Shown here piece by piece: positions 1 to 64,000 of a stretch of DNA of 64,000 bases (position 1 is its first letter; every line of letters begins with the position of its first letter). The notes under the pieces are model-generated. The model ran no database searches, was not told the DNA's origin, and saw only the letters and a list, made by a program, of their open reading frames with translations. Position numbers and translations under genes: made by a program. This DNA comes from an uncultured Chloroflexia bacterium (GTDB lineage: Bacteria > Chloroflexota > Limnocylindria > Limnocylindrales > CSP1-4), in the NCBI GenBank assembly GCA_963849405.1, contig CAWKHG010000007.1:3243-67242 (forward strand), in the 5' to 3' direction.

Positions 1-27
1 GCCGGCATCCCGGCGCCGTACGAGTGA
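1..27 (+). CDS. 3' end of an upstream gene (…AGIPAPYE*), product unknown
   Basis: Open frame from base 1 ends in TGA at 25-27, 4 nt before the permease ATG; too short to identify. Confidence 0.35.
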   Translation, partial: AGIPAPYE

Positions 28-31
28 CTCG

Positions 32-1002
32 ATGGGCCGGTTCCTCGTCCGGCGCGCCTTCGAGTCGCTCGTCGCGCTGCTGCTCGCGTCGATCGTTCGT
101 GTTCGCCGCGGTGCGGAGCCTGCCCGGAGACCCGGCCCTCGCCCTCTCGGGTGAGGGCCGGGATCCAGCGGTCAACGCGGCGATCCGCGCGCGGTACGGC
201 CTCGACGAGCCGATCCCCGTCCAATACGTCCGCTGGCTGTCTCGCTCGCGGTCACCGGTGACCTGGGCACGTCGATCCGGACGCAGGCAGCCGGTCATGC
301 GCCGAGATCATCCGCCGGATCCCGGTCGACGCTCGAGCTCGCGCTCCTCGCCGGCCTGTTCGCGATCGTCGATCGGCGTCCCGCTCGGGATCCTCGGCCG
401 TCCGGAGGGCGTCGCGGATCCGACTACGTCGGCAAGCACGATCGGCCTCGTCGGGCTGTCGATCCCGACGTTCTGGCTGGGCATCGTCCTCATCCTCGTC
501 TTCGCCGTCGGGCTGGACGTGCTGCCGGCGTCGGGATACGTCCCGCTTCTTCGAGGACCCGGTCGACAACCTGCGCGGATGATCCTGCCCGCGATCGTCC
601 TGGGAGCCGGGCTCGGCGCCGTCCTGCTGCGCCAGGTGCGCTCGGCGATGATCGCGTCGCTCGGCGTCCGACTACATCCGCACCGCGCGAGCGAAGGGCC
701 TGTCCGAGCGCGACGTGGTGCTCGGCCACGCGCTGCCGGAACAGCCTGGTCCCCGTCGTCACGATCCTCGGCCTCGAGCTGGGTGCGCTCGATCTCCGGA
801 TCGGTCGTGACCGAGTCGATCTTCCTCATCCCCGGCTTCGGTCGGCTGATCATCGAGGCGATCTCGACGCCGCGACTACCCGGTCATCCAGGGCGTCGCG
901 CTCGTCAGCGCGGTCGCCTACATCGGGATCAACTTCATCGTCGACGTGCTCTACTCCGTGCTGAACCCGCGGGTCCGCGTGGTCGGCCGAGCCACGAGAT
1001 GA
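32..1002 (+). CDS. Peptide/nickel ABC transporter permease (DppB/OppB family), frameshifted in this sequence
   Basis: MGRFLVRRA start; RARYGLDEPIPVQY, GLSIPTFWLGIVLILVFAV, EAA-loop-like YIRTARAKGL and ESIFLIPGFGRL segments are spread over several frames; TGA 1000-1002 overlaps the next ATG. Confidence 0.85.
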
Positions 1003-1877
1003 CCGCGACCGCCGCGTGCCACGCTCGTTCGTGGGCCCGGGTCCGTCCGGCGGCTGCTGCGCGCGGCCGCCCGGCGGCGATCGGCCTGCTCGTCGCCGCG
1101 TCGGTCATCGTCGGCTCGGCGATCGCGGCGCCGATCGTGGCGCCGTTACGAGCCCGGCCGCGAACGACTTCAACGCCGTCCTGTCGCCGCCCGACGGGCA
1201 GTCATCCGTTCGGGACCGACGAGCTCGGGCGGGACATCCTGTCGCGCGTCATCTGGGGCGCCCGGGCATCGATGCAGGCCGGGGTCCTCGCGACGCTGCT
1301 CGCCGTCGTCGTGGCCGTCCCGGTCGGCCTGGTCGCGGGCTACTACCGGGGCGTGCTCGACACGATCGTCATGCGCGTCACCGATGCGCTGCTCGCGTTC
1401 CCGTTCCTGATCATCGCGGTGCGGCCTGGCGGCGATCCTCGGGCCCGTCGCTCCTGAACGCGACGCTGCGCGATCGGGATCGTCCAGATCCCGAAGCTGA
1501 TCCGGGTCACGCGGGGCGAGGTGCTCTCGCCTGCGCGAGGAGAGCGTTCGTCCAGGCCGCCGATCGCCGACGGCGCCCCGGACCGCAGCGTGATCTTCCG
1601 GCACATCCTGCCGAACGCCTTCAACGCCCTGCTCGTCCAGGCGACGGTCATCCTGCCGTTCGCGATCCTGGCCGAGGCGACCCTGTCGTTCCTCGGCCTC
1701 GGCGTCCAGCCGCCGACGCCGTCGTGGGGCGTGATGCTGACGGCCGCGCAGCCGTACCTCGGCACCGGCGCCGTGGTTCGCGATCGTCCCCGGCCTGGCC
1801 ATCCTCGTGACCACGCTGTCATTCAACCTCGTCGGCGATGGCCTGCGCGACGTGCTCGACCCGAGGCTCGCCGATGA
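999..1877 (+). CDS. Peptide ABC transporter permease (DppC/OppC family), frameshifted
   Basis: [41 protein letters not shown] and [19 protein letters not shown] motifs. Confidence 0.88.
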
Positions 1878-2864
1878 CGCCGGTCCTCGACGTCCGGGAC
1901 GTGTCGGTCCGGATCCGCGCTCCCGGGCGGGCGCGGCGTCCAGGCGGTCGACCGCGTCTCGTTCACGGTCAGCCAGCGGCGAGATCGTCGCGGTCGTCGG
2001 CGAATCGGGTTGCGGGAAGACGATGCTGGCGATGTCCATCCTGGGCCTGCTGCCGAACGGCGGCGAGATCACCTCGGGCAGCGTCCTGCTCGACGGCGAG
2101 GACCTGCGGCGCGCGCCAGGCCGGCCCGGATGCGCGACATCCGCGGCAAGTCGATCGGCACGATCTTCCAGGAGCCGATGACCTCGCTGAACCCGGTCCT
2201 GACGATCGGCCGCCAGATCGGCGAGGTCCTCGAGCGTCACGAGCGGCCTCGAGCCGGACGCGCGCGCGCCCGGGTCGATCGACCTGCTCGGGCTCGGTCG
2301 GGATCCCCGATCCGATCGCGCCGGATCGACCAGTACCCGCACGAGATGTCGGGCGGCATGGCCCAGCGCGTGATGATCGCGATGGCGATCGCCTGCGGGC
2401 CCCGCCTGCTCCTCGCCGACGAGCCGACGACCGCCCTCGACGTGACGATCCAGGCCGCCATCCTGCGGGTCATCGACGACCTCCGGAAGCGCCTCGACAT
2501 GGCGGTCGATCCTCATCACCCACGACCTCGGGGTCGTCGCGGACGTCGCGGACCGGGTCATGGTCATGTACGCGGGCCGCGCCGTCGAGGAGGCGACCGT
2601 CGACGACCTGTTCGCCGCGCCCGCAGCATCCCTACACCCAGGGCTGCTCGCGCGCGGTCCGGCATCCCGTCGCAGACCGTCCCTCGGTCGCGCCTCGTCG
2701 AGATCCCCGGCGTCGTGCCGACGATGCTCGCGCCCGGCGACGTCGTGCTCGTTCGCGCCGCGCTGCCCGCGCGCCGACGATCGCTGACGCGTCGGAGCTG
2801 CCGCTGCCTCGAGGACGCTCGCGCCCGGGGCACTCCGTGGCCTGCTTCCACCCGGGGCCGGGCG

Positions 2865-2868
<4 letters not shown>
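1874..2868 (+). CDS. Peptide ABC transporter ATP-binding protein (DppD/OppD), frameshifted
   Basis: Walker [48 protein letters not shown] and a C-terminal oligo_HPY region. Confidence 0.88.
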
Positions 2869-3945
<1,077 letters not shown>

Positions 3946-4000
3946 GGACGACGGACGCGCCCGGCCTGCTCCGAGCGCCGATTTCGCGGATAGTGGAGCG

Positions 4001-4816
4001 GTGATCGATCCCGGCCATCTCCTCGCCGCCGCGGCGCTCGCGGTGTTCGCCGGGACATTCGGCGCGTTGGTCGGCGTTGGCGGCGGCGTGGTCGTCGTCC
4101 CGGCCCTGACGATCCTGCTGGGCGTGCCCATCAAGACGGCGGCCGCGGCCAGCCTGCTCGGCGTCATCGTCACCTCGCTGGTCGCCGGCTCGCGCTACCT
4201 GGACGCCGGCACGGTGGATCGGCGCCTCGGGCTCGTCCTGCTGGCGGCGACATCGTCCGGTGCCGTGCTCGGCGGGTTCATCGCCAACGCCGTCGACGCG
4301 ACGATCCTGTCGGCCTTGTTCGGGCTCGTCCTGCTCGGCGTGGCCGTCCAGGTCGGCTGGTCGCGCGAGCGTCCGGCGTCCCACGTGGTCGAGAGCGGCG
4401 GGTTCCGCTCGTCCTACGTCGAACCGTCGACCGGCGCCACGGTCGAGTACCGCGCCGAGCGAGTTGGGATCGGCCTCGCGTTCTCGGTGGTGGCCGGCGG
4501 CCTCTCCGGTCTGCTCGGGATCGGTGGCGGCGTGGTCAACGTCCCGACGATGAGCACGATCATGGGCGTCCCGTTCCGGGTCGCCGTCACGACGAGCACC
4601 TACATGCTCGGGGCGACCGCAGCCGCGAGCTCCGCGGTGTACTACGCCCGCGGCCAGCTCGACCCGTTCATCGCGGCGCCGGTCGCCCTGGGGATCATCG
4701 CCGGAGCGCAGATCGGGGCGCGGGTCGGGCCGCGGGTCAGCACGACCGTCCTGCGCTGGGTGTTCGCCGGGCTGTGCATCCTGCTTGCGCTCCAGATGCT
4801 GGGGCGGGCCCTGTGA
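4001..4816 (+). CDS. TauE/SafE (TSUP) sulfite exporter family membrane protein
   Basis: Two GG-rich repeats ([14 protein letters not shown]; [14 protein letters not shown]) in a hydrophobic multi-TM protein. Confidence 0.85.
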
Positions 4817-5151
4817 TCGCGCCGCGGGCCACGAGTCGCCTGACGGCGGCCGTGATGCGGGCCGGGGCCCTGGTCGCCGGGATCGGCTTCATCGTGGGCC
4901 TCGTGCTGGCGCTTGCGAAGGGCGGCGCGGCGATCGGGACGGTGGCCATCGGCGACGTGGCGCCGGGCCTGCTGCGCCTCGACCCGTCGGCCTGGCTCAC
5001 CGCGGCGTGCATCGTGCTGATCTGCACGCCTGCCACGGCCCTGGTGACGACCGCGTTCGAGTCCTGGGGCACGGACCGCCGGTCCGTCGCGGTCTGCGGC
5101 CTGCTCCTGCTGATCTTCGGCGTCAGCGTCTTCGTGGCGACCCGGACCTGA
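4813..5151 (+). CDS. DUF1634-like small membrane protein, the usual TSUP partner
   Basis: GTG overlaps the TSUP stop; three TM segments; [10 protein letters not shown] resembles the LIATP motif. Confidence 0.65.
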
Positions 5152-5232
5152 CCGAGAGCGCCGTTATACTCGCTCGGCCGAGGTGGCCGCTCACCCCGTC
5201 GCCCCTGTCTCCCGCGCCCTTGGAGGACCACC

Positions 5233-5505
5233 GTGACCTCGAACGTCGGCCAGAACTATCCGTACTCGAGCGAGACGGACGCCGATCGTTCGGTCACGAT
5301 CAACCGCTTGCTGGCGAGCCGCGACGGGCTGTCCGCCACGGTCGAGGCGGAGACGACGCCGCTCGACGAGAACGATCGATGGTGGGTCTGGAAGTGCCCC
5401 ACGAAGGGCTGCCCAGGCCTGCTCCACGCGGCCGGCTACGCGCGGGACAAGCACGCCCTGTTCGTCGTCTGCGACGGCACCTGCGGCAAGACCTACCTGC
5501 GCTGA
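5233..5505 (+). CDS. Hypothetical 90-aa protein with four Cys (CPTKGC…CDGTC), possible Zn ribbon
   Basis: GGAGG SD at 5222-5226, TATACT -10 at 5165-5170, GC3-rich codons, hairpin right after the stop. Confidence 0.75.
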   Translation: MTSNVGQNYPYSSETDADRSVTINRLLASRDGLSATVEAETTPLDENDRWWVWKCPTKGCPGLLHAAGYARDKHALFVVCDGTCGKTYLR

Positions 5506-5509
5506 GGTA

Positions 5510-5529
5510 GTCCGCGTCCGGACGCGGAC
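5510..5529. terminator. Perfect 20-bp palindrome after the 90-aa gene; probable terminator hairpin
   Basis: GTCCGCGTCC-GGACGCGGAC; no U-tract follows. Confidence 0.5.
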
Positions 5530-5544
5530 CCGATCGCCCATCCG

Positions 5545-6449
5545 ATGACCGCCCCCATCGCCCCTGCCGTCCCTACCCTCCGCGAGGCTCGCCGGCGGCT
5601 GGCGATCGACATGCTCGGGATCATGGTGTCCGCGAGCGCGTTCGGATTCGTCTTCGGGCTGAGCGCGGCCGAGCACGGCCACTACTCCCTCGTCGAGGCG
5701 ATCGCGATGAGCACGATCCTCTTCGCGGGCGCCGCCCAGTTCGCCGGGGTGAGCCTGGTCGCGTCGGGCACGCCGTGGCCGGCCATCGTGCTCCTGACCG
5801 GGCTCCTGAACATCCGCCATCTCCTGTACTCGGCCGCCCTCGCGCCGTGGTTCCAGTCGGTCCCGCGCGTCAAGCGCCTGGTGGCGGCCCACCTCCTGAC
5901 CGACGAGGCCTTCGCCCTCTCTCTGGCCCACTTCCGGCGGCTCGGCCGGATGGACCTGGGCGGCTACTTCATCGCCGCGATCGTGTCCACGTTCATCCCC
6001 TGGAACGTCGCCACGATCGCCGGCTTCCTCGGCGGCCAGCTGATCGAGTCGCCCGAGCGCTACGGGATCGACGTCGTGTTCCCGGCCGCGATGGCCGGCC
6101 TCGCCGTCGGCCTCGTTACGGGCCGCCGGGAGATCGTCGCGGCCGGCGCCGGGATCGCCATCGGCGTCGCGGTCGCGCTGGCCTGGGATCCGCGCGTCGC
6201 GGTGGTCGTCGGTGGGCTCGTCGGGCCGCTGGTCGGCCTGGCGGTGCCGGGCCGCGAGGGCAGGGCGTCCGAACCGCATCTGGTTCCCGCGAACTCGGTG
6301 CCGCTCGGACAAGCCACCGCGCTTGCCGACGTCACCGCGGAAGAGCTGGGCGGGGGCCGCGCGCCGAGCGCCGCCTTATCCCGCCACCCGTACCGTTCGG
6401 GGACCTGCCCGACGTGTCCGACGCAGAGCACGAGGAGCGGTCGTCATGA
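5545..6449 (+). CDS. azlC: AzlC family branched-chain amino acid exporter; one frameshift in the C-terminal tail
   Basis: FAGAAQF, LLNIRHLLYS, HLLTDEAFA and GIDVVFPAAM motifs; the tail in another frame ends at TGA 6447-6449, overlapping the azlD ATG. Confidence 0.85.
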
Positions 6450-6778
6450 GCGTCGAGCTCGTCGGCCTGGCCCTGCTCATGGGCGCGGTCACGTACCCCG
6501 CGCGGGCGCTGCCGCTCATCGTGCCGGGGATCGATCGGCTGCCCCCGGTCGCCCTCGCCTATCTACGTCTCGTCGGGCCGGCCGTGCTCGGGGCGCTGGC
6601 GGCGGTGAACACCGCGGTCGTCGTCGACGAGGCCGGGCGCGGTCACTTCCACGTGGGCGTCGAGTGGCTGTCCGTGACGCTCTGCGTCGTCCTCGTCGCG
6701 TGGCGCAAGAACCTGTTCCTCGGGCTGATCGCCGCGGTGGCCCTCGCGGCGGCCGTGCGCGCGCTCAACCTGGGCTAG
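6446..6778 (+). CDS. azlD: AzlD domain-containing membrane protein
   Basis: MGAVTYPARALP…YLRLVGPAVLGAL; follows azlC with an ATGA overlap. Confidence 0.8.
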   Translation: MSVELVGLALLMGAVTYPARALPLIVPGIDRLPPVALAYLRLVGPAVLGALAAVNTAVVVDEAGRGHFHVGVEWLSVTLCVVLVAWRKNLFLGLIAAVALAAAVRALNLG

Positions 6779-6791
6779 GGCGGCCCTAGCC
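6773..6791. terminator. Bidirectional hairpin between convergent azlD and the RidA gene, containing both TAG stops
   Basis: GGCTAGGG-CGG-CCCTAGCC, 8-bp stem. Confidence 0.6.
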
Positions 6792-7175
6792 GCGTTGCGC
6801 GTCGACCTCGATCTCGATGAGCAGCGACGGCTCGATCAGTGCCGAGACCTCGACCATCGAGGCGGCGGGACGGATCGTCCCGAAGATCTCGCCGTGGACC
6901 TGGAGCACCTCGGACGAGCGGGCGATGTCCGTCACGAACATCCGGGTCCGAACCACGTCGGCCAGCGTGAACCCGCCCTCGACGAGGGCCGCGCCGATGA
7001 TCTCGAAGACCGCCCGCGCCTGCGCGCCGATGTCGCCAGGATGGCTCGACCGCCCGTCGGGGCCCGCGTCGGTCGTTCCGGATACCCAGCAGCTGTCGCC
7101 GACCACGAGGGCGCGCGAGTAGCCGGCTCGGCCTTCCCACGGACCACCCGAGGAGATCCGTCGCCGATCGGTCAT
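6786..7175 (-). CDS. RidA/YjgF family protein
   Basis: SGGPWEGRAGYSRA, VSGTT, DVVRTRMFVTDI and IRPAASMVEVSALIEPSLLIEIE. Confidence 0.9.
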   Translation of the reverse strand: MTDRRRISSGGPWEGRAGYSRALVVGDSCWVSGTTDAGPDGRSSHPGDIGAQARAVFEIIGAALVEGGFTLADVVRTRMFVTDIARSSEVLQVHGEIFGTIRPAASMVEVSALIEPSLLIEIEVDAQRG

Positions 7176-7182
7176 TGGGAGC

Positions 7183-8426
7183 TCAGCCGGCGCGCCACGA
7201 GCCCACGACCGGATCGCGGGCGACGGCCAGCAGGAGTCCGGCGGCGAGCGTCGTCCGGGGCACGATCGAGTCCACCTCGAGGTACTCGCCCGGGGCATGG
7301 TCGTTCCCGCCGATCGGCCCGAGACCGTCGAGGCTCGGGATGCCCATCCCGGAGGTCGTGTTGGCGTCCGAGGCTCCGCCGGTCGCCGCGTCCCTGAGCG
7401 GGAAGCCGAGGCGTTCGGCCAAGGCGACGGCGGTGTCGACGAGCCGCCCCGAGCGCTCGAGCTTCTCCATCGGCCGCCACGACGCCATCGTCTCCATGTC
7501 CATCGTCACGTCCGGCACGGCGGGTGCCGCCATCAGCTCCCGGACGGCCGCCACGGCCGCGTCCAGGTCCTCGCCCCGGATCGCCCGCAGGTCCACCTCG
7601 AGGCGGGCTTCCTCGGCCACCACGTTCGGACGCGTCCCCGCGTGGAGGACCCCGACGTTGCAGGTCACGCCCGGCCAGCGCCCGGTGAGCGCGTGGAGCA
7701 TCGGGACGAGGTGCGCGGCGGCGAGGATCGCGCTGCGGCCCTTCTCGGGCTCGACGCCGGCGTGCGCCGCCCGCCCGTGGATCGTGATCCGGGCGTCCAC
7801 GATGCCCTTGCGCGAGCTCACGATGTCGCCGTTGGCCCGGGCGCACTCGAACACGAACGCCGCGTCCACGCCGCCGGCGAGCTCGCGGATGATCGGGGTC
7901 GAGGTCGGCGAGCCGATCTCCTCGTCCGGGTTGGCGACGAACCACAACTGCTCGAACGGCAGCTCCCCGGCGGCTCGGGTGAGCGCCGAGAGCGCGTACA
8001 GGCCGGTCGAGCAGGCCGCCCTTCATGTCCGTGACGCCCGGGCCCGAACGCCTGGCCATCCGCGACCCGGAACGGGCGAGCGGCCGCGGTGCCCGGGTCG
8101 AAGACCGTGTCCATATGGCCGATGAGCAACGCCCGGCGCCCGCCGGGCCGGCCCCGGAACTCGCCGACGATCGTGTCGCCGAGCGTGGCGTGTTCGTGGC
8201 GCGTGACGGTCGCGCCGAGCCGTTCCATGAACCCGGCCACCCAGCGCCCGACCTCGTCGACGCCCGCGCTTGCGTGTAGCTCGCCGCAGTCGATATTGAC
8301 GAGCGTCTCGAGGTCGGCCAGGAAGGCCGGCAGGTCGGCCGCGACCAGCCCCTGGATGGCTTCGAGTTCGTCGGGGCGCACCGTGGCGCCGGCGGCCGAC
8401 GCACCGGCCGAGTCGAGGTCCAGCAC
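7183..8426 (-). CDS. M20 family metallo-hydrolase (glutamate carboxypeptidase-like), frameshifted
   Basis: LIGHMDTVF, GPGVTDMKGG, PDEEIGS, GRAAHAG and GGASDAN…DGLGPIGGNDHAPGEY motifs. Confidence 0.88.
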
Positions 8427-8471
8427 GAGGCCAGTCTATCGGCCCCATCGCCTTGCTATCCTGCCTGAGCC

Positions 8472-10245
8472 GTGCGACTCGTCGAGGTCAGGCCGCTCGA
8501 GGGACCGAACGTCTACCGGCTGGCGCCGGTAGTCAAGCTGGAGGTCGCCGTTGGCCGGCGGCGGACGTGGTACGGCCAGCGCGAGCCGGCCCACCACGCC
8601 CGGGTCCGCCTGGGGGCCGCGGTCCCGGCGGCCAAATGGCCGGACGGCGTCGCCGCCATCGCCGCGTGGGTCCGGCGGCTCCGGATCGACCACCGCGACG
8701 GCACGGCAGGGCTGGTCGTCCACCGGACCTCCGAGCCCGGGCACTGGATCGTGACCTGGCCGATGGCGTCGGTGGAGCGCGGGCGGGCCATCGCCGAGGC
8801 CGCGTTCGCGCTCGCAGAACGCGACGTCTCCCCCGCCCGCCGGGCGACGCTCACCGGGGCGCAGTCGCGGCTCCTCGAGCGCCACACGAGCGCGATCGCC
8901 ACCGCATCGCCGGCCGGGCCCACCTGGATCCGCGACACGGAGCGGCGAACCCCGATCGTGAGCATCAGCGGCACCAACGGGAAGAGCACGGTCACCCGGC
9001 TCATCACCCACATCCTCGTCCTGGCCGGCCGCCACGTCGGAACGACGACCTCCGACGGCATCCTCGTCGACGAGCGGATGGTCGAGGAAGGTGACTGGAC
9101 CGGGCCGGGCGGCGCGGCGCGCATCCTGGAGCGCGCACGACGTCGACGTCGCGGTCCTCGAGACCGCCCGGGGCGGGATCATGCTCAAGGGCGTCGGCTA
9201 CGAGTCGAACGAGGCGAGCGTGCTCACCAACGTCTCCTCCGACCACCTCGACCTCCAGGGCATCCACACCCTGCCGGAGCTGGCCGAGGTCAAGGCGACG
9301 ATCGCCCGGATGACCAAGCCCGACGGCTGGGCCGTCCTCAACGGCGACGATCCATACGTGGTCGCGGCCGGGCGAGGAGTTCGCGCGCAGATCGCGTACT
9401 TCTCGCTGGATGGCGAGGCCTCGGCGGCCGTGCGCCGGCACCGGGCCCGCGGCGGTCGGGCGTACCTCCTGCGTCGCGGTGCGCTCGTCGAGGTGGACGG
9501 CGCGAAGGGTGTCACCCACGAGATCGCCCGGGCCCGCGACATCCCCATCGCGATCGGCGGGCTGGCTCGCCACAACATCGCCAATGCCCTTGCCGCCGCC
9601 GGCGCCGCGCGGGCCCTCGGCGCGACGATCGAGGAGGTCGGCCGCGGGCTGCTCGACTTCCGGCCATCGATCGACCGCTCACCCGGACGGCTCAACATCT
9701 TCCGGCTGGGCGCGCGGCTGGTCATCGTCGACTTCGCCCACAACGAGGCCGGCATCTCGGCCCTGCTGGACGTCGCCGAGGGGATCGCCGGAGGCGCTGC
9801 GGGCCGCGCCGCGCCGATCACCGCGATCATCGGCACGGCCGGCGACCGGCCCGACGACACATTGCGCGGGATCGGCCGGCTGGCCGCCCAGCGAGCCCAG
9901 CGGGTCGCGGTCAAGGAGACCGTCAAGTACCTCCGCGGGCGGACCCGCGAGTCGGTCATCGGTGAGCTGATGGCCGGCGTCAAGGCGGGCGGCGTGAAGG
10001 TCGCGGACGTGCCCGTCTACCCGTCGGAGACCGCGGCGCTGCGGGCCGAGCTCAACGGCGCGGGCGGCACGATCGGCGCCGGCTCGGGCGCCCGGCCGGA
10101 TGCCCCGCGGATCGTCGTGCTCATGTGCCAGGAGGACCGCGAAGGGGTCTTCCGGCTGCTCACCGAGCTCGGCGCCCGGCCGGTCGACATCGCGTCGGAG
10201 CTCACGGCGCTCGTGCCGCGGCTGCAGGACCGCGAAGGGAGCTAG
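8472..10245 (+). CDS. Cyanophycin-synthetase paralog with a short N-domain fused directly to the Mur-ligase (M) domain and no ATP-grasp domain; one frameshift near 9130
   Basis: The start MRLVEVRPLEGPNVY parallels the CphA N-terminus; it then runs into PIVSISGTNGKST, GDWTGPGGA, VLETARGG, TNVSSDHL, PGRLN, DFAHN and GDRPD. Confidence 0.8.
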
Positions 10246-10266
10246 GCGCGGTCGGAAGTCGCCCGG

Positions 10267-13189
10267 CTACCCGTCCGGGGCTTCGAGCTCGCCCGGATCC
10301 GCGAACGCCGAGCCGCCGCGGGCGGACGTGCCGGAGGCGGCCATCGCCTCGCGATAGACGCGCGACCGCATCGTCGACGCACATCACGACGAGGTCGCCC
10401 GCCTTCGCCTTCGCCAGCCCGGCCCGGACGGCCGCCATCTCCTCGAGGATCGCCTCGGCGTGCCGGTCCGCGCCCCGCCGGCGGCCCGGGCCGCCTCGAC
10501 ACCGGCCAGCACGTTCGCGGCCGAGGCGCCCGCCTCGCGACCGCGGAGGTTCCGGTCCTCGCGCACGATGATCTCGTCGAACGCCCCCGCCGCAAGGGCG
10601 CCGTACATCTTCTGGTCGTCGTCCCGGCGGTCGCCCGGGATGCCGAGCACGCCGATGGCCCGGCCCGTTCGTTCGCGGCGTTCGGCGTCGGGCGCCGGCC
10701 CCTTCGACCGCCGCCGTTCGGTGCGCACGTCGGAAGCCGCCGAGTCGACCATCATCCGGTTGACGAAGTCGGCCAGGTGGCGCATCCCGTCGACGTTGTG
10801 GCAGTAGTCGATGACCGACCCGGACCCCGCCGCCCAGCTCGAGCATGTTGAGCCGGCCGGGCGCCTGGAAGAACGAGGTCGAGAACGTGCGGAGGCCCTG
10901 GCGGATGTCGTGCAGGTGGGCGCCCGACGGCCCACGCGGCGGCGGCCGCGGCGAGCGCGTTCGCGACGTTCATCCGGGCCCGTCCGCCGAACGTCGCCGG
11001 GATGAGGTGCGTGTACAGCACGGGCATCGTCCGCGAGCCGAGCCGGAGCACGACGAGCTCGCCCTCGTCCGTCTCCTGGAGGATGAACGCGGCCCTGCCG
11101 CGCGCCGGCGTGCCCATCGACCCGGTCGAAGCCGTCCTCGCCCTTGGCGGTCTGCATGCTGAAGTAGACGACCCGGCCGGCGCAGTGGCGGCCCATCCGG
11201 GCCACGTGCGGATCGTCGGCGTTGAGCACGGCCGTGCCGCGACCGCGGCACGGCCTCGACGACCACGCCCTTGACGTTGGCCAGCTGGCCGATCGAGTCG
11301 ATCCCGCCGAGGCCGAGATGATCGCCCGTGACGTTGGTCACGACGGCGACGTCGTTGCGGTCGTAGCCGAGGCCCTCGCGGAGGATGCCGCCCCGGGCCA
11401 CCTCGAAGACGGCCGTGTCCACGGTCGGGTTCTGGAGCACCATCTGGGCCGACTTCGGCCCGCTCATGTCGCCCTTCTTGATGAGCCGCCCGTCGATCAC
11501 GATGCCGTCCGTGGAGGTCATCCCGACCCGCCGGCCCATGAGCTTGAGGATGTGGGCGATCATCCGCACGGTCGTCGTCTTGCCGTTCGTGCCGGTGACG
11601 GCGAGGATCGGGATGCGCGACGTCGTGCCGGGCGGGAACAGCGAGTCGATGACCGGCCGGGCGACGTACTGCGGCTCGCCCTCGGTCGGGTGCGTGTGCA
11701 TCCGGAACCCGGGCGCGGCGTTCACCTCGACGATCGCGCCGCCGGTCTCGCGGACGGGCGTCTCGATGTCCGGGCAGATGAAGTCGATGCCGGCGATGTC
11801 GAGGCCGACGACGCGCGCCGCGGTCTCGGCGATCTCCACGTTGTCCGGGTGGGCCTCCAGGGTCCGGTCGATCGACGTGCCGCCGGTCGACATGTTCCCG
11901 GTCAGGGCGAGCTTGACCCGGACGCCGCTGGCCGGGACGGCGTGAGATCGAGGCCCTGCGTCCCCAGGAGCGCCTCGGCCGCCTCGTCGAGCGCGATCCG
12001 GGTCAGCACCTTCTCGTGGCCGATGCCCCGGCGCGGGTCGGCATTCGCGGTGTCCACGAGCTCGCGGACCGTGTGTTCGCCGTCGCCGACGACCGAGGCG
12101 GGGACCCGCTCGGCGACCGCCGCGAGCGACCCCCGATGACGAGGACGCGATAGTCGTTGCCGTGTGACGTACGTCTCGACGACGACGTCGCCCGCCCGGC
12201 TCTCGCGAAGCGCGCCGGGGAACGCGGCCCGGACTGCCTCCTCGCGACTGGAGGTCGAGGTGCACGCCCCGGCCGTGGTTGCCGTCGAGCGGCTTGACCA
12301 CGCACGGGAAGCCGAGCCTCTTCGCGGCCGCGACCGCGGCGTCCTCGGTGTCCACCACCTCGGAGCGCGGGACCGGCAGGCCCGGCCGAGTCCAGGAGGC
12401 GGTTGGTGAGGCTCTTGTCGGACGCGATGTCGACGCCGATCGCGGACGTCTGCGACGTCATCGTCGCCCGGATCCGCTGCTGGTGGACGCCCTGGCCGAG
12501 CTGGACGAGGCGAGTGCCGGTCGAGCCGGATGTACGGGATGTCGCGGCTCACCGCCTCGTCGATGAGGGCCTGGGTGGACGGCCCGAAGGCGCTCCGCTC
12601 GGCGAGCCGGATGAGCCGCTCGAGCTCCGCCAGGAGGTCGAACTCGGGCGCCGCGTCGTCGGGTCGACGAGGTGGTTGACGAGGCGCGACCGCGATCTTG
12701 CCGGCCTCGATCCCGACGCTCTCCTCGCGGTACTCGTAGATGACGTTGTAGTGGCCGACCGGGCCGGCGCCGCGCGTCTTGCCGTGGCGGACGTCCGTGC
12801 CGGCGAGGTTCTGCAGCTCCAGCGCGACGTGCTCGGCGACGTGGCCGACCCAGGTCCCGTCGCGCAGCCGGCTGATGAAGCCGCCGCGCCGGCCGAGCGA
12901 ACAGGCGTGGTCCTCGAGGCTCGGCAGGAGCCCGACGAGCGCGTCCGTGAAGCCCGGGAGCGTGTTCGACGGGAAGTGCTCCAGGACGCCGAGGTCGACG
13001 AGCATCCGCACGACGGGCTCTCGGGCCCAGTAGTTCGGGCCGCGCAGCACCGCGCGTCTCAGGATCCGCAGGGTCGGCGCGGGCTGTCCGGCGCGTGCCG
13101 GAGCCGTTGCCCGCCACGCCCACGGCCCCGCCCGCGACGGCCTTGCCGGCGTTCCGGCGTGGGCGCGAGGCGGGTTCGGTCGAAGCCAC
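10267..13189 (-). CDS. cphA: Cyanophycin synthetase CphA1 (N, ATP-grasp and Mur-ligase domains), frameshifted
   Basis: LRGPNYW, Cx19HxxEH (CSLGRRGGFISRLRDGTWVGHVAEH), FGPSTQAL, VVKPLDGNHGRGV, EVNAAPGFRMH, TGTNGKTT, EVARGG and DYCHN; SD GAGGAG before GTG 13189; stop TAG at 10267-10269. Confidence 0.92.
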
Positions 13190-13234
13190 GGTGATCTCCT
13201 CGGGGCGCGCCCTTCGCGGGTGCGACCCATGTCG

Positions 13235-14070
13235 TCAGCTGGAGGCGGCCTCGCCGCTCGCCACGATGCGCAGCGGCGGAACCCTCGACGCGATGGCGCC
13301 CCGGAGGTCGAACCGGTAGCCGGCCGGCAGCGAGTGGAGGACGACGTTGCTGAGCATGATGGGCCGGTGGCCGCCGACCTCCCAGGCGTCGGTCTCGAGG
13401 CCGCCCCGTCGACGATCGTGATGCTGCCCCGGCCGATGACCTCCATCACGTGGTCTGGGCCGACACGCCGGCCGTGTCCTCGTCGATGCCGAGGCCGAGC
13501 AGGCTCGGGTTCTGGGCGATGAGGCTGAGCAGGCGCCCAAGGCGGTTCCGCTGCTGGAAGTGCTGGTCGATGATCACCCCGGGCAGGACGCCCGAGACCC
13601 GCGGCGATCTGGGCCATCCGCTGCTTGGGGGTCGCGCCGGACGCCCCGAAGGCGATCATGTGACTGCTCAGGGCTGACGCCCCCGCCGACGTCCCGGCGA
13701 CCGCGGCTCCCGCCGCGGAAGCGGGCGGGGATGGCCTGGGCGAGGTGGGTCCCGCCGATCGTCGACGAGAGGCGGAGCTGGTTCCCGCCGGTCAGGAAGA
13801 TACCGGTCGCGTCGGCGACGGCCGCGACGCCCGCTCGTCGTTCGCCTGCGGGCGGGTCACGGTGTGCAGCGGCCGGACCTCGCGGGCGCCGAGCTCCGAG
13901 AAGACGCGACGATAGCGATCGCCGGCCTCGGTGCCGAGGGAGCTGGCCGTGCTGAGGACCACGATCTTCGCCTGCTCGCCCCCGGCGAGCGCGACGAATC
14001 GGCTGAGGATCACCCGGTCGCGGACTTTGTCCTCCGCGCCGCCGATCACGATGACGGTTCCTTCGGCCAC
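13235..14070 (-). CDS. cphB: Cyanophycinase (S51 peptidase), frameshifted
   Basis: IGGAEDK start, TASS, nucleophile motif GTSAGAS and [14 protein letters not shown]; AGGAGG SD; lies directly upstream of cphA. Confidence 0.9.
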
Positions 14071-14177
14071 AGCCAGTGCGCGCCTCCTGACTCCCGAGCG
14101 AGGATACAGGAACCCCGGGGGGCGACGGTCGCGGCGGCGGACGGCGCGACGGACGGCGCGGACGATCGACGGTCCGG

Positions 14178-14729
14178 TCAGGCCTCCGAGGGGTCGCGGA
14201 ACCACAGCCCGACGGCGAACCCGAGCGCGGCCCCGGCGGTGTTCGTCACGACATCGGTCGCGCTGGCGGACCGCCCGGTGGCCTCGACGTACTGGGCGAG
14301 CTCGATGCCGGTCGACAGCGCGGCCGCCGCGACGATCGTAAGCGCCCACGAGCGGCGACCCCAGCGCAGGGCGGCGATCACGCCGAGCGGAAGGAACGCG
14401 ATCACGTTGAGGACGATGTCGCTGGCCGCGTCCCAGACGCTGCTGAAGCCGTCCGCGACGCGCTGGATCGAATCGAGGAACGGGATGAACGCGATCGGCT
14501 CGGGCGGCCGGGCCTGGCCGACGGGCACGACCGTGAGCATCAGCGTGAGGGCGAGCCACAGCCCCAGGGCGAGGTCGAGAGCCGTCGTCCGGACGGCCTC
14601 CTGCCTGGGGGCCGACCGCGAGCGCACCTTGTACAGCACGGCGCCGAGCACCACGACCACGAGGAGCACGATCGGCAGGTAGCCGGCGATGATGCCGGGG
14701 GCGAGGTCGAGCACACCGGGCGGTCGCAT
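14178..14729 (-). CDS. VanZ family membrane protein
   Basis: FIPF…DIVLNVIAFLPLG…IELAQY…RSASATDVVTNTAG. Confidence 0.82.
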   Translation of the reverse strand: MRPPGVLDLAPGIIAGYLPIVLLVVVVLGAVLYKVRSRSAPRQEAVRTTALDLALGLWLALTLMLTVVPVGQARPPEPIAFIPFLDSIQRVADGFSSVWDAASDIVLNVIAFLPLGVIAALRWGRRSWALTIVAAAALSTGIELAQYVEATGRSASATDVVTNTAGAALGFAVGLWFRDPSEA

Positions 14730-14844
14730 GGTCCGCCACTCTACGGGAGCCGCCCCGCACGCACCGGCGCCGGGGGCGGCGGGCGGTGTCGGCGGCCGCC
14801 GCGACCCCGGTGCCGACCGGTGCGAGTGCGAGAATGGCGCGGCC

Positions 14845-15790
14845 ATGTCCGCCGTCGCCGAATCGCGCGCTCGACGCCACGCCGGCGTGTTCCGGCGCGC
14901 GCTCCGCCGCGAGGCCTCGCACCTGCGCGATCGCCGGCGGCTGCTGGCGATGGCCATCATCATCGCGGTCGGCGGGCTCATGGCCGCCGCGATCGTGGCC
15001 CGCGGCGACCCGGCCGGCGCCGACGCACGGGCGTACTGGGCCGGCGGTCAGGATCTGGCTCAACGGCGGCGACCCGTACCACCCCACCGGGCCGTTCCTG
15101 CCCTACGTCTACGCCCCGTGGATGCTGCCGCTCTTCACGCCGTGGGCCGTGCTGCCATGGGACGTGGCCTGGGTCGTCTGGCGGGGCAGCTCGATCGTTT
15201 TGCTCCTGTGGAGCCTGGACTGGGCCTACCGCCGGCGGCCCCTCGCCACGGCCGTGGCCTTCCTCCTGCTGTTCTTCCCGATCGGGGCCAACCTCGACAC
15301 CGGCAACATCGACATCTTCCTCGTGTTCATGCTCTGGGGCGCCCAATCGGCCGAGCCGCGCCTGGCCGGCCTCCTCTGGGCCATCGCGACCTGGATGAAG
15401 TGGTTCCCGGGGCTCTTCCTGATCATCCTCGCGCCGCGGGCCCGCCTGTGGGGCCTCGTCTGGCTCGCCGTGGCCGGCGTCCTGAGCATCGCGACCTTGC
15501 CCCTGACGGTCGTCCAGATCCAGACGCTGTTCGGGTTCGGGACGCGTCCGATCCGCCTCGACTACCTCGTCTTCCTCTGGGCGCTCGTGCCCTGGTGGTG
15601 GCGCCACCCGGACCCGCTGTGGTTCCTGCGGCCGTCGCGCTGGCCCGGCATCGTGGCGTCGTTCCGGGCCAGGGCCGCCCGGCTCCGGACTGCCTGGCAG
15701 GCCAGTCCAACTGTCGCCTTGGCGAACGTCTGGCGCGGGACCCGCGTCCGCCTGCGGACGTACTTCGGGCTCGCCAGCGTCCGGCCGTGA
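14845..15790 (+). CDS. GT87/DUF2029 family membrane glycosyltransferase; frameshift near 15048
   Basis: DARAYW…GGDPY…YVYAPW…GNIDIFL…WMKWFPG; multiple TM segments. Confidence 0.78.
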
Positions 15791-15796
15791 GGATGT

Positions 15797-17116
15797 CTAG
15801 GCGGCGACGGCCTCGGCTGTCTCGTCCTCGTGACGGGTCGGGTCCACCGGGACCAGCAGGAGCGCAGCCAGGCCGTAGAACACGACCCCCACGATGAACG
15901 CCACCCGCGGTCCGGTTCCGAGCCCGGCGGCGCTGTTGACCCCGTCGATGACGAAGCCGGCGATGAACACCGAGACCGGCGCCGAGGCCCCGGTGGCCAC
16001 GTTGCTCAGGCCCATGTACCGCCCGGCCGAGGCCTTCGGGATGATGTCCGTCATGAGCGCCCAGTCGACCGACAGGAACATACCGGCCGACGCGCCGTAG
16101 AGCGCGCCGCCCACGATCGCGATCGGGACGCTCGGCGCCAGGGCCGCGATCAGGACGCCCAGGCCGCCGATGGCGCACGAGGCGTAGATGATCGGCTTGC
16201 GCCCGACCCGGTCGGACAGGCGCGAGGCCGGGATCGTCGTGAGGACCGTGGCGATGGCGACGACGACGATCAACGTGAACTGCACGCCGGCGGCCTCGTC
16301 CTGCCCGAGATGGTGGACCTGCTTGAGGTACGTGACGATCTCATTGAACAGGATCCCGCCACCCATGAGGTAGAAGAAGCGCGACGCGAGGAGCCAGACG
16401 TAGGAGCGCTCCTTGAGGATGTCCGTGCTCCACGCCTCGCGGGCGATCGCGAGCCAGGACCGGCCTTGCCGCGGGCGCGGCGGCTGGCCCGGGGCCACGC
16501 GGTAGACGACGCTGATCATCGTGACGAGCTCCACGATCGCGACGGCGATCATCGAGAGCGGCATCGCGTTCAGGGCCAGGGAGATCGTCACGAGCGCGAT
16601 CCCGGTGATGTTGCCGAGGATCTGCATGAGCCCGACGAGCGCACTCGCCATGCCCACCTGCGGGGCAGCGATGAGGTCCGGGACGTAGCCCTGGAAGGGC
16701 CCGCGGGCGATGTTCGTGCTGACCGCGAGGAGGGTCACGAACGCCGCCAGCGAGAGGACGCTGTTCGACGTGGCGATCCCGACGAGGAAGACGACGTCGA
16801 GCACGGATCCGAAGACGATGAACGGCTTTCGCCGGCCCCAGCGAGTGACGGCGTAGTCGCTCATCTGCCCGACGGTCGGCTGGAGGATGATCCCGATGAT
16901 CGCGCCGCCGATGCCGATGAGGGCCTGGGCGCGGCCGACGTCGAGATCCTGGACGAAGCCGCCGTAGTTCACCCGGTTCTGGGTGAACAGGCCGACGGCC
17001 GAGTCGATCGCCGTCAGGCCCAGCCAGTAGGCCGACAGCCGGGCCAGCTGCCCGAGGGGCAGGAGCGCGGTCGGGCGCCCACCCTTCATCGCGGGTGCGA
17101 TCGCGAGATCCGACAT
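15797..17116 (-). CDS. MFS transporter
   Basis: About 12 TM segments; motif A-like GQMSDYAVTRWGRRKP and SRLSDRVGRKP; SD GGAGG. Confidence 0.9.
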   Translation of the reverse strand: MSDLAIAPAMKGGRPTALLPLGQLARLSAYWLGLTAIDSAVGLFTQNRVNYGGFVQDLDVGRAQALIGIGGAIIGIILQPTVGQMSDYAVTRWGRRKPFIVFGSVLDVVFLVGIATSNSVLSLAAFVTLLAVSTNIARGPFQGYVPDLIAAPQVGMASALVGLMQILGNITGIALVTISLALNAMPLSMIAVAIVELVTMISVVYRVAPGQPPRPRQGRSWLAIAREAWSTDILKERSYVWLLASRFFYLMGGGILFNEIVTYLKQVHHLGQDEAAGVQFTLIVVVAIATVLTTIPASRLSDRVGRKPIIYASCAIGGLGVLIAALAPSVPIAIVGGALYGASAGMFLSVDWALMTDIIPKASAGRYMGLSNVATGASAPVSVFIAGFVIDGVNSAAGLGTGPRVAFIVGVVFYGLAALLLVPVDPTRHEDETAEAVAA

Positions 17117-17300
17117 GGAACGCCCTCCGGTGCGCATCCTACGCTCATCCATCCCTCAGGAATACGGGTCAGACGTGCAGCGCGCGGGAATGTCACGCGG
17201 GGGTCCGTGCCATGCCGCGCTCGTGCCAAGCCGCACGGTCGGACCCGATCCGTGAGCCACGGCCAGCCTTAGGCGCGGCCGTGCTCGCTGCATGGACGCT

Positions 17301-17514
17301 GGGAGCGCACGAGCGGCGCCAAGGCACCTGGCTGGGCTCTCCAGGTCGCGACCACCCTCAATTCGAGCACAGCGCGTCCTCCGGTAGGTGGTTCGGGAGC
17401 GCAAATGCGCCGGTCTCCCTGCCCTATCGCCCGATGTTGTGCTCGGAGCGACCATGCACCCGACCTGGCGAGGGTCTAGGCCGGCTCCGGCCCGCCGCGC
17501 CGCGAGCGCCTCCC
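17301..17514 (+). ncRNA. Candidate structured ncRNA: long rod-like hairpin with a central 15x15-nt bubble (6S RNA-like geometry); strand not certain
   Basis: Nested pairings 17301-08/17506-14, 17313-18/17493-98, 17328-36/17475-84, 17341-48/17461-68, bubble 17349-63/17446-60, 17364-71/17438-45, 17383-88/17423-28 and 17395-99/17415-19. Several G·U pairs work only on the + strand. Confidence 0.5.
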
Positions 17515-17518
17515 CCGG

Positions 17519-18208
17519 CTAGTCCAGGCGGGCGGTCGTGCCGAGCGGGACGAGGCGGCGGTCCGTGGCGGTCGGCGCGACGAAGCGGAAGAGTGATCGA
17601 TCGAGCGAATAGATCCCGGTCGATGCCAGCCGGATGTCGCCAAGGCGGAACGTGAACACCGGGTTCTCGCGGTTGCCCGCGTAACTGTGGACGGCGCCGT
17701 CCTGCTCCAGCAGGGCGAGGTTCGCCTGGCCGCCGAAGACGTCGTGGAGCGAGCAGAGCGCCTCGCCGGCCGGCGTAGCGGGTGACCAGTGGTCCTCGAG
17801 CCAGCGCTGGCCCACCTCGGAGTCTGCCTTGCCGTGGATGCGGCCCTCAGCGCGGTAGCGCTCGCGCCACGGCTTGTGGCCGGCCAGATCGCCGTTGTGG
17901 CTGAACACGAACCGGCCGGCCGGATCGGGGAACGGCTGCGTATCGGGCTCGCCGAGCGTGGACAGCCGCGACGGGCGGCGCAGGTGGACGAGCAGGCTCG
18001 ACGTCTCGATCGCGCCGACCCGGTCACGCGCCGGGTCGTCGCGGAACGCCCGCACGTCACGATGGGTCTCGAGCCGTCCGCCCGGCGTCAGCCACGCGGC
18101 GCCCCAGCCAAATCCGGCGATGCCGAACCGTTCGAGCTTCTCGGTGAAGCCCCACAGCTCGTCGATCCGGAACGGCTCCAGGGAACGGGCGACGAAATGC
18201 TCACACAC
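17519..18208 (-). CDS. Class II glutamine amidotransferase / Ntn-hydrolase (EgtC/YafJ-like)
   Basis: N-terminal M-C (Cys nucleophile), GFGWG, HLRR, TQPF, FSHNG and DSE. Confidence 0.8.
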   Translation of the reverse strand: MCEHFVARSLEPFRIDELWGFTEKLERFGIAGFGWGAAWLTPGGRLETHRDVRAFRDDPARDRVGAIETSSLLVHLRRPSRLSTLGEPDTQPFPDPAGRFVFSHNGDLAGHKPWRERYRAEGRIHGKADSEVGQRWLEDHWSPATPAGEALCSLHDVFGGQANLALLEQDGAVHSYAGNRENPVFTFRLGDIRLASTGIYSLDRSLFRFVAPTATDRRLVPLGTTARLD

Positions 18209-18225
18209 GACGCCCGATGATACGG

Positions 18226-19049
18226 CTACGCGGAGCCGGCCTCCGTTCGCTGGCAGGACGGGCACCACCATACGGTCCGCGGCAGCTCCCGGCCCAGGCT
18301 CGTTGAACGGATCGGGGTGCCGCATCGGCGACACGGCCGGCCGGACCGGCCGTAGACCCACAGCGGGGCGCCGCCGGCCTCGCGGGCGCCCTCGGTCGTG
18401 GATCGCTCCGGGCCTCGCGTCCGGGCGACATTGGCGAGCAGCAGCCGGCGCGCCGAGGCCACGAGCCGTTCCAGGGTCGCGTCGTCGAGCGAGGCGACGC
18501 TCGCGAACGGATCCACCTTGCCGATGAACAGGATCTCGGAGCGGTAGACGTTGCCCACCCCCGCCATGACCCGCTGGTCGAGCACCGCCTCCCCGATGGT
18601 CGCCTCGGCGCGGGCTGGATCGCGCAGGCGGCGGAGCACCTCGGCAGCGTCGAACTCCGCGCCGAGGAGGTCCGGCCCGAGCGGCGCGAGGGCCGGGTGG
18701 AGCCCCTCGGCGCGCGCCTCGAAGAGCTCCACGACCGGGGCGTCGAAGCAAACCGCGACGGCACCCTCGACCTCGAGCACGAGGACCGCCCGCGCCGCGG
18801 GCCGGCGCCAGCGCTCGCCGGGCCGATAGCGATGCCACGTGCCGTTCATCCGGAGATGCGTCCGCAGCTCGAGCCCGTTCGAGAAGCGCAGGAGGAGGTT
18901 CTTGCCGATCGTGTCGACCGAGTCGACCGTGGCCCCGACGAGGCGCCCGACCTGGGCGCCACCGGTCGCGCGGGCGGCCCGGACGGGGCGTCCACGAGGT
19001 ATGGGCGGAGGCCGGCCGCCGTCCGGAAGAGGGTGTCGCCTTCGGGCAT
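18226..19049 (-). CDS. nei: Fpg/Nei family DNA glycosylase (endonuclease VIII-like); frameshift near 18985
   Basis: MPEGDT start, GKNLL, THLRMNG, LGPDLL, LDQRVMAGVGNVYRSE and a C-terminal CxxC…CxxC zinc finger. Confidence 0.92.
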
Positions 19050-19058
19050 GTGGGGCGT

Positions 19059-23708
<4,650 letters not shown>

Positions 23709-23761
23709 GGGACGGAGAGTATAGGCCGGGACCACGATTTAGACCAGATGTTCTGAGCGAA

Positions 23762-23797
23762 TCGAAGCGGCCCGGGCGTGGAGCCCGGGCCGTTCGA
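23762..23797. terminator. GC-rich hairpin downstream of the DoxX gene
   Basis: CGGCCCGGGC-GTGGA-GCCCGGGCCG, flanked by TCGAA/TTCGA. Confidence 0.55.
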
Positions 23798-23812
23798 CGG
23801 TGCGTATGGCGG

Positions 23813-24574
23813 CTAGTGCGCGGGAGCTCCGTGCGCGGTCACGGGCGGCGGTGCCTCACTGACCTTCGCGTGCCATGGGACCCCGAGGCGCGGGAGGAGG
23901 TAGCGATCGAGGCCGTAGTAGCCGGCGACCCGCCAGGCCAGGATCAGGCCGACCTCGAAGAAGAACAGGACCGGGTTGGTCGAGGCCGAGCCCGCGAGCA
24001 TGAACGACATGTTCATCGTCGCCCCGAAGAAGGCCGCGATGCCGACGAGGGCGCCGACGAGGATCCCGATCCCGATCGCAAGCTCGCCGATCGTGACGAG
24101 CCAGGCGAACCAGCCCTGGGCATTGTTGTCGATCAGGGTCTGGAGGAAGGTCCGATACCACTCGAAGGTGATCGGCGGGCGGCCCGGCGCCGCCGGGACG
24201 GCGACCGCGTTCTTCCAGAAGCCGAGCAGGGCGCCGCCGCCGTCCACCCAGCCGGGGCCGGTGAGCTTGTGCCAGCCCGCTTCGATCCACTCGAACCCGA
24301 CGAAGATCCGGATCGGCAGCCAGAAGAGGCCGGCCCGGGTGTTCCCGAAGAGGTAGCGGGTGAACGCCGGTCCTTCGACCTCGACGACCTGCGCCTGGGG
24401 GTCCTTGCGGTCCTCGAAGAGGAGGACGACGACCACGATCGAGATGAGCCAGAAGATGACGGTCAGCACCGGTGTGATCGAGGTCGGTGGCGTGATCCAC
24501 GGGTTGTAGAGGTAGAACAGCACGATGGCCGCGATCGCCGCCAGGGGGACCGCATAGCCGCAAATCCTGGACAT
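23813..24574 (-). CDS. DoxX / TQO small-subunit (DoxD) family membrane protein with two extra N-terminal TM helices
   Basis: WLPIRIFVGFEWIEAGWHK, GELAIGIGILVG, FMLAGSASTNP and AGYYGLDRY. Confidence 0.85.
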   Translation of the reverse strand: MSRICGYAVPLAAIAAIVLFYLYNPWITPPTSITPVLTVIFWLISIVVVVLLFEDRKDPQAQVVEVEGPAFTRYLFGNTRAGLFWLPIRIFVGFEWIEAGWHKLTGPGWVDGGGALLGFWKNAVAVPAAPGRPPITFEWYRTFLQTLIDNNAQGWFAWLVTIGELAIGIGILVGALVGIAAFFGATMNMSFMLAGSASTNPVLFFFEVGLILAWRVAGYYGLDRYLLPRLGVPWHAKVSEAPPPVTAHGAPAH

Positions 24575-24694
24575 CTATCCGCGTTCCTTCCATCTACGGA
24601 CCGCCTGACGGGCGGACCTCGCGGCCTCTGGTGCACTCACTCGAGTGCCTTGCCGCCTGCCTGGAAGACTGGCGATGAAGCCTCCGGTGAACAC

Positions 24695-24708
24695 GGGACG
24701 AATGGCCC
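24695..24708. promoter_or_regulatory. DosR/DevR-like (NarL/LuxR-type) box upstream of the DoxX gene
   Basis: GGGAC-GAAT-GGCCC matches the GGGAC-N4-G(T/G)CCC core. Confidence 0.35.
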
Positions 24709-24823
24709 GATCCGAGGGGTCCGCTTGGACGGTTTCGGGCACGACCCGACGCAGTCCGAGTGCTGTCCCCCCGCGACGTTACGCGCGTTCGAGCGCGTCG
24801 GAAACGATGAAAACCCGCAGTGA

Positions 24824-26001
24824 TCAACCCGAGCCGCGGAGCCGCGCCACGGCCTGCTCGATCGCCCGGCGCGACGTCCCGTCGGCGATCTGGGCATGCC
24901 GGTCGTGCTCCCCGCCGACGCGCGCGTCGTCGTCGAACCGTTCTGGCATGCCGGGCGTGCCGAACGCCTCGGCCTCCGCGGCCCAGCGCTCGCGCCAGGC
25001 CACCGGTGTCGCGTCGGGTGCGCGGCGATGGGCGCCGGCCAGCCAGACGAGCGCCCACATGCGGGGCACCACCCGGTAGGCGTCGTACCCTCCCCCGCCG
25101 GTCGCGAGCCAGCGGCCCTTGGCGTAGCGATGGGCGATCTCGTCGACGAGGCGGGCGGCCGCGCCCATCGCGGTCGTGGTCACCCGCAGATGCGCCAGTG
25201 GATCCCAGGCGTGCGTATCTGCGCCGTGCTGGCTGACCACGATGTCGGGCCGGAACCGCTCGGCGGCGAGCGGGACGATCGCCTCGACGGCCTCGAGCCA
25301 GGCATCCGCCCCGGTGAACGCCTCGAGCGGCACGTTGACGACCGTGCCTGGCGCCGCGCCCGGCGGGACCTGGTCGAGGAAGCCGGTCCCCGGGAAGAGC
25401 GTTCGCCCGGATTCGTGGATGGACACGGTCATGACCCCGGGATCCGCGGCGTGGATCGACTCGACGCCATCGCCGTGGTGGGTGTCGAAGTCGAGATACA
25501 GCACGCGCAGGTCCCGCTCGCGGGCGAGAGCGATCGCGAGGGCCGGATCGTCGTAGATGCAGAACCCGGACGCGTGGTCGCGCATCGCATGGTGCAGCCC
25601 GCCGCCGGGATGGAAGGCGTGGGTGACGTCGCCACGGAGGATCGCCGCCATCGCATCGAGCGAGCCGCCCGCGACCGCGGCGCCGGCCTCGTGCATGCCC
25701 TCGAACGGCGGGTCGTCGCCGTACGGCGCGATGCCCCCGCCGGGCGCGCCATCCGGGTCGGCGCCAAGGCGCCGGACGGTCGCGATGTATCCCCGGTCGT
25801 GGCACAGCGCGAGCTGGTCGTCGGTCGCCGGCTCGGGGGCGAGGCCGGGCACGGCTCCCACGGCCGCGAGCAGGTCGATGCCAGGCCCGAAGCGCCGCGG
25901 CGTCAGCGGGTGACCAGGCCCGAAGTCGTACGTCGTCGACCGCGGGCCGAAGACAAGGAGCGGGCCCTCCCCGACCCCGCCGGCGGCGACCCGTCGGTCA
26001 C
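24824..26001 (-). CDS. Acetoin utilization AcuC / histone deacetylase family protein; probable indel near the N-terminus
   Basis: YDFGPGHPL, GGGLHHA, SGFCIYDD, YLDFDTHHGDGV, SIHESG..LFPGTG, QHGADTHAWDPLAHL and GGGGY. Confidence 0.9.
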
Positions 26002-26023
26002 GGGGTGGGACATCCTCGCCTCG

Positions 26024-26728
26024 TCAGGCCCCGTCCGATCGCCTGGCCGCCCGGGCGTCGCCCGGCCTTGCGGCGGCGGGCTGCGGCTTCACCGGTGGCA
26101 TCGCCACGCGGAAATCTGGCCGGTCGACGAGCGTCGGTTCGTCGATCCGGTCCACGAGGCCGAGCTCGAGGCACTCGTCGGGCCCCAGGAAGCGATCGCG
26201 CCCGGACCAGATGAAGCGCCGCCACCACGCGGCGTCGCGATGGGCGGTCCGGGCCGCGAAGAGCGCCGCGACGACTTCCTGGTAGTGCTCGGACAGGCGT
26301 TGGTAGTCCTTGAAGACCTTGGCGTCCTCGCCCGAGATCGTCCACTCGCTCGAATGGAGCATCAACGTGCCGAACCGCCCGATCGACCGGGTGTCGCCAG
26401 CCTGGGCGACGATCGCGCCCATCGAATAGGCGTAGCCGAGGATCGCGGTGTCGATCCGCACGTGGTACTTGGCCCGCATCAGGTTGATCGACTCGATGAT
26501 CGCCAGGCCGTCGCCGACCGCCCCACCGGCCGAGTTGATGTACACGGTGATCGGGTCGTCGTGGGGCTGGCCCGCCCGGGCGGACGCCATGACCAGGAGG
26601 GCCTTGGCGAGGTCCTCCGCGTGGGCGGCGTCGATCTCGGTGATGAAATACACGCCGCTCGCGTCGAGGGCGACGCGGCGCATGTGCTGTGCCTGCAGCA
26701 GCTCGCTCAGGTCCGGACCGCGGAGCAT
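26024..26728 (-). CDS. Divergent ClpP-family serine protease subunit
   Basis: YINSAGGAV, AYSMGA (Ser), MLHS (His) and DRFLGPDECLELGLVD (Asp). Confidence 0.85.
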   Translation of the reverse strand: MLRGPDLSELLQAQHMRRVALDASGVYFITEIDAAHAEDLAKALLVMASARAGQPHDDPITVYINSAGGAVGDGLAIIESINLMRAKYHVRIDTAILGYAYSMGAIVAQAGDTRSIGRFGTLMLHSSEWTISGEDAKVFKDYQRLSEHYQEVVAALFAARTAHRDAAWWRRFIWSGRDRFLGPDECLELGLVDRIDEPTLVDRPDFRVAMPPVKPQPAAARPGDARAARRSDGA

Positions 26729-26845
26729 CGTCGCCTCCTCGGGGGCCGCGGCTCACTCGCCCGCTGGCCCGCCGAGCGTACCCCAACCCGACCGGGGCGG
26801 CACCGTCCCCGCGGCCGGTGCGGTCCCGCGCGGTACCATCCGTGC

Positions 26846-27046
26846 ATGGGCATCCTGACCGCGCTCCTCATCGTGATCCTGGTCGCGGCGCTGCTCGTCC
26901 GGGGCCCGAAGAACCTGCCGTCGATCGGCCGGATGCTCGGTCGCGGCGTCAAGGCCACCAAGGACGAGGCGAAGGCCTGGCAGGAGGGCGATCCTCCGCC
27001 GGGACCGGACGCCGGTTCGCCCGGGAGCCCGCCGCCCGGACCCTGA
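26846..27046 (+). CDS. tatA: TatA/TatE family twin-arginine translocase subunit
   Basis: N-terminal TM, then GPKNLPSIGRMLGRGVKATK amphipathic helix; 66 aa. Confidence 0.75.
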   Translation: MGILTALLIVILVAALLVRGPKNLPSIGRMLGRGVKATKDEAKAWQEGDPPPGPDAGSPGSPPPGP

Positions 27047-27055
27047 CCGCAATCA

Positions 27056-28717
<1,662 letters not shown>

Positions 28718-28803
28718 GGTCACGACTCCTCGCTCCCTGACCTCGATGGCGGCCCCACTATTATCGCGTGGCCGGCCGCCGGTCGACACGTGGAGGCGCG
28801 AGA

Positions 28804-29433
28804 GTGAGCGATGGCCGGAGCGGGCGCGACGACGGACCCGAGATCGTCGACCTGCGCGCGCTGCTGGAGCGCCCTGGACCCGGATCGCACCGCGTCACGC
28901 TCCGCGTCGGTGGCCAGGACGTCGAGACGCTGGCCGACCTGCCCCCGGCGCGCGGCGGCCTCCTTTTCGTCGGCCTGAATCCATCGCCGGTGAGCGTGAG
29001 CGCCGGCCACTACCACCAGGGCACGCTGGGGCGCCGGTTCTGGGAGAGGCTGCGGACGATCGGGGTCCTGCCGGCGAGCGTGCCCGTGGAGGCCGCGGAT
29101 GATGCGATCGTCGCCGCGGGCCACGGGATCACCGACCTGCTCAAGGCGCCGACCGCGCGCGACGAGGCATCCGATGACGACCTCCGGGCGGGCGTCGGGG
29201 CGCTCTGGCAGAAGATCGCCCTCTGGCGCCCCGCCGCGGTCGTCTTCATCTACAAGCGCGGAGCGGAGATCGCGGCCGGCCGGCCGATCGCCGAGCCGTG
29301 GGGCCACCTGGTGGGCGTGGCGCTCGCCGGCCGCCCGTGCTTCCTCATGCCGGGTCCGTACGCCCGGTCGAAGGAGGTCCGCGAGGGCCTCAACCTGCTG
29401 CGCAATCTCGTCGCGTCCCTGCCCGGCGACTGA
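28804..29433 (+). CDS. Mismatch-specific uracil-DNA glycosylase (family 2, MUG/TDG-like)
   Basis: LFVGLNPS…HY…RRFW, GITDL and MPGP. Confidence 0.78.
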   Translation: MSDGRSGRDDGPEIVDLRALLERPGPGSHRVTLRVGGQDVETLADLPPARGGLLFVGLNPSPVSVSAGHYHQGTLGRRFWERLRTIGVLPASVPVEAADDAIVAAGHGITDLLKAPTARDEASDDDLRAGVGALWQKIALWRPAAVVFIYKRGAEIAAGRPIAEPWGHLVGVALAGRPCFLMPGPYARSKEVREGLNLLRNLVASLPGD

Positions 29434-29524
29434 CGGAACGTTCGCCGCGGCGTATCGTTTGCAGAAGCGGTGCACCCTCGCACCGTTTGGCACATCCGCC
29501 CGCTTTCGGTCCCCGTACTTTCCC

Positions 29525-29538
29525 AGTACTTTGGTACT
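29525..29538. promoter_or_regulatory. Perfect 5-N4-5 inverted repeat upstream of the DUF5658-like gene
   Basis: AGTAC-TTTG-GTACT, preceded by a partial copy CGTACTTT 11 bp upstream. Confidence 0.35.
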
Positions 29539-29589
29539 AGCCCGGCAGCCGGGCGGACGCCATCAGAGCGCGCGGAGGAAACGCAGGTG

Positions 29590-29973
29590 ATGACGAGACG
29601 GTCCCGGGTCGTCGATGTCGTTGTGGGGACTCCATCGGCCGCCGCACGGGTCTTGCCCGGGCCGGTCCTCCGCCTCCGCCTCGCGGCCCTCTTTGCCGCC
29701 CAGCTGTTCGACTATGGCACCTTCACGCTCATGGTCGAGCGACATGGGATCCATGCGGAGCTCAACCCGATCGTGGCCCACGGGTTCGCCACGTTCGGCC
29801 TGCCGATCGTCGCGCTGGCCAAGCTCGCCCTGATCATGCTCGTCGGCTCGATCATCGTCGTGCTCGCGCATGACCGCACGGCGAGCCGGACGACGACGCG
29901 CGTGGCCACGTTCGTGGCGATGCTCGCCGTCGCGAGCGGCCTCGTCGGCGGCATCTCGAACGTCCTGACCTAG
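29590..29973 (+). CDS. DUF5658-like small membrane protein
   Basis: D..T…G..ELNP motif followed by hydrophobic helices with a K; GGAGG SD. Confidence 0.65.
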   Translation: MTRRSRVVDVVVGTPSAAARVLPGPVLRLRLAALFAAQLFDYGTFTLMVERHGIHAELNPIVAHGFATFGLPIVALAKLALIMLVGSIIVVLAHDRTASRTTTRVATFVAMLAVASGLVGGISNVLT

Positions 29974-29978
29974 CCCGG

Positions 29979-31116
29979 TCAGGCCTCGCGCTCGAGGCCC
30001 ACCCAGGACCGATAGGCGAGCCGGTCGGCCGGCCTGTCCGGCAGCTCCACCACCGGGAACGGCAGCCACGCCGCGCTACCAGGCGGGCCGAACACCGACA
30101 CGCCCGTCCGCTCCGAGAGCTCGTCGGCGCCGGCCGAGCACCCCGGTTCGGCGCTCGAGAGGGCGATGGCCGCGACCCGGCCACCCGCTTCGCGCGCGAC
30201 CTCCAGGATCGAGGCGAGCGCCTCCGGCGAGGGGTCGCCCGGGTCGATGACCAGCATGTCGCGACGACCGAGCAGGAGGGTCTCGACGGCCTGGCCGGGT
30301 GCGCCGCCGGCGGTCCACGACGTCAGCCGGACGATGTCGGGCGCCGGGCGCTCGCACCGTCGAGGCGTGGGCGGGGCCGATCGCCAGCCGCTCGGCCAGC
30401 GCCTCGAAACCCGGCAGGTCGACGAGCCGCTGGAGCGTCGAGCTCGTGGGGATCCACATCTCGATCTCGTGGGCGGCCATCGCATCCAGCGCCGCGCGGG
30501 GCGTCGTCCAGCGGTGGTCGGCCACCTCGTCGCCGACGAACGTGGGCGTCGCGCCGGGTGGCAGCTCGGCGGCGAAGAAGCGAGCATCGAACCGGCGCGG
30601 GTACGCGACGGGGGTCAGCCACCGGGCGATGGGCACCAGGAGGTCCGGGCGGAGGCGCAGGTCCAGTCGATCGGCGACGTCGGCGAAGGTCGTGCGCCCG
30701 GCGAGGAGGTCGGCCCGCAGCGCGGCCGGGCCTTGAACGCCCGCGACGGTGGCGTGCGCGCCGGCAGCAGCGGCCGCAACCCCGACGTCGGCCAGCAGGA
30801 TGCCCGCCTCCTCGAACAGCTCCCGGATCGCCGCGACGTGGAGCGCGGCGGCGAGGTCCGGCTCGGCGCCCCCGCCCAGGCGCTCGGCGGCAGCGGCCGG
30901 GGTCAGGGCGGACCTGGCCGCCAGAGCCGGGTCGGAGTCGGCGGCGTCGACCCGGCCGCCCGGGAACACCATCATCCCGGCGGCGAACGCCATGGTTGAC
31001 GGCCGCCGGGTCAGCAGGACTTCGATCCCGCCGGCACCGGGTCGGACAAGGACGACCGTCGCGGCCGGATGCGCTCGGACCGGCTCGCCGATGACCGGCG
31101 CAGGACGGCGGCCCAT
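29979..31116 (-). CDS. NUDIX hydrolase fused to a truncated, degenerate metallo-beta-lactamase-fold segment; frameshift near 30355
   Basis: AATVVL, VFPGGRVD, AAIRELFEEAGI and RRFDARFF, followed by LVIDPG…ALSSAEPGC. Confidence 0.78.
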
Positions 31117-31121
31117 CCGGG

Positions 31122-31667
31122 TCAGGCGGCGCCGGTGTCGGTGGTGGCGTTCGCGGTCACGGCGGTCGCGGCGAAGTCGAGGCTGTAGGCGAGCAGCAGC
31201 AGGCCCGGATCGAACTGCCAGTCGCGGGCCGGGTCACGGCGGAAGCCGTACCGCTCGTAGACCCGGTGCGCGGCCGTCATCGCGGGGAGTGTGTACAGGG
31301 CCATGCCCCGCCGGCCGTCCGCCCGTGCCCGCGCGATGAGCGCCTCGACGAGGGCCGTGCCGACGCCCTTGCCCTGAGCCTGGGGGTCGACAGCGAGCAT
31401 CCGGATCCCGGCTTCGCCTTCGCGCTCCAGCTCGGACAGCGGCGTGCCCGGACCGGGCACGTACGTCGCCCCGCCGATGACCCGTCCGCTCACCGGGTCG
31501 ACGGCGACGTAGACCGGACACGACCGGGCCCTGCCGGCGACGTCGCGCAACTCATCGACGTACTCGCTGTCGTCACCGGTCTCGGGGAAGATCGAGTACG
31601 CGGCGACGGTCAGGTCGCCGATGGCGTCGTATTCGGCGGGCACAGCCTCACGGACGAGGGCCGTCAT
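31122..31667 (-). CDS. GNAT family N-acetyltransferase
   Basis: [16 protein letters not shown] and [12 protein letters not shown]; ATG overlaps the yyaL-like stop. Confidence 0.9.
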
Positions 31668-33778
31668 CCGCCCGCCCATGACGCGACGGTGCCGGCCAGT
31701 TGCGCCTCGAGCGCTTCCGGTTCGTGGACCGGCTGGCGGCACGCGAACGATCGGCAGACGAAGGCCGTTGGCCGGCCATCGAGCGCGAACCGGCCCTGGA
31801 GGAGCGGTACGGCGCTCCCGTCGGGGTCGGCCGAGGCGGCGAGGACCCGGTGGGGCCGGAAGCCGCGCCGGATCACCTCCCGCAACCGACCCATCGCCGG
31901 GTCGTCGGGGCCGATCAGCGCCACCTCGTCGATCGGCGTCACCGCCAGGTCGAGGGCGATGAGCCACTGGGCGAAGAACGTGGGGTGGCGCGGCGCGACG
32001 TCGATGACCGCGGCCAGCGCATGCTCGGCGGCCGCCTCGTACCGGGTCTCCCCGGTCAGCGCGGCCAGGCGCAGGAGGACCGTCGTCGCCATCGCGCCGC
32101 CCGACGGCATCGCGTTGTCCTGGAGGTCCCGCGGCCGGGAGACGAGCGTCTCGGCGTCGTCGGCCGTGTCGAAGAAGCCGCCATCGGGATCCGCGAAGTG
32201 GTCGAGGATGACCTCGCTGAGCGCGCGAGCCTCGACGAACCAGCGCTCGTCGAACGTCGCCTCATACAGGGCGAGCAGCCCGTCGGCCAGGTCGGCGTGA
32301 TCCTCGAGCACGCCGTCGGCGGTCGCCCGGCCGTCCTTCCACGAGCGCCGGAGACGGCCGTCGGCGGTCCGCAGGCCGGCAAGCAGCGCGTCCGCGGCAC
32401 GCACGGCGATCGCCCGGTAGCGTGCGGCGCGGGCCGGGTCGTTCGTCTCGAGGGCCGCCGCGGCATCCGCGTAGGCCGCGATCGCGAGGCCGTTCCAGGC
32501 TGCCAGGGCCTTGTCGTCACGCGCCGGTTGGGGACGCTCGTTGCGCCGGGCGAGCAGGGCGGTCCGAGCCTGCCCCAGAAGGCGTGCCACGTCCGCCGGC
32601 TCGAGGCCCAGCCGCGCGCCCACCTCCTGGTCGGAGCGGACGCGGCTCAGGATCGTCGCGCCCTCCCAGTTGCCGGCCACGGTGACGCCGTACGCCTCGA
32701 TGAACGGTTCGACGAGGGCGCCGTCCGCGCCGGCGAGGACTTCCCGAACCTCGGCGGAGGTCCACGTGAACGTGGCGCCTTCGACCCCCTGCGTGTCGGC
32801 GTCGAGGCTCGCGGCGAACGTGCCGTCGGGCCGCGCCAGATCGCGCTCCATGAAGTCGAGGACGCCGGTCGCGACGTCCAGGTACGCCGTCTCCCCGGTG
32901 AGCTGCCACGCGTGGAGGTACACCCGGGCAAGCTGGGCATTGTCGTAGAGCATCTGCTCGAAGTGGGGCACGAGCCAGTTGGCGTCCGTCGAGTAGCGAT
33001 GGAAGCCGCCGCCCAGCTGGTCATGGATCCCACCGGCGGCCATCGCGTCGAGCGTCCGGCGGGCCATCGCGATCCCGCGCGGATCGGCGTCGCCACCGAG
33101 CGAGCGCCGGAGCAGGTACTCGATCGTCATCGACTGGGGGAACTTGGGCGCCCCGCCCCAGCCGCCACGGCGCTCGTCGAACGCCGTCGCGAGCGCCGAC
33201 GCGGCCGCCTCGAAGGCCACGCCCGCTCGATCGGCGACGCTCCCCCCGGCGCTGCCCGGAGCGCCACTCCCCGCGAGCCGCTGGTGGTCCACGAGCGCGT
33301 CGACGAGCCGCTGGCCGGACAATTCGACGGCCGCGCGGTCGTCGCGCCAGGCGGCGGCCACGCCGGCCAGCACCTGCCGGAATGCCGGCAGCCCGTGGCG
33401 GGGCTCGGGCGGGAAGTAGGTGCCGCCGTAGAACGGCCGCCCCTCCGGCGTCAGGAACATGCTCATCGGCCAGCCGCCGCCCCCGGTGAGCGCCTGGACG
33501 GCCGACATGTAGACCTGGTCGATGTCGGGGCGCTCCTCGCGGTCCACCTTGATCGCGATGAAGTCGCGGCGCAGGTCCGCGGCGACCGCCTCGTCCTCGA
33601 ACGTCTCGCGCTCCATGACGTGGCACCAGTGGCATGCGGCGTAGCCGATCGACAGGAAGATCGGCTTGTCGCCGTCCCGTGCCGCGGCCAGCGCCTCGGG
33701 TCCCCACGGGTACCAGTCGACGGGGTTATGGGCGTGCTGGAGCAGGTACGGGCTCGTCTCGGTCGCCAGACGGTTCAC
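31664..33778 (-). CDS. Thioredoxin-domain protein, YyaL/SPATA20 (DUF255) family
   Basis: [51 protein letters not shown] and [10 protein letters not shown]. Confidence 0.95.
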
Positions 33779-33827
33779 CCGACCGATGGTATAGCGCGAG
33801 ACCCGACGGGGGCCCTATCCTGCGGCC

Positions 33828-35000
33828 GTGCTCACCGGCGTCCTGCATACCTTCGGCCGAAACGCCACGATCCTGGCGGTCGGTGGCCTCGGCGCGACCC
33901 TGGCGACGTTCATCCTGCGCCAGGTCGGGCGGCGACCACGTCCTCGTGTTCGTCATCAGCGCCGTGGCGCTGGCCGGCCTCGCCGGCCTCGTCGGCGAGG
34001 GCACGGACCAGCTCGGCCATCGGTTCGGCCCGGGCGCGACCGGCGTCCTCCAGTCGGCGCTGGGCAATCTGCCCGAGCTGTTCATCGCGATATTCAGCCT
34101 CCAGGCCGGCCTGGTCGTCGTCGTCCAGACGGCCCTCATCGGGTCGATCCTGGCGAACTCCCTGCTCGTGCTCGGGCTCGCCTTCCTCCTCGGCGGCCTG
34201 CGCCACGGGACGCAGACGTTCCACGCCCCGGCCGTCCGCTCGATGGCGGTCCTGCTCGTCCTGGCGGTGGCCGCGCTCGCCGTCCCGACCCTGGCCACGA
34301 TGCCCGGCGCGCCCGACGCCGGCCATGCCCAGGACATCAGCATCTTCGTCTCGGTGGTGCTGCTCGTCGTGTTCGCGGCGTCGGTGCCGTTCTCGATCCG
34401 CGGCGGCCCCGGGGCGAGCGTCATCCAGAACCCGGTCGAGCACCTCGACGTCTGGCCGCTCCGGCTCGCCCTGGGCGTGCTCGTCGTGGCGGCCATCGGG
34501 GCCGCGTTCGTGTCCGACTGGTTCGTCGAGGCCCTTGCGACCGGCGATGGCGACGCTCGGCCTGTCCGAGGAGTTCGTGGGCCTGGTTATCGTGGCGATC
34601 GCCGGCAACGCGGTCGAGAACGTGGTCGGCGATCCAGATGGCGCTGCGCAACAAGCCCGACCTGGCGATCAGCCTCATCCTCAACAGCTCGGTCCAGATC
34701 GCGATCGCGCTGACACCCGCCCTGGTCCTCATCAGCCTGGTCGTGGGCGGCGGGCTGACGCTCGTCCTCTCCCCGCTGCTGCTGGCGGCGCTGACGCTGG
34801 CCGCGCTGCTCACCGCGTTCATCGTCTTCGACGGCGAGACGAACTGGCTCGAAGGGCTGGCCCTGATCGGCCTCTACCTGATCATCGCGGCGTCCGTCTG
34901 GTACGGCCAGCCGATCCAGCGTCTGAGGGGCGACCGGCCCGAGGGGCTCAGACGACGGACTTGGTGCTCGGGAGCGAGGCCGTGCCGACCGCGGCGCTGA
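33828..35000 (+). CDS. Calcium/proton exchanger (CaCA family), frameshifted; 3' end uncertain
   Basis: GNLPEL (alpha-1), GSILANSLL, GNAVEN (alpha-2), SSVQIA and DGETNWLEG. Confidence 0.88.
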   Translation: MLTGVLHTFGRNATILAVGGLGATLATFILRQVGRRPRPRVRHQRRGAGRPRRPRRRGHGPARPSVRPGRDRRPPVGAGQSARAVHRDIQPPGRPGRRRPDGPHRVDPGELPARARARLPPRRPAPRDADVPRPGRPLDGGPARPGGGRARRPDPGHDARRARRRPCPGHQHLRLGGAARRVRGVGAVLDPRRPRGERHPEPGRAPRRLAAPARPGRARRGGHRGRVRVRLVRRGPCDRRWRRSACPRSSWAWLSWRSPATRSRTWSAIQMALRNKPDLAISLILNSSVQIAIALTPALVLISLVVGGGLTLVLSPLLLAALTLAALLTAFIVFDGETNWLEGLALIGLYLIIAASVWYGQPIQRLRGDRPEGLRRRTWCSGARPCRPRR

Positions 35001-36252
35001 CCGGCAGCGCACCGGCGGGCGCGACGCGGATCCGGCGATACCAGACCAGGCCAAGGACCGCGGCGATGGCCGAGACGACGCCGCCCCAGGCGATGGCCGC
35101 CGCAGCCCCGGCGTTCGAGGCAAGCGCGCCGAGGACCAGGCCGCCGATCGGGCTCGTCCCGGCGAAGACCGTCGTGTAGACGCTCATGACCCGCCCGCGG
35201 AGCTCGTCCGGGACGACCATCTGGATCGTCGTGTTGGCGGTCGCCATCATCGTGATCGCGCCCGTCCCGGCGATGAACATCAGGATCAGGTCGATGTGGT
35301 AGTTGCCGACCACGCCGATGAGGATCTCGGTCACGCCGAGCACCAGGCCGCCGAGGAGCATCCGGGTCGGCCGCGTCCCACCGAAGGCGATCGCCAGCGC
35401 GGCCAGGAGCGAGCCCACGCCCGAGGCCGCCATGAGGAACCCGTAGCCCTCGGCGCCCACGCCGAGAACGCCCTGGGCCAGCGGCGGGATGAGGATCGTG
35501 AAGTTGATCCCGAACGTGGCTACGACGCCGATGATCACGACGGCCAGGAGGACCATGGGCGTCCGGCGGACGTACAGGAGGCCCTCGCCGAGGTTCTCGA
35601 AGACTCCCCCGACCGTCGTCGGGCGGGCGAAGATCGGCGACGGCCTCAGTTCGGTCTCGCGCATGAGGAACAGGCCGAGGAGCACAGCCAGGAAGCTCAG
35701 GGCATCGATGAGGAAGGCGATCGACACGCCGAAGGCCGCGATCGTCAAGCCGGCGATGGCCGGACCGAGCACGCGGGCCGCGTTGAACATCGCCGAGTTG
35801 AGCGCGACGGCATTGCTGATGTCCTCCCGGCCGACCATTTCGACCGCGAACGCCTGGCGAGTCGGCAGGTCGACCGCGTTTCGGACACCCATCACCCCGG
35901 CGAGCAGGAAGACGTGCCAGACCTCGACCGCGTGGGCCGCCGCGAGGGCGAACAGCAGGAAGCTCACGACCATCGCGACGATCTGGGTGACATACAGGGT
36001 CGGGCGCTTCGGCAGGGCGTCGGCAATGAGGCCGCCGAACAGCCCCAGCACCAGCACCGGACCGAACTGGAAGACGGTGAGGAGGCCCAGGTCGAACGGG
36101 TTGCCCGTCAGCTGGAGGATCAGCCAGCTCTGGGCGACGCTCGTCATCCAGGTCCCGATGAGCGAGATGAGCTGGCCACCGAAGAACAGCCGGTAGTTGT
36201 GGTGGCGGAACGCCCGCCAGCCCTGGAACGCGGCGACGGATCGGACGCTCAT
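34948..36252 (-). CDS. MFS transporter (MFS_3/EntS-like)
   Basis: NYRLFFGGQLISLIGTWM, DLPTRQAF, NAVALNSAMFNAARVLGP and PDELRGRVMS. Confidence 0.92.
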   Translation of the reverse strand: MSVRSVAAFQGWRAFRHHNYRLFFGGQLISLIGTWMTSVAQSWLILQLTGNPFDLGLLTVFQFGPVLVLGLFGGLIADALPKRPTLYVTQIVAMVVSFLLFALAAAHAVEVWHVFLLAGVMGVRNAVDLPTRQAFAVEMVGREDISNAVALNSAMFNAARVLGPAIAGLTIAAFGVSIAFLIDALSFLAVLLGLFLMRETELRPSPIFARPTTVGGVFENLGEGLLYVRRTPMVLLAVVIIGVVATFGINFTILIPPLAQGVLGVGAEGYGFLMAASGVGSLLAALAIAFGGTRPTRMLLGGLVLGVTEILIGVVGNYHIDLILMFIAGTGAITMMATANTTIQMVVPDELRGRVMSVYTTVFAGTSPIGGLVLGALASNAGAAAAIAWGGVVSAIAAVLGLVWYRRIRVAPAGALPVSAAVGTASLPSTKSVV

Positions 36253-36755
36253 CGGACCTCTCCGGTGCCGCCGGCGTCGAGGTCGGCGAGGCGGGCGCGG
36301 AGGCGCGTCCGTCGCTCTTCGGCGGCCTGGACCATCGCCTCGAGCCGGTCGATCTTGGCCTGGAGGATCCCCACCTGGCGATCGGCCCGTTCGAGCGAAT
36401 CCGTCACGAGGGCGCGCCGTTCAACAAGGTCGACGGTGTGGTCGAACGCCTCGCGGCTGCGGCCCCGGGCCGCCTCGTCCTCGAGCAGCTGGCCGATCTC
36501 GGCGAGCGAGAACCCGGCATCGTCGCGCAGCTCCTTGATGAACTGCAGGCGCTCGATGTCCGACGCGTCGAACAGCCGGTAGGCGCCCTCGCTCCGGGCG
36601 GCCGGCGAGAGCAGTCCGAGCTCTTCGTAGTACCGGATGCGGCGTGTCGTCAGGCCGAGCTCGGAGGCGACCTCCTGGATGCGCAGGAGGACGGGCTCGG
36701 GGCCCGGAAGGGCGGACGCAGGGGTCAGTGAGGCTGGGACTTCAGGACGCGGCAC
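36249..36755 (-). CDS. MerR family transcriptional regulator
   Basis: IQEVASELGLTTRRIRYYEELGLL, YRLF and GFSLAEI; stop overlaps the MFS ATG. Confidence 0.92.
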   Translation of the reverse strand: MPRPEVPASLTPASALPGPEPVLLRIQEVASELGLTTRRIRYYEELGLLSPAARSEGAYRLFDASDIERLQFIKELRDDAGFSLAEIGQLLEDEAARGRSREAFDHTVDLVERRALVTDSLERADRQVGILQAKIDRLEAMVQAAEERRTRLRARLADLDAGGTGEVR

Positions 36756-36771
36756 CAAGGCATGATACCCC

Positions 36772-36795
36772 AACCTTACCGTTCACGTAAAGGTT
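36772..36795. promoter_or_regulatory. MerR-type dyad operator overlapping divergent promoters
   Basis: AACCTTACCGTTCACGTAAAGGTT is 18/24 self-complementary; TATCAT (-) at 36762-67 and TACAGT (+) at 36795-800. Confidence 0.6.
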
Positions 36796-36878
36796 ACAGT
36801 TGGCGACTCTATCCAGTCCCCATGCGCCGTGCTACGGTGCCGGCGGAGGCGGCAAGAACCGCCGGGACGGGGGTACCC

Positions 36879-37088
36879 ATGAACGACCCGCTGGTCCTCG
36901 GACTGATCGTCATCGTCCTGGTCGCGCTGCTGGTCGCCGTGGACCGGATGCGCCGCCCGCGCCCGGGCGATGTAGAGGCGGCGATCGGGCGGGCGGCGGT
37001 CGACGCCGACCGGGACGCGCAGAAGACCGCGGCGATCGAGGCCGAGGAGACCGCCGCCCACCAGTTTCCGCCCGGGGGATCACTCTAG
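36879..37088 (+). CDS. Hypothetical 69-aa single-pass membrane protein
   Basis: N-terminal hydrophobic helix and charged tail; GC3-rich codons. Confidence 0.6.
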   Translation: MNDPLVLGLIVIVLVALLVAVDRMRRPRPGDVEAAIGRAAVDADRDAQKTAAIEAEETAAHQFPPGGSL

Positions 37089-37267
37089 GCACTGACCGGC
37101 ACGCTCCCCGAGGGCTTTCCTGAGGGTCAGCCCGCAGCGGTACCTCTTTCGGTGGCCTCCGTGCACCATCGATTTCGGATACGCGTACATCCGTATTGAC
37201 GGCGCGTTTGCGTGGCCCAACACTCGCCGGACCCGTTCAGGGGTGGACGCATCGAGCCGGGAGTTCG

Positions 37268-40200
37268 ATGAGCGCAGCGACGGTACGGCGGTTCCGGGTC
37301 GGCGTCAGCATCGCGTCCGCGATGTTGCTGGCGATGCCGATGCAGGTCGCCGCCGCCCGCCCGAGCCCGGCTGGTCCGCCGGACGCCGTCGATCTGGCCG
37401 CCGCGGCCGGCACGACGAGCTGGATCGTCACCTTCAAGAAGGGCGCGGACGCCCGGCAGACGGCCCCCGGCCTGGCGAAGGCCGCCGGCGGTAAGGCCGG
37501 CCTCGTCTTCCGCCACGCGCTCAACGGCTTCGTGTTCAAGGGCTCGGCCAAGGCCGTCGCCGCCCTCCGGAAGAACCCCAACATCCGGACGGTCGTGCCC
37601 AACGCGAAGCTCACGGTCCTCGACGATCAGATCACGACCGGGATCTCCCGGATCCGCGCCAACCACCCGACGGAGCCGAGCGCCTATGCCTCCGGGTTCA
37701 CCGGGAGGGGCGTGCGCGTCGCGATCCTCGACACGGGCATCGACCTGACCCATCCCGACCTCGCTCCCGAACCTGGACATCGGCATGGGCCGCAACTGCA
37801 TCACGACCGGGCCGCCGCAGGACGGTCACGGCCACGGCACGCACGTCGCCGGCATCGTCGCCGCGGCCGCGCAACGGGATCGGCGTGGTCGGCGTCGCGC
37901 CCGACGCGCGGCTCGTGCCGATCAAGGTCCTCGACGACACCGGCCAGGGCGAGTGGTCGAACCTCATCTGCGCCGTCGACTACCTGACCGCGCTGCGCGA
38001 CCGACAGCAGACCCCAACAACGATGTCAAGGTCGCGAACATGAGCCTCGGCGACGTCGGGACGATCGGGACCTGCACGGACGGCGGCATCCGGGAAGCCA
38101 TCTGCACACTCGGTCGCGGCCGGGGTCACGTACGTCGCGGCGGCCGGCAACTCGACCGTCGACACCTCGACGTTCATCCCGGCGGCGTTCCCGGAGGTCA
38201 TCGCCGTCTCGGCGCTCACCGATCTCGACGGCGAGCCGGGCGGGCTGGCCGGCTGCTGGCTGTTCTTCTTCTTCTGCGACGACACGCTGGCCGAGTTCAG
38301 CAACTACGGCGCCACGGTCGACGTCACCGCGCCCGGGACCCAGATCTACTCGACCTGGACCGGCGGTGGCTACGCGACCGAGATGGGTACGAGCATGGCC
38401 TCGCCCCACGTCGCGGGCGTGGCCGCGCTGATCGCTCGCCGCCACCCCGGGGCTCACGCCGGCCGAGGTCCAGGACCGGCCTGAAGTCGTCCGGCGAGTG
38501 CCCGAACGGCGAATTCGCCGACGCGGACGGAGACGGCGACTGCGTCGGCAAGGGCCAGTGGGGCAACGATCCCGACGGGATCGCCGAGCCGCTCGTCAAC
38601 GCGCTGCACGCGGTCGACGGCGGCGACGCCGGGCGACGCACGTCCGGTCGTCCGGATCACGTCCCCGACCGACGGCGCCGTCGGTGACCGCGCCCGTGAC
38701 CGTGACGGCCACGGCGACGGACGACATCGGGGTGACCAAGGTCGAGTTCTTCGTCAACGGCGTCCTGACGCCACCGACACCAACGGGTCGAACGGCTGGT
38801 CCTTCGCCTGGAGCCGCGAACGTGGACGGGGCCGGCTACGTCATCAAGGCGACCGCGACGGACACGATCGGCCAGACATCGAGCCGGTCCGTGAGCGTCC
38901 GGACGAGCCCCGGCGTGCAGGGCAGCTGGGTCGGCACGTACGGCCACGACGGCTACATCCTGGCCAACTGGGACGGCACGAACGCCGATCTGGCGAACCT
39001 GCCGGCCGGGGTGACCTACGCCCTCGAGCTGGGAGCCCGGGCGACCTGGGTCTCGCCGACGAGCGACGTCCGGGCCCTGACCAACCCGGCCGGGACCGAG
39101 CGCCGCTCGCAGACCTTCTACGCCGCCGACAAGCTGCGCGTCCGGCTGAGCTTCGCCAACGCCTACAGCGGGACGCTCCACCTGTATGCGGTGGACTGGG
39201 ACGCCTACGGCGGCAACCGCTACGAGAACATCACCGTCGACGACGGCAGCGGACCGCGGGTGGCCCACCTCCTGACGACCTTCGTGCCGGGCGCCTGGAT
39301 CCACGCCCCGATCAGCGTCCCGGCGGGTGGCTCGGTCACGGTCACGGTCGACCGGACCGCCGGCAACAGCGCCGTCCTGGCCGGCCTGTTCCTGGGCGGC
39401 GCCAGTGCCCCGCCGCCGCCGCCGCCGTCCCTGCCGTTCGACATCCCGGGCTTCCAGGGCACGTGGCTCGGCCACTACGGCGCCGACGGCTACATGCTGG
39501 CCAACTGGGACGGCACGAACACGGACCTCGTGAACCTGCCGACCGGCGTCACGGCCGCCCTCGAGCAGGGCGCGCGCTATACGTGGGCCTCGCCGACGAG
39601 CGACGGCCGCGCCCTCAGCGATCCGAGCGGCTCCGAGCGCCGGGCGCAGACCTGGTACGACGCGAACCAGATCCGGATCCGACTCCACTTCACCAACGCC
39701 TACAGCGGCACCATGCATATGTATGCCGTGGACTGGGACGCGTACGGCGGCAACCGCTACGAACAGGTCAACGTCGACGACGGGACCGGCCCGCGAGCCG
39801 CGCGGCTCACGACCTCGTTCGTGAACGGCGCCTGGATCCATGCCTCGATCGCGGTCCCTGCGGGTGGCTCGGTCGTCATCACCGTGGACCGGATCGGCGG
39901 GACCACGGCCGTCCTGGCCGGCCTGTTCCTGGGTGGCGCGAGCGCCCCGCCGCCACCGCCGCCGACGCTGCCCGTCGACAGCCCCGGCGTGCAGGGCAGC
40001 TGGGTCGGCACGTACGGCCACGACGGCTACATCCTGGCCAACTGGGACGGCACGAACGCCGATCTGGCGAACCTGCCGGCCGGGGTGACCTACGCCCTCG
40101 AGCTGGGAGCCCGGGCGACCTGGGTCTCGCCGACGAGCGACGTCCGGGCCCTGACCAACCCGGCCGGGACCGAGCGCCGCTCGCAGACCTTCTACGCCGC

Positions 40201-41299
40201 CGACAAGCTGCGCGTCCGGCTGAGCTTCGCCAACGCCTACAGCGGGACGCTCCACCTGTACGCGGTGGACTGGGACGCCTACGGCGGCAACCGCTACGAG
40301 AACATCACCGTCGACGACGGCAGCGGACCGCGGGTGGCCCACCTCCTGACGACCTTCGTGCCGGGCGCCTGGATCCACGCCCCGATCAGCGTCCCGGCGG
40401 GTGGCTCGGTCACGGTCACGGTCGACCGGACCGCCGGCAACAGCGCCGTCCTGGCCGGCCTGTTCCTGGGCGGCGCCAGTGCCCCGCCGCCGCCAACACC
40501 CACGCCAACGCCGACGCCGACACCGACTCCAACACCCACGCCCACGCCGACGCCGACGCCCACGCCCACGCCGACACCAACGCCCACCCCCACGCCCACG
40601 CCTACACCGACTCCTACTCCGACACCCACGCCGACGCCTACACCGACTCCAACGCCGACACCAACGCCCACGCCGACACCCACGCCCACGCCGACACCCA
40701 CGCCTACGCCGACGCCCACGCCGCCGCCGAAGGTGCCTGGTGCGCCGACCGGCCTGACCGCGACGCCCTTCAACGTCCAGGTCGTCCTGTCCTGGACGGC
40801 GCCGGCCTCGAACGGCGGGAGCCCCATCACCGGTTACCGGATCTACCGCGGCACGGCCTCGGGCGGCGAGACGCTGCTGGCGACAGTCGCGGTCGTCACG
40901 AGCTTCACGGACACGGCCGTGACGAACGGCACGACCTACTTCTACCAGGTCGCCGCCCGCAACAGCGTCGGCGACGGGGCCCGCTCCACCGAGGTCTCGG
41001 CGAGGCCGGCCACGGTCCCCGGCGTGCCGCGGAACGTCGCCGCGTCACGGAACGCGACGCAGGGGGTGAACCTGTCCTGGACGGCGCCGTCCTCGAACGG
41101 TGGCTCAGCGGTGATCGGCTACCGGATCTACCGCTCGACGACGACCGGCACGGAGGTCTTCCTGATCGCGGTCGGCAACGTCACGAGCTACATCGACCGG
41201 GCGACGACCCGCGGCGTCCGCTACTTCTACAAGATCACGGCCGTGAACGCCGTGGGTGAGGGTGCCCGCTCTCCCGAGGTGAACGCCCTCGCCCGCTGA
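37268..41299 (+). CDS. Secreted S8 subtilisin-like protease: signal, I9 prodomain, catalytic domain, Ig-like domain, three ~165-aa repeats, PT linker and two FN3 domains; several frameshifts in 37.7-38.8 kb
   Basis: Catalytic triad [13 protein letters not shown] and [11 protein letters not shown]; FN3 motifs WTAP…ITGYRIYR…YQV/YKI; the repeats are visible directly. Confidence 0.9.
38906..40494 (+). repeat. Three tandem ~537-bp domain repeats in A-B-A' order; copies 1 (38906-39420) and 3 (39980-40494) are nearly identical
   Basis: Offset 1074 bp; by eye the only difference over 515 bp is TAT vs TAC; copy 2 is clearly diverged. Confidence 0.92.
40483..40729 (+). repeat. Low-complexity (Pro-Thr)n linker of roughly 38 dipeptides
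   Basis: CCN-ACN hexamer repeats with mixed synonymous codons. Confidence 0.95.
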
Positions 41300-41331
41300 C
41301 CGCCATGCGGCCTCCTCGGCCGCAGCCCCGG

Positions 41332-42819
41332 TCAGGGGCTGATCAGGCAGCCGAACTGGGGGCTCATCGTGCCGTCCATGATCGGGCCGATCGCGTCGTG
41401 GGACAGGTCCAGGTCGCGGGCCGCATCCGGGTCGAGGACCCAGTCGGCGGGATCCTCGCCGGCGGTCTTGAGCATCGGCGCGGCCAGATCGACCCCTTCG
41501 TCCGCGCTCGCCAGCGTGTCGTCCGGTGCGACCACGTCCGGGCCGACCGCCGCCGGCGCCGTCCCGAACGCCCGGTTCAGGAAGCGCATCGTCTCGCCGC
41601 GCTTGACCGATGCGGTCGGGCAGAACGTCGTGGTCGTGCAGCCGGCCATGATCCCGGCCTCGAACACCCGGTTGATATTCGCCTCGTCGGGGCTGCTGTT
41701 GTCGTCGGTGAAGTGGTCGTCGTCGGCCGGCGGCAGGTCGAGCGCCGTCGCGAGGACCGTCGCCACGGCGCCGCGGGTCACGAAGCTGTTCGGGCAGAAG
41801 GTCGTCCCGGTGCAGCCGGCCATCACGCCCGCCTGCGCGACCCGCTCGATGTCGGCCTCGTACGGCGAGGTGTTGTCGTCCGTGAAGTGATCGGTGTTGC
41901 TGGCCGGCAGGTTCATCGCGCGGGCGACGAACTGGGCGAATTGGCCGCGAGTCACCCGGTCGTTGGTGCAGAACATGTCCACGTCGCAGTTCGTGGCGAT
42001 GTGCTGCGCCAGGGCCCAGTCGATGTCCGCGTCGTAGGCCGATCCGTCGTGGTCGTTGACGCAGCTCGTGCCGTGGGCGAGGACCTTGACCTTCGTGCCC
42101 GTCGCCCCGAACGAGATCCGCGTCCACGTGCAGTTGTTCTTCTCGGAGAACTCGGTGAACTTGTCGTACAGGTCGATCTTGCCGCGCACGGTGTAGGTCC
42201 CGGCGGGCACGCCCGTGATCTCCAGCCACTGGTAGGCAAAGGTGTCCGGATAGAGATCGGCCCAGCCGACCGAGATCCCGACATGGGTGCTCCGGGAGTT
42301 GCGCGTGCCGCAACCGCTCTGGAGGTAGTGGCGGCTGCGCGGCGATCCCGGCAGCGACGACTTGTGGTTCGTGTCGAAGAAGCAGAAGCCGATCTTCGCG
42401 GCCTTCAGGGTGCTCTGGGTCGGCGAATACATGTGGTAGGTGAGCATCCGCAGCACGTGCCAGTGGTTGTGGCCGTCGCCCGCATAGCCCATCGTCGCCG
42501 TCGTGTGGATCCGCCGGGCGCTGCCGTTCGACTGGTAGATGACCTGGTCGACCTTCCACGGCGCCGAGGTCGACGTGCGGCTGCCGCGCAGGTCGAAGGG
42601 CCCCTGGCCCGTGTTGAGCAGCAGCCCGCTGAAGCGCAGGTAGCGCCGCCCGGATGGGCTCAGGGCGATGCGGAAGTCGAGCGTCGTGGCGACCTTCAGG
42701 TCGGGCAGCTTGTCCGTGGCGGCCATCACGGGACCGACGGGAGCGGCTGCGAAGAGGAGGCCAAGGATCCCGACGATGACGGCAAGCCGACGCGTCATGG
42801 GGCGGTGAGCTCGCGCCAT
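41332..42819 (-). CDS. Secreted lysyl-oxidase-domain protein with three C-terminal SLH-like repeats
   Basis: Signal peptide; GHNHWH, KIGFCFFD, GISVGWADLY and QWLEITGVPAGTY; repeats FTDD…GC…FCP…VTRG. Confidence 0.85.
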   Translation of the reverse strand: MARAHRPMTRRLAVIVGILGLLFAAAPVGPVMAATDKLPDLKVATTLDFRIALSPSGRRYLRFSGLLLNTGQGPFDLRGSRTSTSAPWKVDQVIYQSNGSARRIHTTATMGYAGDGHNHWHVLRMLTYHMYSPTQSTLKAAKIGFCFFDTNHKSSLPGSPRSRHYLQSGCGTRNSRSTHVGISVGWADLYPDTFAYQWLEITGVPAGTYTVRGKIDLYDKFTEFSEKNNCTWTRISFGATGTKVKVLAHGTSCVNDHDGSAYDADIDWALAQHIATNCDVDMFCTNDRVTRGQFAQFVARAMNLPASNTDHFTDDNTSPYEADIERVAQAGVMAGCTGTTFCPNSFVTRGAVATVLATALDLPPADDDHFTDDNSSPDEANINRVFEAGIMAGCTTTTFCPTASVKRGETMRFLNRAFGTAPAAVGPDVVAPDDTLASADEGVDLAAPMLKTAGEDPADWVLDPDAARDLDLSHDAIGPIMDGTMSPQFGCLISP

Positions 42820-42928
42820 TCGGGCACGGTACACGGTATGTCGAGGCGTGTCCTCAGGCGAACGTAACAGCTCCATTCCAATCGACGCTGAAGACGCGCT
42901 CGCGACGCGGCCGGTGCAGGATATCGCC

Positions 42929-43624
42929 ATGGCCACGATCGTCCGCGTCCCGAACTTCCTGCCGAGCACGTCCGGGCTCAGGTTCGCCAACTCCTGGCCT
43001 CACGAAGCCGACCTCACGCTGCGGCTGCAGGGCAAGTTCATCTTCGGCATCGGCGACGCCGCCAACGGCCTGTGCGGCGGCATGTCCTTCGTGACGGCCG
43101 ACCACCACATCGCGAACGTCCCGATCTGGGCCGACGCAGTCGCGCCCGCGGCCGAGTCGCCGCATTTCAAGACGATCGTGAGCCGCCAGCTCGAGAGCCT
43201 CCGCTGGGGCCTGTTGCCCATCAAGTTCTACTCGATGATGGCGTTCCGGCCCGAAGTGCCGACCGTCCTAAGCAGGCTGTTGGGGCGCACGCCGCAGGCG
43301 ACGGCCGCGATCCGCGGCGAATGGCCCAAGATCCGGGCCGGGCTGGACGCGGGCAACCTCGTGAACATCGGTCTGGTGCGGGCTTCGGGCAACGACCCGC
43401 GCAAGCTGACCTCGAACCACCAGGTGCTCGCCTACGCCTACACGCTCGAGAGCCCCTCGCTGCGGATCGCCGTCTACGACCCGAACCACCCGGGCGACGA
43501 CACGGTCGAGCTCCAGATCGAGATCTCGCCCGACGGCCGCGTCGGCAAGATCGCCCAGTCGACGGGCGAGACGCTGTGCGCCTTCTTCGAGTACCCGTAC
43601 GAGAAGAAGCCCCCGACCGACTGA
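42929..43624 (+). CDS. Hypothetical protein with a papain-like Cys-His-Asp motif arrangement
   Basis: GLCGGMS…NHQVLAYAY…IAVYDPNHPG. Confidence 0.65.
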   Translation: MATIVRVPNFLPSTSGLRFANSWPHEADLTLRLQGKFIFGIGDAANGLCGGMSFVTADHHIANVPIWADAVAPAAESPHFKTIVSRQLESLRWGLLPIKFYSMMAFRPEVPTVLSRLLGRTPQATAAIRGEWPKIRAGLDAGNLVNIGLVRASGNDPRKLTSNHQVLAYAYTLESPSLRIAVYDPNHPGDDTVELQIEISPDGRVGKIAQSTGETLCAFFEYPYEKKPPTD

Positions 43625-43666
43625 GCTGGATCCCTTGGGGCCGCGGAATCTCGATACCATCCGGCC

Positions 43667-44554
43667 ATGGACTACGGACTCGCGCTCCCGAACATGCTGG
43701 CCGGTGCGTCGGCCGAGGGCATCGAAGCGGCGGCCGACGTCGCGGAGCGGCTCGGCTACACCACGGTTTGGACGACCGACCACGTGCTCGTGCCGCGCGA
43801 CGCGGCGAGCGATGACTACAGGCGGATCTTCGATGCGATCCTGACGCTCGCCCATGTCGCGGGGCGGACGACCAAGGTCCGGCTGGGGACGAGCGTCATC
43901 GTCGTGCCGCAGCGGCAGGCGGTCGTGCTGGCCAAGGAGCTCGCCACGCTCGACGTGCTGTCGCGGGGCCGGGTCATCGCCGGGGTCGGCATCGGCTGGA
44001 ACGAGACCGAGTACGCCAACCTCGGCGTCGCCGATCGCTTCCATGTCCGGGGCGCGTACCTCGATGAGGCGATCCGCCTGTGGCGGCACCTCTGGTCCGG
44101 TTCGCAGGAGCCGTTCGAGGGCCGCTTCCACAACTTCACGGACTTCGTGTTCGAGCCGCTGCCGGTCCAGCCGGGAGGACCGCCGATCTATGTCGGTGGC
44201 CGATCCGAGGCCGCGTACCGGCGAGCCGGCTCGGTCGGCGACGGGTACCACTTCTCGACGATCCCGCCATCGGCCCTCGCCGAACGGCTGTCGATCGTCC
44301 GTGCCGCCGCCGAAGCCGCCGGGCGGCCGATGCCCCCAGTGTCGGGCCGGGTGACCATCCGCTTCGACGAAACGGAGGCGCAGGCCGGTGTCGCCTGGGC
44401 GTCGGTCGGTTCGGCCGAGGCGATCGCGGCCGACATGCGGGCGTTCGCCGCGGCCGGCGTCTCGCACGTGGCCCTGATCCTGCGCGAGACGGACCCCGCT
44501 CGCTACGTGGCGATCGCCGAGCGCTTCGCCCGCGAGGTCATCCCGCTCGTCTGA
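43667..44554 (+). CDS. LLM-class F420-dependent oxidoreductase (Rv2161c-like)
   Basis: VWTTDHV, RLGTSV, LAKELATLDVLSRGRVIAGVGIGWNETEY and PPIYVGG. Confidence 0.9.
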   Translation: MDYGLALPNMLAGASAEGIEAAADVAERLGYTTVWTTDHVLVPRDAASDDYRRIFDAILTLAHVAGRTTKVRLGTSVIVVPQRQAVVLAKELATLDVLSRGRVIAGVGIGWNETEYANLGVADRFHVRGAYLDEAIRLWRHLWSGSQEPFEGRFHNFTDFVFEPLPVQPGGPPIYVGGRSEAAYRRAGSVGDGYHFSTIPPSALAERLSIVRAAAEAAGRPMPPVSGRVTIRFDETEAQAGVAWASVGSAEAIAADMRAFAAAGVSHVALILRETDPARYVAIAERFAREVIPLV

Positions 44555-44573
44555 GCCTCGTCTCCGCGGACGC

Positions 44574-45164
44574 CTACTTCAGCGAGCCGAGGCGCCCGAG
44601 CACCTTCTCGGCCACCGTCCTGGCCTGGGCGAGGGTCGGCGCCTGGATGAGCATCGATGGCGGCTTGGCTGGATCGGCGAGCCGGACCACCAGGGACGCG
44701 TCCCGCTGCAGGCCGCCGACATCGACGCCCAGGGCATCGAACCCGGCGACCGTGACCGGGACGGCCGCCGCACCACCGAGCGTCAGGAGGTCGACGTTCG
44801 TCTTGACCGGGAACGGGTTGATCTCGACCTTGAGGAACGTCCCCGGGGCCATCGTGTCGTCGGACCGCCAGCCGCAGTTCGTACCGAGGTTGGTGACCGT
44901 CCCGTCGGGCGTACCGACCAGTTCCTTGCCGAGGATCTCCTTCGCCTCGGCTCCGGTCAGCAGGGCGCATACCTTGGCCGTCGCGGCTTCGGCCAGGCCG
45001 GTAGGGTCGACGGTCTTCCCGCCCGTGCCGATCGGCGGCACGGAGGGCACGGCGTTGACCGCCGTCGTCGGGGAGGACGATGCGGCCGGGACGACCGTCG
45101 CCGGCCCGCACGCGACGAGGCTCGCGACGAGCACGGCCGCCGCGGCGGCGTGACGGAGCCGCAT
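44574..45164 (-). CDS. Lipoprotein of unknown function (DUF3558-like two-Cys pattern)
   Basis: Signal peptide with lipobox LVAC; VCALLT…NCGW. Confidence 0.7.
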   Translation of the reverse strand: MRLRHAAAAAVLVASLVACGPATVVPAASSSPTTAVNAVPSVPPIGTGGKTVDPTGLAEAATAKVCALLTGAEAKEILGKELVGTPDGTVTNLGTNCGWRSDDTMAPGTFLKVEINPFPVKTNVDLLTLGGAAAVPVTVAGFDALGVDVGGLQRDASLVVRLADPAKPPSMLIQAPTLAQARTVAEKVLGRLGSLK

Positions 45165-45241
45165 GCTCCTGACCCTCCCATGTGGATCGACCGACGGCGC
45201 CATCGTACGGCCCATCATCGGTCGGCCGCCCGTTCGGCTCC

Positions 45242-48088
45242 TCACGAGAGCGGCGGCAGCTCCTGGGCTTCGGTCAGCGCGCCGGCGAAGAGGTCGCCCC
45301 GTTCGGCGACCCGCGGCATGATCGAGCGGATCGTCCAGCGGTCGGGCCGCAGGTCGGGATCGTCGAGCTCGTCCCACGTGATCGGCGCGGAGACCGGGGC
45401 TCCGGCCAGAGGTCGCACCGCATACGGCGCGACGAGCGTCTTGATCGAGGCGTTCTGGGTGTAGTCGAGACGCGCCCGGCCGCGACGATCCTTCACCGAC
45501 CATTCCCACGAGACGAGGTCCGGCACCATCGCCCCGACTGCCTGCGAGACGCCGTGGACCCACTCGCTCGTCTCGGAGAACGAGTAGCGGGTCACGATCG
45601 GGATCCAGATCTGGATGCCTCGCTTGCCGGTCACCTTCGGGAAGCCGGTCACGTGGAGATGACCGAGGGCCGTGCGGAAGAGCCGCGCGAGCGTGACGGT
45701 CTCGTCCCAGGTCGTCTTGTCGCCGGGATCGATGTCGATGAGGGCGTATGTGGGTCGCATCGGGGCGTCCAGGCGGCTCGTCCAGGCGTGGACCTCGAAG
45801 CTCGTCTGGTTGCCGAGCCAGCACAGCGTCGCGACTTCGTCCGCCACGAGATGGTCATTGGCCTCGCGATGCTCCGGGCCGACCGGGTGGTCGCCGTGCC
45901 ATCCCGCCTCCCAATTCTCATGCCAGCGCCGCAACCAGGACGGCGCCGTCTCGGGAATGTCCTTCTGCCAGAAGCTCGGGCCGCCGACGCCGTTCGGGAA
46001 CCGGTTGAGGTTCAGCGGCCGCTCGGCGAGGTGCGGGAGCATGAACGGCCCGATCCGCCCGAAGTACGCGATGAGGTCGCGTTTCGTGATCGGCGGCTCG
46101 TCGGGCGTGGTCGGGTGGGGCGGGAAGAGCACCTTGTCGAGGTTGGTGACCTTGAGGTCGCGGCCGCCGACATGCCAGACGCCCTCACGCCCGAGCCCGG
46201 CCAGCGCCTCGAGCTCCTCCTCGGTGGCGACCTGGGGCTTCGTCGCGGCCGACGCCTTCTTCGGCGCCGGCTTCGAGGCGCTCCTGGCCGCCGTCGACGG
46301 CTTGGCCGCCGGCGTTTTCGCGGCCGCCGTCGAAGCCTTTGCGGACGGCTTCCTGGGGGCCGATCGAGGCTTCGGCGCCATCTCCTCCTCCTGCGGCTCG
46401 CCTGTCGCGCCGGACGGTTCGCTGGGAGCTCCATCCGAAGCGGTCGGGACGTCCACCGGTCGTTCGCGCACGACCGTGTGCGGGTCGCGACCATCGAGGA
46501 TGCCCTTGAACGCAGTCTGGCGGACCGTGCCGTCACGCGTCCACGCCGCGAACTCGGCGCGGATAACCATCTCGGGCTCGGCGAAGCGGGCCTCCCGGAG
46601 CTCGCCGGTTCGCGGCGGAGCCGGGTCGAACGGAGCGCTCGCCCTTGCCAACCCGTCCAGCCGGGCCTTGATGAGCTTGCGCATCTTCGTGTCGATGCCG
46701 CTGCCGACCCGCCCGGCGTAGCGCAGGTGCTTGCCCTCGTACACGCCGACCAGCAGCGCGCCGAGGTCCTTGTGGCTCCCCTCCCCCGGGATGTACCCGC
46801 CGACGACCAGCTCCTGCTCCGGGCGGACCTTGATCTTGAGCCAGTTGTCCGTTCGGCGGCCGGGCTCGTAGCGGCTCCGGCGCTTCTTCGCCACGATCCC
46901 CTCGAGGTGGCGCGCCTTCGCGGCCTCGAAGAACGTTCGACCCTCGCCGTCGATGTGGCTCGCGTAGCGCACGCGCCCGTGCTCGCGCAGGACGCCCTGG
47001 AGCAGCCGTTTGCGATCGACGAGGGGGACCTTGAGGAGCGACTGGCCGTCGAGGTAGAGCAGGTCGAAGGCCATGTAGACGAGGGGCGCATCGGCGACTT
47101 CCGGGACCCCGCTGATGCGCTGCTGGAGCAGCTCGAACGAGGGCGCGCCGTCCGGATCGAGGGCCACGACCTCACCGTCAACGACCGCAGAGTTCGCCCA
47201 GATCCAGCTCACCGGTGAGAGGAGGCCCGGGAAGTAGTGCGCGGCGTCATTCCCGTTCCGGGTCAGCGTCCTGACCGACCCTTCGTTCACGATCGCCTGG
47301 ACGCGATAGCCGTCCCACTTGATCTCGAAGAGCCAATCGGGCGAGTCGAACGGGTGGGTGCCGAGCGTGGCCAGCATCGGCTCGATGAACGTGGGCAGCG
47401 GTGCCTCGGTCGCCGCGGTCAGGTCCACCTCGGCCAAGGCGGCCGGCGCCTGCGACATCCAGATGGCGTCGCGGGCCGCCTTCACCTCGTCGTTGGTCCG
47501 CCCGGTCTTGACGCTCTGCGGGTGGTCCTCCGCGTCCCAGCCCGGTGACGCGTCGGCGTCGTTCTTGTGGATCAGCAGCCACGGCTCGCCGCTCTGGCCG
47601 TCCATCGGCCGGGTCTTGACGATCGTGAACCGCCCGCTGATCTTCTCGCCTTTGAGTCGGAACTTGAGCTCACCCTCCTCGATCGCGGTGATCGGGTCGA
47701 GGGTCGCCGGGTTCGGGGCCGGCTTGCCCGGCTTCGATTCGGGGCCTTCCTGCTCCCAGGTCCCCCAGTCCCAGACGATGACGTCCCCCGCGCCGTACTG
47801 CTTGGACGGGATCACGCCCTCGAAGTCGAGGTACTCGATGGGATGGTCCTCGACGTGCATCGCCATGCGGCGCTGCTTCGGGTCGAGCGTCGGGCCGCGC
47901 GGCACCGCCCAACTGACGAGGACGCCGTCGATCTCGAGGCGGAAGTCGTAGTGCAGGCGGGTCGCCCGGTGCCGCTGGACGACGAACCGGCCGCCCGGCA
48001 CGCGGGCGCCCCGGGACCTGGGCGTCGCGGGAGCCGGCTCAGGCGTCTTCGCGAAGTCGCGTTTGCGGCGGTATTCGTCGAGCGGCAC
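45242..48088 (-). CDS. ligD: NHEJ DNA ligase D (phosphoesterase-ligase-polymerase order)
   Basis: YRRKRDF..TPEP, HYDFRLE, EIKWDGYR, EGIVAK, WLKIK, RFPNG, DIDP and DYTQN. Confidence 0.95.
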   Translation of the reverse strand: MPLDEYRRKRDFAKTPEPAPATPRSRGARVPGGRFVVQRHRATRLHYDFRLEIDGVLVSWAVPRGPTLDPKQRRMAMHVEDHPIEYLDFEGVIPSKQYGAGDVIVWDWGTWEQEGPESKPGKPAPNPATLDPITAIEEGELKFRLKGEKISGRFTIVKTRPMDGQSGEPWLLIHKNDADASPGWDAEDHPQSVKTGRTNDEVKAARDAIWMSQAPAALAEVDLTAATEAPLPTFIEPMLATLGTHPFDSPDWLFEIKWDGYRVQAIVNEGSVRTLTRNGNDAAHYFPGLLSPVSWIWANSAVVDGEVVALDPDGAPSFELLQQRISGVPEVADAPLVYMAFDLLYLDGQSLLKVPLVDRKRLLQGVLREHGRVRYASHIDGEGRTFFEAAKARHLEGIVAKKRRSRYEPGRRTDNWLKIKVRPEQELVVGGYIPGEGSHKDLGALLVGVYEGKHLRYAGRVGSGIDTKMRKLIKARLDGLARASAPFDPAPPRTGELREARFAEPEMVIRAEFAAWTRDGTVRQTAFKGILDGRDPHTVVRERPVDVPTASDGAPSEPSGATGEPQEEEMAPKPRSAPRKPSAKASTAAAKTPAAKPSTAARSASKPAPKKASAATKPQVATEEELEALAGLGREGVWHVGGRDLKVTNLDKVLFPPHPTTPDEPPITKRDLIAYFGRIGPFMLPHLAERPLNLNRFPNGVGGPSFWQKDIPETAPSWLRRWHENWEAGWHGDHPVGPEHREANDHLVADEVATLCWLGNQTSFEVHAWTSRLDAPMRPTYALIDIDPGDKTTWDETVTLARLFRTALGHLHVTGFPKVTGKRGIQIWIPIVTRYSFSETSEWVHGVSQAVGAMVPDLVSWEWSVKDRRGRARLDYTQNASIKTLVAPYAVRPLAGAPVSAPITWDELDDPDLRPDRWTIRSIMPRVAERGDLFAGALTEAQELPPLS

Positions 48089-48168
48089 GCGGTCAGTGTG
48101 CCGACCGGCGTCGGCCGCGGCAAAGGGCCCGCGGCGTCAGGCGGTCGGCGCCTCCGGATCGGGGGTGG

Positions 48169-49095
48169 TCAGGCGCTCTTGCGGCGGCGGGCGGGTCGCG
48201 CTTCGGGCTCTGCCTCGGCCTCGGCTTCGGCGGCCTTCTTGGAGCGAGCCTTGGTCCCGGCAGCCTTGGCCGCGCGGGCGTCGCTGACCGAGACCGGCGT
48301 GTCCGTGCGCGACTTCTTCGCCGCGTTGACGCTCGCCTCGAGCGCCGCCATGAGGTCGACGAGATTGCCGCCGGTGGCCTGTGGCGTGGCCACTTCCTTG
48401 ACCTCGTGGCCGGCGACCTTCTCTTCGATGACCGCCATGAGCGCCTCGCGGTACTCGTCGTGGTACGCCGACGCGTCGAACTCACCGGTCATCGCGGCGA
48501 CGAGCTGCTCGGCCATCTTCTTCTCGGCCGGCTTGAACTCCTGGTCCGCGGCCGGCAGGTCGAGCTCGCCGGTGGCCCGGATCTCGTCGGGCCAGTGGAG
48601 CGTCGTCAGGAGCATCGTGTCCTCGAACGGATCGAGGGCGGCGAGTGCCTCGCGATCCTTGATCACGACCTTGCAGATCGCCGTGAGCCCCTGCTCGCCG
48701 AGGACCGTCTTGAGCAGGCTGAACGCCTTGTGGCCGACCTTGTCGGGCTCGAGGTAGTAGGCGCTCTTGACGAACCGGATCGGGCCCTCGTCGCGGGTCG
48801 CCTTCGTGAACTGCTCGATCTCGATGCTGCGGACGGTCTTGAGCGGGACGCGCTCGAGGTCCTCGTCGGTCACGACGACGTACTCGCCCGGGGCGTACTC
48901 GAAGCCGCGGACGGTGTCGCTGCGGCTGATGACCTCGTCGTCGACCGGGCAGAAGGTCTTCATCTGGATCCGCGAGAGGTCCTTCTCGTGGAGCATGTTG
49001 AAGCTGATGCCCTTGGAATCGGTCGCCAGGTAGAGCTTCACCGGGATGGTGACGAGCCCGAACTGGATCGCCCCTTTCCACATCGCGCGCGCCAT
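48169..49095 (-). CDS. ku: NHEJ DNA-end-binding protein Ku
   Basis: WKGAIQFGLVTIPVKLY, YHDEYREAL, NLVDLMAALEAS and a basic C-terminal tail. Confidence 0.95.
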   Translation of the reverse strand: MARAMWKGAIQFGLVTIPVKLYLATDSKGISFNMLHEKDLSRIQMKTFCPVDDEVISRSDTVRGFEYAPGEYVVVTDEDLERVPLKTVRSIEIEQFTKATRDEGPIRFVKSAYYLEPDKVGHKAFSLLKTVLGEQGLTAICKVVIKDREALAALDPFEDTMLLTTLHWPDEIRATGELDLPAADQEFKPAEKKMAEQLVAAMTGEFDASAYHDEYREALMAVIEEKVAGHEVKEVATPQATGGNLVDLMAALEASVNAAKKSRTDTPVSVSDARAAKAAGTKARSKKAAEAEAEAEPEARPARRRKSA

Positions 49096-49314
49096 GCTTG
49101 TTCCTCGCTTGCGGCCCCGTTGCCTAGTGCCCGAGATCCCGGGGCGGTGACGATAGCCTCACGCGTGGTTCGTGGCAAGGCCGCAGCGGCGCGCTGGCGT
49201 GTCGAACCCGTGGCGGTTCGGCGCCAGCTAGCCGGCCGCGCGTCAGATACCGCTCAGGGCGGTACTACGGGCTCCGGCCGCGCGGTGGGCTGTCATCTAC
49301 CGGCCTGGACGGTG

Positions 49315-50148
49315 CTACGACCCAGATCGGTTCCGTGTCGTGTCATCTAACGGCCGGGCAGGTGGTAGGTGCATCGAACCGGTTGGCGCGAGCTCGCCCG
49401 AGCCGATTCCGTGCTCGATTGGTGACGTGGTGGGCCGGCGGATGCGCTTCGGCGCTGACACCGCAAGTCGTGCACCTTCCCGGTGGGTAGGTGACACGAA
49501 GACGATCCCGGCGAGTGATCCGGTCGGCCGCTGCAGCCACTCGCGAACTCGGCTACCCCTCGCCGGGAGGGTGGCGTCAAGTACGGCAGCGTGGCGGGCG
49601 ACCGCGCGCCGCGGCGTCGAGTCAGTTGGGAGGACCACGATTCGGCTCACGACATCGGCTCGCCAGCCTTGGGCCTCACGACAGATCGCCGGAGCAAGTC
49701 GCACCTTCTCGTCGAGCTTGCGAAGCATTGCCTCCACCGATGTCAGCTCCGTCTTGACCTCGACGACGAGCAGCGACCGCGCCGCGGAGTGCCAGCCAAC
49801 CAGGTCGATCGAACCTCGCTCGCCGTATCGCGAGTAGGAGAGCTCGGCGAGGGGAAGCCATCCGCACGACTTCAACAGCTTGAGGGCCTGGCCGACCAAT
49901 ACGGCGTGGCGCTCGTCGAGCATGCGATCGAGCGCCCCTCCGCGCCAGCGGACTTCAAGATCCAGGCTTGCATCCAGTGCCGCGAAGACGCGCCGAACCC
50001 GTGACAGGCTCATTGCCGCGAATTGCCCACGCTCGCAGTCCGAGACGAAGGTCTGGCTTACGTGAGCCGCAGAAGCCAAGTCGTCCTGCCGCCAATGGCG
50101 TCGCTGACGCAGGCCACGGAGCGCCGCCCCAACCCGAGGATCATTCAC
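49315..50148 (-). CDS. XRE-family HTH fused to a PD-(D/E)xK restriction-endonuclease-like domain
   Basis: LRQRRHWRQDDLASAAHVSQTFVSDCERG (HTH); GSIDLVGWH…LLVVEVKT (nuclease core). Confidence 0.75.
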   Translation of the reverse strand: MNDPRVGAALRGLRQRRHWRQDDLASAAHVSQTFVSDCERGQFAAMSLSRVRRVFAALDASLDLEVRWRGGALDRMLDERHAVLVGQALKLLKSCGWLPLAELSYSRYGERGSIDLVGWHSAARSLLVVEVKTELTSVEAMLRKLDEKVRLAPAICREAQGWRADVVSRIVVLPTDSTPRRAVARHAAVLDATLPARGSRVREWLQRPTGSLAGIVFVSPTHREGARLAVSAPKRIRRPTTSPIEHGIGSGELAPTGSMHLPPARPLDDTTRNRSGS

Positions 50149-50212
50149 CCGAGGAGCGTGACGTTCGGGACTTACCCGCCGCTCATCGGGACGGGCACCC
50201 GCCGGGAAAGGA

Positions 50213-50241
50213 AAGTAGCGGCTCCCCCCTGGCCGCTACTT
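50213..50241 (-). terminator. Intrinsic terminator of the 50284-51555 gene
   Basis: AAGTAGCGGC-N9-GCCGCTACTT stem, with a TTTCCTTT tail on the minus strand. Confidence 0.7.
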
Positions 50242-50283
50242 GTCCCTTAGACGCCGCGCAGCGGCAAAGTGCTACAGCCGGTT

Positions 50284-51555
50284 TCAGTGGGCGAGACGGA
50301 GCTCCGTCTCCGCTTCGACGACACGGGCCAGGATGTTCGAGCGGAGGAGGTCGAGGCTGCTCCAGACCGCCTTCGTCGTGTTGGTGACCGACGTGAGCTG
50401 GCTCTTGAGCGTCGAGATGAGGTCGAGCTGCTCGCGGATGCCGGCCAGGGCCGCTGACAGGGCCGCCGCGTCGATCTCGACGTCGTGCTCGAGGAGCGAG
50501 GCCACGGCCACGAGGCGCGCGAGCCGCACGGCCGCCTCGAGCGTCGACGCCTCGGGCGCTGCGGGGTCGATGACGCAGTAGACGTCGCCGGCCCGCATGT
50601 CGAAGGGCGCGATGCCCGTCGGAGCGTGGGCCGGCGTGAACACCACCAGCCCGACGGCCGCACAGCGGTTGGTCTTGGCCTCGCGGAGCTCGTCGCGGAT
50701 CGCCCGGAGGGACATGGTCCGGTCCTTGGCCTCGACGACGATCTTGAGGTCCGCGCCGCGTGCCAGGCCGTCGTTGACGGTCAGGACGAAGTCGCCCTTC
50801 TTGCTCTTGATGACGTCGCCGGTCTCCCCGCCGGTCCGATCCAGCAGGTCGCCGTTGGCCCGGGCGAGGTCGCCGAGCATGGCCTCGAGCACGTCCTCGA
50901 AGTCGCCGCCCTTTGCGGTGGACCGAGCACGCTCCGAAGCGCGGGCCGCGGCGGCCGCCTCGATCGCCGTGAGACGGTCGTTGAGCTTCGCGAACCCCGC
51001 GCTGATCTCCTCACGGAACTGGTACATGGGAGAGCCGAGCCGCGTCGGGTCGATGAGGCGGGCGAGCTTGGATGCGTCGCCGTCGAAGTACGTGCCGAGG
51101 AGCTGGCCGATGCGCCCGATCGCGCTGTCGCGCTTGGTCTCGTCGAACAGGTCCGCCACGAACACCCGAAGCTGACCGCGATCGCCGAGGAACTTCTCGA
51201 GCGTGCGGGGCAGGCGGCCATCGCCGTCCGCGAAGTTCGTCCGGAGCGTCTGCTCGAGCGCGGTGGCCGCACGCTCGTTGGTCGCCTGGCTCTGCTGGAG
51301 GAGCGCGGCGAACTCGCGCCGGACCACGTCCACGTTCACGGTGACGCCCGCGTCCTGCAGGGCCACCAGTCCGATCTTGAGCGCGCGCTCAACAAGGGTC
51401 GCGCGCTCCTCCATCGGTCGCTCGGCGACGAACGCCGCGAGCGCCGGGTCGAGGAGAGTCAGGCGGTCGACGAGGATCCGGTCACCCTCGGTCCGGACGA
51501 TCGTCGCCGGCAGCACGGCCGGCGTCGGGAGCGAGACGATGTTGCGGGCTTCCAT
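50284..51555 (-). CDS. Coiled-coil protein with a PD-(D/E)xK nuclease-like core (RmuC/DUF2130-like)
   Basis: KGGDFE…KKGDFV…IVVEAKDR, flanked by long helical regions. Confidence 0.65.
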   Translation of the reverse strand: MEARNIVSLPTPAVLPATIVRTEGDRILVDRLTLLDPALAAFVAERPMEERATLVERALKIGLVALQDAGVTVNVDVVRREFAALLQQSQATNERAATALEQTLRTNFADGDGRLPRTLEKFLGDRGQLRVFVADLFDETKRDSAIGRIGQLLGTYFDGDASKLARLIDPTRLGSPMYQFREEISAGFAKLNDRLTAIEAAAAARASERARSTAKGGDFEDVLEAMLGDLARANGDLLDRTGGETGDVIKSKKGDFVLTVNDGLARGADLKIVVEAKDRTMSLRAIRDELREAKTNRCAAVGLVVFTPAHAPTGIAPFDMRAGDVYCVIDPAAPEASTLEAAVRLARLVAVASLLEHDVEIDAAALSAALAGIREQLDLISTLKSQLTSVTNTTKAVWSSLDLLRSNILARVVEAETELRLAH

Positions 51556-51656
51556 GACGCCATCCTCGACGGTCCGCGTGACACCTAGCCTGTCACGCCC
51601 TCCGGGGCATCGGAATCACGCTCAACCGGGGTCGGCGCGGACCACGCCCTGCTCGA

Positions 51657-52499
51657 TCAGCTCCGCCGGACCGTCGCTTCGATGAGGCCGTGGGGCTCGC
51701 GCGTCGAGATGAAGACCAGACCCGGGTTGTCGAGATGGAACGGGGCCAGGTCGACGAGCCAGTGATGGAGGTTCGGCATCGCCATCGAGATCTCCGCGAC
51801 TTCGGCGTGGCGCTCCAGGATCGCCCGTCCGATGATCCAGATCGACGCCTGGACCGACGGGCTGTCGTGCTCCGCGAACACCTCGAGGAACGTCGCGCGC
51901 ACGCCCTCGAAGAGCGCATCGTGATCGACGTCCGGTGAGGCGTACCGCCAGCGAGCGCTGACCTGGGTGGCCATGAGCCGGTCGGCCGCCTCGGGCAGCG
52001 TCGTGTATTCGTCGCGCGGGAAGCCCGTGAACGATGACTTCGTGGTCTTCATGACCGCGAGGTCCTCGATGCCGGCCTCGATCGTCACGCCGTCGCGTGC
52101 CGCCACGACCGACGCGACCCTGGTCCACGATCCATCACGCGCGAAGGCATCAGCCGCGGGCGCCTGGCCGGCCAGCGCGATCGGCGTCCAGCGGTGCTCG
52201 CGGAGGGCGATCGTCGCCCGGTCGACCTGAGGGAACGCCGCGAAGTGCTCGGCGAGCGTGCGTCCGAACGCCTCGATCGAGCCGTCGAACCGGTCCCGCG
52301 CGAACGCATAGACCGTGTTCTTCATCGTGTCGGTCGCGATCACGTCGGTGTTGTCGCCCGCGACGTACGAGTCTTCGAACGCGCCGGCGAGGGTCACGCC
52401 CACCGTGACGTCCCGGACCGCGTGGCCGGCAGCATCGCGAACGACGCGGACGAGCTGGATCGCCTGCTTGCCGTAGCGGTTGTCACCGAGCTCGATCAC
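51657..52499 (-). CDS. pucL: Factor-independent urate oxidase (uricase)
   Basis: YGK, ATDTMKNTVY, KTTKSSFTGF, SPSVQ, MPNLH and PHGLIEAT; GGAGG SD before GTG 52499. Confidence 0.93.
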   Translation of the reverse strand: MIELGDNRYGKQAIQLVRVVRDAAGHAVRDVTVGVTLAGAFEDSYVAGDNTDVIATDTMKNTVYAFARDRFDGSIEAFGRTLAEHFAAFPQVDRATIALREHRWTPIALAGQAPAADAFARDGSWTRVASVVAARDGVTIEAGIEDLAVMKTTKSSFTGFPRDEYTTLPEAADRLMATQVSARWRYASPDVDHDALFEGVRATFLEVFAEHDSPSVQASIWIIGRAILERHAEVAEISMAMPNLHHWLVDLAPFHLDNPGLVFISTREPHGLIEATVRRS

Positions 52500-53076
52500 G
52501 AGTGCCTCCAGCGTTGCCGGCAAGCTTGGCGTATCGGTCGGCCGCGATGTCGACGACGGCGTCGAGCGCCCGCCCGAGCTCGTTCTCCGGGTCTCCCTCG
52601 AGCGCCGCGAGCATGCCGGGCAGCAGCGCCTCGCGCGGGCGCCCAGCGACGAACACGCAATACCGGTGGCCGAAGCGGGCCTCGTACGCGGCGTTGAGCC
52701 GGTCGAGCTCGTCGGCCAGGCGAGCGCGCTCCATCGCGGATTCGGCCGCCCTGGCGTCGGCCGCCTCCTGGTCGTAGCCCTGCTCGCGGAACGAGAGGGC
52801 GGACACCGACGCCGGGGGCGCGCCCAGCCGCGGGTGCGCGTCGATGAGCTCGTGCTGCTCGTCGCGAGTCATCGCGTGCGCGATCGTGCGCGCGGCCGCG
52901 AACAGCGCCTCCGGCGAGCCGAACGGCCGGCCAGCGGCCAGCCGCCCAAGGAACCGTGGCGCGCCCTCGAACAGGGGCGCGACCGCCGCAGTGAACGCCG
53001 AGGTCGGGCAGGTGTCGAGCGCCTCGATGTCCATCGCCGGCGCATCCGCTGAGTCGCCAGCCCGTGGCGCGGCCAC
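52483..53076 (-). CDS. uraD: OHCU decarboxylase
   Basis: LFEGAP, AHPRLG, SFREQ and LNAAYEARFGHRYCVFVAGR. Confidence 0.88.
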   Translation of the reverse strand: MAAPRAGDSADAPAMDIEALDTCPTSAFTAAVAPLFEGAPRFLGRLAAGRPFGSPEALFAAARTIAHAMTRDEQHELIDAHPRLGAPPASVSALSFREQGYDQEAADARAAESAMERARLADELDRLNAAYEARFGHRYCVFVAGRPREALLPGMLAALEGDPENELGRALDAVVDIAADRYAKLAGNAGGTRDRAR

Positions 53077-53412
53077 TCAGGTCCCCCGGTACGTGCTCAT
53101 CGAGTACGGCGCGAGCAGGAGCGGCACGTGATAGCTGCGAGCCGTGTCGGTGATCTCGAAGTCCACGGCCATCGTCTTGAAGAAGACCGGCGCGCCGTCC
53201 GGCACGTCGAAGCGGAGGCGGTACACGCCGGCGATGAGGGGCCGGCCCATGAGGTCGCGCACGCGCCCGTCGTCGTCGGTCAGGCTCTCGCTGACCCGGA
53301 TCGGCCGTCCGTCGAGCTCGAGCTTGAACAGCGTCACCTTGAGGCCCGCTGCGGGCCGGCCACGTCCGGTGTCGAGGACGTGGGTCGAGATCGTGGGCGC
53401 GCTGTCGACCAT
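53077..53412 (-). CDS. uraH: 5-hydroxyisourate hydrolase (transthyretin-like)
   Basis: [22 protein letters not shown] and [18 protein letters not shown]. Confidence 0.95.
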
Positions 53413-53465
53413 ATGGCCACTGTAGCCGACCCTTGGCCGCCCATCCGGTCCGGTATGCTCCGGGC

Positions 53466-53918
53466 GTGGGTGACCTCACGATCCGTGTCGGCGATCTGGC
53501 CTTCAAGGCGCGCTGGGAAGCTGCTGCGCCGCAGACGATCGAGGCCATCCGACGCATGCTCCCCATCAAGAGCAAGCTCATCCACTGCCGCTGGAGCGGC
53601 GAGTCGACGTGGATCCCGTACGGGGAGTTCCGCCCGGGCATCGACTACGAGAACCACACCTCCCACCCCGCCCCCGGCCAGCTCGCCCTCTACCCGGGCG
53701 GCATCAGCGAGTGCGAGATCTTCTTTCCGTACGGGGCGTGCATGACGAGCTCCAAGGTCGGTCAGCTTGCGGCCAACCACTTCGCGACGATCGTGCCGGA
53801 CGACGGATGGGCCGACCGGTTGCGCGAGGTCGGACGGCGGTGCCTCTGGGAAGGGGCCCAGGCGATCGTCATCGAGGAGGCGCGCCCGCGCCGTCCCATC
53901 CCGAACCCGGCCACGTAG
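53466..53918 (+). CDS. DUF3830 family protein
   Basis: APQT…IHCRWSGE…[11 protein letters not shown]…[15 protein letters not shown]…GQLAANHF. Confidence 0.85.
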
Positions 53919-53919
53919 G

Positions 53920-54081
53920 GTGGCGATCGCGCTCGCCGTGATCCTCATCGTCGCCCTCGTATTCACGATCCGCGTCGCGCTGTTCCGGCGGGCGGCGATC
54001 GGCGCCCGGGCGCGGACGGCGATCGACGGCCCGCTCGCGCCGGTGCGCCGGATCGCCCGACGGCGCCGCTCCGGGCGCTGA
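53920..54081 (+). CDS. Possible 53-aa membrane microprotein
   Basis: GTG follows the DUF3830 stop by 1 nt; hydrophobic N-terminus and Arg-rich tail; fills the gap to the next gene. Confidence 0.45.
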   Translation: MAIALAVILIVALVFTIRVALFRRAAIGARARTAIDGPLAPVRRIARRRRSGR

Positions 54082-54097
54082 CCTCGCCCGTGCCCGC

Positions 54098-55495
54098 ATG
54101 ACCGACCTGCTCGTCCGGGGCGGGACGGTCGTGACCGCCGGTGGCTCGCGCCGGGCCGACGTCCTGGTCTCCGATGGCCGGATCGAGGCGCTCCTCGAGC
54201 CGGACGAGGGCGAGCGGGCGGCGACCTCCGCGCGCGACGTCGAGGACGCCACGGGCCTGCTCATCCTGCCCGGCGTCATCGACGTCCACACCCACACCCG
54301 GGTCGCCTCGGACGACGAGCCGGACCGGTTCTTCCAGGACACCGTGGCCGCCGCGTTCGGCGGCACCACGACGCTCTTCGCGTTCAACAACCCGAAGACC
54401 GGATCGTCCGACGCCGCGGAGCGTTCGCTCGTCACTGGCATGCACGAGTGGCGGGCGGTGACGGCCGGCGATGCCGCGATCGATGTCGCGCCGAGCCTGT
54501 CGATGAGCGGCCGGGCCGACGACCCGATCGCCGAGATCCCGGCCATCGTCGACGGAGGCGTTCCCACCGCCAAAGCCTTCATGGTCTACGACTTCCGATT
54601 GGACGACCGGCGGCTGTTCGACGCGATGGGCGCGATGGGCCGGGCCGGCGGGATGCTCGAGGTCCACTGCGAGGACCCGGTCCTCATCGATGCCGGCGTT
54701 TCCGCGGCGCTCGCCCGGGGAGACACCCGGCCGCGCGACCACGCCGTCTCCCGGACCCCTGCGGCGGAGGCCGTGGCCACCAATCGGGCGCTGGCGTTCG
54801 CGCAGGCGGCCGATGCCCCGATCCACATCGTCCACCTGTCCTCGGCGCTGGCCCTCAGCCAGGTTCGGCGGGCGAAGAAGGCGGGCGTTCGGGTCTCGGT
54901 CGAGACGTGTCCCCACTACCTGACGTTCACGTCCGATCGGTACGACGGCACGGACGAGGAGGCGATCCGCTACGTCATCTCGCCACCGTTGCGGACGACC
55001 TGGGATCGTGAGGCGCTGTGGGCCGGGCTGGCGGACGGGACGCTCGACCTCGTCGCCACCGACCACGTCCCGGATCGACTCGCCGTGGAGAAGCGGGTGC
55101 CGGCGCCGCCGTTCCCGGAGATCAGCAACGGCGCACCGGGCGTGGAGACGCTGCTCGCCATCGTGTACGGCGAGGGCGTCGCGCGCGGCAGGATCACGGT
55201 GGAGCGGATGGTCGACCTGCTGTCGACGACGCCGGCGCGGCGATTCGGCGTGACGCGCAAGGGGGCGATCGAGCCCGGCCTCGATGCCGATCTCGTCCTC
55301 TTCGACCCCGGCGCCCGACGGACGATCCGGGCCGCCGAGCTCCATCACACGAGCGACTACACCCCCTACGAGGGGCTCGAGGTGGCCGGTGCGGTCCGTT
55401 CGGTGTTCGTCCGCGGCCGGGCGGTCGTGCGCGACGGGCTCTTCGTCGGGCAGCGCGGCTACGGCCGGTTCGTGGAGCGCAGAATCAGCGCCTGA
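54098..55495 (+). CDS. Cyclic amidohydrolase (dihydropyrimidinase/hydantoinase-like; allantoinase role inferred from context)
   Basis: PGVIDVHTH, KAFMVY (carboxylated Lys), VHCED, HIVHLS, ETCPHYL, SPPLR and ATDH. Confidence 0.88.
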   Translation: MTDLLVRGGTVVTAGGSRRADVLVSDGRIEALLEPDEGERAATSARDVEDATGLLILPGVIDVHTHTRVASDDEPDRFFQDTVAAAFGGTTTLFAFNNPKTGSSDAAERSLVTGMHEWRAVTAGDAAIDVAPSLSMSGRADDPIAEIPAIVDGGVPTAKAFMVYDFRLDDRRLFDAMGAMGRAGGMLEVHCEDPVLIDAGVSAALARGDTRPRDHAVSRTPAAEAVATNRALAFAQAADAPIHIVHLSSALALSQVRRAKKAGVRVSVETCPHYLTFTSDRYDGTDEEAIRYVISPPLRTTWDREALWAGLADGTLDLVATDHVPDRLAVEKRVPAPPFPEISNGAPGVETLLAIVYGEGVARGRITVERMVDLLSTTPARRFGVTRKGAIEPGLDADLVLFDPGARRTIRAAELHHTSDYTPYEGLEVAGAVRSVFVRGRAVVRDGLFVGQRGYGRFVERRISA

Positions 55496-55517
55496 CCGAC
55501 CGCCTCGAGGAGCCGCC

Positions 55518-55892
55518 ATGCCGCCCACCGCCAGCCACCCCCAGACCATCGCGTACTACTACCTGATCCGCTGGGGCAACGTGGACGAGTTCATCGAGCT
55601 CTTCGAGCGCAACCACTGGCCGATCCTGCGCGAGCAGCTCGCGGCCGGCCGCTTCACGGACGTCCGCGCCTACGCCCCGCGCTTCCACGGCGACGGCCGG
55701 GCCGACTGGAACTTCCTCGTCACGATCACGTACCGGAACTGGTCGGCCATCCAGGACCACTCGGACGCGGAGATCGCCGCGCGCCTCTACCCGGACCAGA
55801 AGACGTTCGCGGCCGAGGAGGCGCACCGTTTCTCGCTCCTCGAGGCCCACTGGGACGTCCCGCTCGAGGAGCGCGTCCTGCCCGCCGGCTGA
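55518..55892 (+). CDS. Hypothetical 124-aa protein, possibly a dimeric alpha/beta-barrel fold
   Basis: GAGGAG SD; beta-alpha-beta-beta pattern with conserved-looking His/Trp/Glu residues. Confidence 0.7.
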   Translation: MPPTASHPQTIAYYYLIRWGNVDEFIELFERNHWPILREQLAAGRFTDVRAYAPRFHGDGRADWNFLVTITYRNWSAIQDHSDAEIAARLYPDQKTFAAEEAHRFSLLEAHWDVPLEERVLPAG

Positions 55893-55934
55893 GCCGCGGG
55901 TGTGCGATCCGCGCCGTCCATTACCATCGCGGTG

Positions 55935-56615
55935 ATGGACCAGCCAGAACGATCCGGGGCGCCGACGGCGTCCGATCCGGCGATGGGCGAGCGGTACCTC
56001 GTGCTCGCCGACATCACCGGCTACACCGGCTTCATGGCCGGCGTCGAGCAGGAACACGCGGTCGACTTCAGCGGGGGCATCCCCGTCGGGTATTCCGTGC
56101 TCGGGGCGCTCCTGAACGCCGTCATCGAGGGTCTCGCGCCCGACTTCGAGGTCGTCAAGCTCGAGGGCGACGCGGTCTTCGCCGCCGCATCGGCGTCCAG
56201 CCTCGATGGCCAGGGCGAGCGGGTCGCCGGCCGACTCGGGACGATGTACCGATCCTTCACCGATGCGCGCACCAATGCGATGCCGGCCAGCGATCACATC
56301 TGCATCGCCTGCCCCGCCGTGGCCCACCTCGATCTCAAGGCGGTGCTCCATCGCGGGACGGCCGTTCGCCAGACGGTCGGGTCCGGCAGCGACCTGCTCG
56401 GCCCGGCGGTGACGGTCGCCCATCGGCTGCTCAAGAACACGATCCGGGAGCGGATCGGCACCCGTCCCTACCTGTTCGTGACCGACGCCGCGGCGACCGC
56501 GCTCGGCCTGTCGGAGGCCGGCCTCGCCCACGGTGAGTCGTATGCGGATGCCGGCGAGGTGCACGGCCGGATCCTCGACCTCGGTCAGCCGGTCGGCGGA
56601 CCCGCGTTCGCCTGA
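55935..56615 (+). CDS. DUF2652 family (class III nucleotidyl-cyclase-like fold)
   Basis: LADITGYT, KLEGDAV, C.C..C-like CIAC, LKAVLHRG and VTVAHRLLKN. Confidence 0.8.
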   Translation: MDQPERSGAPTASDPAMGERYLVLADITGYTGFMAGVEQEHAVDFSGGIPVGYSVLGALLNAVIEGLAPDFEVVKLEGDAVFAAASASSLDGQGERVAGRLGTMYRSFTDARTNAMPASDHICIACPAVAHLDLKAVLHRGTAVRQTVGSGSDLLGPAVTVAHRLLKNTIRERIGTRPYLFVTDAAATALGLSEAGLAHGESYADAGEVHGRILDLGQPVGGPAFA

Positions 56616-56644
56616 GCCTGCGCAGCCCGAGCGGCCGCGGCGCC

Positions 56645-58213
56645 TCAGTCGAGGAGGCGGTAGGCGCCCAGGGTCAGGAACTCCGCGAAGTCGTCGGACA
56701 GGACGAGGTCGTCGAGGAGCGTCGCAGCCTCCGCCAGGCGGCCCGCAGAGGGACCACCCAGCGCGGCGAGCTCCTCGTCGCGGATCGTCGCGTACAGCTC
56801 CGGCGTGATCGCCCGGCCGTCGTCGAGGCGGTCGCCACGGGCACGCCAGAGCCAGAGCTGGGAACGGGCGATCTCGGCCGTGGCCGCGTCTTCCATGAGG
56901 TTGTTCAGGGCGGCTGCGCCGTTGCCGCGCAACCAGGAGTCGAGGTACGCGAGCGCGACCGACACGTTCGCCCGCAGCCCCGCCTCGGTGCGTTTGCCGC
57001 CGGCGATCCGCAGGTCGAGCAGCTCGGCGGGCGAGCCCTGGGCCTCCCCGACCCGGCGACCCTTCTGGTGCGGCGCCGACCCCAGCACGGCCGTGAAGAC
57101 CTCGTCGGCGAGGGGCACGAGATCGGGATGGGCGACCCACGTCCCGTCGAACCCGTCCGACGATTCGCGCTCCTTGTCCTCGCGGACGCGGGCCATCGCG
57201 ACCGCGTTCACTTCGGCGTCCCGGCGCGACGGGATGAATGCCGCCATCCCGCCGATCGCGTGGGCGCCGCGCCGATGGCAGGTCCGGACGAGTCGCTCCG
57301 TGTACGAGCGCATGAACGGGACCGTCATCGTCAGCTGGGCGCGGTCCGGGAGGTCCACCTCGGGCCGAGCGCGCAGGTTCTTGATGAGGCTGAACAGGTA
57401 GTCCCAGCGCCCGGCGTTGAGCCCGGCGGAGTGGTCGCGCAGCTCCCACAGGATCTCGTCCATCTGGAAGGCGGCCGGGATCGTCTCGATGAGGACGGTC
57501 GCGCGGACCGATCCCTGCCGGACGCCCAGGGCCTCCTGCGCCGCGACGAACACGTCGTTCCAGAGCCGTGCCTCGAGATGATGCTCGAGCTTGGGCAGGT
57601 ACATGTACGGTCCGCTGCCGTGAGACAGGGTCTCAGTCGCGTTGTGGAAGAACCACAGCCCGAAGTCCACCAGGCTGGCACTCAGCGGGGAGCCGTCGAG
57701 GAGCAGGTGGCGCTCGTCGAGGTGCCAGCCGCGTGGCCGGACGAGGAGCGTGGCGGTCCTGTCGGCGAGGCGGTACGCCTTTCCGGACGCCGGGTCGTCG
57801 AACGTCAGCTCGCGACGGACCGCCGCCCGGAGCGCCAGCTGGCCACCCACGACGTTGGCCCAGGTCGGCGAGAGGGCATCCTCCAGGTCGGCCATGAAGA
57901 CGCGGGCGCCCGAATTGAGGGCGTTGATCATCATCTTCGGCTCGGCCGGGCCGGTGATCTCGACCCGCCGGTCGTCCAGGTCGGCCGGGGCAGCGGCCAC
58001 GGACCAGTCGGACGAGCGGATCTCCGCCGTCTCCGGGAGAAGGTCGAGCGTCCCGCCCGCCGCCAACGCCGCCCGGCGTTCCGCGCGGGCAGCGAGGAGC
58101 GTGCGACGCCTGGGCTCGAACGCTCGCGCGAGGCCCTCGACGAAGGCGAGCGCTTCGGGGGTCAGGATCTCGTCGGCGCCCGCAACGGGCGCGCCGGCCA
58201 CCTGGATCGTCAC
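56645..58213 (-). CDS. aceB: Malate synthase A
   Basis: [48 protein letters not shown] and [16 protein letters not shown]. Confidence 0.95.
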
Positions 58214-59118
58214 CAGCCACCTGCCTCGCGGATGAGTCGATGGAGGACCCGCGCCGCGACGGCACGACGGTACTCCGCCGTAGAGCGGACGTCCTCGATC
58301 GGCGAGATCTCGCCGGAGAGCGTGTCGGCCGCCCGGTCCGCCGTCTCGGGCGTGGGACGGGAACCCTCGAGGAGGCGTTCGGTCGCGCGGGCACGGATCG
58401 GCGTCGCCGCCACCGAACCGAGAGCCAGCCGCACCTCGCGCCAGACTCGCGGCCCGAGGCGCGTTGCGCCGGCCTCGTCCCGCCAGGACAGGGCCATGAC
58501 GACCTTGCTGATGGCCTGTGCTCGGCGTGTCCCCACCTTGTGATACCGGGTCTCACGGCCGGGCGCGAGAGGCAACCGGATCCGCAGGACGAGCTCGTCG
58601 GGGGCGAGCGCCGTCTTCCGGTAGGCGGGCCAGAACCGCTCGGCCGGGACCGACCGTTCGCCGCGCGGCCCGCCCACATCGATCATCGCGTCGGTCGCGA
58701 GGAGGACCGGCAGCGAGTCGCCGGCCGGCGATGCATTCGCGATGTTGCCGCCGAGCGTCGCCCGGTTCTGGATCTGCGCCGCGCCGATGGTCGCGGCCGC
58801 GTCGACGAGCGCCGGCACGAGCTCGCGGCACAGGACGGACTGGCGGATCTCCGCGAACGTCGTGAGGGCCCCGAGGACGAGCGAGCCCGGATCGTCCGAG
58901 CCGTCGTCGGCCGGCTGGACGGCGATGCCGCGGAGCTCGTCGAGATGCCACAGGTCGAGGCAGGCCTCGGGCGGCGCGCCGATCTCGCCGGTGATCTGGA
59001 CGAGCAGGTCCGTGGCGCCGGCGACGGGACGGAGCGGTGCCTCGGCGGACGCGTCGGCCAGGAGCCCATAGGCCTCGGCGAGCGTCCGAGGGCTCGAGAC
59101 CGCCGGCTCGACGACCAT
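58210..59118 (-). CDS. Xanthine dehydrogenase-family FAD-binding subunit
   Basis: [41 protein letters not shown] and DVRSTAEYR. Confidence 0.92.
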
Positions 59119-59121
59119 CGC

Positions 59122-59232
59122 TCAGCGCCCCCGGCGACGGAAGACGAGGAAGCTCACGACCACTACGACGATCACGAGGGCCGCCACGACGAGGAGGCTC
59201 TGCGGATCGATGACCGGGATCATCACGTCCAT
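59122..59232 (-). CDS. Possible 36-aa single-pass membrane microprotein inside the xdh operon
   Basis: MDVMIPVIDPQSLLVVAALVIVVVVVSFLVFRRRGR; starts 1 nt after the 2Fe-2S stop and ends 3 nt before the FAD-subunit ATG. Confidence 0.55.
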   Translation of the reverse strand: MDVMIPVIDPQSLLVVAALVIVVVVVSFLVFRRRGR

Positions 59233-59233
59233 C

Positions 59234-59809
59234 TCAGGTTGCCCCCTCGGCAGTTCGGCGGTCCGCGGCGAGCGCGATGGCCTCGACGATCTTGGTGTAC
59301 CCCGTACAGCGACAGAGGTTTCCGGCGATCGCCTCGCGGATCGTGTCCTCGGTCGGCGCGGCGCCGGAGGCGAGGAACGCATGGCCCGCCATAAGCATCC
59401 CGGGCGTGCAGATGCCGCATTGGGCGCCGCCCGTCTCGAGGAACGCGCGTTGCAGGATGTCGAGGTCGTCCAAGGACGGTGGCGCGTCCGTGCGCCGGGC
59501 CGTGCGCCGCGCCACCGCGGCGCCTTCGCTCGGGAGTCTTGCGCCTTCGCTCGGGAGCCCTGCCCGTGCCGGCGCGAGTCCCTCTACCGTCCGGATCTCG
59601 GTGCCATCCACCTGGCAGACCGGGACGAGGCACGAATCGACGATGACGCCGTCGACGAGGACCGAACAGGCCCCGCACTCGCCCTCGCCACAGCCCTCCT
59701 TCGTGCCGGTCAGCCCCAGGTCCTCGCGGAGGACGTCGAGCAGCCGCCGCATCCCGGGCACGTCGAGCTCGGTCGCGGCGCCGTTGACCGTGAAGGCCAG
59801 CGCGCTCAT
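59234..59809 (-). CDS. Xanthine dehydrogenase-family (2Fe-2S) subunit
   Basis: GTKEGCGEGECGACSV, DSCL, QCGICTPG and GNLCRCTGY. Confidence 0.95.
   Translation of the reverse strand: MSALAFTVNGAATELDVPGMRRLLDVLREDLGLTGTKEGCGEGECGACSVLVDGVIVDSCLVPVCQVDGTEIRTVEGLAPARAGLPSEGARLPSEGAAVARRTARRTDAPPSLDDLDILQRAFLETGGAQCGICTPGMLMAGHAFLASGAAPTEDTIREAIAGNLCRCTGYTKIVEAIALAADRRTAEGAT
59520..59557. repeat. 17-bp direct repeat with a 21-bp period, giving an in-frame LPSEGA duplication
   Basis: GCGCCTTCGCTCGGGAG at 59520-36 and 59541-57. Confidence 0.85.
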
Positions 59810-59816
59810 GGCGTGC

Positions 59817-62236
59817 TCACGCGGCACCCGCGCGCGCCGGATCGCCGCCATCGTCCGCGCCGCCGACCGCGTCCAGAGCGCCGAGCGCTTCGAGGATCCG
59901 TTCCGGACTGGCCGGCAGGTCGGGGATCCAGACTCCGACCGCGTCGTGGATCGCGGCCACGACCGCCGGGGCCCCCACGTCCATCGGCAGCTCGCCGACC
60001 CCCTTGGCGCCATGGGGAACGCCGTCGAAGGGCGCCTCGACGAGGATCGTGCTGATCCGCGGCGCGTCGAGCGCGGTCGGGATGATGTACGTCGCGAGCC
60101 GATCGTTCAGGTACCGGCCGTCGGTGAGCTTGATCTCCTCGATCGTCGCGTAGCCGACGGCCTGGAGCGTGCCGCCCTCGACCTGTCCCTCGGCCAGGAT
60201 CGGATGGATGACCCGTCCCACGTCGTCCGCCGCGACGACGCTCCGGACGGCGACCTCGCCGGTATCGAGGTCGACATCCACCTCGGCGACCGCCGCCGCC
60301 CACCCGAAGGCCGGATACGCGTCGCCGGTGTACGTCGCGTCGTCGAACGGGACGCCCGGATACGGCTCGAACTTCTCGTCGATCCGGGTCGCGCCGTGGG
60401 CCTTGGCGTCCGCCTGGTACGTGTCGGCGAACGCGCCACCGGTTCGGGCCTCCACCTCCGCGCGCAGCCGGCGGCTCGCCCCGATCACGAGGCCGCCGAC
60501 GACCATCGCCGTCCGCGATGCCACGGTCGGGCCGGAATCGGGCACGAACGCCGTATCGACCGGCGCGATCTCGACAGCCTCGACGGGCACCCCGAGCTCC
60601 GCGGCAGCCAGCTGGGGGAAGATCGTCTTCGTCCCCTGGCCCATCTCGGTCGATCCGGTCAGGACGACGATCGTGCCCTCGGAGGTGAGCTCGACGGACG
60701 CCACCGACGCGAGGTGGACCTCGCCCGAACCGGTGAACCCGGCGCCGTGCCAGGCAAGCGCGAGCCCGATCCCGTGGGCGCTCCGATGCCGGCCGCCATC
60801 GAACGGGGTGGGCGGGATGAGCCCCGAGCCGGCCCGGTCGGCACGCGCCCGCGCCGTCCGCTCACGCACCCGTTCGTACTCGGACGCCTCCGCCGCGCGC
60901 TCGAGCACCTCCTCGCCGGCCACGCTGTCGAGCAGCACCTGGCCGGTCGGGGTGACGTCGCCCGGCCGGTAGACCCACTTCCGGCGCAGCTCGAGCGGCG
61001 ACATGTCGAGCGCCTCGGCGACGCGGTTCACCTGCATCTCCGCGGCGAACTCCGTCTGCGGCGCGCCGAAGCCACGGAACGCCCCGTTCGGTGGCGTGTT
61101 CGTGGCCACGACCCGCGAGTGGATGCGGACGTTGGGGCACTTGTACGGGCCGCCGGCGTGCAGGGTCCCCCGCGACAGGACGACCGGGCTCAGCGTGCAG
61201 TACGCCCCGCCGTCCATGAGGATCTCGATCTCCTGGGCGATGAGCTCGCCGTCGTTCGTCACGCCACTGCGGTAGCGGACGATCGCCGGATGGCGCTTCG
61301 TCGTCGCGGCGATGTCCTCGTGCCGGTCGTAGATCATCCGGACCGGTCTTTTCGCCGCGCGCGCCAGCAGCGCCGCGTGGATCGCGAGGATCGACGGGTA
61401 CTCCTCCTTGCCGCCGAAGCCACCGCCGGTCTCCGCCTGGACGACCTGGGCGCCGTCGTCGTCGAGCGACAGCGCCCGCTTGAGCGCCCGATGCACGTAG
61501 TACGGGCACTGGAGGCGAGCCGTGGACGGTCACCCCGCCGTCCGCCCGGGGCACCGCGATCATCGCGTTGTTCTCGATGTACAGCTGCTCCTGGTGGCCG
61601 ACCCGGTACTCGCCCTCGATCACGATGTCGGCGGCGGCCATCGCGGCATCGACCTCGCCGCGCTCGATCGCGTACCGCGCGAAGACGTGCTCGCTCTCGA
61701 GCGGGTCGAGGATCGGGGTGCGCTTCTCGGTCCGGGGATGCGAGACGCGACGCGGCCTCGCGCAGGGTCGCCCGGTCGGGTGCCGCGATGAGCGCGAGGG
61801 GCTCGGCATGGTGGCGGATCTCGCCGCCGACCGGGACCAGGATCGGCTGGTCCTCCTGGATGAGGCTCACGATGTTCGGGCCGGGGATGTCGGCCGCCGT
61901 GACGACGACGACCTTGGTCCAGTCGAAGTCCTCGTCGCGATCGAACGCGATCAGTCGCGCGTGGGCATCCGCGCTCCGGATCGTGGCTCCGTACCAGGCG
62001 CCCGGGAAGACGAGGTCGTCGGTGTACAGGGCGACGCCGGTGAGCTTGGCCGGACCCTCGCGGCGCAGCGGGCCGGCCGCGCGGGCACGGCCGGGGACGG
62101 TCGTGCCGCGCGGTACGACAAGGGGCGCTGGATGCGTCGTCGGGGCCGCTGGCGCAACGGGCGTGCGGCCGGCGTCGAAGGCACGCTCAGGAAGGCCGTC
62201 TGACGTCGGACCGGCCGATCCGCTGGGGGTCGTCAC
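59817..62236 (-). CDS. Xanthine dehydrogenase-family molybdopterin-binding subunit; frameshifts near 61.5 and 61.7 kb
   Basis: KLTGVALYTDD, HQEQLYIE, GGGFGGKE, GAFRGFGAPQ, EMGQG, QVEGG and GAKGVGE. Confidence 0.92.
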
Positions 62237-62327
62237 GAGGCTGGGGCGTCTCCTCGCTGGCGTCGTCGGTGCGTGGTTCGTTCAGGCGACGATGCCGCCC
62301 ACCCCGCGGGCTGTCAAGGGTCCGGCG

Positions 62328-62846
62328 TCAATGATCGACCTTGGCCTTGTCGAGCGCCGCGCGTATCTCTACATGGTGGTCGCGCCAGGCATCCCAGACG
62401 GAGGCCGCCCACGCTCGTGCCCGGCTGTCGTGCTCGGCCTGGTCCGCGGCGCCGGCGACATCGAGCAGCGTGAGTTGGCCCGGGCCGTGGGCGCGCTCGA
62501 GGATCGGGTAGTCCGTGCGGCTCGCCAGCACCCGCCGGAGCACGTCCGGGGAGCGGGCAGGCGTCCCGCCACGCTCGAGTACCGCGCACAGGGAGGCAAG
62601 GTGGACGAACACGGACTGGCGGTCCCGGCGATCCGTGCCGTCGCCGGGATGCTGGGCCATGTACGTGTCGACGATGAGGTTGTTCTCGGGCGAGCCGGGG
62701 AAGCGCTGCATCTCGTCGGCCCTGAGGGCACCGAAGGCCGCCCAGCAGCCGGGCGCGCTCGGGACGTAGACGTGCCGCGGGCCGTCGATGTCCGGGACGA
62801 GCGCGCCGCACTGGGGACACGCGACCGCGGGTGCGTCGCTGTGCAT
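62328..62846 (-). CDS. DUF5946-like protein
   Basis: CPQCGA…SAPGCW…VDTYMAQHP…VHLASLC…W...VW..W..H. Confidence 0.7.
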   Translation of the reverse strand: MHSDAPAVACPQCGALVPDIDGPRHVYVPSAPGCWAAFGALRADEMQRFPGSPENNLIVDTYMAQHPGDGTDRRDRQSVFVHLASLCAVLERGGTPARSPDVLRRVLASRTDYPILERAHGPGQLTLLDVAGAADQAEHDSRARAWAASVWDAWRDHHVEIRAALDKAKVDH

Positions 62847-62850
62847 CGGG

Positions 62851-64000
62851 TCAGTCGCGGCCGCGGCGGAGGGCTCGGCCGGGCGGGGCGCCCGTGTGCT
62901 TGCCGCCATCCACGACGAGGGTGCCGTTGACAGCGACGTACTGGATGCCCTCGGGGAACTGGCGCGGCTCCTCGTACGTGGCCAGGGAACGGACCGTCGC
63001 CGGGTCGAACACGACGAGGTCCGCCGCGAGCCCGTCGGCGAGGCGGCCGCGGTCGTCAGGCCCAGGCGGGCGGCCGGGGCGCCGGTCATCTTGTGGACGG
63101 CCGCCTCGAGCCCGAGCCAGCGCTCCTCGCGGACGAGCTGGCCGAGGATGCGCGGGAAGAGCCATACGTCCGCGGGCGACGGCTTGTCGCCGATGAGGAC
63201 GCTGTCCGTGCCCACCATCGACGACCGGGTGGCGATAGGAACTGGCGGATGCCGTCGAGGTGCGGGCCCGGGCGTCACCTGGTTGACCTGGAGGTCCTCC
63301 GCGAGGAGCAGGTCGCAGATCGCGTCGACGGCTCGCGCGCCCGTCGTCGCGCAGGACCTCGCCGAGCGTCCGGCCCTCCCAGGCCCGATGCTCGGGCAGC
63401 GCGAGAGTCGCCCAGCGCGGATCGTCCCAGGCGCCGGCGCCGGCGAACATCGTGCCCCGTGCCTTGCATCTCGTCGCGGATCCGGGCGCGCACCGCCCGA
63501 TCGGCGAGGCGCTCCTTCAGCCGGTCCGGCCCGCCCGCCTGGACCCAGGTCGGCAGCATGATCAGCAGGCGCGTGCTCGACCACTCGTACGGGTAGAGGT
63601 CGAACGTGACGTCGAGGCCCTCGGCGCGGGCGTCGTCGACCAGGGCGAGCATCTGCTCCGGCGGTCCCGGCGAACGTCGCCCGATGGTAGAAGTGGGTGA
63701 TGTGGGCCGGCGCCCCGCTCCGGCGCCCGATCTCGATCGCCTCCCGGAACGGGTCCAGGAACCCGTCGCCCAGCGGGTAGCGGACGTGGGTGTGGTAGAT
63801 CCCGCCGAGTCGGCCGGCCTCCCTGGCGATCGCCGCGAGCTCCTCGGTCGTCGCGTAGGCGCCCGGCGGGTAGTCGAGCCCGGTCGACAGCCCGAACGCC
63901 CCGTCCTCCATCGCCTCGCGGAGCATCGCGCCGCTGGTCCTCGATGGCGCGTTCGTCGGCCGCGCACGTCGTCCCAGCCGAGCGCGGCGATCCGGAGCGG
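62851..64000 (-). CDS. N-acyl-D-amino-acid deacylase family amidohydrolase; 5'-truncated by the window edge and frameshifted
   Basis: GAFGLSTGLDYPPG, YHTHVR, HITHF, FDLYPY, AVHKMT, ADLVVFDP and YVAVNG. Confidence 0.88.

Follow-up and report, generated by a model that had tools for sequence, protein, structure and literature searches.

The window, a stretch of 64,000 nucleotides from a soil Chloroflexota bacterium, carries between positions 51657 and 62236 genes for uricase, OHCU decarboxylase, HIU hydrolase, a DUF3830 protein, a cyclic amidohydrolase, malate synthase A, and a three-subunit xanthine-dehydrogenase-type enzyme (Table 1). Pfam and NCBIfam matches thus bore out the genes listed in an earlier note on this DNA (xdh with three subunits, uricase, uraH, uraD, the cyclic amidohydrolase, and malate synthase). 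The region is best read as an island of Candidatus Limnocylindrales for breaking purines down to malate, in which the lower half of the pathway is non-canonical, and it extends beyond 62236 through a DUF5946 gene to a D-aminoacylase-like amidohydrolase.

Table 1. Features of the island, with positions in the window and the supporting match.
Feature	Position	Strand	Evidence
Factor-independent urate oxidase (uricase)	51657..52523	-	PF01014; TIGR03383 308.7 bits vs cut-off 168.4
OHCU decarboxylase (uraD)	52483..53076	-	PF09349 111.7 bits
5-Hydroxyisourate (HIU) hydrolase (uraH)	53077..53412	-	TIGR02962 98.6 vs cut-off 87.45
DUF3830 protein, ~150 aa, GTG start	53466..53918	+	PF12903 92.9 bits vs cut-off 26
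Possible 53-aa hydrophobic small ORF (uncertain), DUF3830-amidohydrolase spacer	53920..54081	+	Sequence reading
Cyclic amidohydrolase, D-hydantoinase/dihydropyrimidinase type	54098..55495	+	TIGR02033 421 vs cut-off 393
Conserved 122-aa ORF 3' of amidohydrolase	55527..55889	+	tblastn, 77% identity to L039 ORF
DUF2652 gene, insertion	55902..56615	+	PF10851 70.5 bits
Malate synthase A, predicted glyoxylate sink	56645..58213	-	TIGR01344 733 vs cut-off 594.5
Xanthine-dehydrogenase-family FAD subunit	58210..59118	-	PF00941 + PF03450
Xanthine-dehydrogenase-family 2Fe-2S subunit, linker insertion with repeats	59234..59809	-	PF00111 + PF01799
Xanthine-dehydrogenase-family molybdopterin subunit	59817..62236	-	PF01315, PF02738, PF20256
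DUF5946 domain gene	62328..62800	-	PF19371 102 bits
D-aminoacylase-like metallo-amidohydrolase	62854..64000, on to ~64459 past the window	-	Orthologue PF07969

Two of the xanthine dehydrogenase genes were resolved with orthologues from a related locus, L039. Alignment placed the start of the 2Fe-2S subunit at the ATG at 59809, and the intact 763-aa molybdopterin subunit matched by tblastn in three pieces, which puts the gene here in three frames with frameshifts near 61760 and 61510. The 122-aa ORF, which had no match in Pfam or NCBIfam, turned up in just 10 or so of about 70 related loci, the DUF2652 gene had no tblastn match in any of the related loci examined, and the DUF5946 part was matched, among the loci compared, only in one from the same genus (L035). 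The earlier note had passed over both the 122-aa ORF and the DUF2652 gene.

Judged by sequence, the xanthine-dehydrogenase-type enzyme, uricase, HIU hydrolase, and OHCU decarboxylase would together make (S)-allantoin, and malate synthase A would use up glyoxylate. The ring-opening amidohydrolase has D-hydantoinases as its closest solved structures (E ~5e-95). It was also tried as an AllB allantoinase and rejected, as its TIGR03178 score of 279 fell below the cut-off of 358. We infer that this D-hydantoinase-type enzyme is the allantoinase of the island, opening the ring of allantoin to give allantoate.

No allantoicase, AllC, AllE, or AllA had been recognized at the locus earlier, and the same held for the whole genome: family models in a six-frame search found no allantoicase, AllA, or AllC, and tblastn with AllA, AllC, AllD, AllE, FdrA, YlbE, YlbF, and YbcF from E. 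coli K-12 gave no match. Among 37 relatives of the same family, one encodes allantoicase, one (a genome without DUF3830) an AllC-like M20 protein, and none AllA, while AllE never came near its cut-off. All four enzymes are absent from six DUF3830-positive, island-bearing genomes that are at least 90% complete (G002, G004, G005, G015, G019, and G021). Apart from G019, with four, each of these genomes has just two OTCase-fold genes, which argues against a ureidoglycine carbamoyltransferase of the Rubrobacter type. The gap between allantoate and glyoxylate therefore appears to be real and lineage-wide rather than an artefact of assembly, and the families tested for the allantoate, ureidoglycine, and ureidoglycolate steps are encoded neither here nor in near-complete relatives. 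Ureidoglycine and ureidoglycolate also break down spontaneously, so an enzyme is not strictly required for these last steps.

The first candidate for the gap is the DUF3830 protein, on which, or on PF12903, our literature search found nothing. Its earlier description as cyclophilin-like agrees with an AlphaFold model that is a cyclophilin-like barrel (pLDDT 95.6). A Foldseek search with this model gave 3KOP as the best match (E 9e-10), followed by the Pictet-Spenglerases KslB and McbB (~1e-6), enzymes with the same barrel that catalyse amine-carbonyl (iminium) chemistry. A separate profile comparison with 3KOP gave 1.9e-34. Within the small protein (~140-150 aa), E62, G71, and N104 are invariant family-wide, the strictly conserved polar residues are His40, Glu62, Asn63, Thr65, and Asn104, and we identified no motif for a metal or a cofactor.

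The gene was said to diverge from uraH and to head the amidohydrolase unit, and this arrangement, with a 53-nt spacer between the divergent genes here, is kept in all 53 long Limnocylindria loci that we counted, each from a different GTDB species. In each of the 53 loci, uraH occupies the same divergent position, the amidohydrolase directly follows DUF3830, and uraD is present; uricase lies within 9 kb in 49, malate synthase within 9 kb in 45, and the xanthine dehydrogenase FAD subunit is present in 43. Such conservation is far beyond chance. In most relatives, the DUF3830 and amidohydrolase genes abut or overlap, with start/stop overlap in clean assemblies, unlike the spacer seen here, which holds a possible small ORF that had no match in a Pfam search.

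Outside this lineage, DUF3830 is found with other enzymes of the pathway. It lies 10 nt upstream of a PuuE-type allantoinase, in the same operon, in about 13 metagenome loci, and Bradyrhizobium sp. UFLA05-109 has a DUF3830-PuuE-uraD/uraH arrangement adjoining xdh. AllB-type neighbours exceed the allantoinase cut-off in L180 and L208, and in eight loci of other lineages an M20 allantoate amidohydrolase (NF006775, 551-571 bits vs 479) lies near DUF3830, at 0-100 nt in most of them, with no AllE, AllA, or AllD within 8 kb. Because close relatives of DUF3830 stand beside PuuE, AllB types, and M20 amidohydrolases, we tie the protein to allantoin breakdown itself, a connection supported by three unrelated or distant allantoinase types and the M20 enzyme in several phyla. 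Other contexts also occur among relatives of DUF3830, including genuine dihydropyrimidinase-family genes, the AtzD/TrzD ring hydrolase (one clade), clusters of a hydantoinase with an M20 carbamoylase and transporters, methylcitrate genes, and an NRPS cluster, and one close homologue, sharing 87% identity with the Bradyrhizobium type, does not adjoin purine genes.

The earlier proposal that DUF3830 performs a missing ureide step stands as far as its tie to allantoin catabolism; the exact step can only be suggested, and DUF3830 is not the sole candidate. The D-aminoacylase-like gene adjoining xdh, missed earlier, has the same presence/absence profile. Of the 20 relatives with an orthologue, 19 have purine-type DUF3830, as does the genome of the window, and the two mismatches between the profiles are genomes 66-71% complete. 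Although the gene shows at least eight frame switches in this assembly, its protein retains the HxH, His, His, and Asp metal ligands, and the orthologue matches D-aminoacylase 1M7J and N-acyl-D-glutamate deacylase 3GIP with E ~1e-65. Allantoate is an N-carbamoyl amino acid, and for this reason the D-aminoacylase-like enzyme is a better chemical candidate than DUF3830 for its hydrolysis. The two proteins together are the likely replacements for the missing steps.

In the scheme that we favor, the D-aminoacylase-like enzyme would replace AllC, removing one carbamoyl group from allantoate to give ureidoglycine, CO2, and NH3. DUF3830, in this reading a small barrel enzyme that needs no cofactor, would then take over the labile aminal or hemiaminal that results, turning ureidoglycine and/or ureidoglycolate into glyoxylate and freeing NH3 and/or urea; it would use iminium-type acid/base chemistry through the conserved His40, Glu62-Asn63, and Asn104 and so replace AllE and possibly AllA. 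We give the scheme as a whole, a real gap filled by two conserved proteins of unassigned function in which DUF3830 comes in at ring opening or later, a probability of about 0.5. It is quite probable that DUF3830 catalyses a step between allantoin and glyoxylate, while its placement after allantoate deamidation is tentative. Several observations count against the scheme. DUF3830 is partnered most often by an allantoinase or hydantoinase and not by the amidohydrolase expected to make ureidoglycine, which fits a role on allantoin as well, and ureidoglycine is not expected in the dihydropyrimidinase, AtzD/TrzD, methylcitrate, or NRPS contexts. The homologue away from purine genes, the spontaneous decay of both ureides, and the frame switches in the D-aminoacylase-like gene also weigh against it.

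An unlikely alternative is that DUF3830 is a non-homologous racemase or isomerase of allantoin (a 5-substituted hydantoin) feeding a stereospecific ring-opening enzyme, as HpxA does beside HpxB/PuuE in Klebsiella, with the missing steps left to the D-aminoacylase-like amidohydrolase and spontaneous ureidoglycine decay. It would explain why the tightest and most frequent partner is a ring-opening enzyme of whatever fold, why DUF3830 comes first in the operon of the allantoinase, like hpxA before hpxB (PMC13751858), and why it takes the racemase slot in the hydantoinase-carbamoylase-transporter clusters; cyclophilins, moreover, are isomerases. However, an Asp/Glu/hydantoin-racemase-family gene (216 bits) is already present in the PuuE/allantoate amidohydrolase/DUF3830 clusters of L199 and L211, and L130 has two. 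In L182 and L204, DUF3830 accompanies allantoate amidohydrolase with no allantoinase within 8 kb, and the known substrates of AtzD/TrzD are achiral. As uraD already yields pure (S)-allantoin, a racemase would be accessory only, yet DUF3830 is never lost from the island.

It also seems improbable that DUF3830 is an accessory protein, serving for example as a ligand-binding chaperone or a sensor or activating the ring-opening enzyme. The lower pathway would in that case rely on the D-aminoacylase-like hydrolase together with non-enzymatic decay, or on enzymes that cannot yet be recognized. The small size, the lack of an identified metal or cofactor motif, and the heterogeneous contexts of the family would suit such a role, and a partner protein, GlxK, is reported to activate E. 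coli allantoinase (PMC10163214). The partners of DUF3830 are structurally unrelated (amidohydrolase fold, polysaccharide-deacetylase fold, and M20), which argues against a specific protein-protein role; the strictly conserved polar residues and the catalytic relatives KslB and McbB on the same barrel also speak against an accessory protein. Least probable is a reading that the wording of the earlier note allows, in which DUF3830 itself cleaves allantoate as an allantoicase analogue, eliminating urea so that ureidoglycolate and, from it, glyoxylate are formed: the lineage lacks allantoicase, AllC, and ureidoglycine carbamoyltransferase, the gene is coupled to that of the allantoate-making enzyme, an acid/base barrel would suit aminal cleavage, and genomes of the family have a urease-alpha-like gene more often when they are DUF3830-positive than when they are DUF3830-negative (7/13 vs 1/10), but the M20 enzyme at the eight loci already consumes allantoate, G016 has both the island and allantoicase, and the near-complete carriers G001, G004, G005, and G019 lack urease.

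The canonical routes run through AllB-AllC-AllE-AllA/AllD in the E. coli all regulon and PuuE-allantoicase-AllA in the Pseudomonas type. They share with the island xanthine dehydrogenase, uricase, HIU hydrolase, OHCU decarboxylase, allantoin ring opening, and glyoxylate as product, whereas the genome of the island lacks allantoicase, AllC, AllE, AllA, and AllD, its ring opener scores as a D-hydantoinase rather than AllB, and two conserved unassigned genes stand in. For Rubrobacter xylanophilus, too, a genome without any of the known enzymes for allantoate and ureidoglycolate was reported; a ureidoglycine carbamoyltransferase was proposed from its purine cluster, and an uncharacterized gene adjoins its allantoinase (Barba et al., 2013, PMC4016543). 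A third carbamoyltransferase and a carbamate kinase are both lacking here, so the solution is a different one.

Among the individual proteins, 1M7J and 3GIP share the Amidohydro_3 architecture and metal ligands of the D-aminoacylase-like enzyme, which is ~30-35% identical to them (read from the alignment), has Asp in place of the metal-binding Cys96, and sits in a purine island. The structural-genomics protein 3KOP (Arthrobacter sp. FB24) belongs to PF12903 like DUF3830 and shares its predicted cyclophilin-like barrel, but is only ~20% identical, and its subfamily lies in amidase/Amdase-like/aminotransferase rather than purine clusters. KslB and McbB (9NS6, 3X27), the second-best structural match (TM ~0.7 over the whole model), are acid/base enzymes for amine-carbonyl adducts; they are twice as long and their sequence similarity is marginal (profile E 0.43). 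The allantoin racemase HpxA, of the Asp/Glu racemase superfamily, resembles DUF3830 in its operon position beside allantoinase but not in fold, and some allantoin clusters contain an Asp/Glu-racemase-family gene together with DUF3830. The proposed functional equivalents of DUF3830 are the cupin AllE/UGlyAH ((S)-ureidoglycine aminohydrolase) and the ureidoglycolate lyase AllA, which would be analogues of unrelated fold. AllE usually accompanies allantoate amidohydrolase, and at the eight loci it is DUF3830 that does so instead.

Gene calling guided by GC3, together with Pfam and NCBIfam scans, confirmed the genes that an earlier note made from the sequence alone had listed between 51657 and 62236 (see the table). 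DUF3830 and uraH are divergent, as described there, with a spacer of 53 nt. Membership of the xanthine dehydrogenase (XDH) family is certain for the three-subunit enzyme, while xanthine as its substrate is inferred from the genomic context; the best NCBIfam model for an intact orthologue of the Mo subunit is pucD (494 bits against a cut-off of 784). In the 2Fe-2S subunit (59234-59809, minus strand), the linker contains an insertion with a short tandem repeat (GLPSEGAR/LPSEGAA); the orthologue in L039, the related locus from which intact orthologues were taken, lacks this insertion.

Genes of the purine island in the window and its continuation
Feature	Coordinates	Strand	Basis or remark
Uricase	51657-52523	-	Pfam/NCBIfam
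OHCU decarboxylase (uraD)	52483-53076	-	Pfam/NCBIfam
HIU hydrolase (uraH)	53077-53412	-	Pfam/NCBIfam
DUF3830, GTG start	53466-53918	+	PF12903
Cyclic amidohydrolase, 465 aa	54098-55495	+	TIGR02033
Conserved 122-aa ORF	55527-55889		between amidohydrolase and malate synthase
DUF2652 gene			between amidohydrolase and malate synthase; not seen in the loci of relatives that were compared
Malate synthase A	56645-58213	-	Pfam/NCBIfam
XDH-family FAD subunit	58210-59118	-	
XDH-family 2Fe-2S subunit	59234-59809	-	
XDH-family Mo subunit	59817-62236	-	split over three frames
D-aminoacylase-like gene	62854-64000		upstream of xdh Mo subunit; continues to ~64459 on contig C7

The lack of a recognisable allantoicase, AllC, AllE or AllA, which the earlier note had remarked on in the island, held when alc, allC, allE and allA were sought genome-wide by six-frame family searches and tblastn. 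The window's own genome gave no match for allantoicase (PF03561; the search was validated by matches in genomes G016 and G062), none for an M20-type AllC or ureidoglycolate amidohydrolase (TIGR03176/TIGR01879) at E <= 0.01, and none for AllA (PF04115), which was found in 0/37 of the family genomes searched. The best AllE score (TIGR03214) among this genome and its relatives reached 27.6 bits, where the cut-off is 200, and E. coli K-12 AllA, AllC, AllD, AllE, FdrA, YlbE, YlbF and YbcF had no tblastn match in this genome. Allantoicase occurred in one of 36 relatives (G016) and an AllC-like M20 enzyme in one of 36-37 (G018, a genome without DUF3830). No PucG-type class V aminotransferase was seen within the island.

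The assembly has a CheckM completeness of 66%, and its size (3.2 Mb in 8 contigs) is like that of its relatives. Because housekeeping genes also carry frameshifts, with both OTC (C2:328218-328677) and glxK (C5:361562-362651) split, and because of this similarity in size, the low score probably stems from indel errors. Assembly incompleteness was rejected as the cause of the gap on the grounds of size, the use of six-frame searches, and the absence of allantoicase, AllC, AllA and AllE from six island carriers with at least 90% completeness. The gap between allantoate and glyoxylate is thus a property of the lineage.

Rubrobacter, which has uricolysis genes without the known allantoate or ureidoglycolate enzymes, is one published example of a recognised annotation gap, and its proposed ureidoglycine carbamoyltransferase provides the only published alternative route (PMC4016543). 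We excluded this route here since most DUF3830-positive relatives carry only the expected pair of OTCase-fold genes and no third OTCase/ATCase-fold paralogue (G019 has four), and since a YbcF-like carbamate kinase was not found in the window's genome by tblastn. A urease-alpha-like gene was present in this genome (C5:102132-103832) and in 7/13 island carriers against 1/10 non-carriers, and is not universal; the copy here is full-length and divergent (561 bits, below the cut-off of 680), without the classical EGAGGGHAPD and MVCHHL motifs.

A GTDB scan returned a best 80 DUF3830 loci that all belonged to Limnocylindria, 53 of which had full flanks and were counted. The order uraH (minus), DUF3830 (plus), amidohydrolase (plus) was intact in 53/53, which bears out the earlier description of DUF3830 as heading the amidohydrolase unit opposite uraH; where the assembly is clean, the stop codon of DUF3830 overlaps the start codon of the amidohydrolase gene. 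Of these 53 loci, all have uraD within 9 kb of DUF3830, 49 have uricase, 45 malate synthase and 43 the xdh FAD subunit. When the ORFs of the whole neighbourhood were clustered, no further conserved enzyme family emerged close to the island core. Several neighbours were considered as fillers of the gap and rejected: the 122-aa ORF is present in a minority of related loci, DUF2652 in none, and DUF5946, among the compared loci, in this genus only, while a recurring subtilisin-like 780-aa family is unrelated. The 423-aa protein adjoining uricase (50284-51555, minus strand) was also rejected, as it lacks a Pfam or NCBIfam match, shows no enzyme signature and travels with Ku/LigD; it is kept in 39/53 loci, where its place is invariably between the Ku/LigD pair and the genes for purine breakdown. 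This NHEJ pair (45242-49095, minus strand), comprising Ku and a LigD with phosphoesterase, ligase and primase-polymerase domains, flanks the island in most relatives. XRE-type HTH proteins of ~250-277 aa recur inside the island, in the window at 49315-50148 (minus strand); relatives have another copy behind the amidohydrolase (L039 12350-13102). These proteins are candidates for local regulation.

The DUF3830 protein itself matches PF12903 with 92.9 bits (gathering threshold 26) over profile positions 1-139 of 143. A profile built from 40 relatives found 3KOP, the solved structure of this family, at 1.9e-34, and found the Pictet-Spenglerase McbB only marginally, in an alignment that covers the N-terminal third and does not place the catalytic Glu of McbB. 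An AlphaFold2 model from the 40-sequence alignment (pLDDT 95.6) again had 3KOP as its best Foldseek match (E 9e-10, TM 0.69-0.75), followed by the Pictet-Spenglerases KslB and McbB (~1e-6) and then by TM1367 and cyclophilins. The model thus predicts a cyclophilin-like closed beta-barrel with flanking helices, in agreement with the fold named in the earlier note. E62, G71 and N104 are invariant across DUF3830 subfamilies and H40, N63 and T65 nearly so, and the clade containing the window protein shares the motifs H-x-R-W-S-G-E, E-N-x-T-S and S-E-x-E. The family comprises ~836 clusters at 50% identity. Metagenomes yielded >8000 near-identical DUF3830 clusters. A solved structure has been available since 2009; our literature search found no functional data on DUF3830, PF12903 or 3KOP.

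The island's cyclic amidohydrolase, present as the earlier note had it, differs in detail from an AllB-type allantoinase. It falls below the AllB equivalog cut-off (TIGR03178, 279 bits vs 357.85) and the PRK13404 subfamily cut-off (381 vs 647) and narrowly exceeds that for D-hydantoinase/dihydropyrimidinase (TIGR02033, 421 vs 393; 401 for the L039 orthologue). D-hydantoinases are also its closest solved relatives. Genomic context argues for allantoin as the substrate of this predicted D-hydantoinase-type enzyme. A second dihydropyrimidinase-like paralogue in the same genome (C1:46257-47624; 40% identity to the island enzyme) may be the true pyrimidine enzyme.

A second conserved gene of the island lies upstream of the xdh Mo subunit and encodes an Amidohydro_3 protein of ~541 aa, whose kin include D-aminoacylase (1M7J) and the N-acyl-D-glutamate deacylase 3GIP. 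Of the metal and catalytic residues of D-aminoacylase, HxH, His, His and Asp align, and Asp stands in place of the metal-binding Cys96; an orthologue scored 197 against the PRK09061 cut-off of 340. Orthologues with at least 66% identity were found in 20 relatives, 19 of which, like the window genome, have the purine-type DUF3830, always within ~25 kb; 15 family members lack both genes, and the two genomes in which their presence is mismatched are 66% and 71% complete. Compared with a same-genus orthologue, the copy here has at least eight frame switches in 1.6 kb, with well-conserved in-frame segments, against two in the xdh Mo subunit and none in the amidohydrolase, malate synthase, uricase or FAD subunit genes; these switches may reflect long-read indel errors that are unevenly spread, or local pseudogenisation. 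Since allantoate is chemically an N-carbamoyl amino acid, the D-aminoacylase-like enzyme is the candidate that suits the AllC step more naturally. DUF3830, proposed earlier as the filler of the gap, is retained as a candidate, and the AllC step itself would be better fitted by this neighbour.

Outside Limnocylindria, DUF3830 in Bradyrhizobium sp. UFLA05-109 is followed after 2 nt by PuuE and then by a uraD-uraH fusion, in a cluster that adjoins xdh, a guanine-deaminase-like gene and a nucleoside transporter. We also scanned 80 metagenome loci of the window's own DUF3830 clade, 47 of which were at least 6 kb long. PuuE lay within 5 kb in 11 of these 47, mostly starting 10 nt after DUF3830, and an M20 enzyme was near DUF3830 in 8/80 loci, mostly 0-100 nt away, and scored as allantoate amidohydrolase with NF006775 (551-571 bits vs 479). 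An AllB-type allantoinase exceeded its cut-off in two of the 80 loci, genuine dihydropyrimidinase-family genes occurred in six, and AllE, AllA and AllD were absent from all 80. Two loci (L199 and L211) combined an Asp/Glu/hydantoin-racemase gene, PuuE, allantoate amidohydrolase and DUF3830 in one cluster.

Other members of the family lie beside AtzD/TrzD or with a hydantoinase and an M20 carbamoylase, and some have unrelated surroundings. The 3KOP subfamily occurs in amidase, Amdase-like and aminotransferase clusters of actinomycetes and Pendulispora; a conserved version in Actinoalloteichus (L127), Pendulispora (L128) and genome G026 (L021) contains an amidase, DUF3830, two Amdase-like genes, GntR, a class III aminotransferase and an aldehyde dehydrogenase. 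A metagenomic operon (L132, JGI 3300044266) with an AtzD/TrzD ring-opening amidohydrolase, an ABC transporter and a LOG-like gene ends in a DUF3830 gene whose product has 51% identity to the window protein. In GCA_003427375.1 (L218), a protein with 87% identity to the Bradyrhizobium purine type is encoded away from purine genes, with methylcitrate-cycle genes preceding it and a sulfite-oxidase-like gene following.

DUF3830 occurs with allantoate amidohydrolase and a racemase-family gene where AllE is lacking, which would place it after allantoate deamidation. Action on ureidoglycine and/or ureidoglycolate would be the most economical reading of these gene neighbourhoods. Turnover of either compound is aminal/hemiaminal chemistry, akin to the iminium chemistry of DUF3830's structural relatives. 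The earlier note had DUF3830 perform a missing ureide step, an interpretation that is supported in part: the association with ureides stands, and which step it would catalyse we infer from these neighbourhoods. In the proposed route, the D-hydantoinase-type enzyme would convert allantoin to allantoate, the D-aminoacylase-like enzyme allantoate to ureidoglycine, DUF3830 ureidoglycine to glyoxylate, and malate synthase glyoxylate to malate.

DUF3830 may instead be an allantoin racemase. It has no match to PF01177, the HpxA-type Pfam family, and its predicted fold differs, which makes it less likely to be an HpxA and leaves its chance of working like one unchanged; the clusters at L199 and L211, moreover, already contain a racemase-family gene. 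Direct cleavage of allantoate by DUF3830 may also be considered, against which stands its co-occurrence with a true allantoate amidohydrolase. A non-catalytic role as a protein partner is a further, less likely reading; the allantoinases with which DUF3830 is paired differ in fold and are unrelated, which ties it to the metabolite rather than to a partner protein.

The boldest reading, to which we give a probability of roughly 0.3, is that DUF3830 represents a new family of cofactor-independent aminal/hemiaminal lyases or hydrolases with a cyclophilin/Pictet-Spenglerase-type barrel, whose substrate would be ureidoglycine and/or ureidoglycolate and whose product would be glyoxylate. In Limnocylindria, in Proteobacteria of the Bradyrhizobium type and in other phyla, it would take the place of the cupin AllE and perhaps of AllA, and in Limnocylindria a D-aminoacylase-type metallo-amidohydrolase would also stand in for AllC. 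If so, the whole segment from allantoin to glyoxylate would be assembled from non-canonical parts.

Purine breakdown is a major nitrogen and carbon recycling route in soil, where Limnocylindria are very abundant. Finding the function of DUF3830 would close an annotation gap in several phyla, give PF12903 its first activity and extend the cyclophilin-like fold to a reaction type new to it. Since DUF3830 heads a puuE operon in culturable Bradyrhizobium, the question is directly testable. Compared with known systems, the purine island is a variant that rests on an uncharacterised protein family.
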